64,000 nt of DNA. It comes from an uncultured virus (IMG/VR IMGVR_UViG_3300021425_000021). Lineage: Duplodnaviria > Heunggongvirae > Uroviricota > Caudoviricetes. Numbering within the stretch: position 1 is the stretch's first letter; each line of letters opens with the position of its first letter. Where the stretch lies: IMG/VR virus record IMGVR_UViG_3300021425_000021. The stretch is one strand, 5' to 3'. The notes below the pieces were generated by a model. The model ran no database searches. It saw only the letters and a program-made list of their open reading frames with translations, and was not told the origin of the DNA. This document shows, one piece after another, positions 1 to 64,000 of the stretch. The translations under genes were made by a program, and so were the position numbers.

Positions 1-120
1 GACGATATAGGTTTCGCCGGCCTTGAACTTCCAGTAGGCGTTACCGCTGGAGAACTTTCCGTCCTCGCGGTGTGCGCCATAGTTTTCAAGGAATTGTGTG
101 TGGATTACGAACTGTGCCAT
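1..120 (-). CDS. Early hypothetical protein (partial, runs off the window), ENYG..W family
   Basis: Read manually: MAQFVIHTQFLENYGAHREDGKFSSGNAYWKFKAGETYIV. GAGG RBS 9 nt upstream and an early promoter at 151-179. Resembles the N-terminus of 21175-21684. Confidence 0.75.
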   Translation of the reverse strand, partial: MAQFVIHTQFLENYGAHREDGKFSSGNAYWKFKAGETYIV

Positions 121-150
121 TATTAACATCCTCAATCATTCAATATATAC

Positions 151-179
151 AGTATACCACGCTTTGAAGCGTTTGTACA
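151..179 (-). promoter_or_regulatory. Early sigma70-type promoter
   Basis: TGTACA-17bp-TATACT on the minus strand. Confidence 0.75.
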
Positions 180-182
180 CAG

Positions 183-434
183 TTATTTTGCACTTTTTGC
201 AATTATTTTTTTTGACTTTTCAGAAAGTAGAAAGAGTGTATGTGTTGCCGTCAGCGCTGACGCTACTGTCCAATGTTCAGGTTTGAGTTCGGGACAACCT
301 TTGCCAAGGATCTCCTCATAGAACATCTTATACATGTCAAGGTTAAAAGCGATGATGCGCTCATCTGACCAGCAGCCTGGCATCTTGATAATAGGCTGTT
401 CTTCATATTTTGTCATATCATCTCCATCATTCAT
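183..434 (-). CDS. Hypothetical early protein
   Basis: ORF with GGAG RBS downstream of the promoter at 453-481. Confidence 0.6.
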   Translation of the reverse strand: MNDGDDMTKYEEQPIIKMPGCWSDERIIAFNLDMYKMFYEEILGKGCPELKPEHWTVASALTATHTLFLLSEKSKKIIAKSAK

Positions 435-452
435 TCTTCATTCTATAAGTAT

Positions 453-481
453 ATTATATCACGCAATGGTCTCTTTGTACA
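453..481 (-). promoter_or_regulatory. Early promoter
   Basis: TGTACA-17bp-TATAAT with an extended -10 TG. Confidence 0.8.
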
Positions 482-501
482 CAGTTATTTTGCACTTATC
501 C

Positions 502-639
502 TTATACAAACAACGGAAGGATTACATTGGCAACGAAGAGTGGTGCACCTGCAAACAAGGCGGTAAACGCGACCGTCCACGCAGAGATAATACCAAGGGC
601 GGCAGCGGTCTGAGTAAGGTAATTAGTAAGTTTCATCAT
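502..639 (-). CDS. Small early membrane protein (45 aa), not in the ORF track
   Basis: MMKLTNYLTQTAAALGIISAWTVAFTALFAGAPLFVANVILPLFV, directly downstream of the promoter at 671-699. Confidence 0.65.
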   Translation of the reverse strand: MMKLTNYLTQTAAALGIISAWTVAFTALFAGAPLFVANVILPLFV

Positions 640-667
640 AATCAATATCCATGTGTCATTCAATATA

Positions 668-736
668 AGTATCTTATCATAAAACGCCAGGAAAGTAAAC
701 CATTAAATGCAATTATTACACGTTTGTAATCTTTCT
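668..736 (-). repeat. Dispersed promoter/operator cassette, copy 1
   Basis: 69 bp identical to 20443-20511. Contains GTTTACT-17-TAAGAT and the ATTACA-N4-TGTAAT palindrome (715-730). Confidence 0.9.
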
Positions 737-745
737 AGGTGAAGA

Positions 746-1498
746 TTATTTTAGCTTCTCATATGAGACCTTGTATGAGAGTGTTTTGCCATCCCACTCG
801 TCCTGGCCATAACGTTTCAGTTTCGTTGGGCCTTTGATCTGTAGGTGACCAGTGTCACGCCGTACACCCTTGGTCTTAACAGTCTCATCTTTGTATAGGC
901 TACGAATAAACTCTTGTGCAGCACTGAACGCACGCTTACGGTCGGGATTATCAAGCAGTGCATGCGTGGTAAGGTCAGATGCCTCGAACGTAAACCGCTT
1001 CACCTTGGTCTCATACACAGGCTTCGATACAACCTCTACATCAATCAGGTCTTGGCCATGGATCTTATCACGGTTCTCAACAAGGTTGTCCGCGAACTTC
1101 ATCATATACTCACCCTCGGCCTTCATTGCCTTGAGGGTCTTCTTTGCCATCCAGTCAAAGGCCTCATCAGCCTCACCATAGATGCCACGCTCTTCGTGAT
1201 GACGTGCATAGTCTTCTCGGTTCATAAGGACTGTCTTACGATTCACCGTCACTGGAACCTGGTATACTGAAGCAAGAGCGCTATTGATCAGCTTCTTGGC
1301 TTCCTTACGAAGGTTCACAACCTCTCTATCAAGGATCTTGGTATCTTTCTCAAGGGGCAGTTCCTTCGAACCGTTACACGTACCAGAGAAGTAACCAAAC
1401 CCAGCAACCCGATACCCATGGAGAGACATACGTCCGGTTTTATCATTCACGGCCTGTTGCCGTAGACATGCTTGACAGTGACCTTTTTGTTTTGGCAT
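746..1498 (-). CDS. Early hypothetical protein with a putative Zn-binding N-terminus
   Basis: Start reassigned to MPKQKGHCQAC (downstream of the promoter and RBS). CxxC..H..C pattern. Confidence 0.7.
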   Translation of the reverse strand: MPKQKGHCQACLRQQAVNDKTGRMSLHGYRVAGFGYFSGTCNGSKELPLEKDTKILDREVVNLRKEAKKLINSALASVYQVPVTVNRKTVLMNREDYARHHEERGIYGEADEAFDWMAKKTLKAMKAEGEYMMKFADNLVENRDKIHGQDLIDVEVVSKPVYETKVKRFTFEASDLTTHALLDNPDRKRAFSAAQEFIRSLYKDETVKTKGVRRDTGHLQIKGPTKLKRYGQDEWDGKTLSYKVSYEKLK

Positions 1499-1534
1499 AA
1501 TGTGCACATTCCCTTTTTGACTATATTTATATCC

Positions 1535-1594
1535 TATCATAAAACGCAAGGAAAGTAAACTAAAAAATGCAATTATTACACATTTGTAATCTTT
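1535..1594 (-). repeat. Dispersed promoter/operator cassette, copy 2
   Basis: 60 bp with 2 mismatches to 33442-33501. Promoter TTTACT-17-TAGGAT (1531-1559), palindrome 1575-1590. Confidence 0.9.
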
Positions 1595-1598
1595 GTCA

Positions 1599-1958
1599 TT
1601 ACGATACGACCTCAACACTCTTCACGGTTGGCATGTTAAACGAACGCCAGCCACCTGCCTTAATGTCATAGACACGTACGTTATCTGTTAGTGGACGTGG
1701 ATCCTCATTGTACTCTGCCATGGCAATATTCATCAAGTCAGGGTTCTGAGTACACATCATCACCCGTTCGGTACCATCAGCTTTCATAAAGGTCACTCGC
1801 ACCGTGCCCTGTAGGGCTTCATTCAATTCTTGTCTTGTCATCATATTCTTTCCTTCAAACTTTTCCTGGACTTCTAATACTTTAAGGGCCTCTTGGAAGT
1901 CAGACTCATCACACGTTGTGATTATTCTAAGTGATTCTTCAATTGTCATATTACTCAT
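1599..1958 (-). CDS. WYL_2/DUF2693-like SH3 beta-barrel protein
   Basis: VRVTFMKADGTERVMMCT...VYDIKAGGWRSF motif. Confidence 0.75.
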   Translation of the reverse strand: MSNMTIEESLRIITTCDESDFQEALKVLEVQEKFEGKNMMTRQELNEALQGTVRVTFMKADGTERVMMCTQNPDLMNIAMAEYNEDPRPLTDNVRVYDIKAGGWRSFNMPTVKSVEVVS

Positions 1959-2160
1959 CCTTAATTTTATAATACATATTTTGTTTATTCACAGCAATTA
2001 TCGATTTCATATTTTTATCGTAGTAATATATAATATTCTTTTTATCAAATGGCCAACCTAAAACAATCTTTTCATAGATTTCATTATATTCAGTCATTAC
2101 AATATCATCATCATAGCTTCCTAAATATAACTCTTTTTCTTTAGTCATGCGTGTACTCAA
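1951..2160 (-). CDS. Hypothetical protein
   Basis: ORF overlapping its neighbours in the operon. Confidence 0.5.
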   Translation of the reverse strand: MSTRMTKEKELYLGSYDDDIVMTEYNEIYEKIVLGWPFDKKNIIYYYDKNMKSIIAVNKQNMYYKIKDE

Positions 2161-2312
2161 TTCATTAAAAATGGAATTATGCCCATCAGTATCACAAGAG
2201 CATACATTCCCTTAATAAGATAGTCTACTCTTTCAAGACTATTATCAACACGATCAAATGCTTCATCGACCCGGTCATATGCGTCGTTAAGATTTTTATT
2301 GCTGTATTCCAT
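2157..2312 (-). CDS. Small protein with a C-terminal transmembrane segment
   Basis: Start reassigned to MEYSNK after an AAGGA RBS. Hydrophobic C-terminus. Confidence 0.6.
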   Translation of the reverse strand: MEYSNKNLNDAYDRVDEAFDRVDNSLERVDYLIKGMYALVILMGIIPFLMN

Positions 2313-2341
2313 ATTAATATCCTTCATTATTTTATAGGTAT

Positions 2342-2407
2342 ATCTTATCATAAAACGCCAGGCTTGTACATAGCCTGGCGTTATTTTTTTTATTACAAAT
2401 GTGTAAT
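2342..2407 (-). promoter_or_regulatory. Early promoter overlapped by a stem-loop, plus operator palindrome
   Basis: TGTACA-17-TAAGAT. An 11-bp inverted repeat (2354-2382) holds the -35 in its loop. ATTACA-N4-TGTAAT at 2392-2407. Confidence 0.8.
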
Positions 2408-2417
2408 TTTTATAAAG

Positions 2418-2597
2418 TTATGCCACTTCCATATGATATGTATGTAACTCTAAAAATGTATCTTCCATATATGATAGTTTCTCTTTTAAAATTTCGGCCT
2501 TTACTATATTATTTCTTTTTTCATAGCGTCTAATCTTATGTTTTAATTCATTCATGTCTCGTTCCAATCGATTAATTTGCGCTGGCAGAAGATGCAT
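2418..2597 (-). CDS. Hypothetical coiled-coil protein
   Basis: Start reassigned to MHLLPAQ after a GGAG RBS. Confidence 0.65.
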   Translation of the reverse strand: MHLLPAQINRLERDMNELKHKIRRYEKRNNIVKAEILKEKLSYMEDTFLELHTYHMEVA

Positions 2598-2611
2598 TTT
2601 ATGTTCTCCAT

Positions 2612-2643
2612 AAAAAAAGAGCGCTGCGATAAACGCAACGCTC
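2612..2643 (-). terminator. Intrinsic terminator
   Basis: GAGCGTTGCG-TTTAT-CGCAGCGCTC followed by T7. The G-U pair forms only on the minus strand. Confidence 0.75.
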
Positions 2644-2694
2644 ACTGAGAGGGTTGATATGAGAAACTATTTTATGTTGTTCTTTTCTCATATC
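2612..2694 (-). ncRNA. Putative late small RNA or leader (two hairpins)
   Basis: TATAAATA at 2697-2704, an 11-bp perfect stem (2656-2666/2684-2694), then the terminator. Confidence 0.4.
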
Positions 2695-2719
2695 CTTATT
2701 TATATGAAGTTAGATTTTA

Positions 2720-2929
2720 TCAGTGCCATTCCTCAAAATAAACACCTAAAATCTCTAAATAATCATGATATTTAGCAATACTATCTAGCTCCTTTTGAAT
2801 TTCCTCCACAATATCGCCATGCTCTCCAATGCCTACAGGATTTTTCATTAAATTGAGAGCATTAATTCGGTGCTTTTCAATCATACCTTCGGCATGAAGC
2901 TTTACTGCATTCTTAATTTCATTTTCCAT
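2720..2929 (-). CDS. Conserved phage hypothetical protein
   Basis: NPVGIGEHGDIVEEIQKELD motif, recalled from marine T4-like phages. Confidence 0.7.
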   Translation of the reverse strand: MENEIKNAVKLHAEGMIEKHRINALNLMKNPVGIGEHGDIVEEIQKELDSIAKYHDYLEILGVYFEEWH

Positions 2930-2933
2930 ATTA

Positions 2934-3407
2934 TTAATCTTTTACCCAAGTCGGTTTGTCTAATAGTTTTGGCAGAGCGTCTCTTACTAAAGCTTTTGTG
3001 ATTGTTCGGTGGAATGGCCACTTTTGCTTTGTGAAGACCTTCATTACAATTTCAGCGTCCTTCGGATGAATACCCTCGAGTAGCTCAACAAATATACGTT
3101 CTCGTTTATTTATTGGTAGGTTATTTGCTGGCGTATTAATGAAATGGGCAAACTTACTAAAGGCTGATATCAACTCTTTTGGATAATTCTTTTCACCTGA
3201 AAATTTTACCATACTTTCTGGTAGTTCGCCTTCAGGTAAACAAATAGAATCCTGAATCCATTCATTGAATTGACACGCGAGTAAGTCATTTACCATTGCC
3301 TGCGATTTACCGAGATCGCGAAGTGCCTCGATACGTTCTTCACGAGTTTCCATTTTATGGATATTGCGTAGAATTTCATGAAGAGGTTTTTCATATGTAT
3401 TAATCAT
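2934..3407 (-). CDS. Conserved T4-like hypothetical protein (rnh-adjacent)
   Basis: LPEG...KRERIFVELLEGIHPKDAE motif. Start reassigned to MINTYEK. Confidence 0.7.
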   Translation of the reverse strand: MINTYEKPLHEILRNIHKMETREERIEALRDLGKSQAMVNDLLACQFNEWIQDSICLPEGELPESMVKFSGEKNYPKELISAFSKFAHFINTPANNLPINKRERIFVELLEGIHPKDAEIVMKVFTKQKWPFHRTITKALVRDALPKLLDKPTWVKD

Positions 3408-3408
3408 A

Positions 3409-4260
3409 TTATACTTTCTTAGGAATAAAATCTTCGAGACTCTGCGTAAGATTTGCACAGCGACTCTTAATCAAATAATTTAATACACCACTCATTTGTG
3501 GAATATCGTAGTTTTCGTACTCACTATTTATTCGCTCTTGAAGTTCAACTGGTATACACTGAAAATCAAGTAGAATTTTGTTTTCATCATAACGATTACA
3601 TTCTTCGGCCGTAAAACATTGACGACCATTTTCTAGTACTTCGCCTAGAAACTTTTGTGATATTGGCTTTTGACGGCCTCCACCATTTACATAAAAGTCA
3701 GAAGGACTTTTGATATTTGGAATACCATCCTTTGCTTGGCCTTTTATGATTGACTCATGAAGCCAAACATCGGGATCGCCCTTTACTGCCTTTTTTGTAT
3801 TAGTTGACCATTGCTTTACGTTTGGATATCGTTGAAGCTGAATATAATCTTTATCAGCCGCAATGATCATAACTGGTTCATGCTTACCGAACTCCTGTGT
3901 ACGGTGCACCATTGTAGCAATACAGTCATCGCCTTCGGCGCCACTAACATGAAGAACTCGATAAGGCATAAAGTCTTTTATCTCATTAGAGATCTTATTG
4001 AGAGTCTGAAATATCTCATCCCAATCTAGCTTACTTTCATCTCGTGATTTTTTGCGAGATGCTTTATAATAAGGAAACACGTCTTTTCGCCACGAGCTAT
4101 GGTCCATACATAAAACCATTTCGCCATACTTATCACGATATTTCTTATTATATGATCGTAGATTATTGAGAATGAGATGGCGCAATAGTCGCTCTTCGGT
4201 ACCCATTCGGTTGAGTACAACAGCACCAATTGAAATTGCGCTATAGTCTACTAGAATCAT
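3409..4260 (-). CDS. rnh: T4-type RNase H (5'-3' exonuclease)
   Basis: MILVDYS, WRKDVFPYYKASRK, AEGDD, DKDYIQLQ and DGIPN motifs. Confidence 0.95.
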   Translation of the reverse strand: MILVDYSAISIGAVVLNRMGTEERLLRHLILNNLRSYNKKYRDKYGEMVLCMDHSSWRKDVFPYYKASRKKSRDESKLDWDEIFQTLNKISNEIKDFMPYRVLHVSGAEGDDCIATMVHRTQEFGKHEPVMIIAADKDYIQLQRYPNVKQWSTNTKKAVKGDPDVWLHESIIKGQAKDGIPNIKSPSDFYVNGGGRQKPISQKFLGEVLENGRQCFTAEECNRYDENKILLDFQCIPVELQERINSEYENYDIPQMSGVLNYLIKSRCANLTQSLEDFIPKKV

Positions 4261-4286
4261 GATATGTCCTTTTCAATTATAATTCT

Positions 4287-4315
4287 ATTATATCATAGAA
4301 TGAAAAGGTTGTACA
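4287..4315 (-). promoter_or_regulatory. Early promoter of rnh
   Basis: TGTACA-17-TATAAT. Confidence 0.8.
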
Positions 4316-4393
4316 CTACTTTTTTTACATTGGCAAGGTCGTAATAATGTATAAGACCATCGGTTACAATTTTAGGATTATAATAAGTTGCCA

Positions 4394-7372
4394 CTAAATT
4401 AATGTCTCCATTACCTTATAAGTTGTACTATTAGTTGAAGCGGAGGTGGCTTTTACCACAACATTTCCTCCACTGATTTCTGCGGTGTATGTTGCTAAGG
4501 ACGCATTTGTATAAATTACACCATATTCTGTTAGTGTGACTGTTGTGCCATCGTGCACTAACAGGATTTCTGACATTTGCCGTTCACCACTTACGGTATC
4601 GGCGGCTTGAATTACTAGTTTTGCACCTAGATGTGACGTTGGGAAGGCTGCAATTTGTGTTGCTGTTGTTGTAGTTAGCGTTTCTACTTCACCAGTCATG
4701 TCCGCAATAGTTGTTGCAGTTACATCAGCACTATATACCTGATGGATATGTCCGGCAAAAGTACCCGGGATATTTGCACTAGTTCTAACTTCTACTGTTC
4801 CATTATAAGGAAATTTAAATCTAGCGCCATTTCTAAAGTTGATTTGACCTTGTGAAGAGTTTGCAACTAGCTCAAAGTAGCTACTTCCTGCTTTAATTCT
4901 AGTGTCCCTATCGGTTCCTGTACCTAGGGCTTCCGTACCAATCTCAAAAAAATTGTTATTCCATTTTAAGAAGCCACGTTCATAGTTGGAAGCGTCAGTG
5001 TAGGTGTTATAGATATTAAACGTCTGGGCATTTGTACCATTACGTTGGGCCATAACACCAGCAGCATCCCTATAAAATGTAGTATCTACAGCACCAGTTA
5101 GACCCGTGCTATTAAAGCCAGAAGAAAAACCAATAACACCTCTGCCTCGTACAGTAACTCCATCTTCAAACCAAACTCTATAATTTGCTGACTGATCTCT
5201 AATCCCTATTCTTCCGTCTGTTACTTCTAAGTCAGAATAAGTAGGTAGTACTATTCTTGCTCTACCTGCCGCATCTCCTTCCTTAAAGCGAACAACTTCT
5301 GTATCTGCATCACCTACTTCAAATATAATTTCATTAGCACCAATATGAAGCGGAGCACGTGTATTTGTTGTTGGGCTTTGCGTGTAAAGTTTTGTTCTAA
5401 AGAAGTAATAGTTTTGTCCGTTAGGATAATTTGTTCCAGTGTCCCATTCGTTTGTGTTTGACGCTGACATTTCTAATGTAGAAGCATTAATAGGTCCAGT
5501 ATTATTTTTGCCAAGTCTTAGTTGAGGAATGTGTGCCCAATTAGATTTGACCTCAATAGCGCCTCCAGTGGTTCCAGCAATACCAGTACCAAAACCCACG
5601 GTGCCATACGAAGAAACTTGAGCTAATTGCTGATATCCTCCAGATACTGTTGCTCTCATATCGAGTGCCCAGCGGCCATCTGCATGCACACTACGTGTTC
5701 TAAACCTAGACTCACTGTTATTGGCATTTGGTGCCATCTCAAATATGCCGGTTGGCGCAGCTACATTAATACCTACCGAATCACCAATAATATTTACATC
5801 ATGAAGTGTACCTGTGCCAGAAGCTTCTGCACCAATTTCAAATACGTTACTATTCCACTTTAAAGAAGCACGCTCATAGTTAGAAGCATCAGTGTAGGTG
5901 TTGTAGATGTTAAACGTCTGTTCATTCGTGCCATTGCGTTGAGCAAGAGTATTAGCCGCATCTCGTTCTAGAACTAGGTCAGGCGTTCCCCACCAGTTAG
6001 TAGTGCCATTAAAATGAATACCTCTACCGCTTGCAAGTGTTAAGCCACGCGTGTTATACAAGGAGGTTCTATTATCCGATATAATAAATGGAGCTTCAAA
6101 CCGTTGCGCGACGACCTGGCCACCATTATGACTGTTTATTTGAACTCCACCGCTAATAAAGCTAGCTGTGCCAGTAGTGGCTAATTGCGATCCATCCCAC
6201 GTTAGGTTACTATCACCTTGAATTGTAGTAGAGTTAGTCCATATGGCTAATTGATTATCCACCGGCGTGCCAGCTTTAGTTACATCATCAGTTCCACCGC
6301 CGGCAGAAGCTTCAACCCACTGTGCCGATGATCCATCATTATAATATATAAAAAGAGAGCCAACGTCAGAATCCCACCAAAGGTCACCATCCGCCGGACT
6401 AGATGGAGCGCTAGACTGTATTGGAACTCCAGCGCTATAAGCTTTATACTCAAATTTTGCGGTTGAAGAGTTGTACACTAATACTGTTTGATCTGCTCTA
6501 TCAGTATTATTAACATCGTCCATTTCAACAATATTGCTAGAAATGTCATGTCTATTCAGTATACTTTGAAACGTTTCAGCTTCATACTTTTTAGTTGTAT
6601 TATTAAATATTAAAACTGAGTTATTCGCAAGACTACTTAGGGTTTGTCTTTGAACATCATCGTTGTCCATAATTCGAACAGAACCACCGCCCGATAAAAC
6701 AGGACGGCGAGATAATTCGGAAAGAAAATTATCAATATCGATTTTTTGTAAATTGACTTGTTCGTCTAATTTATCTTCTAAGGTTTTACTTATCTCATTA
6801 ATGTATGGATTAATGTCTGGAAGTATAGCATCTTTACCAGCTGGACCCATAGGACCAATTGGACCTTGTTCGCCAATTAAACCCTGTGGACCCATAGGTC
6901 CAATTGGTCCCTGTTCTCCAATTAAACCCTGTGGACCCATAGGACCAATTGGCCCTTGTTCTCCAATTAAACCTTGTGGACCAATATCGCCTTTATCACC
7001 CTTTGGGCCAGAACGTCCATCATTTCCAGCTGGGCCTTGTTCTCCAATGAGACCTTCCTTACCACGTTGGCCTCGAGGTCCTCGCTCTCCAACGGGACCA
7101 ACATCTCCCTTTATGGATATATGCTTTATAGAGAATGGGTCTGAAGACTCGACGATATAAAAACTACCGTCTTCACCAAAAAAGATAGACCCTTCAGAAA
7201 GTCCTTTTGCCTTCTCTTCATTTAGTCTATGAAGAAATGTATTTGAAGAATCAACTAAGGTTTTTACGGTAGAAGAGAGCGCGGCATTACGTCTATCAGT
7301 TGCTTCTCGTATGATCTGTTTTTTTCTAAGAGATCTTGCTTCTTCAAGTGCCTGCTTTTTTGCAAAATCCAT
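4394..7372 (-). CDS. Collagen-repeat fibre protein (head or tail fibre)
   Basis: About 32 G-X-Y triplets, a GDLWWDSD module, beta-rich repeated modules and a fibre-like C-terminal domain. Confidence 0.8.
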   Translation of the reverse strand: MDFAKKQALEEARSLRKKQIIREATDRRNAALSSTVKTLVDSSNTFLHRLNEEKAKGLSEGSIFFGEDGSFYIVESSDPFSIKHISIKGDVGPVGERGPRGQRGKEGLIGEQGPAGNDGRSGPKGDKGDIGPQGLIGEQGPIGPMGPQGLIGEQGPIGPMGPQGLIGEQGPIGPMGPAGKDAILPDINPYINEISKTLEDKLDEQVNLQKIDIDNFLSELSRRPVLSGGGSVRIMDNDDVQRQTLSSLANNSVLIFNNTTKKYEAETFQSILNRHDISSNIVEMDDVNNTDRADQTVLVYNSSTAKFEYKAYSAGVPIQSSAPSSPADGDLWWDSDVGSLFIYYNDGSSAQWVEASAGGGTDDVTKAGTPVDNQLAIWTNSTTIQGDSNLTWDGSQLATTGTASFISGGVQINSHNGGQVVAQRFEAPFIISDNRTSLYNTRGLTLASGRGIHFNGTTNWWGTPDLVLERDAANTLAQRNGTNEQTFNIYNTYTDASNYERASLKWNSNVFEIGAEASGTGTLHDVNIIGDSVGINVAAPTGIFEMAPNANNSESRFRTRSVHADGRWALDMRATVSGGYQQLAQVSSYGTVGFGTGIAGTTGGAIEVKSNWAHIPQLRLGKNNTGPINASTLEMSASNTNEWDTGTNYPNGQNYYFFRTKLYTQSPTTNTRAPLHIGANEIIFEVGDADTEVVRFKEGDAAGRARIVLPTYSDLEVTDGRIGIRDQSANYRVWFEDGVTVRGRGVIGFSSGFNSTGLTGAVDTTFYRDAAGVMAQRNGTNAQTFNIYNTYTDASNYERGFLKWNNNFFEIGTEALGTGTDRDTRIKAGSSYFELVANSSQGQINFRNGARFKFPYNGTVEVRTSANIPGTFAGHIHQVYSADVTATTIADMTGEVETLTTTTATQIAAFPTSHLGAKLVIQAADTVSGERQMSEILLVHDGTTVTLTEYGVIYTNASLATYTAEISGGNVVVKATSASTNSTTYKVMETLI
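6843..6985. repeat. Three tandem 45-bp collagen units (GLIGEQGPIGPMGPQ)
   Basis: Near-identical tandem repeats visible in both DNA and protein. Confidence 0.9.
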
Positions 7373-7373
7373 A

Positions 7374-7892
7374 TTACCATAACCTTTTTTGGGCAGGAGT
7401 CATATATTCCCAAATTTCAGGATCAACGTCCTCGGGAATCTGCTCTTTAATCTCCGACTCATTTAATTCTGTTAAAGCTTCGCAATGGCATTCAGAATCT
7501 AATATTATTTTTTGATCAAATACGGTATGCATATTAATATTTTCTGTATCAGTAGAACGCGTAAGATAGATAATAGATTCATACATGGTACATGGTAAAC
7601 TGGAATATCGTTTTTGACATGAATTGAGATACGCATATGGTTTAAGTTTTAAACCAATTCCATGTTCTGTTGCCTTTAGTCCATCAATAGAAACACTTAT
7701 TTTATTTTGATCTGGTTTGTAATCATGCCAATTGCATTTATCATCACATCCCATAATAGGAAGATATAGATTATTGGCGCATGTCTCTAATCCACATTTC
7801 CATGCAAATTTACGTATAATATCCATTGCTTTAGAATCGACTGGGCGATAAACACTTAATGGAGTATTTATTTTAAATAAGACCTTTGACAT
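7374..7892 (-). CDS. Hypothetical protein, possibly a degenerate 2H-phosphoesterase (T4 57B/Acb1-like)
   Basis: Colinear resemblance to Acb1 as remembered, but both HxT motifs are replaced (YLP, IIY). Confidence 0.4.
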   Translation of the reverse strand: MSKVLFKINTPLSVYRPVDSKAMDIIRKFAWKCGLETCANNLYLPIMGCDDKCNWHDYKPDQNKISVSIDGLKATEHGIGLKLKPYAYLNSCQKRYSSLPCTMYESIIYLTRSTDTENINMHTVFDQKIILDSECHCEALTELNESEIKEQIPEDVDPEIWEYMTPAQKRLW

Positions 7893-7893
7893 A

Positions 7894-8421
7894 TTATATC
7901 CTATCCATGAATGATTCTATTTTATCATTTGTAATTTGAAGCGCCGTATGCTCAGTAATCACTTCACTACGTGGAATATAGTTATCCTTAAAGCTAACTT
8001 TATCTTTATTAAATGGGTTGAGCTTTTGCAAAAATCCAAAGGCTCGGTCACTACTATATTTCTTATTGCGTGAGAATCTACGTAGACTTTCAATATCACG
8101 TTTTTCTACGTCACGGACTGTTTTAACGTCAAATGAACGCCAGTCATTCTTTACAAGATCAAAGACCGGAATAACTTCAGGTGGACCAAGCCATCCCATG
8201 CTACCAGGGCCAGGAAGCTTATCGCCTTGTCCAACTCGACGAATAATGTCAGGGTTACGTGTGCAAACGAGAAATCTTTGTCTACCGTTTGACTTTTTAA
8301 TAAAGTTGACGATTACAACACCACGAAGATCACGAAAAAAATCATCAAGAGACATTGACTTGAGCTCCATAAGAAGCTCGACAGGATCATTCACATTCTG
8401 TTCTGTAAATTGAAGAATCAT
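7894..8421 (-). CDS. Second WYL_2/DUF2693-like protein, with a C-terminal extension
   Basis: VIVNFIKKSNGRQRFLVCT...VFDLVKNDWRSF. Confidence 0.7.
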   Translation of the reverse strand: MILQFTEQNVNDPVELLMELKSMSLDDFFRDLRGVVIVNFIKKSNGRQRFLVCTRNPDIIRRVGQGDKLPGPGSMGWLGPPEVIPVFDLVKNDWRSFDVKTVRDVEKRDIESLRRFSRNKKYSSDRAFGFLQKLNPFNKDKVSFKDNYIPRSEVITEHTALQITNDKIESFMDRI

Positions 8422-8825
8422 AGATGTTTCGAATGTACTTTTAAACCAATAAACTCATTATAATACTCAGGAGAAAAAAGTACCTCCCGATCAAACTGTT
8501 CTTTAGCTTCGTAGTAACTCAGTTCGCCTTTCTTTTTACATAATCGGAGGATTTCTCTTTTATATTTATCTATTCCATTCTTTTCAACTGACTCTCGAAG
8601 ATGAGTCGATGAACCAAAATAGTTACGCCAGTCAGAGTCAACGTAAAAGGTCTTGCGCCTCTTATTGCCATTTTTAAGCGTCACTGTTCTTTTTGTCGGC
8701 TTATGAAATAGTTTTTTACCAACATACTTTTTGCCAGTATCAATCTCAGTAATGAGATATACAAATCCTATGTAATCTTTACGATCAGGGGTTTCATCGA
8801 ATGTTTTGTTTTTAAATAACCACAT
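8418..8825 (-). CDS. Stand-alone GIY-YIG-like endonuclease
   Basis: GFVYLIT...KYVGKK, YFGSS, conserved E (YYEAKEQ) and YYN. Confidence 0.8.
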   Translation of the reverse strand: MWLFKNKTFDETPDRKDYIGFVYLITEIDTGKKYVGKKLFHKPTKRTVTLKNGNKRRKTFYVDSDWRNYFGSSTHLRESVEKNGIDKYKREILRLCKKKGELSYYEAKEQFDREVLFSPEYYNEFIGLKVHSKHL

Positions 8826-8829
8826 ACGG

Positions 8830-9300
8830 TTATTTATTAAAGCTGCTCACTACTCTTTTGATTTCTTCCTTTGGTATTTCTTGTTTTTGTACTAATTGAA
8901 TAGACGCAGCATCATAAATAATATAAACATCATGCTCAGGTATATGCCAATTAATATCTAAAACTGTGCCGGATTTACGCGGAATTGTATATTTTATGGC
9001 ATCATTATCATTACGTGTTTGCTTCCCAGTCTGAGATCCAATATCTTCAATACGAGAAGGAGTAAGTTTTACTGTATAGAGCCACGGCTTAGATCCCTTA
9101 GCGTCTTTTCGTTGTATTGCGCTTTTAGCATAATTGATTGCAACATCTTTATTCGTGGTAAAATATGCTCCACCGCCTCCGGCAACATCATTAATAGCAC
9201 GGCCACGATCAACCGTGAATTTATTAATGTCACTGGTATTTGTGCCGTGATAAGCAATGATAGAAGCTTGCTCATTGATTAATTCTTTGAATGATTTCAT
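8830..9300 (-). CDS. ADP-ribosyltransferase-like protein with a capsid-targeting-like N-terminus
   Basis: AYHGT, GGGAYFTT..VAINYA and LYTVKL ART strands. N-terminus MKSFKELINE. Confidence 0.7.
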   Translation of the reverse strand: MKSFKELINEQASIIAYHGTNTSDINKFTVDRGRAINDVAGGGGAYFTTNKDVAINYAKSAIQRKDAKGSKPWLYTVKLTPSRIEDIGSQTGKQTRNDNDAIKYTIPRKSGTVLDINWHIPEHDVYIIYDAASIQLVQKQEIPKEEIKRVVSSFNK

Positions 9301-9304
9301 GAAG

Positions 9305-9529
9305 CTAATAGCCTAGTCTTTTTTTGAGTTCGTTATATCCACCGATTGAATCATTATCAACTACAATTTGTGGCACAGTCTTTGCCTCAGGAAATAGCTC
9401 TAATAGCTCATTACGAGTAATATCAACCCCAACTACAATTTCATCATATGGTATTTGGCGCAATCTACAAAGGTTTTTTGCCTTTTCGCAAAATGAGCAA
9501 TCGGGTTTTGAATAAATTTTAACTTGCAT
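9305..9529 (-). CDS. nrdC: Glutaredoxin
   Basis: CSFC, TVPQI and IGGY motifs, adjacent to nrdB. Confidence 0.9.
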   Translation of the reverse strand: MQVKIYSKPDCSFCEKAKNLCRLRQIPYDEIVVGVDITRNELLELFPEAKTVPQIVVDNDSIGGYNELKKRLGY

Positions 9530-9543
9530 AATATTTCCTTATA

Positions 9544-9551
9544 TATTTATA
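9544..9551 (-). promoter_or_regulatory. T4 late promoter
   Basis: TATAAATA upstream of the glutaredoxin and ART genes. Confidence 0.7.
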
Positions 9552-10599
9552 ATGTAAATTCGCTAAGAGCGTTTTCAACGGAATCGTGATCGATACCACC
9601 ACCATCAAGGTATTCTTCAATTTCTGTTTCTTGTGGTGCTACTTGAACTGCTCCGCCTGAGATCCATGATTCGGTCCATGGAAGCGGATTAGATTTGCCT
9701 GGAGAATATGGTGATGTGAGTCCAACAGCTCTCATTCTCTTAGTGCCAATCCATTCTGCGTACGACTGAAGCATTGCAGCATTAAGACCAATCATTGTAC
9801 CATCTTTAAATAGATACTCAGCCCACGCTTTTTCTTGTTCAATAGCATCGATATAGATTTGTTGCGTTTCTTCTTTTAGTTCTTCGGCGATAGCTGCAAA
9901 CTCAGGATCGTCTTTTGGTAGTTGCTTGAGTATAGCAGTCGAAATAGCAAGGTGGATATTCTCATCTCGCGCAATAAGCTTGATGATCTTAGCATTACCT
10001 TCCATCTTCTTAAGCTCGGCAAACGCCCATGAGCATGCGAACGATACATAGAACCGAATGCCCTCAAGTGCATTGACTGAATTCATACATAGCCACAAAG
10101 CACGTTTATCTGGAGCATCAATAAGTTTATCATAGTACTTCGAGATGTCATCAGCACACTCGACGATCTCAGGAATGTCGAGCATCGTATCGAACACAAC
10201 CGATGGGTCAGCATAAACGTTTCTTATGATGTGCGTATAGGATCTACTATGAATTGTTTCGAAGAATTCCCATGTAATGAGCGCCGTTTCAAGCTCGGGG
10301 AGTGATACGATGGGTCCAAAAGCTGCAACAGGTCCTCGTCCCTGTACCGAGTCGAGGAGGATTTGTCGTTTGAGATTTGAAGTAAAAATGTGTCTTTCAT
10401 GGTCTGTAAGCTTGTCAAAATCAATTTTATCCTTTTCAAGGTTAACCTCTTCTGGACGCCAAAAGAGGCTTAACATTTTATCATTCTGTTTTTCAAACTG
10501 AGAATACTTTACTCGGTCATATCGTTGAACATCAACCGGTTCATCGAAAAACATAGTACGCTCTAGATGAGATTTGTTTGCTTTTTTAAATACTGTCAT
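9547..10599 (-). CDS. nrdB: Ribonucleotide reductase class Ia beta subunit
   Basis: FWRPEE, LLDSVQGR, ETIHSRSY, EGIRFY, RDENIH. Start reassigned to MTVFKK. Confidence 0.97.
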   Translation of the reverse strand: MTVFKKANKSHLERTMFFDEPVDVQRYDRVKYSQFEKQNDKMLSLFWRPEEVNLEKDKIDFDKLTDHERHIFTSNLKRQILLDSVQGRGPVAAFGPIVSLPELETALITWEFFETIHSRSYTHIIRNVYADPSVVFDTMLDIPEIVECADDISKYYDKLIDAPDKRALWLCMNSVNALEGIRFYVSFACSWAFAELKKMEGNAKIIKLIARDENIHLAISTAILKQLPKDDPEFAAIAEELKEETQQIYIDAIEQEKAWAEYLFKDGTMIGLNAAMLQSYAEWIGTKRMRAVGLTSPYSPGKSNPLPWTESWISGGAVQVAPQETEIEEYLDGGGIDHDSVENALSEFTL

Positions 10600-10605
10600 A
10601 TATCT

Positions 10606-10634
10606 ATTATATCCCTTTATGAGTCTTTTGTACA
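10606..10634 (-). promoter_or_regulatory. Leaderless early promoter of nrdB
   Basis: TGTACA-17-TATAAT-6nt-ATG. Confidence 0.75.
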
Positions 10635-10635
10635 C

Positions 10636-12912
10636 TTATATTGTGCATGAATCACAAACTTCTTCTTCAGCGATAGGTCCATCATCATCTGGAATTGAAG
10701 CATCCTCAACTTTAGTTGGAGCAGGATTAGCATAATAAAGAGTCTTTAGTCCATATTTATAGGCGTATAGTGTATCAGTCATTAGCTGAGACATTGGTAT
10801 TTTATTACCTTCAAAATGCTCAGGGTTATGACTAGTATTAAATGAACCAGCTTGGTCCATAAACTTTTGAAGAACAGCGCAGACTGCGAGATAGTCTTGA
10901 ACGTTTTGATCCCAACGTAAGTCATATACGTTCTTTAGTTTTTGAATCTCAGGAACGACCTGAGCAAGAGTACCATGCTTCGACTTCTTTTTAGTAACAA
11001 GCTCAGGCGGTGGCTCAATACCATTCGTAGCATTTGAAATTTGAGCAGAAGTTTCTGAAGGCATAAGAGCCATAAGTGTTGAATTACGAACACCGGAAGT
11101 GCGAGCTCGATCTCTTAAAGCTTCCCAATCTAAATGATATTCGGGGCTAACGAGCTCATCAACAGATTTTTTATAAGTATCAATCGGAAAAATGCCATCT
11201 GCGTATTTAGTTTCATCTGAAGCAGTGCATGCACCTTGCTCTTCGGCTAAGTCAATTGATGCTTCAATTAGATAATATGACCAAGCTTCAGCGTATTCGT
11301 GAATTGTAGCTAAAGCTTCTTTATCATATTTCAAACCACGTTTTGCGAGGAAATACGCAAAGTTAATAATTCCCACACCAAGTGGTCTGCGCTTCTCGGT
11401 AGAAATTTTAGCAGCTTTAATAGGATAGTCTTGATAACTAAGTAATGCGTCTAAGCCACGAACAGCTAAAGTACATACCTCTTTAAAATCTTCGGGATCA
11501 TTAATGATACCCCAATTAATAGCGCTTAATGTACATAGAGCTATTTCGCCATTCTCATCATTGATATCCTGAAATGGATTTGTAGGCAGAGTAATTTCTG
11601 TACACAGATTTGTCATTTTAACAGGAACTTTAAATGATGAGTGCGTGTTTACATGATCAGCAAAGAAAATATAGATACGTCCTGTTTCTTGGCGTTCTGT
11701 CAAAATGGCAGAAAAATATTCTCGAGCACTAATTGACTTTTTACGAATAGATCTACTTCGCTCATACTTTTCGTATAGGTTTTTAAACTTTATAGTATTT
11801 TGATCGTAAAATGCTTGATATAAATCTGGCACATCATTTGGCGAAAATAATGTAATTTTTCCATCAGCTAATACTCTTTCTAAAAAGAAACCGTTGAGAT
11901 GAATACAATAGTCCATATCACGAATACGAGTTTCAAAAGTGCCTTTGTTATTTTTTAGAACGAGTAGATCTTCAGCTTCATAGTGCCAGAATGGATAATT
12001 GATAGTAGCACTTGCACCACGTATTCCACCTTGAGAGCATGACTTAAGAGCACCACGAAAGTATCTCCAAAAGGGAACAACGCCAGTATGCACAATTTCG
12101 CCTTGGCCAACCTTAGAACCTACAGCGCGAATTGCGCCGCCGTTTACGCCAATTCCAGCGCGCTTAGCAGCATATGTGCCAATAGCAGTTCCTGTCGAAA
12201 AAATAGATGGTAGCGAGTCACCAGACTCAATGAGAACGCAAGATGAGAACTGACGAGTGTTAGTACGTGCGCCAGCCATAATGGGCGTTGGCAATGATAT
12301 CTTAAACGTAGAGATGGCATCATAATAGCGCTTGACCCAACCAATACGATTATTATCAACATCATAACCCGAAAATAAAGTCATTGCAACAAGCATATAA
12401 AGAACTTGTGGTGTTTCAAAATAATCGCCGGTTGAACGATCCTGTAGGAGATACTTACCCCTAAATTGTTCCATACCAGCAAAGGCAAAGTTATCATCTC
12501 TATGATGCTTAATATACGATTGAGCCTTTTCCCACTCTTCATCGGTATAAATTTCTAGGAGAGCTGGATCATATAAGCCAAGATTGACATTCTTTTCTAC
12601 AATATGGCGTAAAATAGGAGGTTCATAATCACCATATACTATTTTACGTAGATTATAATTAATGAGGCGCGCCGCAACATATTGATAGTTTGGAGTCTCT
12701 TCAGAAATAAGCTCTGACGCGGATTTGATTAATAATTCATGGATATCGTTAGCTAAAATTCCATCATATAGTTGAATATTTGCACGTAATTCGATTTCTG
12801 ATATTGAAACACCGGTTAAACCTTCACATGCCCACTCAAGTACTCGGTGAATTTTATCCAATGAAATTGGTTCTAATTCGCCGGATCTTTTTTTAACATT
12901 TAATATTACCAT
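10636..12912 (-). CDS. nrdA: Ribonucleotide reductase class Ia alpha subunit
   Basis: ATP cone (VKKRSG), QFSSC, TNLCTEI, KTLYY and C-terminal CDSC. Confidence 0.98.
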   Translation of the reverse strand: MVILNVKKRSGELEPISLDKIHRVLEWACEGLTGVSISEIELRANIQLYDGILANDIHELLIKSASELISEETPNYQYVAARLINYNLRKIVYGDYEPPILRHIVEKNVNLGLYDPALLEIYTDEEWEKAQSYIKHHRDDNFAFAGMEQFRGKYLLQDRSTGDYFETPQVLYMLVAMTLFSGYDVDNNRIGWVKRYYDAISTFKISLPTPIMAGARTNTRQFSSCVLIESGDSLPSIFSTGTAIGTYAAKRAGIGVNGGAIRAVGSKVGQGEIVHTGVVPFWRYFRGALKSCSQGGIRGASATINYPFWHYEAEDLLVLKNNKGTFETRIRDMDYCIHLNGFFLERVLADGKITLFSPNDVPDLYQAFYDQNTIKFKNLYEKYERSRSIRKKSISAREYFSAILTERQETGRIYIFFADHVNTHSSFKVPVKMTNLCTEITLPTNPFQDINDENGEIALCTLSAINWGIINDPEDFKEVCTLAVRGLDALLSYQDYPIKAAKISTEKRRPLGVGIINFAYFLAKRGLKYDKEALATIHEYAEAWSYYLIEASIDLAEEQGACTASDETKYADGIFPIDTYKKSVDELVSPEYHLDWEALRDRARTSGVRNSTLMALMPSETSAQISNATNGIEPPPELVTKKKSKHGTLAQVVPEIQKLKNVYDLRWDQNVQDYLAVCAVLQKFMDQAGSFNTSHNPEHFEGNKIPMSQLMTDTLYAYKYGLKTLYYANPAPTKVEDASIPDDDGPIAEEEVCDSCTI

Positions 12913-12966
12913 AAATTACCCCATCAGAAAGAAATGAGCACAGTATGAATACCATGCTCATTATTT

Positions 12967-12995
12967 ATTATATACTAATTATGCTAGAAAGTAAA
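12967..12995 (-). promoter_or_regulatory. Early promoter of nrdA
   Basis: GTTTACT-17-TATAAT. Confidence 0.8.
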
Positions 12996-13005
12996 CAATT
13001 ATTTT

Positions 13006-13614
13006 TTAATTGGCGGCAATACCTGTTTCACGACGACGCTGACGGTGAATGGCATTAACCATGCCACGCTTATCATTTTTGTTGGTTTTTTTGGCACTAT
13101 CAAATTTTTTATCATAGAGTTTAGTGCCAACTTCCCCTAGTTCTTTTGCGCTGAGCTCATTGGATAATTTCTCAAGCGCAGCATTGAACTTGTCACTGTC
13201 AAGATGAACATCTGCAAGGCGATTAGCAGCCTTTGTAATCTTATCCTTAAACAGTCCAAACATTTCATTTGGCCCTTCAGCTTTTTCAGCTTCTGCAGAG
13301 GCCTTTTTCATTGGCTCTTCTGTGTCGCCATCTTTATCAAGATCTAGAAAGTCTGGCTTTCCTTCTGTCGTGACACCCCTTAATAGATAAACACGCGCCG
13401 CATCATAAAGTTCTTCGGGATCGCAACCACATTTTTCAGCTACTCCAGCTACGTTCATAGCAAGATATTTATTAATTGCCTCTTCATTTTTTGGTCCTTC
13501 ATAAGAAGTAACAAGCATATCCCAAGCGTGCTCTAATGGATCTTTAGACCTATTATTAACCTCATTGACGGCTTCTAAAAGCGCCATATATGTTTTTGTT
13601 TTACTGTTAGGCAT
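13006..13614 (-). CDS. Hypothetical late protein with an EF-hand-like loop (possible internal head protein)
   Basis: KPDFLDLDKDGDTEEPMKKA. N-terminus paralogous to the neighbouring gene. Confidence 0.6.
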   Translation of the reverse strand: MPNSKTKTYMALLEAVNEVNNRSKDPLEHAWDMLVTSYEGPKNEEAINKYLAMNVAGVAEKCGCDPEELYDAARVYLLRGVTTEGKPDFLDLDKDGDTEEPMKKASAEAEKAEGPNEMFGLFKDKITKAANRLADVHLDSDKFNAALEKLSNELSAKELGEVGTKLYDKKFDSAKKTNKNDKRGMVNAIHRQRRRETGIAAN

Positions 13615-13620
13615 TAGTTT

Positions 13621-14175
13621 TTACCTTTCCTCAAGGTTTTCGCCAAGCTCTTTAATTTTAGCTGAATACGTTTTATACATACGTACTAAGTGTTTGTAAT
13701 AGGGATCATTTTCGATCTCTTCAACTTTGGCCTCGAGTTCATCCTTTGACAATTTGTCTGCTGTCACGCTTGGAAATAAATCTGGTTCTACGCGTTCGCT
13801 ATGAACTGATTGAGCAGCTTCATTTGGCCCTTCAGCGTCGTCCGCATCGCCAGTATAAGATGGCTCAAGACCACCCGACGGTATATCCATCATCCTCGTC
13901 GCTATCTTATCAAGATCAATGCCAGCTTTTTTGAACGTCTGCTTGACCTGATCGCCAGAAATCAAGAGCGAATATAAAGAGTCATATAATCTATCTGCCT
14001 TTTGCTGGAGCTCTGAGTCCAGTGAAAACAAGCGGCCACGTATTTTGCCGTCTGCACCGCGCCGGCGTTCTTCGAACTGCGTGAATTCGTTAAGTGATTG
14101 CGAAGCTTTATCAGCGCCATTGACAGCGTTAAATGCTTCCATCAGAGCAATCATCTGCTTTGTTTTATTAGTCAT
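13621..14175 (-). CDS. Hypothetical late protein (possible internal head protein)
   Basis: Start at MTNKTKQMIALMEAFN. Late promoter at 14230-14237. Confidence 0.6.
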   Translation of the reverse strand: MTNKTKQMIALMEAFNAVNGADKASQSLNEFTQFEERRRGADGKIRGRLFSLDSELQQKADRLYDSLYSLLISGDQVKQTFKKAGIDLDKIATRMMDIPSGGLEPSYTGDADDAEGPNEAAQSVHSERVEPDLFPSVTADKLSKDELEAKVEEIENDPYYKHLVRMYKTYSAKIKELGENLEER

Positions 14176-14485
14176 TGTTTTTTCTTTCAGCATTACGACG
14201 CTTAGCGTCTTCGTTTATTATTATGATATTATTTATAATACTTTTGCACTTATCATGTGCTTCCCATAAGGGAAATACAAACTTTTCATTATAGTCTGTT
14301 TCGGTTTGTATTTCCAACATTTCTTCATCTGTTAAATTAGGAGCCAATGGACATTTCATTAAAATATCATCTGGTATAGTTACATAAACTGGAACCCTTT
14401 GAACTCTATCAATCGTAGGTTGTGGAGTTGATGCGCATGCACCTAAGCCCATAATAGCTAGAGATATAAATGCAAAATACTTCAT
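14168..14485 (-). CDS. Outer-membrane spanin (Rz1-like lipoprotein)
   Basis: Signal peptide with lipobox LGAC, Pro-rich, extra Cys, ATGA overlap with the i-spanin. Confidence 0.8.
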   Translation of the reverse strand: MKYFAFISLAIMGLGACASTPQPTIDRVQRVPVYVTIPDDILMKCPLAPNLTDEEMLEIQTETDYNEKFVFPLWEAHDKCKSIINNIIIINEDAKRRNAERKNND

Positions 14486-14877
14486 TGATCTTGATCCATT
14501 AAATTATCTAAGAAAAGTCGAGTCGTTGGGCTAATCTCTTCTCTTATTCGTCCTTCATCGGTCTCTTCTACTTGAGATTGAACCTCTCTTATTTCAGTGA
14601 TAACGCGATCACGAAATTCAACGCGTTCAATAATTTCTGGCTCAAAACCATCTACTATTTCTTGAAGAAGTCTTTCACGCTCTTGAAGATCTTGAACCTT
14701 TCTTTTTTCAAACGCCAACTCTTCTTCAAGTTGCGTTGTATTACATTGCTGAATAACTTCAGCGCGTATAGAATCAATATATCCGTTCCAGGCATTAACT
14801 GCCCAAACAGATCCTATTATAGCAACCATTCCACAACCAGCCATAATTAAAAGGCGGGGATTCATAAGACCAAACAT
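14482..14877 (-). CDS. Inner-membrane spanin (Rz-like)
   Basis: N-terminal TM plus coiled coil, immediately upstream of the lipoprotein. Confidence 0.75.
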   Translation of the reverse strand: MFGLMNPRLLIMAGCGMVAIIGSVWAVNAWNGYIDSIRAEVIQQCNTTQLEEELAFEKRKVQDLQERERLLQEIVDGFEPEIIERVEFRDRVITEIREVQSQVEETDEGRIREEISPTTRLFLDNLMDQDQ

Positions 14878-14881
14878 TATA

Positions 14882-15178
14882 CTATCTCTGCTGTAATTTT
14901 AACTCAAGTGCATTAATTTTAGATTGAAGTTCTAGGATTTTAGATTGAAGTTCTAGGATTTTTTCTTGGTGTGTCAAATTTTGTTTACGAAGTTCTTTAT
15001 TATCTGAGTTAAGTCGATCTATTTCTCTATACAAATCGTCTCTGAGCTCCCTACGTGATTCTTTTTGCGCCTTTTTATCTTCACGCGTAAGGCGCTTATA
15101 CGATAACCAACCACCGCTTATTGCGGTTAGTAATGAAATTGTTATGGTTGATATGACCTGAAATGCATCAAAGGACAT
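14882..15178 (-). CDS. Membrane-anchored coiled-coil protein (lysis-cassette associated)
   Basis: N-terminal TM and heptad repeats. Start reassigned to MSFDAFQ. Confidence 0.6.
   Translation of the reverse strand: MSFDAFQVISTITISLLTAISGGWLSYKRLTREDKKAQKESRRELRDDLYREIDRLNSDNKELRKQNLTHQEKILELQSKILELQSKINALELKLQQR
14916..14957. repeat. Perfect 21-bp tandem duplication (one heptad, KILELQS)
   Basis: attttagattgaagttctagg x2. Confidence 0.95.
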
Positions 15179-15446
15179 TATCTTCTCTCCAAAGCTTATA
15201 GGCAATAGACGAAACAATTGCAAAATTTAAAGGATCAATCATGTATGAAAGAAATCTATAATCAAACAAAAACCATATAATATGACTTATATTAGATGCT
15301 ATTAATAAAAAAATACAAAGGGTAAACTCTTCAACATAGTCTTCTACCATATCGGTATTTTTATTAATAGAATTCGCTATTGAAATAAACGAAATCAAAA
15401 TTAATAAATTAGGTATTACGGTAAGAAGTATTGAAGATATAGACAA
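15168..15446 (-). CDS. Small multi-TM membrane protein (holin candidate)
   Basis: 2-3 hydrophobic segments, located upstream of the spanins. Confidence 0.45.
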   Translation of the reverse strand: MSISSILLTVIPNLLILISFISIANSINKNTDMVEDYVEEFTLCIFLLIASNISHIIWFLFDYRFLSYMIDPLNFAIVSSIAYKLWREDNVL

Positions 15447-15449
15447 CGG

Positions 15450-16562
15450 CTACCCCTGAAATGGATTTAACTTTTCTAATGAAACGTAACGATATGAGGT
15501 ATGATCCTGCTGTAAATCACGAGAACAATTGCACGCGCCATTTTTGCATTTTTTACACGCTACTCCAATATCGCCGACAACTTCTGGGCTTGGAGATTGA
15601 CCACCTTCTATAGCGCCACCAACTGAAGTGCCCGGAGCATAGGAATCATTGAATTTAAAAAGTTTATCTGGAGCTCTTCGTCCAACAACATTTAATTCAT
15701 TAAACTCGTCTTGAAATGCTTTAATTTGCGAAAGCAATTCTTCGCGTTTATCTTTTTCTTGAATTTGATTAGCTTGGTTATAAAGGCTCTCAAGTTTACC
15801 TTCAATTTCGCCAGACAACTTAGCAATAGTTGTAAATACGCGGTTTGGAGTTTCACCTTCGTTTTCATCTAAATGTGTAAGTACATCTGCACCTACTTTA
15901 GAATCATCGGCCGGAGAGAATGGCTCTTGATTAGCATCTTCATAATCTTCATATTCTGAGGACGGTGTACCCTTTGGCTCTAGAATATCAATCTCTTCTT
16001 CTACGCCTGGAATATTTTCTGGTATATCATCAATAGTATCAGTTGGCTCATCATCAATAACATTTGATGGAGCTGGAACCTGCGCCATTGAGTCAAAGGT
16101 AATTTTCATTTCTTCATCATTCGGAATACGAAATGCTACTCCAAATGATCCTTCATTTGCTCTAGAGCTACACTTAAAAATACCACCATCTGCGCCTATA
16201 AAAGCGACTAGTACATCCAACTCTTTACCATCGCGTCTAGAACGAATTTCAAAGGCCTGCTTTCCAAAAGATTTATTTAACGCCTTTGTTAAATCAGAAG
16301 CCTTATCATTTACTCTATCGTAAATCGTATCGATTACATCAGCGCCTGGTGTCATTTTTAAACAACGGTATGGGCCTTCAATACCATGTTTATGAATATC
16401 ATATGAATCCGGATTAGCAACAATCGGAGATGTTAAATCATACCAAAACGACATCATTACATTAGTAAGATGGGCTGATAGTTTTTTTCCGCTCAATTGC
16501 TCTTCATTTAGCTGGTAAAAATCTTCTACCGATTTTAGTGGTTTTAAGTCGTGTGTTTTCAT
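15450..16562 (-). CDS. Hypothetical acidic late protein with a C-terminal Cys cluster
   Basis: 370-aa ORF with CKKCKNGACNC. Confidence 0.65.
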   Translation of the reverse strand: MKTHDLKPLKSVEDFYQLNEEQLSGKKLSAHLTNVMMSFWYDLTSPIVANPDSYDIHKHGIEGPYRCLKMTPGADVIDTIYDRVNDKASDLTKALNKSFGKQAFEIRSRRDGKELDVLVAFIGADGGIFKCSSRANEGSFGVAFRIPNDEEMKITFDSMAQVPAPSNVIDDEPTDTIDDIPENIPGVEEEIDILEPKGTPSSEYEDYEDANQEPFSPADDSKVGADVLTHLDENEGETPNRVFTTIAKLSGEIEGKLESLYNQANQIQEKDKREELLSQIKAFQDEFNELNVVGRRAPDKLFKFNDSYAPGTSVGGAIEGGQSPSPEVVGDIGVACKKCKNGACNCSRDLQQDHTSYRYVSLEKLNPFQG

Positions 16563-16918
16563 ATTCTTTCTAAGATCCTTGTAACAACCGGGTCGGCTTG
16601 TATATGTATGTACTCATCTGAATTGATATATTTCAGAAAAAGAAGACATGATTTAATTGCTGACCAATGTTCATTTTCTATCTTATATTCTAGTAAGTGT
16701 TTAAGAGCTTTCACTCCAAATAGGTTTTGTAGTATAATAATATGATTTAGAGTTAAACGTTCCGAAAAAACGCCAGTTTCTTTATAACGATTTAAAAGCT
16801 TTTTCAAATATTTAAATCGTTTTAAATCACTATAAAACTCATCCACATCCACACACTGTGGATTATTATAATGTTTATACGCGTAATGCGTAAAGTTTGA
16901 AGAATCTATAATAAGCAT
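16559..16918 (-). CDS. Conserved T4-like hypothetical protein
   Basis: YNNPQC...EFYSDLKRFKY..LNHIIILQNLFG motif, recalled from marine T4-like phages. Confidence 0.8.
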   Translation of the reverse strand: MLIIDSSNFTHYAYKHYNNPQCVDVDEFYSDLKRFKYLKKLLNRYKETGVFSERLTLNHIIILQNLFGVKALKHLLEYKIENEHWSAIKSCLLFLKYINSDEYIHIQADPVVTRILERI

Positions 16919-16936
16919 GACTTATTATTTATATTA

Positions 16937-17566
16937 TTAACTCGTGTATAGGCGATCAAATGTTTCGTTAGATACTTCTTCTTCATTCATATCTACTGGG
17001 TTGCCTAAAGCCGCAATAAACTGAGCTCTAACATTTTCATCATCAAATTCACTAAGCTCAGTCATAGCTTGACGAATTTGTTTTGCGGTAAATACATCAT
17101 CTTCCTTAGCTTGTCTAAGAGACTCGTTCATTTTCTGCGATGGAGCGACATTAACACCTGGCTCTTTAGCTTCTGGCACATCGATATCAATCATGAAGTA
17201 TTCATCATCTTCTTCGCCATTTGATCCCTTAGGATTTTTAAGAGCGTCATCTTTTAGCTTTTCAGCTTCTTCTTCGCCTTTAGATAGCTCTTTACCATAT
17301 GGTAAATCGCTACGCTCTTTTCTGGCAGTTTCTACATCGTGTGCATCTGTCGTCTTATCGACCTTAACTGCTTCGGCAGGATCTTTTACCTTTACCATTT
17401 TTTCATATGCAGTTTTTTCCATAATTCTAGCTGGCATATTTACATGCACAATTGGATGCTTTGCGATTGTGAAATAATCAACCGTCATCACATCGCCAGA
17501 TTGGCTAGCCTGAACATAATGCGCGCCATATGGCGTGTGTAAAGTACGTTCTTGTATAAGTTTCAT
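16937..17566 (-). CDS. Hypothetical acidic late protein
   Basis: Late promoter at 17600-17607 and GAGGA RBS. Confidence 0.65.
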   Translation of the reverse strand: MKLIQERTLHTPYGAHYVQASQSGDVMTVDYFTIAKHPIVHVNMPARIMEKTAYEKMVKVKDPAEAVKVDKTTDAHDVETARKERSDLPYGKELSKGEEEAEKLKDDALKNPKGSNGEEDDEYFMIDIDVPEAKEPGVNVAPSQKMNESLRQAKEDDVFTAKQIRQAMTELSEFDDENVRAQFIAALGNPVDMNEEEVSNETFDRLYTS

Positions 17567-17611
17567 ATGAATTAATTCCTCATAGAGATATTCTGTATCT
17601 ATTTATATTAT

Positions 17612-18358
17612 TTAGATTTTTATAATGTCTTTTGGCCAAAATCTTTTAGATTGGCCTTGTACATTTACGATGATAAAATTAGCACCAATTTCTTGAATAG
17701 TGCCTTCTTCTAGATTTTTTGTTTTTACTTTATCGCCTATTTCAAATATGCCAGAATAAAACTCTTCTCTAGTTGGCGCCCTTTCAAAAATAATAGGTGG
17801 ACGCTTTGGCAAATCAAATGAAAGTCTTATTGATTCAAAAAGTTCTTTAACATAATGCCTAGGTGTATTTGAAGGAAGATTTTTTGTAAACGTTTCTAAA
17901 TCTCCTTCTTTTGCAAAAGAAACCATATCACTTGATGATGTAACTACTGTCGAATGGTGTTCAGGATCCCTAACTCCACTTGACCAAACATCAAAGGATT
18001 CTTTCAAATTATTAGGATTTATTTGATGCGGAGCTCCAATATATATTACATTATTAAAATTATCATCAAGAAAGTTAGAAAATAATTTAGTTGATACTTG
18101 CTTCTCGACAATATATTTTTTATAGCGTGGAAAAATATTTTCAATAAAATATTTTCGTTTTTCCATAGTTAAAATTGAATTAGAATTATTATCAATGAAA
18201 ATGCGTAAAGGAAACTTATTTAAGTTTGCTAAGCGCGCAGCTTCATTAAACACAGTTTCATGACCAACAGAAGGTGGATCAAAGTTTCCTACTATAGCCA
18301 CAATACCAGGCCGTTTAATTGGATTATTATTTAAAAAATCAGTAAACCTATAACTCAT
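17612..18358 (-). CDS. Cytidylyltransferase-like (HIGH-motif) late protein
   Basis: GNFDPPSVGHE and SSSDM. Late promoter at 18387-18394. Confidence 0.75.
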   Translation of the reverse strand: MSYRFTDFLNNNPIKRPGIVAIVGNFDPPSVGHETVFNEAARLANLNKFPLRIFIDNNSNSILTMEKRKYFIENIFPRYKKYIVEKQVSTKLFSNFLDDNFNNVIYIGAPHQINPNNLKESFDVWSSGVRDPEHHSTVVTSSSDMVSFAKEGDLETFTKNLPSNTPRHYVKELFESIRLSFDLPKRPPIIFERAPTREEFYSGIFEIGDKVKTKNLEEGTIQEIGANFIIVNVQGQSKRFWPKDIIKI

Positions 18359-18401
18359 AACTAAACCCTATTCATAGAAGCATATCTATTTATAATATAC
18401 T

Positions 18402-18926
18402 CTATGCGGCGTTTTTCGTCAACTTATCTTCAATGCTATCAATATAATTCAACAAATGCACAACGCTATATGCATCTACGAAGATTCCTTTACCATTTAA
18501 TCTAGCTTCAACTAATTTCATAATCGCTTTGTCACTATCAAGCTTAAATTCATATTCTGGATAAAAGCTTTCGGTTCCAACATGTGCTAAATCACGTATG
18601 GTTTCTAATAAGTTAATGCGATTTGTTAATATTGCCACATGGCCTTCATTAAATATAGACATCGCCTGATTAGTTTCGTATTCATGTATTCCTACTTCAC
18701 ACAATAAATCAACTAAAACGTGCATAATACTTTTATACGTTTCAATTGACGTGGTTCCAAATTCTTTGTGAGCAGCAAGTAAACATAAGTAGGCAGCTCT
18801 ACAAGTTATACCTGCTCTATGCTCATCTTCAGTTAAACCCTTTATCTTATGTGAACGTGCCTCTTCAATTATTTCAATTAAATTAACGGCTGCAGCCATT
18901 TCATCTTCTTGGGTTCTTTTATTCAT
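18402..18926 (-). CDS. Hypothetical protein
   Basis: 174-aa ORF in the operon. Confidence 0.6.
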   Translation of the reverse strand: MNKRTQEDEMAAAVNLIEIIEEARSHKIKGLTEDEHRAGITCRAAYLCLLAAHKEFGTTSIETYKSIMHVLVDLLCEVGIHEYETNQAMSIFNEGHVAILTNRINLLETIRDLAHVGTESFYPEYEFKLDSDKAIMKLVEARLNGKGIFVDAYSVVHLLNYIDSIEDKLTKNAA

Positions 18927-18929
18927 AAA

Positions 18930-19577
18930 TCAGTTTCTCATATTTAAAATTTGTTTATCAGGTCCAAAAAATATAATTTTATTAATATATTTATCCATTA
19001 ACGCGTTCCAATTATATCTCCATTTATTCACAACGCCAGGACTATTTTCCTGAGCATGCTCAATGCTAGTACCTTCATGAACCTTTATGTTACTTAAGGA
19101 GTCACGATGGTTACCATTAAAAATAGAATCCATTCCAAAGATTGAAATATCAGCACTACCCCATGTTTCACAGACAAATTGACATGCTAAATGTCCAGAA
19201 GTAAAATATTTTTGTTCGTCATTTGGGCTTTCACCTAACACTTCAGCTGGAATAGTATGAATAGACTCAATTAAATTAATATCATTAAAATATTCTAGAC
19301 AAGTTTTTTCGCCGCCTGGCTTATCTTTACATACACTTAAACCATATTGAGCTCTATCGCCAATCACAATTTTAAAAGAATCAATATAATCATTGCGTAT
19401 ACCACCAATGCGCATAAGCCGCGCAGAAGAAGCATCACAAAAAGCAGAATACGAAATGTGTTCTAAAAGACGATCATCCGGATAATTACACCCTACGATA
19501 ATGTCAAAGTTACTACGGTTTATTTGTTCAATATACTCTTCATAACTAGGACCGTTTCCTACGATAGCTATTTCCAT
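18930..19577 (-). CDS. Glycosyltransferase-like protein (GT29/MAF-like Rossmann fold)
   Basis: IAIVGNGPS, IVGCN, TSGHLA and FGMDS motifs. Confidence 0.6.
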   Translation of the reverse strand: MEIAIVGNGPSYEEYIEQINRSNFDIIVGCNYPDDRLLEHISYSAFCDASSARLMRIGGIRNDYIDSFKIVIGDRAQYGLSVCKDKPGGEKTCLEYFNDINLIESIHTIPAEVLGESPNDEQKYFTSGHLACQFVCETWGSADISIFGMDSIFNGNHRDSLSNIKVHEGTSIEHAQENSPGVVNKWRYNWNALMDKYINKIIFFGPDKQILNMRN

Positions 19578-20236
19578 AATAGATTTTCTCTTATATATGT
19601 TTTACCTGTTGGGCCAGTCCAGTGTCGAATTATGATTTTTTGATCCGATGGACCCATCAAACGTAGCCAATTATATTCGACTGGTAGATTATATATACAA
19701 TGAGAACTATTAGTTTTTTCAATTACGTGTGCTAGCGCTTCTTGATCGCCTCTTTCTATTTCCTTAGCAGAACGACTAGCCCATTTATGAAGAATGTCTG
19801 TAGCAGAATATGATACAATTACGCCGCTATTCCACATATTAGCAGATAGCTTATATATGTTCATATAAGGAACGTCAAGAGTAAGTGATAACTTTCCCTT
19901 TTCCTTATGCTCAAAAATATTATCTATGCTAGAGCATATTTCTAAATCATTGTCTAACCAACAGACTTCAGAATATCCTAAATCGTGCGCCGCTAGAATA
20001 GCAAATGGCTTAAGATACCACTCTTTTAAATTATATGGCGCATTATTTATGGAAATTATTTTAATCTTATCGGAAAATTTATTCTCCAATAAATCTATAT
20101 TTTGTCTAGACATGCCAAAATTAGCAACTAGTATTGGTATATTAGTCTCAAGCTGACTCACCATCCAATGAAGAAAGTCAGCTTGTTTATCATCGCTTCC
20201 TAGTAAAAAGCACTTAGACATCATAGATATTATCAT
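19568..20236 (-). CDS. GT-A (GT8-like) glycosyltransferase
   Basis: KP, WLDND (DxD), WNSGV, GDQEAL, EYNW, HWTG. Confidence 0.8.
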   Translation of the reverse strand: MIISMMSKCFLLGSDDKQADFLHWMVSQLETNIPILVANFGMSRQNIDLLENKFSDKIKIISINNAPYNLKEWYLKPFAILAAHDLGYSEVCWLDNDLEICSSIDNIFEHKEKGKLSLTLDVPYMNIYKLSANMWNSGVIVSYSATDILHKWASRSAKEIERGDQEALAHVIEKTNSSHCIYNLPVEYNWLRLMGPSDQKIIIRHWTGPTGKTYIRENLLWK

Positions 20237-20417
20237 ATGGAGAAAGAGAAGAGCTTTCAGTAGCGTCTACTCCAGAAAGCTCTTGGGCGCGCTGTTCAGC
20301 GTCATCACGATTATCATAGAATTCTAAAGCAACGCCTTGTGTTTTTGAGCGTTGGATTGCGACAACAGCCCATTGATCACCGTGGCGACGATATGCAAAA
20401 TCAAAAACCTTATTCAT
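20214..20417 (-). CDS. Early hypothetical protein
   Basis: First gene after the promoter cassette, with GAGGA RBS. Confidence 0.65.
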   Translation of the reverse strand: MNKVFDFAYRRHGDQWAVVAIQRSKTQGVALEFYDNRDDAEQRAQELSGVDATESSSLSPYDNIYDV

Positions 20418-20442
20418 AATATATATCCTCTCTGATTATGAT

Positions 20443-20511
20443 AGTATCTTATCATAAAACGCCAGGAAAGTAAACCATTAAATGCAATTATTACACGTTT
20501 GTAATCTTTCT
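20443..20511 (-). repeat. Dispersed promoter/operator cassette, copy 3
   Basis: Identical to 668-736. Palindrome at 20490-20505. Confidence 0.9.
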
Positions 20512-20669
20512 CAGTTCATAATCCAATTTAAAATGATATTAGTACTGATGAAAAAGTTTGTCACTAGAACCTGCAAAAAGATAAGCGTTCTAATAAGAGC
20601 AACTCTATCTGCTTCCTTATCATCTTCATGTGTTTTTTCTCCTAAAGCAATTGCCCATAGTCGCCACAT
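20511..20669 (-). CDS. Conserved small membrane protein (52 aa), not in the ORF track
   Basis: MWRLWAIALGEKTHEDDKEADRVALIRT..., a family recalled from marine T4-like phages. Confidence 0.75.
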   Translation of the reverse strand: MWRLWAIALGEKTHEDDKEADRVALIRTLIFLQVLVTNFFISTNIILNWIMN

Positions 20670-20673
20670 GTGG

Positions 20674-20874
20674 CTATCCCTTTACAATAGAAAATGGTAG
20701 AGGTTTACCTACGTTATCGGTTAACATACCTTTATTACCTTCAAGCTCCATTGCATAATATTTTCCATATCCGGCGTGTCTTCCGTCATACAAAACTGGT
20801 TTAACCTTCTGACCTTGATACACATGATCTTTGTGTTGCTGGCGAGAGTTAGGATTATTTTTTGATCCAGCCAT
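20674..20874 (-). CDS. Hypothetical protein
   Basis: ORF coupled to the upstream gene (TAATG). Confidence 0.65.
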   Translation of the reverse strand: MAGSKNNPNSRQQHKDHVYQGQKVKPVLYDGRHAGYGKYYAMELEGNKGMLTDNVGKPLPFSIVKG

Positions 20875-21155
20875 TAGGCAAGTCCTTTCATTTCAATATA
20901 AGTAGAATAAGCGTCAAAAATATCAGTAACACCATTTGACCTAAGGGCACTTGCCATATCTTCATTTACGTATTCAGCAAAATCTGAATCGCATGACATT
21001 AAAAAATCAATAAATGGGGGTTTATGATCCATAGTACCTGATGTTGCATAGTGTGAGTAGATATCAGACATATTTATCCATGCTTGAGTTTCACGTATTG
21101 GCTGAGCATAGACTGTAGTATAAGATGGTTCCGCTGGACGTTCAACAAATTTCAT
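20874..21155 (-). CDS. Hypothetical protein
   Basis: AAGGA RBS. Confidence 0.6.
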   Translation of the reverse strand: MKFVERPAEPSYTTVYAQPIRETQAWINMSDIYSHYATSGTMDHKPPFIDFLMSCDSDFAEYVNEDMASALRSNGVTDIFDAYSTYIEMKGLA

Positions 21156-21174
21156 AGTATAATTCCTTTATAAT

Positions 21175-21684
21175 TTAATTTGGGCTCTGTTTAATTTCGC
21201 CGTTTAAGTACTTGTAAAATGATTTGTATTTAGCTTTTCTACCTTCTTCTTTTAAGACCCACGTTTCAAATAAGTGATCAACATTAGAAGGAAGATCCAT
21301 ATACTTTCTTCCAGTCCTTTTTTGAGCGCGCCATATTCTTGAGATTGTAGTGCCAATTGGCGAATGAGTAAGCCTACAACTATGGGTCAAAACAATTGGA
21401 GCTCCATAATCTCCATCCTCATCATAATATGGAGTATCTTCTTCATGCATAGTGTAGTCGGTTATAAGTACCTGTGTACTATCATTATTGACATGTAAAT
21501 GATTTTCTAAGCTCATGATAATAGAACGCTCATCATCAATGGTTGGAGATACATTATTAATAATGTACATATTTTTGCTTCGAGGACGCCAGTCTTGAGG
21601 ACCATGGCCAGGTTCTTCGCCCCACCATTCTCTCATTCCATAATTTTCTAAAGTTAACGTTTTTACAACTAAAACTGCCATCAT
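21175..21684 (-). CDS. Early hypothetical protein, ENYG..W family
   Basis: LENYG..WWGEEPGHGPQDW. Paralog of 1-120. Start reassigned. Confidence 0.65.
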   Translation of the reverse strand: MMAVLVVKTLTLENYGMREWWGEEPGHGPQDWRPRSKNMYIINNVSPTIDDERSIIMSLENHLHVNNDSTQVLITDYTMHEEDTPYYDEDGDYGAPIVLTHSCRLTHSPIGTTISRIWRAQKRTGRKYMDLPSNVDHLFETWVLKEEGRKAKYKSFYKYLNGEIKQSPN

Positions 21685-21779
21685 ATAAACTTTCTTATTA
21701 GATAGGGAACACCCCAAAAATATAACACATATAATAGAATAAATCCAGTTTGAAATATAGCAAACTGAAACTTAGTCAT
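21681..21779 (-). CDS. Small membrane peptide (32 aa), not in the ORF track
   Basis: MTKFQFAIFQTGFILLYVLYFWGVPYLIRKFI, with ATGA overlap to the next gene. Confidence 0.5.
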   Translation of the reverse strand: MTKFQFAIFQTGFILLYVLYFWGVPYLIRKFI

Positions 21780-21805
21780 TCTATATAATTCTCATACCAC
21801 ATAAA

Positions 21806-21952
21806 CTACGAAAGCCATGAGGCGACGTATGGTAACACATACTCGATAAACAGAAGTGGAGGAAGCAAAAACAATAGTAGCCAACCGACTATGGTGTAAG
21901 TAATAGTCATATACACCGTCAATGTCGCGCGAAGGGCTCTTAGAATATTCAT
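21806..21952 (-). CDS. Small early membrane protein (48 aa), not in the ORF track
   Basis: MNILRALRATLTVYMTITYTIVGWLLLFLLPPLLFIEYVLPYVASWLS, AAGGA RBS, first gene after the promoter. Confidence 0.65.
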   Translation of the reverse strand: MNILRALRATLTVYMTITYTIVGWLLLFLLPPLLFIEYVLPYVASWLS

Positions 21953-21983
21953 AATATAATCCTTATTTGTTCATTCAATATAT

Positions 21984-22018
21984 ATTATATAACAAAAGGG
22001 CTATGTTGTACATAGCCC
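21984..22018 (-). promoter_or_regulatory. Early promoter fused to a terminator-like stem-loop
   Basis: TGTACA-17-TATAAT. GGGCTATGT/ACATAGCCC inverted repeat (21998-22018) followed by TTTT. Confidence 0.75.
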
Positions 22019-22041
22019 CTTCGCACTTTTTTCATTTTTTT

Positions 22042-22272
22042 TTAAATAGGATCTCTAGTGTCCCAATAGCTTTTGCTTAGTTCTCCTCGACTAATATCGC
22101 CATCGTTTACTCTACGAACTCTAGTATAAACTTTATGGCCAGTGGCAGAGTCGGTGCGAATGCCATTTGTTTGCCTTAGCCATAAATCCCTATATGGACT
22201 ATCTACGCCTGGATCTGGCGGATTGTTATCGTATTCCCAATATGAATTGTTTGGTACAGAAACCCATGCCAT
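22042..22272 (-). CDS. Hypothetical late protein
   Basis: Late promoter TATAAATA at 22301-22308. Confidence 0.65.
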   Translation of the reverse strand: MAWVSVPNNSYWEYDNNPPDPGVDSPYRDLWLRQTNGIRTDSATGHKVYTRVRRVNDGDISRGELSKSYWDTRDPI

Positions 22273-22303
22273 ACTTGTAACCTTAACGCTTATATAAGTT
22301 TAT

Positions 22304-22681
22304 TTATATAGTTGCGGTTATGTACGGGAAATCTTCAATATTGTCAGCTGTAACTGGATTTTCAATAGTATCTAGATTAGATATTTCAAGAGCCACATTA
22401 AATTGACACGACATCATATCCCATTTATCTTCCAACTCTCTAAATTCCGGAAGAAGTACCATTCGCCCGACTACACCGCATTCAACGATATTAGCGCCAA
22501 CACACGCTCCAATTTTATCGCCAGACTCATTTATAATTGGAACATCATCCTGTTCAATTTGATCAATAATAAATGTAGCTACGCTTTCATCATATACACG
22601 GCCAGATGGCATCTCGATATCAAAGAAAAACATCGGTGCCGCGCAATCAATACTCATATATGTTCCTGTGCTATCAATCAT
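22304..22681 (-). CDS. Hypothetical protein
   Basis: GGAGG RBS. Weak resemblance to a prohead-protease fold (SGRVY) but no clear catalytic motifs. Confidence 0.55.
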   Translation of the reverse strand: MIDSTGTYMSIDCAAPMFFFDIEMPSGRVYDESVATFIIDQIEQDDVPIINESGDKIGACVGANIVECGVVGRMVLLPEFRELEDKWDMMSCQFNVALEISNLDTIENPVTADNIEDFPYITATI

Positions 22682-23261
22682 TTTGACCTCCTAATATAGC
22701 AACATCTTCAATAATAGTTTCATTTTCATCTTCATCTTCAATAGACATAATGTCTTCGACAATATGATGAATTGCATTAGTGTTATCATATTCAGTATAT
22801 GATATATTGTTGTTAGACAGCAAAGATTCAATACGCATTTGAATTACTTCGCTTTGATATTCACTGTGTACTCTGCCCGCTTGCCTAAATTTAGTGTTCT
22901 CATCACGAGAAATTAAATAGTTTAGATTGCTATCGGTTTGATCATGATACCATTTGAGCGTATCGATATAAGCCTGTGGATGATGTTCTAAGCAATAGGC
23001 TGCGCCAAGAAATGCTGGACTATCAGTAACTACCCATGCGCATTTTCCATCTAAACGGTGAATCATATAAAATTGGCGCGCCGTAACATATGCTTGGTTT
23101 GAAAGAGCTGATGCGTTCGATTCCCATACTAGTTCTTTCGCAAACTCAGGCACTAACTCAATATCCCAACCTCTGCCGCTTAGCTTTGAGTAAATACCAG
23201 CTGCAATTGTAGATTTACCTACACCCGGCGCGCCAAATAAATTGATAAATCTTGTTTTCAT
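22674..23261 (-). CDS. P-loop NTPase/kinase (NadR/AAA_28-like)
   Basis: INLFGAPGVGKST, EFAKELVW, VVTDSP, GRVH. Confidence 0.8.
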   Translation of the reverse strand: MKTRFINLFGAPGVGKSTIAAGIYSKLSGRGWDIELVPEFAKELVWESNASALSNQAYVTARQFYMIHRLDGKCAWVVTDSPAFLGAAYCLEHHPQAYIDTLKWYHDQTDSNLNYLISRDENTKFRQAGRVHSEYQSEVIQMRIESLLSNNNISYTEYDNTNAIHHIVEDIMSIEDEDENETIIEDVAILGGQND

Positions 23262-23265
23262 TTAT

Positions 23266-23526
23266 CTAGCTCGTTGGCTCTTCTGGTTCTGGATTTAGTA
23301 CAATTTTACCATCATTAGAAATAACATGTACACCATTTAGAATATTAGTGTTATATCGATCATCTAGTAAAACGTATAGATCGCGAATACGATTTTGCAA
23401 AAGATTGAGATCTTCTTGAGCTTTATTGCGAATTTGATTATTAGTTTCAACTAGCTCACCGAGTAGTTGAAGCTCAGCCGCAGAAAGTTCTCCAACAGAT
23501 TGCAGCTCTACTTGTTCTTCAGACAT
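23266..23526 (-). CDS. Hypothetical protein
   Basis: Coupled ORF. Confidence 0.6.
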   Translation of the reverse strand: MSEEQVELQSVGELSAAELQLLGELVETNNQIRNKAQEDLNLLQNRIRDLYVLLDDRYNTNILNGVHVISNDGKIVLNPEPEEPTS

Positions 23527-23945
23527 TATATTTTTCTTCCTATTTCATTAGTATTAGTTTTAGGGGTTACGTATTGATAAGCACCTTTTGAGTAAAGAGG
23601 TGCGGTGCATTGTGATTTTACATTGATAGCATCAATAGTTTCTTTCGTTTCTTTACCACGTTCAAACTCCATTTGAAAGTCTGGTTTTCCAACGCTATAC
23701 GTGACATTATCACTTGTAGGTGGAAGGTTTGGTTTGCGGTATTGATCATCATTTTTAATTGAAACTATTGATGCCTTTGTCGAGCGTATAGCCTTTTTAC
23801 TTTTACGCGTAGGCTTAGCGCTGACGGGCTTTCTTCCCAGTCTTTGCATTAGCTGATTTAGACGTTCCAGTTCTTCCTTTTGTAATTGCTTTTTCGATTT
23901 CTGGCTGAACATCATTGTCAAAATTAATACCTCCCATGGGATCAT
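23526..23945 (-). CDS. Conserved T4-like basic hypothetical protein
   Basis: C-terminal APLYSKGAYQYV motif. Early promoter at 23981-24009. Confidence 0.65.
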   Translation of the reverse strand: MIPWEVLILTMMFSQKSKKQLQKEELERLNQLMQRLGRKPVSAKPTRKSKKAIRSTKASIVSIKNDDQYRKPNLPPTSDNVTYSVGKPDFQMEFERGKETKETIDAINVKSQCTAPLYSKGAYQYVTPKTNTNEIGRKI

Positions 23946-24015
23946 TAAACGATCTAATAAATTTTTTGATCGTATTATATATTCTATACCATAACTTCTT
24001 CATTGTACATACTCC

Positions 24016-24687
24016 TTATGCATTTTTTTCATTCCAATATTCTTTGAGCATCGGAAAATGGAATTCAACAATATCTTTAGCCTGCAACGCAATATCCATA
24101 TGTTCTTTCTGAGTTCCGTTCGCAGCGCGTAAATCGATATAGTGAATCCATGACCGAAGTGATCCAGCCATATAAAGCGTTGTGCCTGTCAGACCTTCAG
24201 GTAACAATGCTCGTGCCTGTTCTTTTGCAATTCCTTGTTTCAAAGCCCATTTATAATTTTCTTTCGCAAACTTTAATGTTCTAGATTGAGCGCGTTCAAA
24301 CTCAATTTGAAGCATTTTATCATCTGTCTCAATAGAGTTTTGGCGATTCTTTTCATCTTGAAGTCTTGCTTCACGCGCAATTGTAAAGTTCTCAGACTCA
24401 GCATACCGTTGACTAAACTCTTGAAACGAGAACGAACGGTGACGTAAGATCTGACGAGAGATGTCGCGGGTAGTATCAATACCCATAGTCAAATGTACCA
24501 TTTCAAAGGGCGACCAGTGTGCGTGTTTGATCAAGTACTTGACCAGTTTGTCAGCAGTTTCCATGTTGCTTTGGTTAGCTGGGTTTGACACACGAGCTGT
24601 ATATGCCACTAGGTCTTGAGCCGTGTAGCAATCGCGGGCAACCGCACTTGGCTTTGACATTGCAATAAGATAAACTTTTTGTTCCAT
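24016..24687 (-). CDS. thyX: Flavin-dependent thymidylate synthase
   Basis: HWSPFE, RQILRHRSFSFQEFSQRY, ARALLP. Confidence 0.97.
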   Translation of the reverse strand: MEQKVYLIAMSKPSAVARDCYTAQDLVAYTARVSNPANQSNMETADKLVKYLIKHAHWSPFEMVHLTMGIDTTRDISRQILRHRSFSFQEFSQRYAESENFTIAREARLQDEKNRQNSIETDDKMLQIEFERAQSRTLKFAKENYKWALKQGIAKEQARALLPEGLTGTTLYMAGSLRSWIHYIDLRAANGTQKEHMDIALQAKDIVEFHFPMLKEYWNEKNA

Positions 24688-24699
24688 AATTATTACCTA

Positions 24700-26061
24700 C
24701 TAATTGAAATCGAATTTAAAGTCTTGGGATTCTTTTTGTACACTACCTGATGAGTCCATAATGCCAAGTTGTGCATCGCCATCTAAGTCAAATACTTGCA
24801 TTTTTGGTTTATCAACCCCGATCACAAACTTTTCTTTAAATCCCATATCCTTATATCGATTTTTCAATTGTTTCACGAGATACTGACCATTTTCTTTGAA
24901 CTGATCTGGTTGAGACAATGCCCACATAAGATCAACCGTGGCGGGCAAACCAATTGACTCGGATGTTTGTGTCATAGATGGATCAGATGAATCCATCCCA
25001 TCACGAGTAAACTGTGTTGCCGACCATACCGGAACTTCATATTCTACGGCTAAGCCACGTAGTTCTTCCGCAATAGACTTAACTAGAATATAGGTTCCAT
25101 TATTACCGCCAACTCCACGAATACGTTCAGACGTACATATATTGAGATAGTCAATAAAAATTACGTCAGGCACGAATTCTTTTTTTACTTTTAAATCTTC
25201 AAGCAATGCGCGAAAATGGCCAACATGAGCTCCGGCAGTAGGATATTGCTTAACAATTAGATTGCCATCTGTTTTGGCTTTAATCTTTTCTACTTTTTGA
25301 ATGAAGTCATCTTTGGCAATATCGCCAAGTTCGGATATTTCACGATTCATTAGGTTAGCATCAATACGTTCAGCGACCTTCTCTTCGGCCATTTCCATAG
25401 AGACATACAAAACCTTCTTATTAGCCATAATAGCATCAGCCGCCATAGCAGCCATCATTAGAGACTTACCAACGTGAATACCCGCAATGAAAATATTAAG
25501 TGTTTTCTTTTCATAACCACCATCGGTGACTTCATTGAATGAATCAAGAGAGAATGGGATCTTATCAACTTTACGATGATATCTTTCCCAACGTTCACTA
25601 GCATCAGATAAATAATCATGACCAATAGAATTATCAAACGTAACCGCTAATGCATCTTTAAAGAACTTTGGAATCATGCCACGATCATGCTTTTGATCTT
25701 CGCCATTTAAAATCTTAACAGCATCAAGAACCGCTAATTCACAGGCGGAGTCTTGACACCATCGTTCAGTTTTATCTAAAAGCCAATCAACCGATTCGAC
25801 TTGAACAGGTTCATAGACTTGATTAACAAGTGTACTGAGTTGATTATATCGGTCATCACTGATATTTGATTCTTCAATTTGAATAAGTAAACTACTTTTA
25901 TCTGGTATCTTATTGTATTTTACCACAAAGTTAGTTACTTCGGAGAACACATTTCTGTGCTCTCCTTCAAAATATTTCTTTTTAATATGAGGAATAACCT
26001 TTCGGCAAAACTCATTATCTTGAATAATATTTTGTAATATCAGTGTTTGTAAACTAGACAT
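24700..26061 (-). CDS. 41: Replicative DNA helicase gp41
   Basis: IGHDY, Walker A GIHVGKS, SMEMAEE, IDYLNIC, SATQ, QLKNRY. Confidence 0.97.
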   Translation of the reverse strand: MSSLQTLILQNIIQDNEFCRKVIPHIKKKYFEGEHRNVFSEVTNFVVKYNKIPDKSSLLIQIEESNISDDRYNQLSTLVNQVYEPVQVESVDWLLDKTERWCQDSACELAVLDAVKILNGEDQKHDRGMIPKFFKDALAVTFDNSIGHDYLSDASERWERYHRKVDKIPFSLDSFNEVTDGGYEKKTLNIFIAGIHVGKSLMMAAMAADAIMANKKVLYVSMEMAEEKVAERIDANLMNREISELGDIAKDDFIQKVEKIKAKTDGNLIVKQYPTAGAHVGHFRALLEDLKVKKEFVPDVIFIDYLNICTSERIRGVGGNNGTYILVKSIAEELRGLAVEYEVPVWSATQFTRDGMDSSDPSMTQTSESIGLPATVDLMWALSQPDQFKENGQYLVKQLKNRYKDMGFKEKFVIGVDKPKMQVFDLDGDAQLGIMDSSGSVQKESQDFKFDFN

Positions 26062-26067
26062 ATACTA

Positions 26068-26096
26068 ATTATATACCATTTTCGCTATTTTGTACA
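26068..26096 (-). promoter_or_regulatory. Leaderless early promoter of gp41
   Basis: TGTACA-17-TATAAT-6nt-ATG. Confidence 0.75.
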
Positions 26097-27142
26097 TCAC
26101 TATTTTCATGCGCATCTTCGACTAATTTAGTTCGAACAATAGCATATTTTTGTTCTACGAAATTAGCGAACCTTTGATCATTAAGAATAGGATTCCAAAA
26201 ATCATCACCAGTAGCATCTTTTTCGCGAAAATTCGACCCAATAACTTCTCCTGTATCTATGTCAATTTTACAATACCATCCAACCTTTGGCTTTTGAATA
26301 TGACCAGATTCCATCGCAGTTTGTAAAAGACCAGAGTGTCTTTGAATCCCACCTTCCCAAGAAACAGAAATAGGTATTTTAGACTTTTCTTTAGTATGCC
26401 TAGATTTTTCAACATTGATAATAAAGTGATAGCCTTTGATTTCAGTGCCAACTTTATCTTGTTGTCTACCAATAATCCAAATATTATCAGCAGAGTAGTA
26501 AATACCAGTGCCGCCTGAAACAACATCCTTTGGAAATAAACCAATTTCTTTATAGGTATGATTAATCGCAAGTAAAGGAATATTTTTCATTGCAAGATAT
26601 GGAGTTACCATTCTAAAAAGTCCTTTTAGTGCTTTAGCACGTGACATATCTGCCACAGACTTTTCATTCTTAGCGTCTTCAAGTTCTTTCTTTGATGCAA
26701 GGTTACCGACTGAATCAATAACTACAATAACATCATCTTCACGTTGAAGCTCTTCAAGCTGAGAAATAATATCAAACTTTAGTTCTTCAACATTAGTAAT
26801 AGGTGTATGTAAAACACGCGAAGTGTCAATATCAAATTGCTGAAAGTATGATTGTGGCGAGCCAAACTCTGAGTCATAAAATAGCATGATTGCGTTTGGT
26901 TTTGCCTTCATATACGCTGAAGCCATCATAAGCGCAAATGATGATTTGAAGTGCTTACTTGGACCAGCGAGTACCGTAAGACCTGGCGTTAAACCACCGT
27001 CTAAACGGCCAGATAGGGCCACATTTACCATTGGAACTGGAGTAGTGACCATATCTTTTTCGTTAAAGAACTTACTATCTGAAAGCGTATCAGTAAACTT
27101 TAGCTTTGAGTTCTTCTTTAATCTATCCATTATGGATGACAT
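26069..27142 (-). CDS. uvsX: RecA-like recombinase
   Basis: AGPSKHFKS, FYDSEFG, DSVGNLASKKE. Confidence 0.98.
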   Translation of the reverse strand: MSSIMDRLKKNSKLKFTDTLSDSKFFNEKDMVTTPVPMVNVALSGRLDGGLTPGLTVLAGPSKHFKSSFALMMASAYMKAKPNAIMLFYDSEFGSPQSYFQQFDIDTSRVLHTPITNVEELKFDIISQLEELQREDDVIVVIDSVGNLASKKELEDAKNEKSVADMSRAKALKGLFRMVTPYLAMKNIPLLAINHTYKEIGLFPKDVVSGGTGIYYSADNIWIIGRQQDKVGTEIKGYHFIINVEKSRHTKEKSKIPISVSWEGGIQRHSGLLQTAMESGHIQKPKVGWYCKIDIDTGEVIGSNFREKDATGDDFWNPILNDQRFANFVEQKYAIVRTKLVEDAHENSDVQNSENGI

Positions 27143-27175
27143 ATATTACCTCGTTCTATCTTATTAATATTATAT

Positions 27176-27204
27176 ATTATATCATACATAGTACTAATTG
27201 TACA
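27176..27204 (-). promoter_or_regulatory. Early promoter of uvsX
   Basis: TGTACA-17-TATAAT. Confidence 0.8.
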
Positions 27205-28162
27205 TATTAATTTTGTAATAATCTAAATACCAATCAATAAAATTATTGACGCCCTCTTCAATTGATACAATAGGCTTATAACCAATTAGATTTTGTAGTT
27301 TAGTTGTATCTGCCCATGTCATAGGAACATCGGCTGGATGCTTTGGTTGATAATCAATAATAGCTTTTCTATCAAGCTTTAACTCAATTGCTTTAATAAA
27401 GTCCATAAGCTTAACTGGCTCGCCTCGACCAATATTAAATATTTCACTGAATTTTTCGCCTTGTAAAGAAATATGGTACGATAAAACGCCAATTACTCCA
27501 TTAGCAATATCATCAACATACGTAAAGTCACGAGTCATGTTTCCGTTATTGAAAGCAATAATTGGTTTTCTTTCGATGATACCCTTCGTAAAAAGGAATA
27601 GCGCCATATCTGGGCGACCGTATGGTCCATATACCGTAAAAAAGCGAAGGCCAGTTGTACGTGAAAGATTAGAGTGCATAAATTGACATTCGTTTGAACG
27701 CTTAGACCATCCATATGGATTATTTTGATGGCCTGGCAAATCTTGTTCATTCCATGGCAGTGGTTGACCATGCATAACACATGAGCTTGAAGCGTATACT
27801 ACGTCCTGAATATTTAACTCTTCGCACACTTCAATTAAGTTTTGAGTACCATGTATATTTGTGTCAATGTATGGACGTGGCTCACGAAGAGAATGTCTTG
27901 GATTTGCGTAGGCAGCCAAATGTAAAACTACATCTGGGTTAGCTTCTTTAATTCCTGCCCTTAATGCATCCTTATCTAAAATATCATAATGGCCAATCTG
28001 AACTCTTAGCTTACTTAGCTTTTTAGCTCTAGCCTTTTTTAAAAGTGGATCATAATAATCATTATAATTATCGCAACCATAAACGTCATGGCCTTGTTGA
28101 ACTAACATTTCTGCAGTGCGCGCGCCAATCATACCAGCTAAGCCCGTAATAAAAACTTTCAT
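27194..28162 (-). CDS. NAD-dependent epimerase, UDP-glucuronate 4-epimerase (CapI/GAE)-like
   Basis: TGLAGMIG, DNYNDYYDPLLK, YASSS, YGWSK, LRFFTVYGPYGRPDMA, RDFTYVDD. Confidence 0.85.
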   Translation of the reverse strand: MKVFITGLAGMIGARTAEMLVQQGHDVYGCDNYNDYYDPLLKKARAKKLSKLRVQIGHYDILDKDALRAGIKEANPDVVLHLAAYANPRHSLREPRPYIDTNIHGTQNLIEVCEELNIQDVVYASSSCVMHGQPLPWNEQDLPGHQNNPYGWSKRSNECQFMHSNLSRTTGLRFFTVYGPYGRPDMALFLFTKGIIERKPIIAFNNGNMTRDFTYVDDIANGVIGVLSYHISLQGEKFSEIFNIGRGEPVKLMDFIKAIELKLDRKAIIDYQPKHPADVPMTWADTTKLQNLIGYKPIVSIEEGVNNFIDWYLDYYKINMYN

Positions 28163-29418
28163 TATGCCATATCTCCTATCTGAAAAAATTGTTCTAAATC
28201 ATTCGTTGTGTTTTCGATAGGTGTATTTATGGAGATATCAATGATCTCTTTTACAACATCTGCGCCATCGGCGTGGCTTTTCCAAAACTCAAACGCCTGC
28301 TCTCGATAAATATCTCGTAAAAATGCATCATCTGAAAGATTTCTCATGATATGGGCACACTCTTCCATATTATCCGAATCTAGAAAAATAGTTCCGCTTT
28401 CCTTTGATTCAATAACTGGATCGCCTGTTTTATGATGAATAACATGTCTACCAAAATGTTTATGGAAAATTGGTACTGTGCCACATGCAATTGGTTCTGC
28501 ATGACAATTTTCGATATTATTCCCATACATATGTGGTTTTAAATGATAAAGATCTGAGCCAAAGGCAGATAGTGACATACGATTCATACAATCTACGTGT
28601 GTATATGGCGGATAAAGATAGACTTCTCCCGCAACTTCTTGGCCATGTAAATCCTCTGACCACTTTCTATCACCATATTCTTTTTCTGGACGAAAGTAGT
28701 TTACGCATTGCCGACGATTTTGATATTCTTTATCTTTATATAAAACTCCTTTATAACCAATGCTCGCTTCAAGGCCTTCAAGTATTGTTGTATAATTCAA
28801 AGCTCGTAGCTGCTCATTATGAAAATCAATCATAAGCTGAGGACCTTTCCAGCCAGCTAGCCGGCCAATCCATCTTACTTCCCTTGGTTTCTGTTGGCTA
28901 ACATCTTTCCAATATTTAGAACGATAGCCATCGAAATCAAACCCTAAACGCATTTTAAGAAGCGGTGTAGTAATATTTTCTTTTTTAGCCCATTCAGAAA
29001 ATGGATTAGTCAATGCATGAGTCATAGCCACATCAACTTCATTAACAATTTCTTTTAGGTTTGCGTTACGTGCGATTGATTGTGCATTATGATCGACGTT
29101 AATAAACGATTTGCGCACTTTAATAAGACGCAATAGCTCTAGAAAATTATCCTGAGTTTCCTGTGGATGGCTTTTACTTGGTACTGAATATACCACGACT
29201 AAGTCATATGAGTTGAGTTGATTTATAAGGCTTGACTCAATACCCTTTTTTAGATTAAACTCGACATATTCTCCCGGAAACTCAATCTTTTTTCCACGTG
29301 GCCACTTCTTATCTACACATGATAGAATAGTAGCGCCAGATACTATTTGCATTTGAATAGCACACTGTGTTACGCCGCATCCTTCTGTTCCACGTCCAAG
29401 TATAATACCTATTTTCAT
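28162..29418 (-). CDS. agt: DNA alpha-glycosyltransferase (T4 alpha-glucosyltransferase homolog)
   Basis: RGTEGCGVT, SVP, YWKDVS, RWIGR..WKG, EGLE, ACGTVPIF, colinear with T4 a-gt as recalled. Confidence 0.88.
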   Translation of the reverse strand: MKIGIILGRGTEGCGVTQCAIQMQIVSGATILSCVDKKWPRGKKIEFPGEYVEFNLKKGIESSLINQLNSYDLVVVYSVPSKSHPQETQDNFLELLRLIKVRKSFINVDHNAQSIARNANLKEIVNEVDVAMTHALTNPFSEWAKKENITTPLLKMRLGFDFDGYRSKYWKDVSQQKPREVRWIGRLAGWKGPQLMIDFHNEQLRALNYTTILEGLEASIGYKGVLYKDKEYQNRRQCVNYFRPEKEYGDRKWSEDLHGQEVAGEVYLYPPYTHVDCMNRMSLSAFGSDLYHLKPHMYGNNIENCHAEPIACGTVPIFHKHFGRHVIHHKTGDPVIESKESGTIFLDSDNMEECAHIMRNLSDDAFLRDIYREQAFEFWKSHADGADVVKEIIDISINTPIENTTNDLEQFFQIGDMA

Positions 29419-29882
29419 AACAATATTTCTTCTTTTTTATATTCTAGTGTTTCAATATTCGTATTTGTTTTTTGTAGTATATTTAAGCTAGTATTCCATT
29501 CAGTATTCCAATAAGGATCGTCATAAAGATTGACATAAACAAATCGAGTAATTCCTGCGGCGATTAGGTGCTTCATACAATTAGGACATATGATAAGACC
29601 CCAAACATAAATAGTCGAACCTTCTAGAGATCTTGCTGTTCTAGTAGCATCCATTAAAAGATTCATTTCAGCATGAATAATAAGGTCGTATTTAATAGTT
29701 CTATCTTCTAACCACTCTGGCTTATCTTCGATTCCTGACGGAAACCCGTTGTACCCAGTTGCTATAATACGATTGTTGATCGTAGCAACTGAGCCAATTT
29801 GTTTTGATGGATCTTTAGACCAAGAGGATACTTCCTTAGCAATTCTAAGAAAGCGTTTATCCCATTTTTCAGAATAGTTCAT
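29415..29882 (-). CDS. cd: dCMP deaminase
   Basis: SKDP, TGYNG, HAEMN, CPNC. Start reassigned to MNYSEKWD. Confidence 0.9.
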   Translation of the reverse strand: MNYSEKWDKRFLRIAKEVSSWSKDPSKQIGSVATINNRIIATGYNGFPSGIEDKPEWLEDRTIKYDLIIHAEMNLLMDATRTARSLEGSTIYVWGLIICPNCMKHLIAAGITRFVYVNLYDDPYWNTEWNTSLNILQKTNTNIETLEYKKEEILL

Positions 29883-30597
29883 ATTGCCCCAATAATCCAT
29901 CATTATCATATTCTTTGCGTGTAATATGAGTTCGACCAGTTTTTGCATAAGCATCTACTAAGTAAAACTGTGACTCATAAACATGAAGCGATCCAGCTTG
30001 CCAAATAATATCGCCAGCCTCTATTTGTAAATCTCTAGACAATTTAAGCAATACATATTTTTGCCAGGCAAAATCATTACGATAACCAGCCCACGCATCA
30101 TTCGATCTCATATTTACAATAGCATGTATTTTATTATTTCGAATAAGATATTGAACTGCGTTTGTGCACATGAAATCTGTCATACCATCACGAACACTAT
30201 CAGTATGCATTGATGGACGAGTGTAAATCATTACCGCTTGACGCGTACTTGGCTGATTATACAAAGCAGCGCATACATTACGATATTGATTACCATTCTC
30301 CAGAGAAAAGATACACCAGCCATAATTTGAATTAATTTCTCCTTTATCTGAAGACACCATTTCCCATATTGCAGGTGTTTTTCCAGGTATATCATTTACA
30401 TTAAGTGATTGGCTTTGATACCACTCAAGTTCATGTTGAATATATTGATGATTTGGTTTGCCGAAAATATGATCGTCAGAAGCAATGAACTGTGCGCCTA
30501 CGATTTCTAAAACTTTTGATCCATCTTTATTTATGACAAAATCTTGGCGCTTTAGCTTTGACGCAAACTCACTGCGGATACTTTCAATTGACATCAT
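29869..30597 (-). CDS. 42: dCMP hydroxymethylase
   Basis: INSNYGW, DFMCT, MRSNDAWAGYRNDFAWQKYV (Asp at the dCMP-specificity position), GSLHVY. Start reassigned to MMSIES. Confidence 0.92.
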   Translation of the reverse strand: MMSIESIRSEFASKLKRQDFVINKDGSKVLEIVGAQFIASDDHIFGKPNHQYIQHELEWYQSQSLNVNDIPGKTPAIWEMVSSDKGEINSNYGWCIFSLENGNQYRNVCAALYNQPSTRQAVMIYTRPSMHTDSVRDGMTDFMCTNAVQYLIRNNKIHAIVNMRSNDAWAGYRNDFAWQKYVLLKLSRDLQIEAGDIIWQAGSLHVYESQFYLVDAYAKTGRTHITRKEYDNDGLLGQYELF

Positions 30598-30934
30598 TAG
30601 GCTTACTCCGATTTGGCTTATTGCTAGTAAGAGACATATCTTCAGTTTGACCTGGCACACCGCCCCGACACCATGCCGCAGCAAACGAGCAATAGTTTAC
30701 CATATCTTTGAAAGTATCTTCCAAGCTTTCAAAATTAGGTTCCGCACCATGTTCTGCAGCTTCAACAAGAGAAACAGCCCGAAGATACTTACTATGAATG
30801 GTATCCATAAGAGACAAAACACCGCGTGGATAATAATCTGACTGAACGATTGTCGATTTGGGGTTTTGATAATCTTCTGATTTTTTGGTTTGGAGCTCAG
30901 CACACTCTTTAAGAACTTTAAGGGATTCACGCAT
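30584..30934 (-). CDS. Nucleotide-modification-associated (Nmad1/DUF1599-like) alpha-helical pyrophosphatase-like protein
   Basis: KKSEDY...K..R...ESLEDTFKDMVNY pattern, first gene of the modification operon. Confidence 0.7.
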   Translation of the reverse strand: MRESLKVLKECAELQTKKSEDYQNPKSTIVQSDYYPRGVLSLMDTIHSKYLRAVSLVEAAEHGAEPNFESLEDTFKDMVNYCSFAAAWCRGGVPGQTEDMSLTSNKPNRSKPNDVN

Positions 30935-30962
30935 TTATAATCTTTCTCAATTGATATAATAT

Positions 30963-30991
30963 ATTATATACTATCTTTATAAGTTTGTACA
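30963..30991 (-). promoter_or_regulatory. Early promoter of the DNA-modification operon
   Basis: TGTACA-17-TATAAT. Confidence 0.8.
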
Positions 30992-30994
30992 CAT

Positions 30995-31294
30995 TTATTT
31001 TATAGAGTCTAGTTTCTCAAACTCTTCTTGAATTTTCCATACTCGTTTTTGAATTAGCTCTATATGCTTTTCACTTTTTTCAAGCATCTCTTGCATTTTA
31101 GCTAGCTTAAGACAAGTTTCAGGAGTATAGACTTCGTAACCTTTATTTGGATTATAGTGATCATTTTTAAAGTCTTTGATCTGAGCAATAATACGCTTTC
31201 TATCTTCCCAACCCATAGTCAATTCCATATACTCATTGAGTATAGCATTTTGCATTTGCTTACGATACTGAGCACTTATTCGTTTTTTTGTCAT
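30995..31294 (-). CDS. Hypothetical coiled-coil protein
   Basis: ATGA overlap with the upstream gene. Confidence 0.6.
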   Translation of the reverse strand: MTKKRISAQYRKQMQNAILNEYMELTMGWEDRKRIIAQIKDFKNDHYNPNKGYEVYTPETCLKLAKMQEMLEKSEKHIELIQKRVWKIQEEFEKLDSIK

Positions 31295-32226
31295 ATCGAA
31301 TTTTTATATGCCCATTCTAAAGCGCGGTCAGCTTCAACTTCAAGTGGACGATTAGCATACCAGTTGCCCGTTTCTTTATCAATTTCACGCGCTAATGTAG
31401 CAATTTCTGCGGCGGTGATAGGATATTCGCTACGTATAGCATTTGAAGCAGTAGAGCACAAAATGCGATACATCATATGATACCACCCAGAACTAGTAAT
31501 TGATTTATATTCGCTAACCATTTTTTTATTTATGAATGGACAATCGCGGTAGCTTGACCATGTGATATTAGCAGTCAGCTGCGTTTTCTTTTTCTCTAAT
31601 AATTGTGCTTGAACATCAGGCGGTAGACGATCAAAAAAGTTAGTGGCTCGAGAACGCTCATGAAACTTGTGCTTTGTCATAAGATCGTTAGGATCGATGA
31701 TTGGACCCTTATGCGTAAATATAAAGTTGTTGGCATTAGGGTACTGGCCAGGTATATAAAACATACGAGCCATATCTTTAGTTTGTGCATCACCAATATC
31801 AAGGAACTCTTTGTTCATCGCGTGCCAAAAGTGTGGAATCTTATCGGCCTTGACGGATTGAGTTAGCGGAAATACGAGGCGAAACTTCGGATGAATAACA
31901 GTCGACGATCCGGTTGAGTAACAAACGTAATAGTAATCACCGAAGTTTTTGATAATATCGTCAAACGAACCGTCATACTCATCAACGTCGATACAAGCCC
32001 AGTCCCACCGCAATACGTTCTTATTGGCACGCGTTGTACCAGGCTCGTATGCGGCCGGGCTAATTAGTTTGGCGCCACCTTTTTGGAACTTGTCCTTTGA
32101 TGGCTTGAACGTTTCGACCTTCGCAAGCTTATATAAGAGACTTTCCAATTCATCCCACTCACCAAACCGCATACGCTTATTGGTTTTATTATCGTAGATG
32201 TTATGGAATACTGTCAGCTCAATCAT
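31291..32226 (-). CDS. Archaeo-eukaryotic primase (PrimPol)-like protein
   Basis: ISPA..R, IDVD (motif A), YSTGSS..PKFRLVFPL, D..RMFYIP, helical C-terminal domain. Confidence 0.7.
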   Translation of the reverse strand: MIELTVFHNIYDNKTNKRMRFGEWDELESLLYKLAKVETFKPSKDKFQKGGAKLISPAAYEPGTTRANKNVLRWDWACIDVDEYDGSFDDIIKNFGDYYYVCYSTGSSTVIHPKFRLVFPLTQSVKADKIPHFWHAMNKEFLDIGDAQTKDMARMFYIPGQYPNANNFIFTHKGPIIDPNDLMTKHKFHERSRATNFFDRLPPDVQAQLLEKKKTQLTANITWSSYRDCPFINKKMVSEYKSITSSGWYHMMYRILCSTASNAIRSEYPITAAEIATLAREIDKETGNWYANRPLEVEADRALEWAYKNSI

Positions 32227-32308
32227 TCGAAGATATCACTACTAATGCTATAAAATATAAAAACACTAAAAAGGCAATTATGGCCGGCGCATATAAAAAA
32301 CTTTCCAT
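32222..32308 (-). CDS. 28-aa membrane peptide, not in the ORF track
   Basis: MESFLYAPAIIAFLVFLYFIALVISSND, overlapping both neighbours. Confidence 0.5.
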
Positions 32309-32895
32309 TATTCTTCACCTGTAATTAGTTCATAAATGTCTTCCCAATCGAATGCTCGTGGGCAATCACGATAGTCTTGGTTGTGTGGATGGTCAACAAG
32401 GATACTACGAAGACCTACCGAAGTACCAGCCGTAGCATTCTCAGGTTTATCTTCGATCCACCAATAGTTGGTACCACGATATGGTTCAAGAGCTTCGTCC
32501 TTGTCATCACCACAGCCGAGGATCGTAAATCGCGAAAACGTGTTCTCACCGAACAAGGCTTTGAGATTCATGATACGTAGCTTTTGAGCATATGGATCAG
32601 TATGCATACTCGTGATGGCATGGAACGTATAGCCATGCTTTTCATGAAGTAGCTTGACGTAATAAACAGAATCGCGAAGAGCATCGATATACCCAACACG
32701 CGCAGACTGATTGAAGTAGTTTACCAACTTCTTAGCCTCGCCGCGGCCGATGCCGAACTTATCATGAATGTTATAGTATGATTTTGCATTGGTAACAGCC
32801 TCGTAACCACGGCCACGCATCCAGTCCATAAACGCAGGTGCCCAATCGAGTAATACGCCATCACAATCTGTTAAAATAATTTTATTCATATTCAT
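32308..32895 (-). CDS. HAD-family 5'-nucleotidase-like protein (T4 30.2-like)
   Basis: LTDCDGVLLDW, ITS, K, WIEDK. Confidence 0.85.
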   Translation of the reverse strand: MNMNKIILTDCDGVLLDWAPAFMDWMRGRGYEAVTNAKSYYNIHDKFGIGRGEAKKLVNYFNQSARVGYIDALRDSVYYVKLLHEKHGYTFHAITSMHTDPYAQKLRIMNLKALFGENTFSRFTILGCGDDKDEALEPYRGTNYWWIEDKPENATAGTSVGLRSILVDHPHNQDYRDCPRAFDWEDIYELITGEE

Positions 32896-33070
32896 CTATC
32901 CATAATTTATAACTACATTCACTATCTAAAATATACTGATTGACTTCAGTTACGCCAACATTATATTCATCACATACTTTCATAAATCTATCTGTGCCTT
33001 CAAGATCTTCAATACGAATTTGATCGCCTGCGGCCATTATATTTTGTATATGTTTTTTATCACTTATCAT
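32882..33070 (-). CDS. Hypothetical protein
   Basis: Coupled ORF. Confidence 0.55.
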   Translation of the reverse strand: MISDKKHIQNIMAAGDQIRIEDLEGTDRFMKVCDEYNVGVTEVNQYILDSECSYKLWIDEYE

Positions 33071-33411
33071 TTATACTGCCTAGCGTGAAGGTAAAGGTCA
33101 TAAGATTCAGCGCAGCATAATGGTAAACTCTGAGATACCATATTGGCTACAACCCGGTGTCTGTATTCTTCGCTATGATTCAACAACATAGGATATTTGT
33201 TAGTATAATAATCCATTGCCCGAGCAACACGATTACTACCTCGACCATGGCGCTTAAGTCTTAGGCGATAATTAGCTTGGGTTTCTTTAAGATCCTTATT
33301 CAGCTTCTTAACTACTTGTACACAAGATTGATAAAGCTCTTGATCTAATTCACAATCAAAATTAAAGGTTCCAATATAATTTTTAGTTCTTTCGCGAAAA
33401 TGTTTTGGCAT
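33067..33411 (-). CDS. Early hypothetical protein
   Basis: Start reassigned to MPKHF after an AAGGA RBS. Confidence 0.65.
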   Translation of the reverse strand: MPKHFRERTKNYIGTFNFDCELDQELYQSCVQVVKKLNKDLKETQANYRLRLKRHGRGSNRVARAMDYYTNKYPMLLNHSEEYRHRVVANMVSQSLPLCCAESYDLYLHARQYK

Positions 33412-33441
33412 AAAATATCCTTTTTGATTATAGATATATAT

Positions 33442-33501
33442 TATCATAAAACTCCAGGAAAGTAAACTAAAAAATGCAATTATTACACATTTGTAATCTT
33501 T
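33442..33501 (-). repeat. Dispersed promoter/operator cassette, copy 4
   Basis: Near-identical to 1535-1594. The palindrome at 33482-33497 overlaps the stop codon of the upstream gene. Confidence 0.9.
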
Positions 33502-33932
33502 TCAAAGGCCTTTGTTAAAAGTCCATGATTACCTTCGTGCGATGGACCTTGCCAACCTTCTGGCTTAATAAGATCTGGAAGTCCAAGCGGATTAGGCCTT
33601 GACTCTTTAATGCCAGGTTTTTTGGAAATATTAGCAGAATGTACTTCATTCCATGCTTTATCGGCATCTACTTCAAACAAGTCAAGTGTTCCAATAGCTA
33701 CCACACAAATGTCAATTAAAGCATCAACTACTTCTTCGGCGTCATTCGTTGCGGTCGCTTCAACTAATTCATTAAACTCTTCACGAATAAAATTTACACG
33801 AAAGGCCAAAAGACTTTTTAGTTTTTCACTATCCATCTCACCTACTTTATTATGGACTTTAAAAAATTTATGCATATAGTTAATATTTGATAGCCAGTCA
33901 GATGATTTAGTAAATAGATTTGGATTAGACAT
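33483..33932 (-). CDS. MazG-like dNTP pyrophosphatase (candidate dCTPase/dUTPase)
   Basis: EEFNE...EEVVDALID...N.SK...KPEGW. Confidence 0.85.
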   Translation of the reverse strand: MSNPNLFTKSSDWLSNINYMHKFFKVHNKVGEMDSEKLKSLLAFRVNFIREEFNELVEATATNDAEEVVDALIDICVVAIGTLDLFEVDADKAWNEVHSANISKKPGIKESRPNPLGLPDLIKPEGWQGPSHEGNHGLLTKAFEKITNV

Positions 33933-33952
33933 AATTGTTTCCTTTATAATAA

Positions 33953-36469
33953 TTAGGCAAAAAAGCTTTCAAGGCTAGAGGTTTTTTCAGTACTCCATCC
34001 TAAAGCATCAGTGATTGGATTGAGTACATCAACAAATGTTTTTTCAAACTGAGTTTCATAGTCGATATACTCTTCAAGATTAAGTTCGCGTGGTAAAATG
34101 CCCGGAAAACCAATTACATTATTGTGAGTTGGATTAGGCATACGCAAATAAAGATATTTCATTTTGTCACCGCCACGTATAATCTCATATTGGTTTTGAA
34201 GATTTGACTTTTTAATCATGCTATTATATACTATCGCAGCTCTAGAGTTTTGAGGTGTACCTTTCTTACATGACCCATCACGATTTACGTATTTAGTAAT
34301 TTCAGATACACCACGAGGAGCAGCTAGTGATTCTGGCGGAAGTGAATAATATTCTTTACGCTTGTCAGAAATAAAAGATTGTAGCTTTTCTTCGCCATGA
34401 TTGATGATAATTTTAAACGACTCTTTGAGCCAGTCACGACAAACCGCTGGAGTAGAAGATTTAATAGCTTCAATGCCCATAATTTTTAGCTTAGGTTCAG
34501 CGTATTGAACACCTTCAGAGTTATGGACATTTAGTACGTAACGCTTTTTAGCTGTCCAGAAACCTTTATCTGCGATGACTTCTCGTTCCATAACCAGTCT
34601 CGGCACATAGCAGTTTAGCTTGTTAAATAGCTTTTGATAGTCTTTTTCGATGGCTGGAAGTATAACTTTTTCTGAAACTTTATCAAGATAGTCAACAGGA
34701 TCTTTGATTTTTGGTGTAATAAAGTCAGACAGATTTACATAATTAGAATCAGTATCAATCGCGATAACTCGATCCTTATCATCGTTAAAGCCCTTTTGAA
34801 GAATATTATTGATCGACTTTTCAGATGAACGAATGGCAAGTTGACCAGAAAGTGTAATGCCTTCAGCGATACGTAGATCAAAGTAACGGAAGTACGCATT
34901 ACTCATAGCACCATAAAGAGAGTTGAGAAGAATCTTTACAGTCATTTGGGCATTATTCAAGCGAGCGATTTTTTTATCAAACTTGTATTTATCAGTGTCA
35001 GTGCTATTTTCTTTTTCTTGCTGGGCCAAAAGCATTTGCTTTTTAATTGCCTTACGTTCAGCATAGTAGTCGACAATAATTTCAGGAATAATACCCTGTT
35101 TATCTTTACTGAACTGTGCACCATTAGCAGCAACAGAATATTCGCTATTAACGCTAAAGTCATCACTTAGACAAATATCTGGACTCAAGGCACCATACAT
35201 GCCATCTACGATTGTTTCAGGAGACATATTCCACTGAACAATAATATTAGGATATAGCGAATTCAAGTCATATGAAGCGACCCATTCGTGCATACCAACA
35301 TGAGGTGCTTTAACGTAACCACCCGCAAATGGTGTTTTAGAGTTTTCTTTCGCAGGAGGAATCGCAACATTACGCTGAGATAGCTTACGATAAATAATTG
35401 TATCCCATATTCGAGTAGTACCAAAGCAGTCCGAATAATTTACACCAGCTTTATACGCCGTTGTCATAATCAAATCGAGTAGGCCCATTTTATCTTCTAG
35501 CTTTTCAATGAGCCACGTATCTTTAATGTTATACGCTAGATAGCGACCAGGGTCAGAGTCGCGTAAACCGTGTAAACCCATTTGTTCGTCATAAGTAAGT
35601 TTGTTATCACCTAAAACGACCGAAGCGATATGGTCAAGTTTGTATGATTCTTGCGAACCATAAGAGTAGCCAAACTTAATAAAGGCTTTCATGTAATCGA
35701 GCTGAGCGATACCTTCAATAGTATAAAACTGTGATTCACGACCACGAACAAAGATACGTTTTTCATTGACTCTACGCCATGGTGACCAATCACCGACTTT
35801 GTTTTCGCCAAGGAGACGGCGTGTACGATTAATAAAGTATGGAACATCAAAACCTTCAATATTCCAGCCAGTAATAATATCTGGCATATTCTGTTCTTCG
35901 TTCCACCACTTAAGAATTGCGCGTAACATATCTTGTTCGGATTCGTACTTTTTAAGACGAATCTGATCGCGGGTAATACCTTTTTCGAGAAGAGGTTCCA
36001 TTTGAATACCACCTTCAACCGTGGTAAAAACAATGAAAGATTTTGAAAGAGAGGACTTAAATGTCACGGCGTCAATTGGATACGCTGCTTCTTCAGGTGT
36101 AGGAAAACCTTCAGTCGAATATACCTCAATATCAAAATAGAGAATATTCACGAGATCAGGATTATGTTTTACGCGATCACCTGGAAACTTTTCATTGATG
36201 AATTGCGCAACGAAATCAGTAGTACCATAAATTTTATGGCCATCGATATCTTCATAGCGCTTAGAGTATTCTTTAGCTTCATACATAGAGTCAAAGTCTA
36301 CGCGTCCAACCTTAGCACCATCGAGCGCAAACGTATCACCCTTCGTACTTTGTACGTATAAGTGAGGTTTAAATGGTATTTTTGATTGAACGCGTACACC
36401 GTTTTGGAAGCCGCGATAAAGTATATTTTTGCCGAGCCGAGAGACTGACGTATAAAAAGTATTTGTCAT
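33953..36469 (-). CDS. 43: Family B DNA polymerase gp43
   Basis: FDIE exonuclease, DLNSLYP, KILLNSLYG, IDTDS, KKRY. Confidence 0.99.
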   Translation of the reverse strand: MTNTFYTSVSRLGKNILYRGFQNGVRVQSKIPFKPHLYVQSTKGDTFALDGAKVGRVDFDSMYEAKEYSKRYEDIDGHKIYGTTDFVAQFINEKFPGDRVKHNPDLVNILYFDIEVYSTEGFPTPEEAAYPIDAVTFKSSLSKSFIVFTTVEGGIQMEPLLEKGITRDQIRLKKYESEQDMLRAILKWWNEEQNMPDIITGWNIEGFDVPYFINRTRRLLGENKVGDWSPWRRVNEKRIFVRGRESQFYTIEGIAQLDYMKAFIKFGYSYGSQESYKLDHIASVVLGDNKLTYDEQMGLHGLRDSDPGRYLAYNIKDTWLIEKLEDKMGLLDLIMTTAYKAGVNYSDCFGTTRIWDTIIYRKLSQRNVAIPPAKENSKTPFAGGYVKAPHVGMHEWVASYDLNSLYPNIIVQWNMSPETIVDGMYGALSPDICLSDDFSVNSEYSVAANGAQFSKDKQGIIPEIIVDYYAERKAIKKQMLLAQQEKENSTDTDKYKFDKKIARLNNAQMTVKILLNSLYGAMSNAYFRYFDLRIAEGITLSGQLAIRSSEKSINNILQKGFNDDKDRVIAIDTDSNYVNLSDFITPKIKDPVDYLDKVSEKVILPAIEKDYQKLFNKLNCYVPRLVMEREVIADKGFWTAKKRYVLNVHNSEGVQYAEPKLKIMGIEAIKSSTPAVCRDWLKESFKIIINHGEEKLQSFISDKRKEYYSLPPESLAAPRGVSEITKYVNRDGSCKKGTPQNSRAAIVYNSMIKKSNLQNQYEIIRGGDKMKYLYLRMPNPTHNNVIGFPGILPRELNLEEYIDYETQFEKTFVDVLNPITDALGWSTEKTSSLESFFA

Positions 36470-36475
36470 AGGTTA

Positions 36476-36504
36476 ATTATATCACAAAAAATAAAAAAAG
36501 TAAA
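36476..36504 (-). promoter_or_regulatory. Leaderless early promoter of gp43
   Basis: TTTACT-17-(TG)TATAAT-6nt-ATG. Confidence 0.75.
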
Positions 36505-36512
36505 CTAATTTT

Positions 36513-36917
36513 TTAGCTATTACCGATTCTATATTTTGGTATAAGTTCCCAATCGCTTTTCGATTTATATGAAATTATCTTAATCGTACGGAGAGGAGCC
36601 CGTTCTTCTGAAGATGGATAACCATCAACTAAAGTGCATAGGCCCCAATCCGACAATAGTGTCGCAATAGTATTTCGCCTATAAAGATCTTCTTTGGAAA
36701 AATTGGCGGTTTTTCCATCGAGAAGAAACAATTCTTTAAAATGGCAAATAAAATAACGACCCTGTTTATGTAGAATATGGCACGACTGATATAGCTTTCG
36801 CGTGTTTTTTGAAGATATGCCAATTCGAGTCAGAGTCTCTTTCACTTTTAGAAAGTCATCAGGCTCATTCAAAGTTATTTCAAGCATGTGTACGGGAGAC
36901 CATTCAACAAAGCTCAT
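36513..36917 (-). CDS. regA: Translational repressor RegA
   Basis: DDFLKVKETLTRIG, LYQSCHILHKQGRY, HFKELF. Confidence 0.97.
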   Translation of the reverse strand: MSFVEWSPVHMLEITLNEPDDFLKVKETLTRIGISSKNTRKLYQSCHILHKQGRYFICHFKELFLLDGKTANFSKEDLYRRNTIATLLSDWGLCTLVDGYPSSEERAPLRTIKIISYKSKSDWELIPKYRIGNS

Positions 36918-37312
36918 TTGTTTTTTTCTTTCATATCACTAACGCCGCCTACATCCAAACGGTCTCTGATTATATTTATATCTTCATTGCTTAGCAGGTA
37001 ACTATATTCTTTCGCCTTTTGCTGAGATACGTTAAAATAATCACTTATAAGATTAATATCATTTAATTTCTCAGATTTAAACCATTTAGAAAATCGTTTT
37101 TTAGGAGGAACGGCATTACGAAGAAAGTCATATTGCATTTTAGACGATAGGTGATATCGCTGATTCATCATATTAGCCAGCAATACGGTGTCGGGAAAAT
37201 ATGATAGGCCACGATTTACCATATAAGACGTATACGCCTTTTGGTCTTGATCAGTTACCATAATATCTTTTTTAGTGGTATTAATGCTATTGAGATAATC
37301 AAAAAAGTTCAT
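36914..37312 (-). CDS. 62: Clamp loader small subunit
   Basis: FDYLNSIN, VNRGLSY, KRFSKW, plus gene position. Confidence 0.93.
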   Translation of the reverse strand: MNFFDYLNSINTTKKDIMVTDQDQKAYTSYMVNRGLSYFPDTVLLANMMNQRYHLSSKMQYDFLRNAVPPKKRFSKWFKSEKLNDINLISDYFNVSQQKAKEYSYLLSNEDINIIRDRLDVGGVSDMKEKNK

Positions 37313-38256
37313 TATTTAAATTTTACCTGTGCCATAATTTCAGTCATGCATGCGACTAGATTTAATTCTTGATCACTTACGAATGCACCTTTGTAGTCAT
37401 AGTCAGCCAAAAGTAAAACTAACTGAGGCGTAGATGTAGGTTCGACAAAGGTATTCATGTTATCATATAGTCTACGATAGATTACACTAGGATCAATATC
37501 TAAATTGTTAGCTACCCATTTGCGCATAGTCTTAAAGTTTTTGGAATGTAAAGCCTCAATAAGAACATTGAAGTTTTCTACATTCATATTTATGAAAATA
37601 CCATCATCGATTTTACCAGCAACAGCGTACCTTTGGCATTCATTAATAGTACGCCGCCAGTCAGGCGCGTGCCTTTGAATAAGCTCGGCAATAGTTTTAG
37701 GTTCATACTCAACAGATTTATCATCAAGCATTCCGGTCAAGCGTTTAAAGAACTGTGAGCACAGCTTCGGCATATCATTTTTATCAAACACAAAATCATA
37801 AACTGAACAACGAGAATGAAGTGGGTCAATAATCTTGTTTTTGAAGTTACATGTTAGAATAAACCGACAGTTCCCCGAGAACTCTTCAATAAAACCACGA
37901 AGTGCTGGCTGTGTAGACTGAGGATTTAAGTAGTCGGCCTCATCGAGAATAACAACTTTAAGACCACCTGATAAAGAAACAGTCGAAGCAAACTGACGGA
38001 TCTTAGTGCGCAACGTATCAATATTACGCTCATCGGAACCATTGATTAAAATAAAATCTGCGTTTAGTTCATTACAAATAGCTTTAGCCACAGTGGTTTT
38101 ACCAAGACCCGCTGAGCCAGAAAAGATCATATTGGGAATTGTACCCTTAGATACAATTTGTTGAAAAACATCCTTAAGACGTTTAGGTAAAATAGTATCG
38201 GCGACTTTTGATGGCCGATACTCTTCGCACCAAAGTGCGGACATATCTCTTTCCAT
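37312..38256 (-). CDS. 44: Clamp loader large subunit
   Basis: EYRP, GLGKTT, LDEAD, SRC. Confidence 0.97.
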   Translation of the reverse strand: MERDMSALWCEEYRPSKVADTILPKRLKDVFQQIVSKGTIPNMIFSGSAGLGKTTVAKAICNELNADFILINGSDERNIDTLRTKIRQFASTVSLSGGLKVVILDEADYLNPQSTQPALRGFIEEFSGNCRFILTCNFKNKIIDPLHSRCSVYDFVFDKNDMPKLCSQFFKRLTGMLDDKSVEYEPKTIAELIQRHAPDWRRTINECQRYAVAGKIDDGIFINMNVENFNVLIEALHSKNFKTMRKWVANNLDIDPSVIYRRLYDNMNTFVEPTSTPQLVLLLADYDYKGAFVSDQELNLVACMTEIMAQVKFK

Positions 38257-38262
38257 CTACTC

Positions 38263-38937
38263 TTATTTCTCTACCGCAATCCAATAACGAATTGGCATTG
38301 TAGTATTTTCAAATAAGGTAATTCCCTTTGAGGAATATGTTAGGCTATAGTCGCCTTTCATAAACTTCATGTTATCGATGTCAATAACAAAAGAATCATT
38401 CCACTCACTAGCATCAGTTTCAATTGAAAGCGAAAACGAAGGAGCAGTTGGGTTTGATGGATCGCATACTCTTGCGACTATTGAAGAATTGACCATAGAA
38501 AATTGAACTTTCTTATGGCCAAAGAGAGAAGATGCTCGTTTAAGTTGCGCAATTTGATCGTTTGAAATAGTAAACTTCACGTCATTTGATGGCATGTTAA
38601 TTGACACGACTGATACGTTTAGCGCATCACGTCTAGAAAAGAAGTATTCCACTGAACCTTGCTGACCAGTTATAACCGCAGACTTTTCTGAAAAGTTAAG
38701 TGCTGTGTTATTACCAGCAAGGCCAATTGCCGTGATAAATTCGTTTAGATCATATATGCCATATGAACTAAAGCTTTCTGGAAAAATATCACTATCGCCG
38801 CTATATTGAGCTACGATTGCTTTTGTAGGAGAAATAGTACCAAGTGGTTTATCCGAATCAAAAACAAAGTTAGGGTTGATAGCGGCGAAGTTTTGTAGAA
38901 CTTCTACAAGTTGAGAAGTTAGTGATAGTTGAGTCAT
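38263..38937 (-). CDS. 45: Sliding clamp
   Basis: LQNFAAIN, IYDLNEF, YWIAVE. Confidence 0.93.
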   Translation of the reverse strand: MTQLSLTSQLVEVLQNFAAINPNFVFDSDKPLGTISPTKAIVAQYSGDSDIFPESFSSYGIYDLNEFITAIGLAGNNTALNFSEKSAVITGQQGSVEYFFSRRDALNVSVVSINMPSNDVKFTISNDQIAQLKRASSLFGHKKVQFSMVNSSIVARVCDPSNPTAPSFSLSIETDASEWNDSFVIDIDNMKFMKGDYSLTYSSKGITLFENTTMPIRYWIAVEK

Positions 38938-38970
38938 TGTAGCTCCATAATTAAAAAATCAACATAATAT

Positions 38971-38999
38971 ATTATATACTAAAAAGTGTAGTAAGTAAA
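38971..38999 (-). promoter_or_regulatory. Early promoter of gp45
   Basis: GTTTACT-17-TATAAT. Confidence 0.8.
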
Positions 39000-39236
39000 C
39001 TATAAATTATTTTTAGCTACTGGTGCGATAGCAGTTGAGGCATTTACGCGACCCCAAATAGCAACTCCACCCGTAACAAGAGTAATTGCCGAAAATACCA
39101 TATCGGAAAGAAGTGGTGTAGCAATAGGCAATTCTAGGCCAGCCATTGAAAGGGCTGAAACGCCAACTGAAACAAGTCCAGCGACGATAGTACGAGATTT
39201 CCACCATTCTTTTACTGGTGCTTGTGTGTTTGTCAT
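39000..39236 (-). CDS. Two-TM holin-like protein
   Basis: KEWWKSRTI...AIWGR pattern, two hydrophobic helices. Confidence 0.55.
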   Translation of the reverse strand: MTNTQAPVKEWWKSRTIVAGLVSVGVSALSMAGLELPIATPLLSDMVFSAITLVTGGVAIWGRVNASTAIAPVAKNNL

Positions 39237-39247
39237 TTGTTATTCCT

Positions 39248-40969
39248 TTAATCTTCAGCACATACTGAAAAGTTATTTATCTTTTTGAAATTGAGTTTTC
39301 TAGGAAATTTAGAATCTAACACATCTTTTTTATGAGATATGACAAATACATTTGTGTTTTCTTCGAGTGTGTCTAATATTTTAAGAAGGTTATCCACGCC
39401 ATCAGTATCAAGACTAGAGTCAAACGTTTCATCGAGTAAGAGTAAATTTGTTCTCATAGAGTTTTTCATTGAAGCTAATTGGCGCCACGTAAAAAGAAGT
39501 GCTAAATCGATACGTGCTTTTTCACCCTCAGAAAATGATGAGTAAGAGAAAACATCACGGTGTCTTGACTTAATAATCTCTTTAAAGTTTTCGTCAAGTG
39601 TAAACTGAACAAAGAAATCTAGCACTTGAAGATATTGATTAATAAGTTTATTAATTATGGGTCTATACTTACGAATAATTTTTGTTTTAATGCCAGTGTC
39701 CTTGAGCATTTCAAACTTAAGACTATTATAATTCATTTGTTCATTGATGTCACGAATATTGACCTCAATCTGGTTTTTTTCTATTTCAAAGGCACGTAAG
39801 TCATGATTAGCAGATTCAATATCTCCACCTTTTTCTTGAAGATTCGCAATATCCTGATTCAATTGATTAATACGTCGAGTAACCATGCGCATTTCTTCTT
39901 GATAACTACGCAGCTTATCTTCTTCGACAGCAATCTTCGATAAAACTTCTTTAAGCTTATCCATATTAGATGCAATATTATTAATTGCCGAGTTTACCTC
40001 ATCTTTTTGAGAATTAAGCTCTTCTATAGACGTATAATGACGTTCGATTTCAGCGTTAGAAAGTTCACGATCAACGCTTTGAGTACAGACTGGACACGTA
40101 TCGTTATGCTCAAAAAAGTTAATTGTCTTCTTTGACATTTTAATTTCGTTATCAAGAGAAGATAGCTTTTTACGATCGGCATCCATACGATTCTGCAATG
40201 AATCCATACGACGGCGATATTCATTATTATTAGCTTCTACACGCTTGTTTAATTTTTTAGCCGCAGAGTCAAAAGAGTCATGATCTTTAAAAAGTTGATC
40301 AATCTCTAAACGCTTTTCGTCGATTAATCCTTGATTTAGTTGTTGAATATCATGAATATATTTTTGCTGAACACGTATTTTTTCAGATATAATTTTCAGA
40401 TTAGTAGTGTTATCTCGATGTTGTTCTTTTATTGCGCTATGATGCTCCCGCAATATTTGATTCATTTTTGTAAAGATGTTAATATCTAAGAGATTTTCAA
40501 TAATATCGCGACGCTGGCCCGTGGGTAACTGCATAAATGGAATAAACGATGACGATCCTAAAACTACCACTTGATTAAAAGACTTGTAGTTCAAGCGTAA
40601 AATAGTTTGTTCTAAATACGATTGATAATCGCGTGAAGAAGCAGATTGATTGATTAATTCTTTGTTATGATAAATCTCAAAGATCCCAGGTCTTTGACCG
40701 CGTATAACTTTATACTTGTTTCTTCCTATATCAAACTCTACTTCAACCTGCATATTTTTTTCATTGATACTATTGACAAGTTGAGGTTTATTAATATTAC
40801 GATGAGGCTTATTAAATAGAACATAGTTTAAGGCGTCAAGCAATGTGGATTTGCCTGCGCCATTTTCGCCTACAATTAAAGTTTTTGTGGACTTACATAA
40901 GTCTATTTCGGTGAAATTATCGCCGGTAGATAAAAAGTTTTTCCACTTAAGTGTGCGGAATATAATCAT
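39248..40969 (-). CDS. 46: Recombination endonuclease subunit (Rad50/SbcC-like)
   Basis: GENGAGKST, CPVC hook, FSEGE, LLDE. Confidence 0.97.
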   Translation of the reverse strand: MIIFRTLKWKNFLSTGDNFTEIDLCKSTKTLIVGENGAGKSTLLDALNYVLFNKPHRNINKPQLVNSINEKNMQVEVEFDIGRNKYKVIRGQRPGIFEIYHNKELINQSASSRDYQSYLEQTILRLNYKSFNQVVVLGSSSFIPFMQLPTGQRRDIIENLLDINIFTKMNQILREHHSAIKEQHRDNTTNLKIISEKIRVQQKYIHDIQQLNQGLIDEKRLEIDQLFKDHDSFDSAAKKLNKRVEANNNEYRRRMDSLQNRMDADRKKLSSLDNEIKMSKKTINFFEHNDTCPVCTQSVDRELSNAEIERHYTSIEELNSQKDEVNSAINNIASNMDKLKEVLSKIAVEEDKLRSYQEEMRMVTRRINQLNQDIANLQEKGGDIESANHDLRAFEIEKNQIEVNIRDINEQMNYNSLKFEMLKDTGIKTKIIRKYRPIINKLINQYLQVLDFFVQFTLDENFKEIIKSRHRDVFSYSSFSEGEKARIDLALLFTWRQLASMKNSMRTNLLLLDETFDSSLDTDGVDNLLKILDTLEENTNVFVISHKKDVLDSKFPRKLNFKKINNFSVCAED

Positions 40970-41283
40970 ATTTCTTTTTCACTCATAAGAATATCTTCAA
41001 GAACAAACATAAGGTCACAGATGGCATGAGATAATACATGACATCCAGACTCTTCATCAATTTCAATTCCTGTTTGAAACTCATTAATATGGCGTAGAGC
41101 CGCGTCTAAGTAACGCGATTGCAAATTATCTAGTTTACGCCAATTATTCGGTGCGTATTTCTGTGCACCGAATGTTAAAACATTTGAAGTTTCACGTAAA
41201 GCGCGCGGCGGAACTAAGCTCATCATAGATTTTCCGCTATCATATTTAACGCCATTACAATCTTTCTGCATACAGTGCCTCAT
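40966..41283 (-). CDS. dATP/dGTP diphosphohydrolase-like domain protein (DUF5664)
   Basis: GVKYDSGK...VLTFGAQKY..NNW...AALRH...D.ESG..HAIC. Confidence 0.8.
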   Translation of the reverse strand: MRHCMQKDCNGVKYDSGKSMMSLVPPRALRETSNVLTFGAQKYAPNNWRKLDNLQSRYLDAALRHINEFQTGIEIDEESGCHVLSHAICDLMFVLEDILMSEKEI

Positions 41284-42328
41284 TATATAATTCTTTAAGT
41301 TGTGATTTCAAAATGCTTTTATCAAGTAGAGTATCAGTTGAATCGATATATTGTGAAATTAACTCGCTAGTTTCTTCAAATTTGGTATTCTCTTCTTCAG
41401 AATCATCTAGTGCCGACGAATCATTAAATGATTCTACAATTTTAAGATCGTAAATTTTCTTTAATTGGATATTGCTTATAAAATCCTCAAATTGAGATAA
41501 GTTAGTCTTATTGGCAACAACAACCTTTACAAATTGATTATCGAAAATATTATAGTCAAATCTATTATAATCAAATTCTTCATCGTCGTACACTACTTTT
41601 GTGAATAAAGTTAGTGGATTATGAACTTGCTTAATTTCTGCGGTTTCGAGATCAAGTATATGGAAATACTTTGGATCATCGCAGTCTGCCCACGTAAACT
41701 CCATCTGAGCACCTAGGTATGAAATATTTCCATCCGAAGATTTAGTATGATAATGACCGGAGTAAACGGCATCGAACTTTTTAAAAGGTTTCATATCCAT
41801 ACCATCATGCGATATAGCACCACGATACATTTGAAATCCTTCAAACTCGAAATGACCTAAACAAATTGTAGCATCAGTCTTATCTAAACACTTTAAAGTG
41901 TAGTGCTCATTCTCTGAATTAATCCATGGAATCATAATAATCTTTTGATCATTATTATCGTATTTAAGTTCAGTGGGCTTCATTAATATGTTAACTACAT
42001 CATCGTATCCAATCATCAATTCATTTAATGAACATAGATCATTGGTATTACGATACGTAACGTCATGGTTTCCTGGTATAATATCCATAATAATATTATA
42101 TTCACGAAGCTTATCTAGAAAATGACGACGATTTGCGTTTAGCACCTTAAAATTAACAAATTTACGATGCTCATAGTAGTCGCCGAGATGAAGAATACGA
42201 CTAATATTATTTTCTCTCAGATAAGGAAAAAATATATTAGTGTAAAACTGCTCTTGATAATCGATAAAAATACTACTAGAGTTACGAGCACCAGCATGAG
42301 TGTCGTTGAGAATAGCCACTTTAGTCAT
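41255..42328 (-). CDS. 47: Recombination endonuclease subunit (Mre11/SbcD-like)
   Basis: DTH, GD, GNHD, GHF, SGHYH. Confidence 0.97.
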   Translation of the reverse strand: MTKVAILNDTHAGARNSSSIFIDYQEQFYTNIFFPYLRENNISRILHLGDYYEHRKFVNFKVLNANRRHFLDKLREYNIIMDIIPGNHDVTYRNTNDLCSLNELMIGYDDVVNILMKPTELKYDNNDQKIIMIPWINSENEHYTLKCLDKTDATICLGHFEFEGFQMYRGAISHDGMDMKPFKKFDAVYSGHYHTKSSDGNISYLGAQMEFTWADCDDPKYFHILDLETAEIKQVHNPLTLFTKVVYDDEEFDYNRFDYNIFDNQFVKVVVANKTNLSQFEDFISNIQLKKIYDLKIVESFNDSSALDDSEEENTKFEETSELISQYIDSTDTLLDKSILKSQLKELYNEALYAERL

Positions 42329-42871
42329 TTATGTAAACTTTTCTAAACCTTTTACTTTACTTTTTTTTTCTTGCTTTGGTTGTTCGTTATCTTGCCATGG
42401 TGTACGTATCTCATCTAAATGTTTTAGAACTGCTTGTGTGTCACCATAACCAGTTGTTGCATTGATTTCGATCGAAGCTTTTTCAATATAGCGAAGTTTC
42501 TTTTTTAGTTCTTTATTATGTCGTTCGACTGTTCGCAAAAAAGAAAAGTAACATATCTGTGTAAAATACGCAAATGCGTTTGGTTTACCAGATCTAGTTG
42601 ATGCTGAAATATTATAGTTACGAATTCTACGTAGGCAATCTTCTACTGCGTCCATGATTAGTTCATCTTTATAAACTCGACGAATAAATTTACGTGTATA
42701 AGTTAAACCAGTAGCAATCTTAAAAAAACATTCGCCAATGTATGGTGTAACTTGTGGAATATCTTCTCCACATTCGTCGGCTTCTTGGCATTCGATGACA
42801 TAGTCATGAACCGCTTGAGTAAATTTGACATTATCGACGTAATGTTCGGGAGGCTTTTTTTGTTTTTTCAT
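42329..42871 (-). CDS. 55: Late transcription sigma factor
   Basis: HYVDN, YIGECF, NAFAYFTQI. Start reassigned to MKKQKK. Confidence 0.93.
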   Translation of the reverse strand: MKKQKKPPEHYVDNVKFTQAVHDYVIECQEADECGEDIPQVTPYIGECFFKIATGLTYTRKFIRRVYKDELIMDAVEDCLRRIRNYNISASTRSGKPNAFAYFTQICYFSFLRTVERHNKELKKKLRYIEKASIEINATTGYGDTQAVLKHLDEIRTPWQDNEQPKQEKKSKVKGLEKFT

Positions 42872-42877
42872 ATGTCT

Positions 42878-42934
42878 ATTATATACTATTTTAAAAAGAA
42901 TGTACACTACTTTTTTTTATTACAAGTGTGTAAT
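42878..42934 (-). promoter_or_regulatory. Leaderless early promoter of gp55, with an upstream palindrome
   Basis: TGTACA-17-TATAAT-6nt-ATG. ATTACA-AGTG-TGTAAT at 42919-42934. Confidence 0.75.
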
Positions 42935-43213
42935 AATTGCTATTTCCGCAAGGAAACTGTTATAAATTACTATACATAAAATATTAAAAAAAACCAAGAC
43001 ATTTAATCTTCCTTTAAAAATCTTGATAATCCATACAGTCCAGAATATAGTATCCGGATTCCGGATAGATATACTATACTTGTTAAAGGTACAGAAACAC
43101 TAAGAAAACACAAAATAATAATAATGTATAACAATAGGTTATAGCTATCATTATTAGACTTTATAGTAAAACTGTATAATCTACTGTTATAATAATTTAT
43201 ATTGGCACGGTGC

Positions 43214-43663
43214 TTAGTGTTTTGTGGTGTCGGTTTTTGGTTTCCAATTCTTAAGATCTACAACTTTTTCTGCAGAGTCTTCTTCTTCTGAATTCGTAGA
43301 AATATTTTTTTCAATCTCTTCAAAAAGATCATCAATTGTTTGAATATCGCTATCTAATTTGCTAGCTTCATATTCTAATTCTTTTTCAACCGCAGCTAAA
43401 TATTGTCTACGTCCATAATCTGATACTTCAGAAATAGCAATAACTCCATGTGGCTGAAATAAATGAGCTTTTGTCCCATCAGCGTATGGCTGAAATTGCA
43501 TTAAAATATACGATCCTTCTTCTGGATCAATATATGTTGAGAATGGTCTTTCGCATATGTAAGATCCTAATTCCGTGACATTTCGTATGTACGTAATTAT
43601 TTTATCGCCAGATGCTAACGATAGGCATTTAATAAACTTTGGATCAAATTCATCATCAATCAT
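43214..43663 (-). CDS. Conserved hypothetical protein (Sm-like, between uvsW and gp55)
   Basis: LASGDKII beta-rich N-terminus, plus gene position. Confidence 0.65.
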   Translation of the reverse strand: MIDDEFDPKFIKCLSLASGDKIITYIRNVTELGSYICERPFSTYIDPEEGSYILMQFQPYADGTKAHLFQPHGVIAISEVSDYGRRQYLAAVEKELEYEASKLDSDIQTIDDLFEEIEKNISTNSEEEDSAEKVVDLKNWKPKTDTTKH

Positions 43664-43672
43664 TATAATATC

Positions 43673-43927
43673 CTAATTTTTATTTAGGGCCTGTGTCCCA
43701 AAGAAAGCAGCTACAATACCAGCAACAGCCACAAAATAAGTTGGAGCCATATTGCCTAGAACATTAGCCGCAGTTTCTAGCCCAGTTAATGTGGAAACAA
43801 TAACCGCAAATGGATAGAGCAACATACCTAAAAGAGAAAACCATGCCATCTTTCTTTGCGCATCGCGCATAGCATCGGCGTCTTCTAATTTTTTTCGTTT
43901 AAACTCAGTGTCCATTTCTTCGGTCAT
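43673..43927 (-). CDS. Two-TM membrane protein
   Basis: QRKMAWFSL...YFVAVAGIVAAFFG. Confidence 0.7.
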   Translation of the reverse strand: MTEEMDTEFKRKKLEDADAMRDAQRKMAWFSLLGMLLYPFAVIVSTLTGLETAANVLGNMAPTYFVAVAGIVAAFFGTQALNKN

Positions 43928-45441
43928 AATTTTATATCAAATATTTTATAGTTTAATTTTTCTTTTGAATAATGTTTTATTCGCTCAATTGAATGGGTTA
44001 GTGCAAAGTTTCTTCTTTTCTTCCAATGTAAATCATCACAAATGTCGTACAAAACTGCTTCTCTACCATCAGTTGATTTTCTTAGCGTTCTACCAAGAGA
44101 TTGTAAAACTTTAATTCTACCTTTATGTGGTGTAGCGAATACCAGATTATGTAAGTTCTTAATATTTATACCTGTCGAAAAGGTTCCAATAGACGCCACA
44201 ATAATAGCGTTCTGTTCTTTCTCAACAACGGCTCTAATTTCATTTCTATATTCAGAGTCAACCTCACCATGTATTAGAAAAACTTTTCGACCCTTTTCGG
44301 CTTTCTCTGCTATCAAGTCATATAGAAATTGGCCATGATCTCTAAATCGAAACATAACTAATGTATTACCCTCAAGACTAGCAGAAAGATTAGCCACAAA
44401 TCTATTTCTTTTTTCGTGAAGACTAATATACTTTACTTCGTCTTGGTACTTAAATTTGGCATTCCTACGATCTTCATCCGAGTAAAGAAGCTTCATAATA
44501 TTGATTTGTAACGCGGATAGGTTACCTTCATCAATTTGTTCTTTTGTCGTAGTTGCTACGAACGTAGGACCAAATATTCCTTCTAAAACCATCTCATGAA
44601 CCTTAGTTCCATCGAGGGTTCCTGTAGTCCCAATCTTATAGAGAGAATTTGTCATTTTATCTAAAATGCCTTGGCACACCGTAGCAGAGCACGTATGAGC
44701 CTCATCACCAATTACGCCACCGACATTCATCATAAATGTTCTTTCAAACTTAGACAATGATTGCCATGTAGAAACAAGAACTTGTTGCTTAGCATTTTTA
44801 TCTTGGCCAGCAAAAATAGGATAACACATATCGCTAACTATAAAGCCTTCATCTAAAGTCGAGTAATCTTCAAAGTCAGAAATCAGCTGGTGAGTTAGAG
44901 TGGTTGTAGGAACAATAATGACAAATTTTTGTTCTGGATCTATTCTATCTAAAACCCATCTCATTACCATATACATGATAAGAGACTTACCTGTTCCCGT
45001 AGGAGAAAGAATCAATTTACGATAATTGGTAATACACTCATACGCTGCTGCTAATTGATAATCTCTAGGCTCAATTTTCTGACTACCATCACTAAGGTTT
45101 AAAGTCTGAACAAACTGATAAAACTCATCATATGTAATCTTATCATTTGAGCCAATTGTGCCAAAGTAGTTATTATTTTTAAGAACTATATTATAATTAC
45201 GCGATGGGTTATGCGCAAACTCAATCACAGCATTTAATAACCCAGCAGATAAAGTTCGCGTTCTCATATCAAAAAGACGTATCTTACCATCCCACATACC
45301 AGACTTATACTTCGGCATAAATTTATAGCCACTAGCATAAAAGCTAAAATGTTCTTGCAACTCGTGGTATACGCCCTCGTCGCTCGATTCTATTTCCATT
45401 TTAGAAAAGTTTTTATATGAGATAGTAAGTGTTTCAGACAT
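43924..45441 (-). CDS. uvsW: SF2 helicase UvsW
   Basis: WDGKIRL, RDYQ, SPTGTGKS, DEAH, QSLGR. Confidence 0.97.
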   Translation of the reverse strand: MSETLTISYKNFSKMEIESSDEGVYHELQEHFSFYASGYKFMPKYKSGMWDGKIRLFDMRTRTLSAGLLNAVIEFAHNPSRNYNIVLKNNNYFGTIGSNDKITYDEFYQFVQTLNLSDGSQKIEPRDYQLAAAYECITNYRKLILSPTGTGKSLIMYMVMRWVLDRIDPEQKFVIIVPTTTLTHQLISDFEDYSTLDEGFIVSDMCYPIFAGQDKNAKQQVLVSTWQSLSKFERTFMMNVGGVIGDEAHTCSATVCQGILDKMTNSLYKIGTTGTLDGTKVHEMVLEGIFGPTFVATTTKEQIDEGNLSALQINIMKLLYSDEDRRNAKFKYQDEVKYISLHEKRNRFVANLSASLEGNTLVMFRFRDHGQFLYDLIAEKAEKGRKVFLIHGEVDSEYRNEIRAVVEKEQNAIIVASIGTFSTGINIKNLHNLVFATPHKGRIKVLQSLGRTLRKSTDGREAVLYDICDDLHWKKRRNFALTHSIERIKHYSKEKLNYKIFDIKL

Positions 45442-45887
45442 TATGCCCCACTTTGAAACTTCATAAAGTCCAATGCGTTCTTAATGTGTTGATGTCTCCA
45501 TGTCACATTATTTAATATTGACTCTAAAGTCTCAAGCATGATTTCGGTTTCTTTTAATTTATCAATAAGAGATGATACGTCTTTATCGACCATAATATAA
45601 TCATCCATTTCAGATTTTAGCGGTTTTGCTAAACCTTTCCATGGATCATAATCCCAATTACGCTCGTCCATTTCTTCACGAGACATCGAGCCTTTAAGCC
45701 ACTTTCGCTTTGACATCTCAAGATCTTTAAGCTTTGACTTAATTCTGTGGTATTTTATTTTAACGGCAGCGTGCATTTCTAAATACTTAGAATGTAATAT
45801 CGCACTTCTTATTGATTCATCATCTAATTTAGCTTTATTTATTTCGCTATCTTTTTTCCACTCTAATAAGAGCTCTTCAATTGTCAT
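45441..45887 (-). CDS. uvsY: Recombination mediator UvsY
   Basis: W.KDS.I, LHSKY, IKNA, plus gene position. Confidence 0.9.
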   Translation of the reverse strand: MTIEELLLEWKKDSEINKAKLDDESIRSAILHSKYLEMHAAVKIKYHRIKSKLKDLEMSKRKWLKGSMSREEMDERNWDYDPWKGLAKPLKSEMDDYIMVDKDVSSLIDKLKETEIMLETLESILNNVTWRHQHIKNALDFMKFQSGA

Positions 45888-45889
45888 AT

Positions 45890-46342
45890 TTAAACATACT
45901 CGTAATAATCATAAACAAAATTTATAGATGCTTTGATGAGAGCGTCCGACCCATCTTGTGCACTAAACGTATCAATATTTATACTCGTAGGAAAGGCGGA
46001 TTTAAAATCTATCGCAAACACCTGCGCCTCAGATGAAGAGTATCCAATAAGTCGAATATCTTTCCGAATAGCATCGTTTTTAGTAATATTACTAATTAAC
46101 CAATTATGAACAGGAATTACATTTGTCAAACCGCTATTCACTAAAACATTTACGGCTAAATCTTCAAATGTTGCGGTTGATCCAGGATGTTTGGCCCTAA
46201 TAAATCGCGCATCTTGTTCTACGGGATTTGAAGTCACGTTAGGTATCTTAAAATCGATTACCCTCATTTGTAAGTCTAAATACTCTGATCCAGGTATAGA
46301 CATCGAAAAGTTAGTAGCTGTTGAATACGTACTATTAATCAT
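45890..46342 (-). CDS. 3: Tail tube terminator / tail completion protein
   Basis: gp19-like fold (PG, FEDL, AFPTS, F.YDYY), located after gp23, late promoter at 46365-46372. Confidence 0.8.
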   Translation of the reverse strand: MINSTYSTATNFSMSIPGSEYLDLQMRVIDFKIPNVTSNPVEQDARFIRAKHPGSTATFEDLAVNVLVNSGLTNVIPVHNWLISNITKNDAIRKDIRLIGYSSSEAQVFAIDFKSAFPTSINIDTFSAQDGSDALIKASINFVYDYYEYV

Positions 46343-46373
46343 ATATAAACTCCATAGCTCAGATTATTTATAC

Positions 46374-46404
46374 AAAAAAAGAAGGACCTCCGAAGAGGTC
46401 CTTC
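46374..46404 (-). terminator. Intrinsic terminator after gp23
   Basis: GAAGGACCTC-TTCG-GAGGTCCTTC followed by T7. Confidence 0.95.
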
Positions 46405-46428
46405 CAAATATAAGTTATTAATCTAAGA

Positions 46429-47766
46429 TTAAGAACCGTTATTAAGAAGTTCCGTAACACGGAAGATTCTGTAGTATACGTTCGAACGGTCAGCACCAAT
46501 GCTATCGGCAGCAATTGCAGCAGAGCCAGTAGCATATGGGTTAGCAACCATACCGTAGCGAGTCTTAAAGCCAATTTTTGGCTGGAAGGTTGACTCATTA
46601 ACGGCACGAACCATTGTCAGCGGAACATATGGGCAGTAGAAGAGACCTGCGTCATATGGAGAAGTACCGCGGTAACCAACAGTTGCGTAATCAACAGTCG
46701 CATATGGATCGATGTAAACTTTGATTTTGCCGTTCAGGACACCAGCGAAGGTGTTACCTGTATCGTCTACTTCCAACTTCGTGCTCAGAGCAGGAGTGTA
46801 AGAAAGCATGCCGCTGTTATGAAGAGCAGTAGCAACGTTCGACGAACAAAGTACAAAGTTACCTTTACCGCGACGTGTTTCTTTCGCGATTTGGTTAGCT
46901 TCGAAGTCAAGCTGAGTTACCAGACCCATGAACTTCTCAGCAGACCAGCGACCATCAGCGTCGGCAGTCAGAGAGAAAGTACCTGGAGTCGTGATGTTAG
47001 CTGTTTGAGCACCAAGCTTAGCAGTAACGTTGATCGAGCGAACAACTTCACGGTTAATTTCAGCAAGGATTTCAGTTGACAGGATGTTTGCCAGCTCAGC
47101 TTCAGCGTCGATGCCGTGGATAGCTTTCAGATCCTGTGCGATTTCCATTGTGTACTCAGCTTTGAGCGCACGTGTTTTCGCTGTAACAGTTGACTTTTCA
47201 ATCGAGAAAGACATCTCGTTGAAAGTAGAACCATCACCGAGTACTTCGCCAGCAGCGGTGCCAAGACCGGTACCGAAACCAAAGTTATCAGCAATGTTAT
47301 CGCCTGTACCAGAACCACCAGCACCAACGTCAGTTGCACCACCAGCACCAGTTACCAGCGAAGAAGAATCGCCAGCGTGTGTACCAGTACCACCAAAGTC
47401 TGTGTCTGCTTCGTTGAAGAGAGCTTCGGTAGAAGAGTTGTTAGCACCGTAGCGTGATTTCATCGCGAAGATGAGACCAGTTGGGCCAGACATTGGCTGA
47501 ACACCACAGATGTCATAAGCAACCAGGTTCGGCATTGCGCGACGAACGAGGCTGATTAGGATTGGGTTCCAGTTGTTTACGCCACCGTTAGAAACAGAGT
47601 TTCCGTGGACAGCTTCCGCCATCAGAGCTTCTTCAGCAAAAGCTTTTTCTTGGTTCTCAAGAATTTGAGCTGTGACAGCTTTACGATAGTGGCTATTGAT
47701 CTCGCCGGCTTCTGGCGCGTCGAGAACTGGTGACCACTTTTCGATCAAAAGATCAGTAGTTTTCAT
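46429..47766 (-). CDS. 23: Major capsid protein
   Basis: GVQPMSGPTGLIFA, RALKAEY, EINRE, YCPYVPL, FKTRYG. Confidence 0.99.
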   Translation of the reverse strand: MKTTDLLIEKWSPVLDAPEAGEINSHYRKAVTAQILENQEKAFAEEALMAEAVHGNSVSNGGVNNWNPILISLVRRAMPNLVAYDICGVQPMSGPTGLIFAMKSRYGANNSSTEALFNEADTDFGGTGTHAGDSSSLVTGAGGATDVGAGGSGTGDNIADNFGFGTGLGTAAGEVLGDGSTFNEMSFSIEKSTVTAKTRALKAEYTMEIAQDLKAIHGIDAEAELANILSTEILAEINREVVRSINVTAKLGAQTANITTPGTFSLTADADGRWSAEKFMGLVTQLDFEANQIAKETRRGKGNFVLCSSNVATALHNSGMLSYTPALSTKLEVDDTGNTFAGVLNGKIKVYIDPYATVDYATVGYRGTSPYDAGLFYCPYVPLTMVRAVNESTFQPKIGFKTRYGMVANPYATGSAAIAADSIGADRSNVYYRIFRVTELLNNGS

Positions 47767-47777
47767 TGTTCTTTTTC

Positions 47778-49208
47778 CTATTTAAATTTGCGGATAGCAC
47801 TTACGTACTTATCCATTGAGGTAGATGTTTGTTCTTCAGCAAGTGTTTCAAACTCTTGCGGTTCAGGTTGGTTTGTAGCTTCTGTAAAGTGTGTGGTCTT
47901 TACAGCTGTGATAGCCTTAATGAATTGCTTTTGATTTTTATAATCAACACCTTCAATAAGTTCTTTGAACCTTGAAGTTTCAACAGCGCTTAGATCTTCA
48001 GACGCTTTACGTACTGCGCGATCTTTACGAAGTTGAATGTTTTCACGACGCAATTTAATTGCGTGTTCATACAATTCATTGTTTTTGGCTTCAGCACCTT
48101 CGATCTCAGACTCAAGTTTTTCAACAAGATCAACTTTAGATTCTGGGACAGAGACATAATGCTCTTTGAAGAGTTCGCCGAGGCCTTCGAGGAATGAGCT
48201 AGACACACGAACTTTCAAACCCTCTTCAATAGCAAGAGAGTTTTCTTTCATATAGTTATCAACGACATAATCAAGATATTGATCTACTTTTTCAACAAGC
48301 TGTGATTCGAACTGTTCTACACGCTCTTCAAAGAGTTGTGAGTATTGTTCGCTCAATTGCTTATTAATCATAGAAGCTTTTTTGTTGACAGCATTTTCAA
48401 AGAGTTTAGCAGTCTTTTTCTGAGCTGACTCAGACAAGGTACTATCCATATTAATAATTGCTTTAATCTCTTTAGAAATATCAACTTCTACGTTCTCGAC
48501 TTTAACAATACCTTCACCAGTTCCGGAGACAGCTGGATTAGTTTTCTTAACGTCAACTTTGTTACCAGTCTGTGCAGTATTGTCTTTAGCAGGCGCAGAT
48601 TTTTCAATCGCATTAATAGTATCATCAATGGCTTCTTCATCATCAGCAGCTTTAGCCACTTTAGAATCATCAGCTTTACCAGCAGAACCACCTTGTTTAG
48701 ATTCTGGCCCAGAAGCTTTACCACCCTCAGGGGCGACATCGCCAGCACCAGACGCAGTGTCAGCAGCTTCAGCCATTTCCGATTTTGGCTTTCCATATGA
48801 CTCACCATGTGAACCACATTTGGCTTCTTCTACTTCTTCTGTTTCGTCATCGAATTCGAGATCTGCTTCATCGTCTCCGAATTCGCCTTCCTCTTTTTCA
48901 TCTGCAGGTTCAATATCATCGTCAGAATCCATCGTTTCGATTTCTTCCAACTCATCAACAATATTTTTCAACTGTGCAATCAGATCATCTAGATCGTCAG
49001 CATCATCATTATCGTCGTTGTCTTCTACGTCCAGATCAATAACTTCAGAAGAATCATCATCGTAACCCATATCCATATCTCCTTGAAGAAGGTCATCTTC
49101 GTTATTGTCTTTATCTGCACCGTAGACTTTTACTTCGTCTTCATTCATAGTTGACTCCTTGAGTGTACCAAGGAGCTCATCAAGTTTTTTCTGTTGCATT
49201 GAATGCAC
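47778..49208 (-). CDS. 22: Prohead core scaffold protein
   Basis: VDQYLDYVV, F.EHY..VPE, MDKYV, long acidic N-terminus. Confidence 0.9.
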   Translation of the reverse strand: MHSMQQKKLDELLGTLKESTMNEDEVKVYGADKDNNEDDLLQGDMDMGYDDDSSEVIDLDVEDNDDNDDADDLDDLIAQLKNIVDELEEIETMDSDDDIEPADEKEEGEFGDDEADLEFDDETEEVEEAKCGSHGESYGKPKSEMAEAADTASGAGDVAPEGGKASGPESKQGGSAGKADDSKVAKAADDEEAIDDTINAIEKSAPAKDNTAQTGNKVDVKKTNPAVSGTGEGIVKVENVEVDISKEIKAIINMDSTLSESAQKKTAKLFENAVNKKASMINKQLSEQYSQLFEERVEQFESQLVEKVDQYLDYVVDNYMKENSLAIEEGLKVRVSSSFLEGLGELFKEHYVSVPESKVDLVEKLESEIEGAEAKNNELYEHAIKLRRENIQLRKDRAVRKASEDLSAVETSRFKELIEGVDYKNQKQFIKAITAVKTTHFTEATNQPEPQEFETLAEEQTSTSMDKYVSAIRKFK

Positions 49209-49210
49209 TC

Positions 49211-49837
49211 CTAAATCAAACTCGAGAGGAGCCTTTTCATATCACGAAGCCTTTGGCTTTCGCTAACAAGCTCAGTCTCATTTATATTTTCAACATTTTT
49301 GGAAACCCATACACCTTTGGCATTTTGAACCCATTCAATACCTTCTTGTATGCCATTAACAAATGCGTTTGGCGCTGAAGGATCTTGAACAATATCAACT
49401 GTTACTAATGAAAAATCATCATTTACGGGAGAAATACCATCGCTATCTGGAGTACCCAACGTACCCATACCACGAGAGGAAACGCCTAACTGAACACCAC
49501 CTTCAAGCAAACCTTTTACGATTTTACCGTTAGGAGTATTAAGAATAAGCGCCTTTCCAACCACATTATCTCCTTGCCATTCAAGGGAAAGGATGCGGTG
49601 AGAAACATTTTGGTAGTCAACAATAGGGGAATCTGGATGATTTAATTCACCAACAGCTCGACCCGTTTTTACTTGTTTTTCTACATATTCATTTACGGCC
49701 TTTTCAAGGACGTCTTTGGAATACCGTCTTTTATTACGGTTTCCAGTTGTTTGCATGAAAATACCTTCAATATATACATCACCATTACCTTCTATCTTTG
49801 CTTCGGTAATTTGATTATATTCTTTGATAAGTTTCAT
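49211..49837 (-). CDS. 21: Prohead protease
   Basis: IEGIFMQ, GELNHP, GVSSRGMG, DPSAP. Confidence 0.97.
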   Translation of the reverse strand: MKLIKEYNQITEAKIEGNGDVYIEGIFMQTTGNRNKRRYSKDVLEKAVNEYVEKQVKTGRAVGELNHPDSPIVDYQNVSHRILSLEWQGDNVVGKALILNTPNGKIVKGLLEGGVQLGVSSRGMGTLGTPDSDGISPVNDDFSLVTVDIVQDPSAPNAFVNGIQEGIEWVQNAKGVWVSKNVENINETELVSESQRLRDMKRLLSSLI

Positions 49838-49852
49838 TTGTTTTTTTTCCTG

Positions 49853-50011
49853 CTATGTCTTTTTATTAAACATTGATTGCGCAACTTGAGGCTCTTTTGC
49901 TCGAATAGCAGCACCAACCTTTTGATCCATAACACTCATAAATGTTTTTTCGGCCTGACGATTACGATTATTGGCCAAATGATTAATTAATTCTTTTACA
50001 CTGTTACTCAT
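49853..50011 (-). CDS. 67: Prohead core protein gp67-like (52 aa), not in the ORF track
   Basis: MSNSVKELINHLANNRNRQAEKTFMSVMDQKV..., lying between gp20 and gp21, late promoter at 50025-50032 and AAGGA RBS. Confidence 0.7.
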   Translation of the reverse strand: MSNSVKELINHLANNRNRQAEKTFMSVMDQKVGAAIRAKEPQVAQSMFNKKT

Positions 50012-50044
50012 TTTATATCCTTATTATTTATATATTTTATTTTT

Positions 50045-51847
50045 CTAAAGATTGTCAATATCTATTTCATCGCCGCCGATATCGAGATCTTGATCAATAT
50101 CAGTTGCCGCTCCAGCGGGTGGACCAGGTTCAATCTCATCACCAGTGTCTATTTCATCGCCAGCGGTTGGTATATCTAAAGCATCTACACCGCCACCACC
50201 AAAGTCAGATGGCATAAATTCTTCGCCTTCATTATCAATTTTACGGAAAAGATTATCATTAGAAATATACTCTTTTCTCATTTCATCTTTGATTTTTTCA
50301 ACTTCTTCATCAGTTTGCTTTAGAACATGTTTACGGACATATTCTCTAGAAAAGAATTCATTAGGATTAAAGCCAAGATCTTTTAGAGTATTAACTCTTT
50401 CTCTGAAAATTTCAGCGTCTTTAAGCTCTGAATAATAATTGTCACGATTATAATCAACAATCAATTGCTCACGAATATTATCCCACTCGTGATCTTTAAT
50501 GATTCCTTTTAATACCAATTGGGTACGTAAAAGGTCTTTAAACAATTGACCAAAACGAACTCTTAGTCTATCAACAAACTTTTGAAAACGTATTTCTTCA
50601 CGGTCAATTTCACCATTTTTACCAATATTAAATGTTTGCTCGTTTGGAGTCAAGCGCCCAATTGGAACATTTAAAGATTTATAAAGCCTTTGTTGAAAAT
50701 ACTCAACATCAGTAATATTACCTAGGTTTTCTCCACCACTTAAAGTAGATACCTCGGTTCCTTTACCACCAGCTGTTTTAGGAAGCCAAAAGTCTTCAAG
50801 CATATGTTGATGATGTCTATTAGAATTGATTTCACCGGTAGTAGCGTCATAAGTAATTTTATTTTTATACTTAGACATAAGATTGTGAATATATTCTTCG
50901 GCTTGCTTTTTAGGCATATCGCCAACATCAATTGAAAAAATACGACGTTCAGGAGCTCGAACCGTACGATAAACAATAAGAGAATCTTCCATCATTCGTA
51001 GCTGATTAATACAACGTAATGATTTGTGTAAATATGAAAGAGATACTTTACGCGATGCATCTGTTAGGCCTGAAGTCACATAGGCAACAGTGTCTTTAGC
51101 TAGCTTCAATCCAGCAGCATTATCACCGCCCATTGACGTACCATATGTATTCGTAGAAGCATTCGTATTATATTGATCTTCTGAGTAGATAAAGTACTCT
51201 TCTACACTTTTAATAAAATCAACACCGGTACGTGGATCTTTTTCTCTTTCAATTTCTTTGATTTTACGAATTTGAGTCGGATTAATTGCTCGTAATTCTA
51301 AAATACCTTTTCGCGGATTATCAAGATCAATTACAATATGGTAAACACATTTTCCATCAATATACCATCTCCGAAAAATATCAGTGCCATATTTTCTAAA
51401 TTCTAGTTTAGTTAAAATATGATCGAATTCAGCATGCAATTTTTCTTTAACACTATCGTCAATATCTACGTGATCTAGATTTAAAGAAATTGGAATATCT
51501 TCATCGTTATTAACAATAGTTTCATTCACAATTTCATGAATGGCTGCATCAACTTCTGGTTGCATTGCAGCATTACGATATTTAGCAATTAGATCTCGTT
51601 CACTCGCATAATTGTCGCCGCGTGTATCAAGAGTTTGACCGAAGAAACCGCCGGCATTGCCGTACATAATTTCTGCTGATTCATTTTCTTCTTGTGGTGA
51701 TACAAAGGACTTAGCAGATTGATTTTTCTCTTTATCGCTTTCAATTTCAAAGCCAAAGAAATCTCCTTGCTTCATTTCCTCACGAGCTTCATCAGAATCT
51801 TTAAGCTCATTGCCACTCTTTTTTAAGTGTCGAGGATCAACAACCAT
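50045..51847 (-). CDS. 20: Portal protein
   Basis: WYIDG, NQLRMMED, RAPERR, EDFWLP. Confidence 0.98.
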   Translation of the reverse strand: MVVDPRHLKKSGNELKDSDEAREEMKQGDFFGFEIESDKEKNQSAKSFVSPQEENESAEIMYGNAGGFFGQTLDTRGDNYASERDLIAKYRNAAMQPEVDAAIHEIVNETIVNNDEDIPISLNLDHVDIDDSVKEKLHAEFDHILTKLEFRKYGTDIFRRWYIDGKCVYHIVIDLDNPRKGILELRAINPTQIRKIKEIEREKDPRTGVDFIKSVEEYFIYSEDQYNTNASTNTYGTSMGGDNAAGLKLAKDTVAYVTSGLTDASRKVSLSYLHKSLRCINQLRMMEDSLIVYRTVRAPERRIFSIDVGDMPKKQAEEYIHNLMSKYKNKITYDATTGEINSNRHHQHMLEDFWLPKTAGGKGTEVSTLSGGENLGNITDVEYFQQRLYKSLNVPIGRLTPNEQTFNIGKNGEIDREEIRFQKFVDRLRVRFGQLFKDLLRTQLVLKGIIKDHEWDNIREQLIVDYNRDNYYSELKDAEIFRERVNTLKDLGFNPNEFFSREYVRKHVLKQTDEEVEKIKDEMRKEYISNDNLFRKIDNEGEEFMPSDFGGGGVDALDIPTAGDEIDTGDEIEPGPPAGAATDIDQDLDIGGDEIDIDNL

Positions 51848-51860
51848 ATTATTTTTCCTA

Positions 51861-51898
51861 AAATAGGGGTACAGATTTATTCTATACCCCTATTTATA
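51861..51898 (-). promoter_or_regulatory. Late promoter overlapping an 11-bp inverted repeat
   Basis: TATAAATA at 51891-51898, aaataggggta...tacccctattt. Confidence 0.75.
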
Positions 51899-51902
51899 TA
51901 GT

Positions 51903-52451
51903 TTATAAGATGCTACCTACAATAGTGTCAGCTGACTTCCAATGCTGATAAGCAAAGTTTACTGTAAATTCTTCAATAGAAGTAGCAGCATCATATTTTA
52001 AATCAATTGCTCCAATTGTTGCTGGGAACGCATTTTCAATAATGAATTCCTTAATAACTTGTTCTTGACGATTTAGTTGTTGTATACGAATGTCAGCAGT
52101 ATATTCAGTAACATCGCTTAAACCTTCATTTGTTTGAAGATTATTGATTCCATTTTGCCAGCGAACAAAGGCGCTATGTACATCAAAGGATTCATCATTG
52201 TACATAGTAACCTGCCAATTTTCAAAGGTACGATCACCAGCTAACTTTAACATACGTCCACGAAACGGGACTTCAATAACGTTAACTGTCGCTCCTGGAA
52301 TCTGGCCAGCCCGGCAAAGGAAAGATGATTTCTGCGTTTCTTGACCGTTTTGAATGGCATAAGTTGGGAAGTTAACGATAATCTTAAATAAATTACCGCG
52401 TGCTCCACCATTAGCAAGCTGAGACTTAAAGTCGTTAATGTTTAATGTCAT
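51903..52451 (-). CDS. 19: Tail tube protein
   Basis: GGAR.NLF, GDRTFE.W, IEEFTV.F.Y. Confidence 0.96.
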   Translation of the reverse strand: MTLNINDFKSQLANGGARGNLFKIIVNFPTYAIQNGQETQKSSFLCRAGQIPGATVNVIEVPFRGRMLKLAGDRTFENWQVTMYNDESFDVHSAFVRWQNGINNLQTNEGLSDVTEYTADIRIQQLNRQEQVIKEFIIENAFPATIGAIDLKYDAATSIEEFTVNFAYQHWKSADTIVGSIL

Positions 52452-52463
52452 TTAAAATCTCTC

Positions 52464-54161
52464 CTAAGATACGATCGTATCAAAGCTAACACCAGTACGT
52501 GTTGCAATGAAGTTAAGTTGAATAAAGTTAATAGAGCGCGCCGGCTGTACATAAATATCAGCAACGAACTCATTGCGGTCTACTACATCGCCAGGGTTAT
52601 TTGTTTCATCACAAACCACGGCAAAATTAGTAATACCTTGTTGTCCTTGAATCGTGCGAAGGAAAGGTTCAACAATATTTTTAAATTGAGATCTCGTAAA
52701 CTCATTATTGAATTCAAAAAGAATATCACGAGCTGCAATTGTAATGCTCTTCTCCATAAGAATAAAGAGACGGCGAACATTGACACGATCAAAGGCAGAA
52801 GGTCGACCAGTATGTGTTTTATCACCAAAGAGAACTGTACCTTCACCAGGGAAAGTTACGATTGGATTAATTCCGGCTTTATATAGAGTATCGCGATCAG
52901 CTTCTGTAGGATTAAATGCTAGCTTGACAACGTTACGAATCTGTCCTCTACGGAATCCTGCTGGAGAAAAGAAAGAACCACGAGTTCTATCAGTTTCTGC
53001 CATAAGACCAGCAACTGAACCAGAGGCTGGAATATTAATCAGACCATCGTTAAAGCGATCATATACAATCAAACGGCCAGAATCAACAACAGCGTATGTC
53101 GAAGAAGTAAAGGCATCTGCTCTTGTTTTAATTTCTGCCGTTGTATCATCAGCCGCAGCAGGTGAAAGAGTACATACACAATCTTTACGTGATTCACAGA
53201 TTCCAATAATATCATTGGCAACTGTGGTTTCACCACCAGTTGGCAAGTTAGGACCAATCAGAATAGAAACATCTGAGTTGGCTGAGTCGGTGAAAAGAGC
53301 ATAACCAGTATCAAATTCGCTAGCAGTAAGAGCAGCAGAATCAACACCAGCAGTTAGCGCTGTAGAAACAACTCCATTAGATGGTGTAACAGCGTAATCT
53401 AATGTACCAGTCGCAGCATTCCCAGCTTGAGGGAAGTTTGAAGTATCTGTTGCGCCAAACCAAATATAAGAAGAATTGTCGTTGATTACTGTCTTGTAAT
53501 AGTTAGATGCGCCAACTTCTGTTTTTGCGTCAGATGCTTGGGATAGGAATGGATATACTTCCAATACAGTTCCAGGAGTTCCACTAATTAGACCATCTTC
53601 ATCAATGACAACGACATGGATTTCATCATTTGATGAACCACGTGCATTTGAATAAGAAGATGTACCAACTGGACCAGTAAACCGATTAGAGTATGTCCAA
53701 CTATCAAAGTTTGTTAGAGTTGTAGACGTATCTGTTTTAAATCCAAAAACTTCTACTTTAAGGGAATTGCCAAGCGCGCCTGGATATTTAGCAACCCAGT
53801 GACCTTGGTTAACAAACGAAAGTGTTTGTCCATCATAGTTTGTTTTATTTTTGATGACTGTTGAAGCATCACCACCGCTATTTGCGTTATTGGCGGCAGA
53901 TGTTACAGTACGAACTACTTCAGCATTATTGCTGTAGCTTAAAAATTGTGCGAGAATATGGTAGTCAATGGTTTCTGCTGACGTAGGGGTTCCAAATTTA
54001 GCAAGAACTTCGTTTTCGGAACCAACCGTAGTGATCTCTTCAACAGGACCCCAACGGAAGTTACCAACAAAACCACCAATCGATGTGGAGACAGCGGGTG
54101 CACGAGTTGTATTATCAATCTCGGCAATGCTGACGCCGGGTGAAACGCGATTCAAAGGCAT
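52464..54161 (-). CDS. 18: Tail sheath protein
   Basis: SPGV, WGP, SPAG, FGDKT, RVNVRRLF. Late promoter at 54239-54246. Confidence 0.98.
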   Translation of the reverse strand: MPLNRVSPGVSIAEIDNTTRAPAVSTSIGGFVGNFRWGPVEEITTVGSENEVLAKFGTPTSAETIDYHILAQFLSYSNNAEVVRTVTSAANNANSGGDASTVIKNKTNYDGQTLSFVNQGHWVAKYPGALGNSLKVEVFGFKTDTSTTLTNFDSWTYSNRFTGPVGTSSYSNARGSSNDEIHVVVIDEDGLISGTPGTVLEVYPFLSQASDAKTEVGASNYYKTVINDNSSYIWFGATDTSNFPQAGNAATGTLDYAVTPSNGVVSTALTAGVDSAALTASEFDTGYALFTDSANSDVSILIGPNLPTGGETTVANDIIGICESRKDCVCTLSPAAADDTTAEIKTRADAFTSSTYAVVDSGRLIVYDRFNDGLINIPASGSVAGLMAETDRTRGSFFSPAGFRRGQIRNVVKLAFNPTEADRDTLYKAGINPIVTFPGEGTVLFGDKTHTGRPSAFDRVNVRRLFILMEKSITIAARDILFEFNNEFTRSQFKNIVEPFLRTIQGQQGITNFAVVCDETNNPGDVVDRNEFVADIYVQPARSINFIQLNFIATRTGVSFDTIVS

Positions 54162-54250
54162 TTATTTTTTTCCTTTATGGCTTGAATGATATGGCGATAT
54201 AACAATTAAATAATAAGAAAAATCAACTTACAACATACTATTTATAATTT

Positions 54251-55921
54251 CTAGTTTTCCTCGATTATAATACCAAATACATCATCCCTTTTAAATTTTA
54301 CAATGCTTTCGTTATTCTCATTTTCTACTTTATATACAACGTTCTCATCGCCATCTTCTTCATTAATTGATCCTATAAATGGAACTGATTCTGCTATAAG
54401 TCTATTCTTTTCATCTGTCATCATATCACGTATATTTTCATCTGTAATATAATTAAACATATTAGTAGAGGCAAAATAACCAAACATAACAAGAGTCATA
54501 ACTAAGTCATCATGGTTACCACGTGATGCTTCATATGAAGTTCCCTTTGACTCGAAGGTGCCAAGCTCACGAATAGTTTCAGCATCATATAGTTCAAGCT
54601 TTCCTTCTTCAATAAGATCCTTTACATTAGAACAACCAATACGTTTAGTTTTACGAGTCATTTCTAAACCATACGTAGTCCCTTGAGCCACTTTTCCGAC
54701 GTACATGTTTTCATACTCGTAATCATAACGAAGAGCTCTCCAAACTAATGAGCCCTGATCATTTGATTCGACAACAAGATATGCGTTGTTATAATACTTT
54801 GCGATTTTATGTATCATGTCAGGAAATATAAGTGGCGACACCAAGTTATTTCGATATGTTGCTACCTGTTTAAATGGAACTGTAGTGACATCAATCACAT
54901 TAAAGGCTGAATAATCTTGACCTCTACCACGTGCAGTGTCAATAGTCATGACATAATTATGGTTTTCCTTTTGTCTTTCGTAAATATATGTATCACCTTT
55001 AATCTCTTTTGGATTAATCGCACGCAATCCTAAAAGAGAATTTGGTGTTAAGAGTGTTCTACCAGTTCCTCTACCAAATGAATTGCCAAACTCCTGCTCA
55101 AATTGATCTTGAGAGGTATTTGAAATAGTTTGTTCTTTCCACTTTTCATCACGGCCTGGAACATCCCACCAATCTACTCGACTTGCTTTAAACTCATTTG
55201 TTTTTTGTACACCTCCTTCATAAAGCTTATGAAACATATTACCAATACCATTTGCGGTAGAAGTAATAATGACGCGTGAGGTTTTACCAGATGACACGAC
55301 TGGATATGTTGAGGTATAAAACTCAGTGTCATTTTCAACAAACGCAAACTCATCGAGATAAAGAAGACTTACAGACTTACCACGAATAGAAGATGATGAA
55401 GTTGCATGCGCTTCAATTCGAGTGTTATTTGAAAACTCAATGCTACCTTTGTTTAATGCCTTACAACCTGGTTGTAAAAAGAATGGTAGATTCTCGAGCA
55501 TTAATGTGATACGAGATAGCATCTCTTTTGATGTTGCGGCTTTGTTAGCAAGAACAGCAATGAGTTTGTCAGAATGAAAAATAGAATACCAAAGCAAATA
55601 CGCACAAACCGAAATAGACTTACCTGATTGTCGACAAGCAAGAACAACATTAAATCTATTATCATTGAAAGTTTTAAATAGCTTTTTCTGATAATCATAT
55701 GGCTTAAAGTATACTAAACCTTTATCAATATGAATAATCTTAATATAGTTCTCAACAAAATAATCAACTGATTGTTTACAACGTACGTATTCTTCTAGTT
55801 CCTCTTGCGTAAAAGAGTGTTGAACGCCATCTCTCTTAACAGAAATATTGCCCAAATAGCCTTTATGCTGGTCGGTATTTTTTTCTAGATTAATCTTCGG
55901 TTTCATCAAAATCTGCGTCAA
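54251..55921 (-). CDS. 17: Terminase large subunit
   Basis: RQSGKS, YLDEFAF, STANG, HDDLVM. Confidence 0.98.
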   Translation of the reverse strand: MTQILMKPKINLEKNTDQHKGYLGNISVKRDGVQHSFTQEELEEYVRCKQSVDYFVENYIKIIHIDKGLVYFKPYDYQKKLFKTFNDNRFNVVLACRQSGKSISVCAYLLWYSIFHSDKLIAVLANKAATSKEMLSRITLMLENLPFFLQPGCKALNKGSIEFSNNTRIEAHATSSSSIRGKSVSLLYLDEFAFVENDTEFYTSTYPVVSSGKTSRVIITSTANGIGNMFHKLYEGGVQKTNEFKASRVDWWDVPGRDEKWKEQTISNTSQDQFEQEFGNSFGRGTGRTLLTPNSLLGLRAINPKEIKGDTYIYERQKENHNYVMTIDTARGRGQDYSAFNVIDVTTVPFKQVATYRNNLVSPLIFPDMIHKIAKYYNNAYLVVESNDQGSLVWRALRYDYEYENMYVGKVAQGTTYGLEMTRKTKRIGCSNVKDLIEEGKLELYDAETIRELGTFESKGTSYEASRGNHDDLVMTLVMFGYFASTNMFNYITDENIRDMMTDEKNRLIAESVPFIGSINEEDGDENVVYKVENENNESIVKFKRDDVFGIIIEEN

Positions 55922-56348
55922 TTATTTCATTACGTACATTATCTATAGCAGAAAGAAGTTCTTGAGTTGTGCCTTCAAAGGCTACCGTAGGTTGTTCGTT
56001 TTCCTGTAGCAACTGCTTAGGGCGATCTGCCGGTGAGGGTCCATCCTGAGTAATAACTTGCATTTTTCTCTGTAGATCAACCAACTTACTATTTATATCC
56101 GCAGTATGCTTAATGCCATTGAAAAGAACTTCATACGCTCTTGGATGCTCTGCGTCCTTCGAAAGCTGTTGCAAATCTTGAATCGCATCAATAGAAACCT
56201 GAATTAGCTCATGATACGTGTCGCGCGAAAACGTATAATCCTTTTCAAGATCATCTGCCTCATCAATTTTAGCAATTAACTTTTTTGCGGTTTCTTTGTT
56301 ATCCACGTTGGAACTCTTTAAATGTCTTACGCTCGGTCTTTGGCTCAC
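55890..56348 (-). CDS. 16: Terminase small subunit
   Basis: DY.FSR, HPRAYEV, GTT.EL. Confidence 0.92.
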   Translation of the reverse strand: MSQRPSVRHLKSSNVDNKETAKKLIAKIDEADDLEKDYTFSRDTYHELIQVSIDAIQDLQQLSKDAEHPRAYEVLFNGIKHTADINSKLVDLQRKMQVITQDGPSPADRPKQLLQENEQPTVAFEGTTQELLSAIDNVRNEIIDADFDETED

Positions 56349-56787
56349 TTAGTTCTTGATACTTACGAAACGTCTGATACGTCGAAGGAGGGATGAGACC
56401 GAGTTTACCATCTGTTACTTTCTTTAGCAGCATATGAGCAACAAGAACCGTTGCCGGCCCAGTGCCCGGTATTGGAACTGCAGCAAAAGCTCCAAGACCT
56501 ATCATACGAAGAAAGTCACCCGTCAACTTAGCCATAGACCTACTAGCCTTTGCTAATGTCTCAGGACTAGGGTTTGCCACCGCAGCTTCAATATTACTAA
56601 ACTCACGATTATACGTATCGCTAAACGCTTTAGACATTTTCTCAAGAGACGCTGCTCTATCAGCTTTCTTAAGAGTTAGCGCCTGACCAAAGAACTTAAT
56701 TATGCCATCCATAAGGTCAGAGTTATCAGAACCAATAATTTTCCTGAGGCTATCAACAAACCCTTCGTCTAGTATTTCTTCGTTCAT
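56299..56787 (-). CDS. Hypothetical protein inserted between gp15 and gp16
   Basis: Coupled ORF with hydrophobic GLGAFAAVPIPG segment. Confidence 0.65.
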   Translation of the reverse strand: MNEEILDEGFVDSLRKIIGSDNSDLMDGIIKFFGQALTLKKADRAASLEKMSKAFSDTYNREFSNIEAAVANPSPETLAKASRSMAKLTGDFLRMIGLGAFAAVPIPGTGPATVLVAHMLLKKVTDGKLGLIPPSTYQTFRKYQELSEPKTERKTFKEFQRG

Positions 56788-57548
56788 TACTCAAACCCAT
56801 ATGTATATGTTAAATCAATAGTATGTGTATCATTTGGATCATTTGCAGATTGTGGATTTACTGATTGTGTAATTGTTAACTCATCAGTGGTATTAGACGA
56901 ATCAGTAAAGTTTACAATAGAATTCAATATGACATTCTTATTATCGTCAATTCTGCCGAAAATATTCATTCTGACATCAAACGCTAAAGTGTATACGATC
57001 TTACGATTTCTAACAAAATCATTCTCATATGTGTCTTCCTTTGATACATTCAGCAGCTTAAATATAACTTCATCTGTAAATGTTTCACCATCAATTGGAT
57101 AATAAGAACGACGAATAGATGGCTTAAAATAAGGAATAATTTGCTCTACGATTTGTAAAGCTTCATCTTGAGTTTTTGCGTATACTAATAAATTAAGAGG
57201 AATAATGTATGGAGCTGGTGAATATACCGACACTGGATCACCTGCTGCATTTACTAATTTACATACATTATTTTTCGGAAGCTGGCGCTCGGTATCATAC
57301 GTAAGCGCACCCGCAATTTCAAATGACATTCTAGGTAACGTTAGTGCTACGCGTTCATCTGTCAAATCTGGATTTTCTGCTAAGCGAACTAGAAATGATT
57401 CTCTTGGCGCATATGCTAAAGGAACTCGCCTTTGATTCGATAGTTTACCAGAACCATCTTTTCGAGCAACGTGTATATCATTAAACATATCACCAAATAG
57501 GGCAACGATTTTTCTAATAATACCGTTATATGAATATGTTCCGTACAT
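56787..57548 (-). CDS. 15: Tail sheath stabilizer/terminator
   Basis: FG.MFN, VPLAY, LPRMSFE, QIVEQIIPYF.P. Confidence 0.96.
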   Translation of the reverse strand: MYGTYSYNGIIRKIVALFGDMFNDIHVARKDGSGKLSNQRRVPLAYAPRESFLVRLAENPDLTDERVALTLPRMSFEIAGALTYDTERQLPKNNVCKLVNAAGDPVSVYSPAPYIIPLNLLVYAKTQDEALQIVEQIIPYFKPSIRRSYYPIDGETFTDEVIFKLLNVSKEDTYENDFVRNRKIVYTLAFDVRMNIFGRIDDNKNVILNSIVNFTDSSNTTDELTITQSVNPQSANDPNDTHTIDLTYTYGFE

Positions 57549-58561
57549 TAAAAATCACCAAATGGGTTTGTAGAATCGAAAGCTGTTATGCTATCAGCGA
57601 TCTCTTCAATCTGGTCATTACTAGAATAACCTGTGTTATTGTTTTCACTAATAGAAAGTATAGTGGCTGTTTGTCCAGATGTTTTTCCGGTAATGGTTCC
57701 AGCGCTAAACGTAACAAACTTATTCGATTCATTACGCACATTTGATACATGCATAAGATTTATGTTATTACCATTCGATAATTTTTGGATTTCAGCAGTA
57801 ACAGTATTTGAGCCAACAGTTTGAGAGACTAATTCACCGTCGGTAAATCCTGATACCGAATCAACCGTAAGTATATACTCAGTGGCAAATTTATGTTCAT
57901 CAATTCCAATATCATCAAGATCCATATTTTCTCCGGAGTACTCAAAGAGTGAGGCGTTAAGTTTATATACCGGAAGATTATTGAGTTGATAAAAAGGTTT
58001 TTCATGCTCAACGAAGGTAATTTCAAAAATAGTATTAGATGCTGGCATATAGATAAGATCACCTTCTCGAGGACGAGAAAACTCATCTATATTAGTTCCA
58101 CTTAAAACAGGATCTTCTTGACTATTATTTGAATCATGTCTTGAGAGTATGACATTTGGACCTTCGATACTCACGGTTCTAGATTTAATTATATTGCCAG
58201 CACGGTCTAATGTTTCAATTCTATCTGTAGCGGTAGGAAGAAACCCTTGGGCTACTACACTTTCCCATCTACTCTTTGCAACAACAAATGTAGCTTCGTC
58301 GCGAATCTCTACGCCAAACTTTTGGAATATATCGCCGCTATCAAATCCTGTTTTATTTTCAATATACATTTCGATTTGTAACGAGTTTTTAAATTTAGAG
58401 AAAATGTCTTCTCCAAAAATATTATCTTTCGTTACAATTTCTCGCGGCACATAATGATAATCTTGGCCATATATTTTTAAGGCCTCAATAATAAGATTCT
58501 CATATAGACTTTGTTGAGTACTAAGCCCGCCGCTTTCAGTAAAATTTGGATTGAGTGCCAT
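57548..58561 (-). CDS. 14: Neck protein
   Basis: YVPRE, KFG, PREGDLIY.P, FEYS, NPFG. Confidence 0.94.
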   Translation of the reverse strand: MALNPNFTESGGLSTQQSLYENLIIEALKIYGQDYHYVPREIVTKDNIFGEDIFSKFKNSLQIEMYIENKTGFDSGDIFQKFGVEIRDEATFVVAKSRWESVVAQGFLPTATDRIETLDRAGNIIKSRTVSIEGPNVILSRHDSNNSQEDPVLSGTNIDEFSRPREGDLIYMPASNTIFEITFVEHEKPFYQLNNLPVYKLNASLFEYSGENMDLDDIGIDEHKFATEYILTVDSVSGFTDGELVSQTVGSNTVTAEIQKLSNGNNINLMHVSNVRNESNKFVTFSAGTITGKTSGQTATILSISENNNTGYSSNDQIEEIADSITAFDSTNPFGDF

Positions 58562-58565
58562 TTAC

Positions 58566-59315
58566 TTATCCAATAAAAAAATCAACCGGCGGTTGATACC
58601 TGCGTTGCATCTCGTCTTCGAGCTCAGCTTGACGCGCTTTTCCTTCATTATAAATTGTAGTGCCGTCCATAGTAATACCACCAATTAGTTCAACACCGTT
58701 AAACTTAATTAGATTTAGACCCCATTGCTTTTGTATTAAAGCTTGAGCATATGCCTTTAGCCAACGGTCATTCCACGCATTTGCGGTTGCGGCTGGATCA
58801 ATGAAGCGATATCCACGTGTTACGATATAGTCTCCAGGCTTAACATCGTCATCCCAATCAAGTTGAATATTTAATTTATTTTCGTAACGTGAATATTGAA
58901 AATGATCTATACCCTGAAATAAATCATCTAAAAGGCCAAGATATTGTCTGGCTTGTACGTATGTAGTAACACCGCCCGAAAATGATAAATCAAATAAGTC
59001 ATTCAAATGTAATTGATACTCAATGTTGAACAGAGAGCTATCAAAACCAGACCTTTGATTAATTGGAATTACTCGAGTAATATATGCTACATTGTTTCCA
59101 ACCGTGATATATTCATTATCAATGTCCGTTTGAGTCAGTTGTGTTTTAAAATAGTCTTCAACTAACGCATCTACATGAAACTCTTGCCAATATTGAATAG
59201 CATCATCAATACGATCTTCAACTTGATTATCAGATACATTGATTTCTAGAACATCTTTACCAAGTGCTCTTAAGCAGAATTCTTTAAAATCAGTGCGTGT
59301 TCCTGGCTGTGCCAT
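58566..59315 (-). CDS. 13: Neck protein
   Basis: LRALG, QVEDRI, WLK.Y, QWG.NL.KF. Late promoter at 59336-59343. Confidence 0.95.
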   Translation of the reverse strand: MAQPGTRTDFKEFCLRALGKDVLEINVSDNQVEDRIDDAIQYWQEFHVDALVEDYFKTQLTQTDIDNEYITVGNNVAYITRVIPINQRSGFDSSLFNIEYQLHLNDLFDLSFSGGVTTYVQARQYLGLLDDLFQGIDHFQYSRYENKLNIQLDWDDDVKPGDYIVTRGYRFIDPAATANAWNDRWLKAYAQALIQKQWGLNLIKFNGVELIGGITMDGTTIYNEGKARQAELEDEMQRRYQPPVDFFIG

Positions 59316-59338
59316 TAATGTATCCTTTTAGAATATAT

Positions 59339-59758
59339 TTATATGATCCTATCAAGTACAAGAGTGATAGTACCATCATCTTGAACAGTTCCTTCGCCAT
59401 CACGTATTTCAAAAAAGATTTGAGAAGTTGCTGAGTTAGTACCAGTGAGAGACCAGGTGCGTGATGATGTGAGAGCTTGCCATGTATTGAGCGTGCCTGA
59501 TGGTGTTGAACCACTACTAAGAGTTGCTCGTATCTCATAGTCGCCTGGGGCAGATGACTTTGGATCGACCCAATCACCTAACGAAGCTGAAGGCGTGCCA
59601 GACGGCGCAACAATGTCACCGTCAGATTGAAACTGCACAGAAGCAGTATTTGTTCCCGAAACAAACTGAGTCGTGATAGTTCTTGTAGGAACTCTGATAA
59701 CATCAGCCGGCTCTGCCGAGTTAATACACTGCGCCAGCATATGAAGAATCATACTCAT
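59339..59758 (-). CDS. Fibre-associated beta-rich protein
   Basis: Coupled downstream of the fibre gene, S/T/G-rich. Confidence 0.55.
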   Translation of the reverse strand: MSMILHMLAQCINSAEPADVIRVPTRTITTQFVSGTNTASVQFQSDGDIVAPSGTPSASLGDWVDPKSSAPGDYEIRATLSSGSTPSGTLNTWQALTSSRTWSLTGTNSATSQIFFEIRDGEGTVQDDGTITLVLDRII

Positions 59759-62076
59759 TAAGTTAGATTTCCAAATACATGACAGTCTGTGCTAGTACGA
59801 AATAATACCGCCATAGTACTATTTCCTGCCAAAGTTACTGAAGCAGTATTAGCACCATTAAAGAACATAGACAAACCAGATCCACGCGTAATAGTTCTAG
59901 AAGTACTTCCAGTACTAATGATAACAATATCACGTCCTGTAAAGGTTCCACTTGGTATTGTTATATCACCATCCGCGAATACAACTGTATTAGCATCAGC
60001 CGATGTAATAGAAGTACGAGACGCTCCGGTAGATCGTCCAGTTATGGTGTCAGCGGTAAAGTCACCACTAACATCAACGTCGGTTGGCAAGCCAATAGTA
60101 ACAGTAGAACCTTCTGATCCAGAACCAGATACTTCTACTTCATTGGCTGTTCCAGCGATTGTTGCAATATAATTACCTGTTGTGTTTGTTCCTAAAGCAA
60201 CTGCATTATTTGTTATTGTTGCGGTCAATGTTCCAGAAGCAAGATTCGTAAGAGTAACTGATCCGCTTAAGTCTCCGGCAAGAGTAATGACCGGATCAGG
60301 AATATTAGTAAAGTTTGCAAACTCTAGGTAATGTGATCCTTGTTGACCATCGAGTAAATCAGCATCTAAGCCAGAAGTAGCACCATCATTGCCAGCATGC
60401 CAAATAACGTTATTAGTATTATTATCTCTAATATATACGCTTGATACGTTTCCATTATCTATGCCAGAAAATATATGAGAACCTTCTGTTTCAATGAAAA
60501 GAGAACCACCGTTTTGTCTGATGCGCGATTCGTCAGATCCAGAGCCTTGATCAGTTTCATTAAGAATAATTCTAGGCTCAGCCAAAGAAACTGTTAAGTT
60601 ACCGGTGATAGTTCCACCGGTAGAAGCTAAGTAACTTAGGGCTGGAATTCTTGCTGAGTCAAATGTGCCTGTTGTAACCTTTGACGCATCAAGACTAGGG
60701 ATTCTAGCGGAGGCAAAGGTTCCGGTAGTAATTTTTGATGTGTCTAGACTTGGAATACGAGATGCTGAAAACGTTCCAGAAGTAATCTTTGACGCGTCAA
60801 GACTAGGGATTCTAGCTAAGGCAAGGGTTCCGGTAGTAATGTCAGCCGCATCATGAGTTTGAGCAGTTAGCTCTTGCTGAACAAATTCTGTAGTTGCTAA
60901 TCGTGTTGAATCATTACCGGTCGCCTGTGTTACTGCGGTTGGGTTTCCGGTAAAAGTAGGAGAAGCCAATGGCGCTTTCAAATCTAATGCCGTTTGAAGA
61001 CCATCAATATTACCAATCACATGGTTATGAGAATCATCGACAATAGAAACTGTAAGAGTACCAGACGCAAGATTTGTTAGCGTCACACTACCTGTCGCAT
61101 CACCCGCTAAGGTTATGACTGGATCAGCAACATTTGTCAGATTAGTAAAGTCTAAGTAGTATGATCCTTCTTGACCGTCAAGTAAGTCAGCGTCTAGTCC
61201 CGATCCAGAACCAGCGGCAAATCTAGCGGTTGGAATAGTTCCAGAGCTAAGATTACTTGCGTTAGTGTAGTAGCTACCTTGTTGACCATCGAGTAAATCG
61301 GCATCTAGACCAGAAGCAGCGCCATCATTACCAGCATGCCATACTGTATTCGATGATACTGCCAACACACCGGTCGATGTGTTCCACGTAAAATTAGAAT
61401 TACCTTCGATCGTACCATCACCCGTCCATACCGCAACTTGATTATCTGCTGGCGTACCAACTTTTAAAACATCACCGCCACCAGAAGCAGCAACTGCGCT
61501 TTGTACGAATTGGGTTGTAGCAATTTGAGCTGTAGAAGTTCCAGACGTAGCAGTTGGCGCCGTAGGAGTTCCGGTCAAAGCCGGTGAAGCTAGGGTAGCA
61601 TATGTGCCAAAGTCAGAAATCTGCGACTCAGTAATTGATAGAGCGGCTTGATGTTGAGTGACATTTGACTGCGCAATTCGAGCATCTAAAAAGGTGCCAG
61701 AAGTAATAGCGCTTGTAGATAAACTTAAACTGCCGATTTCCTGCTGAACAAATGCTGTAGTAGCTATTTGTGTAGTATTAGTCGATCCAGAAGCAGTTGG
61801 TGCCGCTGGCGTTCCAGTAAAAGTAGGAGAGGCTAACGATGCTTTACCTGCTAAGTCAGCATCAACCTCATTAATAGCAACAACTAAGTTGCCGTTGGCG
61901 GTTGTTGTAAGTGATGATAACGTGCCAATCTCGCCATCAATTTCGTTAATTGCGGTTGCAACACTAGTTGCCGTAGTCGTAAGAGTAGAGATTTCGCCTA
62001 CGTCTGTCACGAAAAGATTATATTGATCTGCCCATGCACCGAGTAGTGTTGAATCTGTTACTGATCTATCTGCCAT
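59758..62076 (-). CDS. Tail/neck fibre protein with mosaic repeats
   Basis: ASPTFTGTPTAPT x3, DADLLDG x3, RIPSLDASKITSGTF x4. Confidence 0.85.
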   Translation of the reverse strand: MADRSVTDSTLLGAWADQYNLFVTDVGEISTLTTTATSVATAINEIDGEIGTLSSLTTTANGNLVVAINEVDADLAGKASLASPTFTGTPAAPTASGSTNTTQIATTAFVQQEIGSLSLSTSAITSGTFLDARIAQSNVTQHQAALSITESQISDFGTYATLASPALTGTPTAPTATSGTSTAQIATTQFVQSAVAASGGGDVLKVGTPADNQVAVWTGDGTIEGNSNFTWNTSTGVLAVSSNTVWHAGNDGAASGLDADLLDGQQGSYYTNASNLSSGTIPTARFAAGSGSGLDADLLDGQEGSYYLDFTNLTNVADPVITLAGDATGSVTLTNLASGTLTVSIVDDSHNHVIGNIDGLQTALDLKAPLASPTFTGNPTAVTQATGNDSTRLATTEFVQQELTAQTHDAADITTGTLALARIPSLDASKITSGTFSASRIPSLDTSKITTGTFASARIPSLDASKVTTGTFDSARIPALSYLASTGGTITGNLTVSLAEPRIILNETDQGSGSDESRIRQNGGSLFIETEGSHIFSGIDNGNVSSVYIRDNNTNNVIWHAGNDGATSGLDADLLDGQQGSHYLEFANFTNIPDPVITLAGDLSGSVTLTNLASGTLTATITNNAVALGTNTTGNYIATIAGTANEVEVSGSGSEGSTVTIGLPTDVDVSGDFTADTITGRSTGASRTSITSADANTVVFADGDITIPSGTFTGRDIVIISTGSTSRTITRGSGLSMFFNGANTASVTLAGNSTMAVLFRTSTDCHVFGNLT

Positions 62077-62281
62077 TCTTTAACTCTTGAACTGTGCTGT
62101 TTAACTTATTTATCTGCTCACGTAATTCATTTAATTCTGTTCTAAGCATTTTTAGCTCTATGTCTTTTTCTCTTTGAGCCGATGCTATTTGCCTCGCTGC
62201 CTCTAACTTTTTCCTATTGACAGAAACAATTGCTCCATCTTTATTACGCCTAAGATCAGGTTTACCTTCAACTTTTAACAT
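62066..62281 (-). CDS. Conserved small coiled-coil protein
   Basis: KVEG..DL.R...GAI pattern, downstream of the large structural gene. Confidence 0.7.
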   Translation of the reverse strand: MLKVEGKPDLRRNKDGAIVSVNRKKLEAARQIASAQREKDIELKMLRTELNELREQINKLNSTVQELKNGR

Positions 62282-64000
62282 TATGTAGCTAAAGCAATAC
62301 TTCTAAAGTCAGTGAGACGAGGAACATCTGACGTTGTTGGTGAACGGAATACTAATTTATATTGATAACGTGTAAATGGATCTAGCGTAGTCGTCGTTGT
62401 TGGTATTGTATATTCGTACTCACGGAATATTTCAATATTATCATCGGCTGGTATGACTTCGTCTGGAGTCGCTAGTGTCCAATCAACTTCAGTGAGATCT
62501 ACATCATCGCCAGAATTAGCTACACGGAAGTAAAGGTCAATGAATGTTCCACTAGGACGATTAGCGGCAAAGAATACTTTTAGGCCAATTGCCTCTTCAT
62601 TAAGAGTAATTGCTTTAAATATATGTTTAGCTGTAGCCGTACCACCCGTCGCATCTGTTTCTGCGACATATATTTCAGGAGTATTATAACCAGCTGTCGA
62701 TCCTGAAGCTTCCTGATTATCAATGCGGTTTCTAATTACGCCGGCCGACATTCTAGATAAGTCAATTACCGGAGCAACAAAGTTTGAAGTGCTTGATAGA
62801 GTTGCTCTCATCGTAAGTGATTTTTTGCCAGCACCTAGGTTTGTGGTTTCGTTTACTGTTGAAGCAACAACCTGTGGTCCTTCAAATGTGTTATTTTTAT
62901 TGATTAGCATACTTGAAAATGTACTATCTTTTACATATTCAGTTTCTTGCTGTGAAGGTGAAGCACCGGTCGTAGTTTTAAATGCCCAATCAACTGTGGC
63001 ATTTGGATGACTTAGCTGATTTATATTTGGATATAAAGTATCAAATTGATTTTGGCCTGTTGCGAATCCATTTGAACCACCACCGGATACTGCGCTTGTA
63101 CTTGTTGCGGCCGAAACTACGATAGTAAAGCTATCAAAGTCTTCAGCATCTGCGACAGTATGCGTAGTATTTAATTGGCCAGCGGTAATACCACCTACCG
63201 CGGTAAGGCCACTAAATGTTACGGATGAACCATTCGTAAGACCATGATTAGGCATAGTTACTCGAATAGTTGGAGCGGCTTGAACATTCGTTACGCGAAT
63301 TGAATCGGTGGCTAATGCAACCTCTGGTAAACTTACGTTTTCGAAATATGCTACAGTGTTTGTGCCGATATTAAACTCAGCTCTATTAAGTCTAAACATT
63401 AAGTCGCGAGATTGGTCAGGCGTCCATGTAGATCCATTCTGAGATTTAAAGAAAGAACCAAGTGTTGGTTGTTGCATTACACGTTGTGTAGTTGAACCAA
63501 ACAAAAACTCGGTAACTGCTGCAGTCCAAGCTTCATAATCAAGTGATTCAGAAATAACAACAATGGCATATTCATTTAGTCCGTTGAGATATATTGGTGC
63601 CGGAAACGTAAACTTTGTTAGTGCTGCTCGACCAGAAGGACTATTCGGATCGGTCGTAGTATTAACATCAGCCGCAGCAACCATCACCTCACCACCAGGT
63701 ACAGGTTGATTTGTTGGTATACCATTTACCATTGGACGTATTTGAACACGAACAGGTTGCCCACCCGTAGTTGGTTTAGTTCTAAAGAACAAGTCAACCG
63801 AAGTTATATATACTCCGGTTTCTCGTTCAACCAAAAAGCTTTGTGCAATTGGATCGATCCAAACAACTGGTTGCGGAGATGGCTGTGGACGTATCGTAGT
63901 AACCTGAGTACTTTGTGTTTCCAATGTACCTTGCGCAGTATATGTAGAAAATGCTGAAGAAACGGCATCATCATCAGTAGTAGCCACAGAATCACGTACT
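62281..64000 (-). CDS. Large virion structural protein, C-terminal part (VrlC/DUF4815-like), partial
   Basis: DPIAQSF, VDLFF, GSFFKSQNGSTW, DL.F.L.RA.F, FRSIAL. Confidence 0.85.
   Translation of the reverse strand, partial: VRDSVATTDDDAVSSAFSTYTAQGTLETQSTQVTTIRPQPSPQPVVWIDPIAQSFLVERETGVYITSVDLFFRTKPTTGGQPVRVQIRPMVNGIPTNQPVPGGEVMVAAADVNTTTDPNSPSGRAALTKFTFPAPIYLNGLNEYAIVVISESLDYEAWTAAVTEFLFGSTTQRVMQQPTLGSFFKSQNGSTWTPDQSRDLMFRLNRAEFNIGTNTVAYFENVSLPEVALATDSIRVTNVQAAPTIRVTMPNHGLTNGSSVTFSGLTAVGGITAGQLNTTHTVADAEDFDSFTIVVSAATSTSAVSGGGSNGFATGQNQFDTLYPNINQLSHPNATVDWAFKTTTGASPSQQETEYVKDSTFSSMLINKNNTFEGPQVVASTVNETTNLGAGKKSLTMRATLSSTSNFVAPVIDLSRMSAGVIRNRIDNQEASGSTAGYNTPEIYVAETDATGGTATAKHIFKAITLNEEAIGLKVFFAANRPSGTFIDLYFRVANSGDDVDLTEVDWTLATPDEVIPADDNIEIFREYEYTIPTTTTTLDPFTRYQYKLVFRSPTTSDVPRLTDFRSIALAT

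Follow-up and report, generated by a model that had tools for sequence, protein, structure and literature searches.

A five-gene unit between gp43 and uvsX

The window analysed here is the whole 64,000-nucleotide stretch of DNA from an uncultured marine T4-like phage. Between gp43 and uvsX, on the minus strand, it carries a unit of five overlapping genes headed by a promoter motif (positions 27194-30991; Table 1). In order from the promoter, these encode an Nmad1-like protein, a T4-type dCMP hydroxymethylase, a dCMP deaminase, a homologue of the T4 alpha-glucosyltransferase (AGT) and an SDR epimerase. In T4, gene 42 and b-gt occupy the interval between genes 43 and uvsX, which matches the position of the module here. 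A previous sequence-only reading had described this layout and position, and both were confirmed, as was the TAATG in which the agt stop and the epimerase ATG overlap at 28162. A further overlap, ATGA, was read in the sequence at 29418, and the motifs RSND, GYRND, DNYNDYYD and LRFFTVYGPYGRPDMA were all found in the window. Gene overlaps are frequent throughout this phage genome, irrespective of function, which counts against the hypermodification reading proposed below.

Table 1. Features of the five-gene unit and associated genes in the window
Feature	Position	Strand	Evidence or remark
Promoter motif TGTACA-N17-TATAAT	30963-30991	-	Heads the five-gene unit
Nmad1-like (DUF1599) small protein	30584-30934	-	PF07659; always directly upstream of the hydroxymethylase
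dCMP hydroxymethylase, T4 gp42 type, predicted to form 5-hydroxymethyl-dCMP	29869-30597 (ORF to 30684)	-	1b49, E 6.8e-87
dCMP deaminase, start codon uncertain	29415-29954	-	PF00383, 1.7e-16; PHROG dCMP deaminase, 1e-45
AGT-family DNA glycosyltransferase, predicted sugar transfer to hmC	28162-29418	-	PF11440, 4e-32, 112 bits
LEQFF codons near the AGT C-terminus	28183-28197	-	Resembles DNA polymerase tail LESFFA
SDR, UDP-glucuronate 4-epimerase, predicted UDP-galacturonate maker	27194-28162	-	PF01370, 1.3e-45; PDB ranking; residues
Next promoter motif copy, before uvsX	27176-27204	-	Closes the five-gene unit
MazG-like NTP pyrophosphohydrolase, candidate dCTPase (T4 gp56 role)	33483-33932	-	PF01503, 2.3e-12; phrog_671 nucleotide pyrophosphohydrolase
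Thymidylate-kinase-like P-loop protein, candidate dNMP kinase for hm-dCMP	22674-23261	-	PF13521, 3.6e-7; phrog_2107 thymidylate kinase, 3.8e-10
ThyX flavin-dependent thymidylate synthase, dTMP supply beside the hmC branch	24016-24687	-	PF02511, 2.6e-41

The proposed promoter corresponds to an exact TGTACA-N17-TATAAT. The window holds eight copies of this motif where 0.09 would be expected, and each of them is on the coding strand. Across 142 related loci, its coding-strand bias is 90 to 0. A generic sigma-70 scan showed no excess of sites (30, versus 26.8 +/- 5.4 in shuffles). Judged by its sequence distribution, the exact motif is a putative lineage-wide promoter. It also stands upstream of nmad1 in two relatives (L003 and L040), while in two others (L005 and L065) it immediately precedes agt, so that agt, the epimerase and a UDP-glucose dehydrogenase (UGDH) gene form a separate unit there. 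In the window, the next copy stands before uvsX and marks the end of the five-gene unit.

The hydroxymethylase aligns with the T4 gp42 structure. Its reading frame extends upstream as far as a TTG at 30684, and the ATG at 30597, which fits the T4 alignment, is likely the true start because that alignment begins at residue 28. Cys173, Asp170, Asp196 and Asp204 are the equivalents of E. coli ThyA residues 146, 143, 169 and 177. Among 34 aligned sequences, Asp occupies the 169 and 177 equivalents in all 33 that cover these sites (the rest being gaps) and the 143 equivalent in 32 of 34 (again with gaps in the rest). Lee et al. (2026, PMC13326640) give Asn at ThyA 169 as the residue that distinguishes 5-hydroxycytosine synthases. 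The Asp found here, in an RSND motif as in T4, therefore predicts 5-hydroxymethylcytosine (hmC), unlike RB69-type enzymes, and upholds the hydroxymethylase identity previously read from the sequence.

The Nmad1-like gene is conserved upstream of the hydroxymethylase in relatives. Its product matches PF07659 (DUF1599) with an E-value of 1.2e-4 and 22.8 bits, under the 25-bit cut-off, and six of 11 homologues match the same family at E<=0.01 (best 6.2e-7). Within phrog_18404, it matches the second half and the MazG-like protein matches the first. The MazG-like gene itself adjoins o311 in 7/7 AGT-class loci covering that spot and in 0/6 C48C1-like loci. The deaminase translation contains the zinc motifs HAE and CPNC, and we infer from homology that the P-loop protein may act as an hm-dCMP kinase.

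The transferase, the epimerase and their linkage

The AGT homologue matches T4 AGT (1xv5) over residues 1-395 (E 4.5e-43) and phrog_2888 (5.7e-71), and is approximately 31% identical to enterobacterial AGTs. Two AGT subtypes with a mutual identity of only 31% are both linked to the epimerase. Across all AGT groups, 43 alignment columns are identical to T4 AGT, and comparison of these groups revealed neither a residue specific to the epimerase-linked ones nor a carboxylate-specific residue. The C-terminus resembles that of the phage DNA polymerase: a loose tail pattern is matched by three of 86 window ORFs, and the LExFF tail occurs only in gp43 and AGT. The third ORF (59758-62076) was discarded, as its match lies on an unrelated LFRTS stretch. 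In relatives, AGTs end in GLEEFFA and gp43 in TLE(E/D)FFA, while T4 a-gt and b-gt have no such tail. This polymerase-like tail suggests that the transferase may act at the replication fork.

Among solved structures, the SDR scores best against 5u4q (260.7 bits), followed by the UDP-glucuronate (UDP-GlcA) 4-epimerase entries, namely B. cereus 6zl6 (159), its variant 6zlj (157.2) and MoeE5 (102). GalE structures reach at most 100 bits, WbgU/WbpP 78-86, UDP-GlcA decarboxylases 72-74 and genuine dTDP-glucose dehydratases 61-84. The depositors named 5u4q a dTDP-glucose 4,6-dehydratase, which counts against the epimerase reading. Residues S126, S127, Y150, K154, T176 and R183 correspond to T126, S127, Y149, K153, T178 and R185 of B. 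cereus UGAepi, in which the Thr/Ser network and Arg185 are described as gripping the carboxylate of UDP-GlcA and UDP-galacturonate (UDP-GalA) (Borg et al. 2025). Among 64 phage epimerases, none that covers the site lacks this network or the Arg185 equivalent. Of the 120 homologues listed, 32 have a functional name, and in each case it is UDP-glucuronate 4-epimerase. At the Ser128 equivalent, a Cys is found in the window enzyme and in 52/52 site-covering AGT-linked sequences. No NCBIfam model matched at its cut-off, the GalE model scoring 128 against 262, and a GalE identity was rejected on structure ranking, residues and this score. By its solved relatives and carboxylate-holding residues, the SDR is thus a predicted UDP-glucuronate 4-epimerase that groups with these enzymes and not with GalE or WbpP, in agreement with the clade to which it had been assigned from sequence motifs.

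Linkage of this gene to agt in relatives, on which the sequence-only reading depended, was found in almost all loci taken from IMG/VR. In 46 of 49 epimerase-seeded loci with room, AGT is the gene immediately upstream of the epimerase, and in 78 of 79 AGT-seeded loci the epimerase comes immediately downstream of AGT, the two samples having contigs in common. The gap between them is at most 78 bp in 75 AGT-seeded loci, mostly 0-15 bp. Three epimerases have no adjoining AGT: two are part of ordinary glycan clusters, and the third occupies another place in a T4-like genome, where it has no neighbouring glycosyltransferase.

Of 65 loci with room, 57 add to the pair a short UDP-glucose dehydrogenase homologue (mini-UGDH), which strengthens the uronic-acid reading, and none of the AGT-seeded loci carries AGT and UGDH without the epimerase. 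The activity of the mini-UGDH is uncertain, since the C-terminal domain of solved UGDHs is absent. A search of the 64,000-nucleotide window for a UGDH homologue found none, which leaves the host, or parts of the genome outside the window, as the source of the donor precursor. The complete genome of phage C48C1 encodes an epimerase (49.5% identical) and a mini-UGDH at the same position, with no PF11440 AGT and no gene of the thymidylate synthase family, indicating that the sugar module can exist independently of hmC. C48C1 also carries a Tet_JBP oxygenase gene adjoining that of a UDP-galactopyranose mutase. In the complete relative G003, two GT25 genes, a second SDR and an FkbM methyltransferase are encoded 45 kb away; other consumers of nucleotide sugars therefore exist.

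A predicted pathway and its alternatives

We propose, from gene content, that the five genes serve this T4-like marine phage as an operon for cytosine hypermodification, in which hmC most likely receives alpha-galacturonic acid, a reading we consider somewhat better than evenly balanced. The MazG-like pyrophosphatase would reduce the dCTP pool, and the gp42-type enzyme, given its strong homology and four diagnostic residues, would convert dCMP to 5-hydroxymethyl-dCMP. hmC may then enter DNA via a kinase and the phage polymerase, with dTMP probably supplied by the deaminase (as dUMP to ThyX) and ThyX. The SDR, by homology and its carboxylate-binding residues, is predicted to convert UDP-glucuronate to UDP-galacturonate, using host UDP-glucuronate here and, in most relatives, probably that made by the phage mini-UGDH. 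Finally, acting on duplex DNA, the AGT homologue would, as a GT-B enzyme of the retaining type, link the acidic sugar to hmC through its hydroxymethyl group. Conserved gene linkage is what points to the product, alpha-galacturonosyl-hmC. That such DNA might evade GmrSD or Brig1 is speculation. The original proposal of galacturonosyl-hmC with a phage-made donor thus stands in part: epimerase identity, agt linkage and the relatives' UGDH favour it, while the window has no dehydrogenase, the sugar is deduced from gene content, C48C1 holds the enzyme pair without AGT and related epimerases occur in glycan clusters.

The last two points would also fit an AGT homologue that uses host UDP-glucose as in T4, with the epimerase (and the relatives' dehydrogenase) forming an unrelated auxiliary metabolic module, for instance for host envelope, capsule or virion glycans, that is merely placed in the plastic gp43-uvsX region, where T4 carries unrelated genes. 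The C48C1-like phages, which lack the hydroxymethylase as well, the additional glycosyltransferases of G003, and the 43 columns shared with T4 AGT, with no carboxylate-specific residue, all agree with this explanation. We nevertheless consider it unlikely: the epimerase follows AGT in 78/79 loci at mostly 0-15 bp across both divergent AGT subtypes, the promoter directly before agt in some relatives unites agt, epimerase and UGDH, the window retains the epimerase despite loss of the dehydrogenase, and C48C1 has another candidate cluster for DNA hydroxylation and sugar addition that could use the donor.

The attached sugar may also be non-glucose but different, either glucuronic acid, with a reversible epimerase balancing pools or running backwards, or a further derivative such as a pentose, if the SDR releases a decarboxylated 4-keto product. 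Variants that lose the end-point carboxylate hold are reported to become primitive UDP-xylose synthases (Borg et al. 2025), and the conserved Cys replaces B. cereus Ser128; the AGT neighbours in the L005/L006 variant (phosphomannomutase, a dehydrogenase homologue and a short 252-aa SDR) hint that the clade has other sugar acids too. However, the Arg185 and Thr178 equivalents are invariant, decarboxylase structures score 72-74 bits versus 159-261 for epimerases, and a glucuronate donor needs no epimerase, although it is the epimerase that accompanies AGT invariably and the dehydrogenase that can be dispensed with. This makes a different acidic or derived sugar rather improbable. A 5-hydroxycytosine base with a directly ether-linked sugar, as in RB69/DLP3, is highly improbable. 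Straboviridae gp42-like thymidylate synthase homologues can indeed be hydroxylases (Lee et al. 2026, PMC13326640), and RB69/DLP3 likewise encode sugar-donor genes between gp43 and uvsX, but the diagnostic Asn is replaced by Asp in the window and all 33 covering sequences, and the glycosyltransferase belongs to the hmC-acting T4 AGT family.

Comparison with known systems

The predicted galacturonosyl-hmC pathway recalls the T4 glucosyl-hmC system, which consists of gp42, the gp56 dCTPase, the Cd deaminase, the gp1 kinase and alpha- and beta-glucosyltransferases. The gp42-type hydroxymethylase, dCMP deaminase, AGT-family transferase and gp43-uvsX location are shared. T4 uses host UDP-glucose and has no sugar-nucleotide enzyme, whereas in this unit translational coupling joins the transferase to a predicted UDP-glucuronate 4-epimerase, and in relatives to a dehydrogenase as well. 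Unlike in T4, the AGT has a polymerase-like C-terminal tail, there is no beta-glucosyltransferase, and the dCTPase candidate is a PRA-PH/MazG-family protein rather than gp56.

RB69 and DLP3, with their arabinosyl-5-hydroxycytosine pathway (Thomas et al. 2018, PMC6024577; Lee et al. 2026, PMC13326640), also carry their own nucleotide-sugar genes beside a base-modifying enzyme between gp43 and uvsX, for a non-glucose sugar. RB69 is therefore a precedent for phage-made sugar donors in this slot. Their 5-hydroxycytosine is made by an Asn169-type flavin enzyme and receives a neutral pentose from other transferase families, whereas Asp169 predicts hmC here. In metavirome TET/C5-methyltransferase/glycosyltransferase pathways, phage transferases glycosylate hmC, and in some contigs an NAD-dependent epimerase adjoins the transferase, for which the authors speculated a role in donor synthesis (Burke et al. 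2021, PMC8256090). There, hmC arises from 5mC after replication and the sugars shown are Glc and GlcNAc; the searched text of that paper makes no mention of uronic acid.

Like B. cereus UGAepi (6zl6/6zla) and MoeE5 (6kv9), the phage SDR is an extended SDR with GxxGxxG, a Ser/Thr-Tyr-Lys triad, the carboxylate Thr/Ser network and an Arg185 equivalent. Unlike these bacterial enzymes, it is phage-encoded, has Cys at the Ser128 equivalent and is coupled not to a polysaccharide pathway but to a glycosyltransferase that acts on DNA, both activities being predicted. Bacillus phage SP-15 is unrelated, and in its modification, as described, dihydroxypentyluracil replaces thymine and carries a glucuronolactone through a phosphodiester link, in contrast to an O-glycoside on hmC. 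With a uronic acid on its DNA and a phage UDP-glucose dehydrogenase in its modification cluster (Kropinski et al. 2018, PMC5977210), SP-15 offers a precedent for the two occurring together.

Phage genome and operon layout

By a Pfam scan that covered 55 of its 86 called non-overlapping ORFs, with 12 more in a separate scan, the window is a segment of a T4-like myovirus genome. Matches include the gp23 capsid protein, gp20 portal, sheath, tube, terminase, gp43 (DNA polymerase), gp44/62 and gp45, as well as gp46/47, UvsW/X/Y, RegA, RNase H and NrdAB, and nearly every gene lies on the minus strand. The closest phage isolate in GenBank is Phage C48C1 (Kyanoviridae), whose gp43 is only 46% identical, and megablast of GenBank phages with the operon region gave no match. 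Judged by these two comparisons, the phage is an uncultured, distant relative of cyanophage-type T4-like viruses.

Some further genes of the window deserve mention. A 105-aa protein (40966-41283), whose gene stands between those for the gp46-like and gp47-like proteins, has a match to PF18909 (1.5e-28), the N-terminal domain of dATP/dGTP diphosphohydrolase. Positions 8830-9300 give a weak match to ART-PolyVal, an ADP-ribosyltransferase family (29.3 bits, under the 31.2 cut-off), and a separate 992-aa protein with collagen triple-helix repeats is encoded at 4394-7372.

A sequence-only reading had described one promoter heading five overlapping genes. Sequence, Pfam, PDB and PHROG comparisons bear this out, with a promoter motif followed by five overlapping or abutting minus-strand genes from 30991 down to 27194. 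The overlap of the epimerase start with the stop of agt, the gene for the T4 alpha-glucosyltransferase (AGT) homologue, can be read directly in the sequence (TAATG at 28162), as can an ATGA overlap at 29418. Counted from its ATG at 30597, the hydroxymethylase gene shares 14 bases with the end of the Nmad1 gene.

Generic sigma-70-like sites showed no excess in the region (30, versus 26.8 +/- 5.4 in shuffles), and the generic scan was replaced by a test of the exact pair TGTACA-N17-TATAAT. This pair occurs eight times in the window (0.09 expected); every copy lies on the coding strand, shortly before a gene start. Across 142 related loci (1.16 Mb), all of the 90 copies found are on the coding strand. 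From this distribution, the pair is best described as a lineage-specific promoter motif, and the promoter as real. One copy (27204-27176) heads uvsX; because promoter copies before the Nmad1 gene and before uvsX flank the five genes, these are regarded as one unit. In two relatives (IMG/VR loci L005 and L065), an extra copy lies immediately before agt. The operon is real and conserved.

Coordinates of the operon, associated genes and promoter motif copies in the window, and of two genes found in relatives
Feature	Position	Strand	Basis or remark
Promoter motif TGTACA-N17-TATAAT	30963-30991	minus	heads Nmad1-like gene
Nmad1-like gene	30584-30934	minus	PF07659/DUF1599, below cut-off
dCMP hydroxymethylase	29869-30597/30684	minus	T4 gp42 match
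dCMP deaminase	29415-29954	minus	PF00383
AGT homologue	28162-29418	minus	PF11440, 1xv5
SDR epimerase	27194-28162	minus	structure scores and residues
MazG-like pyrophosphatase, candidate dCTPase	33483-33932	minus	
Thymidylate-kinase-like protein, candidate dNMP kinase	22674-23261	minus	
ThyX	24016-24687	minus	dTMP supply
All motif copies	453-481, 4287-4315, 10606-10634, 21984-22012, 26068-26096, 27176-27204, 30963-30991, 42878-42906	minus	
Mini-dehydrogenase (outside window)	L040 2316-3128; L065 6917-7774; L001 8936-9895		
C5-methylase-like gene (outside window)	L040 6966-8156; L065 7767-8957; L005 8018-9211		

Enzymes of the base and sugar branches

The thymidylate-synthase homologue matches T4 gp42, the dCMP hydroxymethylase, at E 6.8e-87. 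Residues that separate such enzymes are discussed in passages of Lee et al. 2026 (PMC13326640), which report that RB69 and DLP3 produce 5-hydroxycytosine via gp42-like enzymes. There, Asn at the position of E. coli ThyA Asp169 is proposed as diagnostic of 5-hydroxycytosine synthases, Asp at the N177 equivalent is tied to the use of dCMP rather than dUMP, and an acidic L143 equivalent to water access and a hydroxymethyl product. In the window enzyme, the 169 equivalent is Asp rather than Asn (D196 in RSND; 33/34 aligned sequences), the 177 equivalent is also Asp (D204 in GYRND; 33/34, one truncated), and the 143 equivalent is D170 (shared by the 32 of 34 sequences covering that column). The catalytic Cys, equivalent to ThyA C146, is C173 in DFMCTN (32/34, the other two truncated), so that all aligned sequences covering the four columns agree. 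The earlier identification of a dCMP hydroxymethylase, with Asp where dUMP enzymes have Asn, is thereby upheld. Because of the three Asp residues and the catalytic Cys, the base is predicted to be 5-hydroxymethylcytosine (hmC) and not 5-hydroxycytosine; on the Asp at the 169 equivalent, RB69-type chemistry was rejected.

The dCMP deaminase is also as first proposed, scoring 60.4 bits against PF00383 (cut-off 25) and carrying the HAE and CPNC zinc-binding motifs. Nmad1 is the weakest of the five gene assignments: the window protein scores 22.8 bits against PF07659/DUF1599 (cut-off 25), and six of 11 homologues reach E<=0.01, the best 6.2e-7. The Nmad1-like and MazG-like proteins match separate halves of the PHROG family phrog_18404 (positions 168-255 and 52-139, respectively), which points to MazG-Nmad1 fusion proteins in other phages. 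The MazG-like gene accompanies the hmC genes in all seven relatives covering that spot and is found in none of six C48C1-like loci.

For the epimerase (SDR), the best PDB relative is 5u4q from Klebsiella (260.7 bits), named dTDP-glucose 4,6-dehydratase by its depositors, which we take to be an NAD-dependent epimerase; in the printed alignment both proteins carry FTVYGPxGRPDMA. Scores then fall from 159 bits for the B. cereus UDP-glucuronate 4-epimerase 6zl6 and 102 for MoeE5, another such enzyme, to at most 100 for GalE structures, 78-86 for WbgU/WbpP, 61-84 for genuine RmlB dehydratases and 72-74 for UDP-glucuronate decarboxylases (UXS). No NCBIfam model reaches its cut-off, the GalE model TIGR01179 giving 128 bits versus 262. 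Among the 120 best metagenomic homologues, 32 are functionally named, and all 32 names read UDP-glucuronate 4-epimerase.

Residue conservation was followed by counting along the printed alignment, in which S126, S127, Y150, K154, T176 and R183 correspond to B. cereus T126, S127, Y149, K153, T178 and R185. The catalytic triad (S126, Y150, K154) is thus aligned, with its Tyr and Lys invariant in 64/64 phage epimerases, a count made without the short SDRs of L005 and L006, which fall below the 1e-20 filter. The GxxGxxG NAD-binding motif (G7, G10, G13) is kept wherever the sequence extends over it (60 of the 64). Passages of Borg et al. 2025 (PMC12338863) describe a Thr/Ser network that binds the UDP-GlcA carboxylate, a UDP-GalA carboxylate bound by Arg185 alone, and a primitive decarboxylase that arises when the carboxylate hold is lost. 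The window enzyme has the carboxylate-site residues S127, T176 and R183, which are invariant among the 64 aligned phage epimerases; the one change is a Cys at the Ser128 equivalent. A decarboxylating UDP-xylose synthase is disfavoured by the structure scores and the Arg185 equivalent. On PDB scores, the TIGR01179 result and these residues, the SDR is assigned as a UDP-glucuronate 4-epimerase, and its original placement with that type rather than with GalE stands as a classification by scores, which also set it apart from WbpP.

The AGT homologue scores 112.1 bits against PF11440 (cut-off 25) and matches the T4 AGT structure 1xv5 at E 4.5e-43 over residues 1-395. Across all five AGT groups, 43 columns are identical, including the G-R-x4-K stretch and E303/H306, which, from the GT-B literature, are presumably donor-binding residues. 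T4 AGT is a retaining enzyme. Relative to the T4 group (three sequences, with the sugar known for T4 alone), two basic residues are gained, K103 (T4 V109) and R368 (T4 Y370). Both were considered as carboxylate-binding marks and dropped, as they also occur in AGTs without an epimerase and are therefore uninformative. No residue marking the epimerase-linked groups was found in the alignment of the five groups; gene context is what points to UDP-GalA, rather than UDP-glucose, as the predicted donor.

T4-type polymerases end in a C-terminal tail that serves as a sliding-clamp-binding peptide. Residues 408-412 of the window AGT read LEQFF (28183-28197), relatives' AGTs end GLEEFFA, and the window gp43 ends LESFFA near 33953, with TLE(E/D)FFA in relatives. 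A loose tail pattern matched 3 of 86 window ORFs, and the LExFF tail occurs only in gp43 and AGT; T4 gp43 ends SLDFLFG, and no tail of this kind is seen in T4 a-gt or b-gt. Given this resemblance to the polymerase tail, the AGT may ride on the sliding clamp. A complex prediction with AGT tail residues 375-418 and three copies of the gp45 homologue scored 0.56, against 0.51 and 0.45 for controls, which favours neither binding nor its absence.

AGT homologues also occur in a different setting. In L007-L017 and L154, proteins of ~474 aa that are 50-53% identical to the window's but have another C-terminus lie in a non-T4-like phage context. Their neighbours are DUF3127, DUF6378 and tail lysozyme genes, and neither an epimerase nor a hydroxymethylase lies close by.

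Conservation of the module in relatives

An IMG/VR search seeded with the epimerase gave 62 loci, 52 of them with an enzyme 54-72% identical to that of the window; three of these have no upstream sequence, leaving 49 to be scored. Seeding with an AGT alignment instead gave 221 stretches, of which the best 80 were analysed, 79 with room downstream. The expected pairing of epimerase and agt is seen from both sides: an AGT-family gene lies directly upstream of the epimerase in 46/49 loci, and the epimerase lies downstream of AGT in 78/79 of the best 80 of 221, with a gap of <=78 bp in 75. These two counts are not independent, because some contigs occur in both samples and the 80 are the best-scoring matches. 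Within the same best 80, 49 loci extend 2.5 kb or more upstream of AGT, and 45 of them contain a hydroxymethylase.

The typical order is Nmad1, hydroxymethylase, deaminase, a small ORF, AGT, epimerase, a mini-dehydrogenase, a C5-methylase-like gene and uvsX. The mini-dehydrogenase is a UDP-glucose/GDP-mannose dehydrogenase homologue of 270-320 aa with a Rossmann motif and a catalytic-Cys stretch. It has no counterpart of the C-terminal UDP-binding domain of solved UDP-glucose dehydrogenases (UGDHs; 393-495 aa among those listed). It occurs in 57/65 loci with room (best 80 of 221) and in Phage C48C1, and no locus among the best 80 of 221 combined AGT and dehydrogenase without the epimerase. The same epimerase and dehydrogenase accompany another AGT subtype (L057-59, L065), which is 31% identical to that of the window and nearer to T4's. 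A reduced form, AGT-epimerase-uvsX, is seen in the window and in contigs L002-L004, which are nearly identical to it. Neither the dehydrogenase nor the methylase-like gene was found within the 64-kb window; the nearest record searched beyond it, an 11.9 kb fragment, gave no match.

Variants of the locus were also observed. The C5-cytosine DNA methylase-like gene (~396 aa, PF00145 ~1e-15) lies between dehydrogenase and uvsX in 47/50 relatives with room; it has no PDB match by phmmer, and the phage genomes that carry it are predicted to be free of plain cytosine. In L005 (1882-9211) and L006, a short 252-aa SDR replaces the 4-epimerase; hydroxymethylase, deaminase and an AGT (45% identical) are present alongside a phosphomannomutase and a dehydrogenase homologue, and the product of this variant module may be another sugar acid. 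In L019 (2286-6019) and L020, whose epimerase (64%) is the closest outside the window's own species, thyX lies directly upstream of agt in place of hydroxymethylase and deaminase, and no hydroxymethylase was found in the 2.3 kb before the thyX-agt spot.

Proposed pathway, alternatives and known systems

In the proposed pathway, oxidation of UDP-glucose to UDP-glucuronate would fall to the host in this phage and to the phage-encoded mini-dehydrogenase in most relatives. From UDP-glucuronate, the phage epimerase would make UDP-galacturonate, and the AGT homologue would place alpha-galacturonic acid on hmC in DNA. Homology supports both enzyme classes and the hmC synthase, and we infer the donor, acceptor and anomer of the transferase. 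Comparative genomics strengthens the galacturonosyl-hmC interpretation first put forward from the window, and this route from UDP-GlcA through UDP-GalA to alpha-galacturonosyl-hmC is slightly favoured. A wider reading is more tentative and falls somewhat short of even odds. It holds that in a large uncultured clade of marine T4-like phages, galacturonosyl-hmC replaces cytosine, with the donor made from UDP-glucose by a minimal two-domain dehydrogenase and the 4-epimerase; the transferase, because it carries the polymerase's clamp-binding tail, would modify DNA right behind the fork.

One objection is that the sugar may be destined for something other than hmC. The complete genome of C48C1 encodes an epimerase (49.5% identical) and a mini-dehydrogenase at the same position, and no AGT-family, thymidylate-synthase-family or C5-methylase gene was found in it; the sugar module can therefore exist without hmC. 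This objection is softened by a cluster at ~49.6-53.0 kb of C48C1 (OQ984149; L157 9583-13030), which encodes a Tet_JBP-family oxygenase (472 aa), a 344-aa ORF and a UDP-galactopyranose mutase, and was found in a scan of 59 of 95 within-piece ORFs of >=170 aa. It is a candidate system for post-replicative hydroxylation and glycosylation of a base (thymine); a carbamoyltransferase lies apart from it. The idea that AGT is the sole sugar consumer was rejected on the complete genome of the relative G003, in which two GT25 genes, a second SDR and an FkbM methyltransferase lie at a distance of 45 kb from the module (scan of 116 of 122 ORFs >=150 aa, six spanning piece borders being left out). The three AGT-less epimerase loci (3/49) comprise two glycan clusters with GT17, GT34, GT1 and GT9, and a T4-like genome in which the gene lies between uvsW and a gp47-like gene.

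Glycosylated hmC is a classic means by which phages resist restriction enzymes and CRISPR nucleases, and hosts counter it with enzymes that recognise particular sugars. If the galacturonosyl-hmC pathway is true, it would put an O-glycosidic uronic acid on a DNA base for the first time, and each modified cytosine would gain a second negative charge. With an acidic sugar, cytosine would carry a new class of chemical group; this would change DNA charge, packaging and protein recognition, and would probably allow escape from defences tuned to glucosyl-hmC. The module is common: IMG/VR yielded 221 AGT-family stretches, and nearly all of the best 80 belong to this type. Sequencing and cutting of marine viromes, and prediction of phage host range, could therefore be affected by the modification. 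By their predicted activities, transferase, epimerase and mini-dehydrogenase also represent three compact enzymes for DNA glyco-labelling.

Full-text literature searches of main texts found no uronic acid on hmC, nor did the main text of Lee et al. 2026 mention one; the main text of O'Toole et al. 2026 contains no uronic term, and Burke et al. 2021 (PMC8256090) name no sugars other than Glc and GlcNAc. The system resembles the T4 glucosyl-hmC pathway in its parts, which belong with gp42, Cd and the AGT family, and differs from it in having coupled donor-synthesis enzymes. Phage-made sugar donors in the same genome slot are described for RB69 and DLP3 in passages of two studies (PMC13326640, PMC6024577). 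As described in part of another source (PMC5977210), SP-15 combines a uronic acid on phage DNA with a phage UGDH, but there the acid is a phosphodiester-linked lactone on a thymine derivative, not a sugar on hmC.
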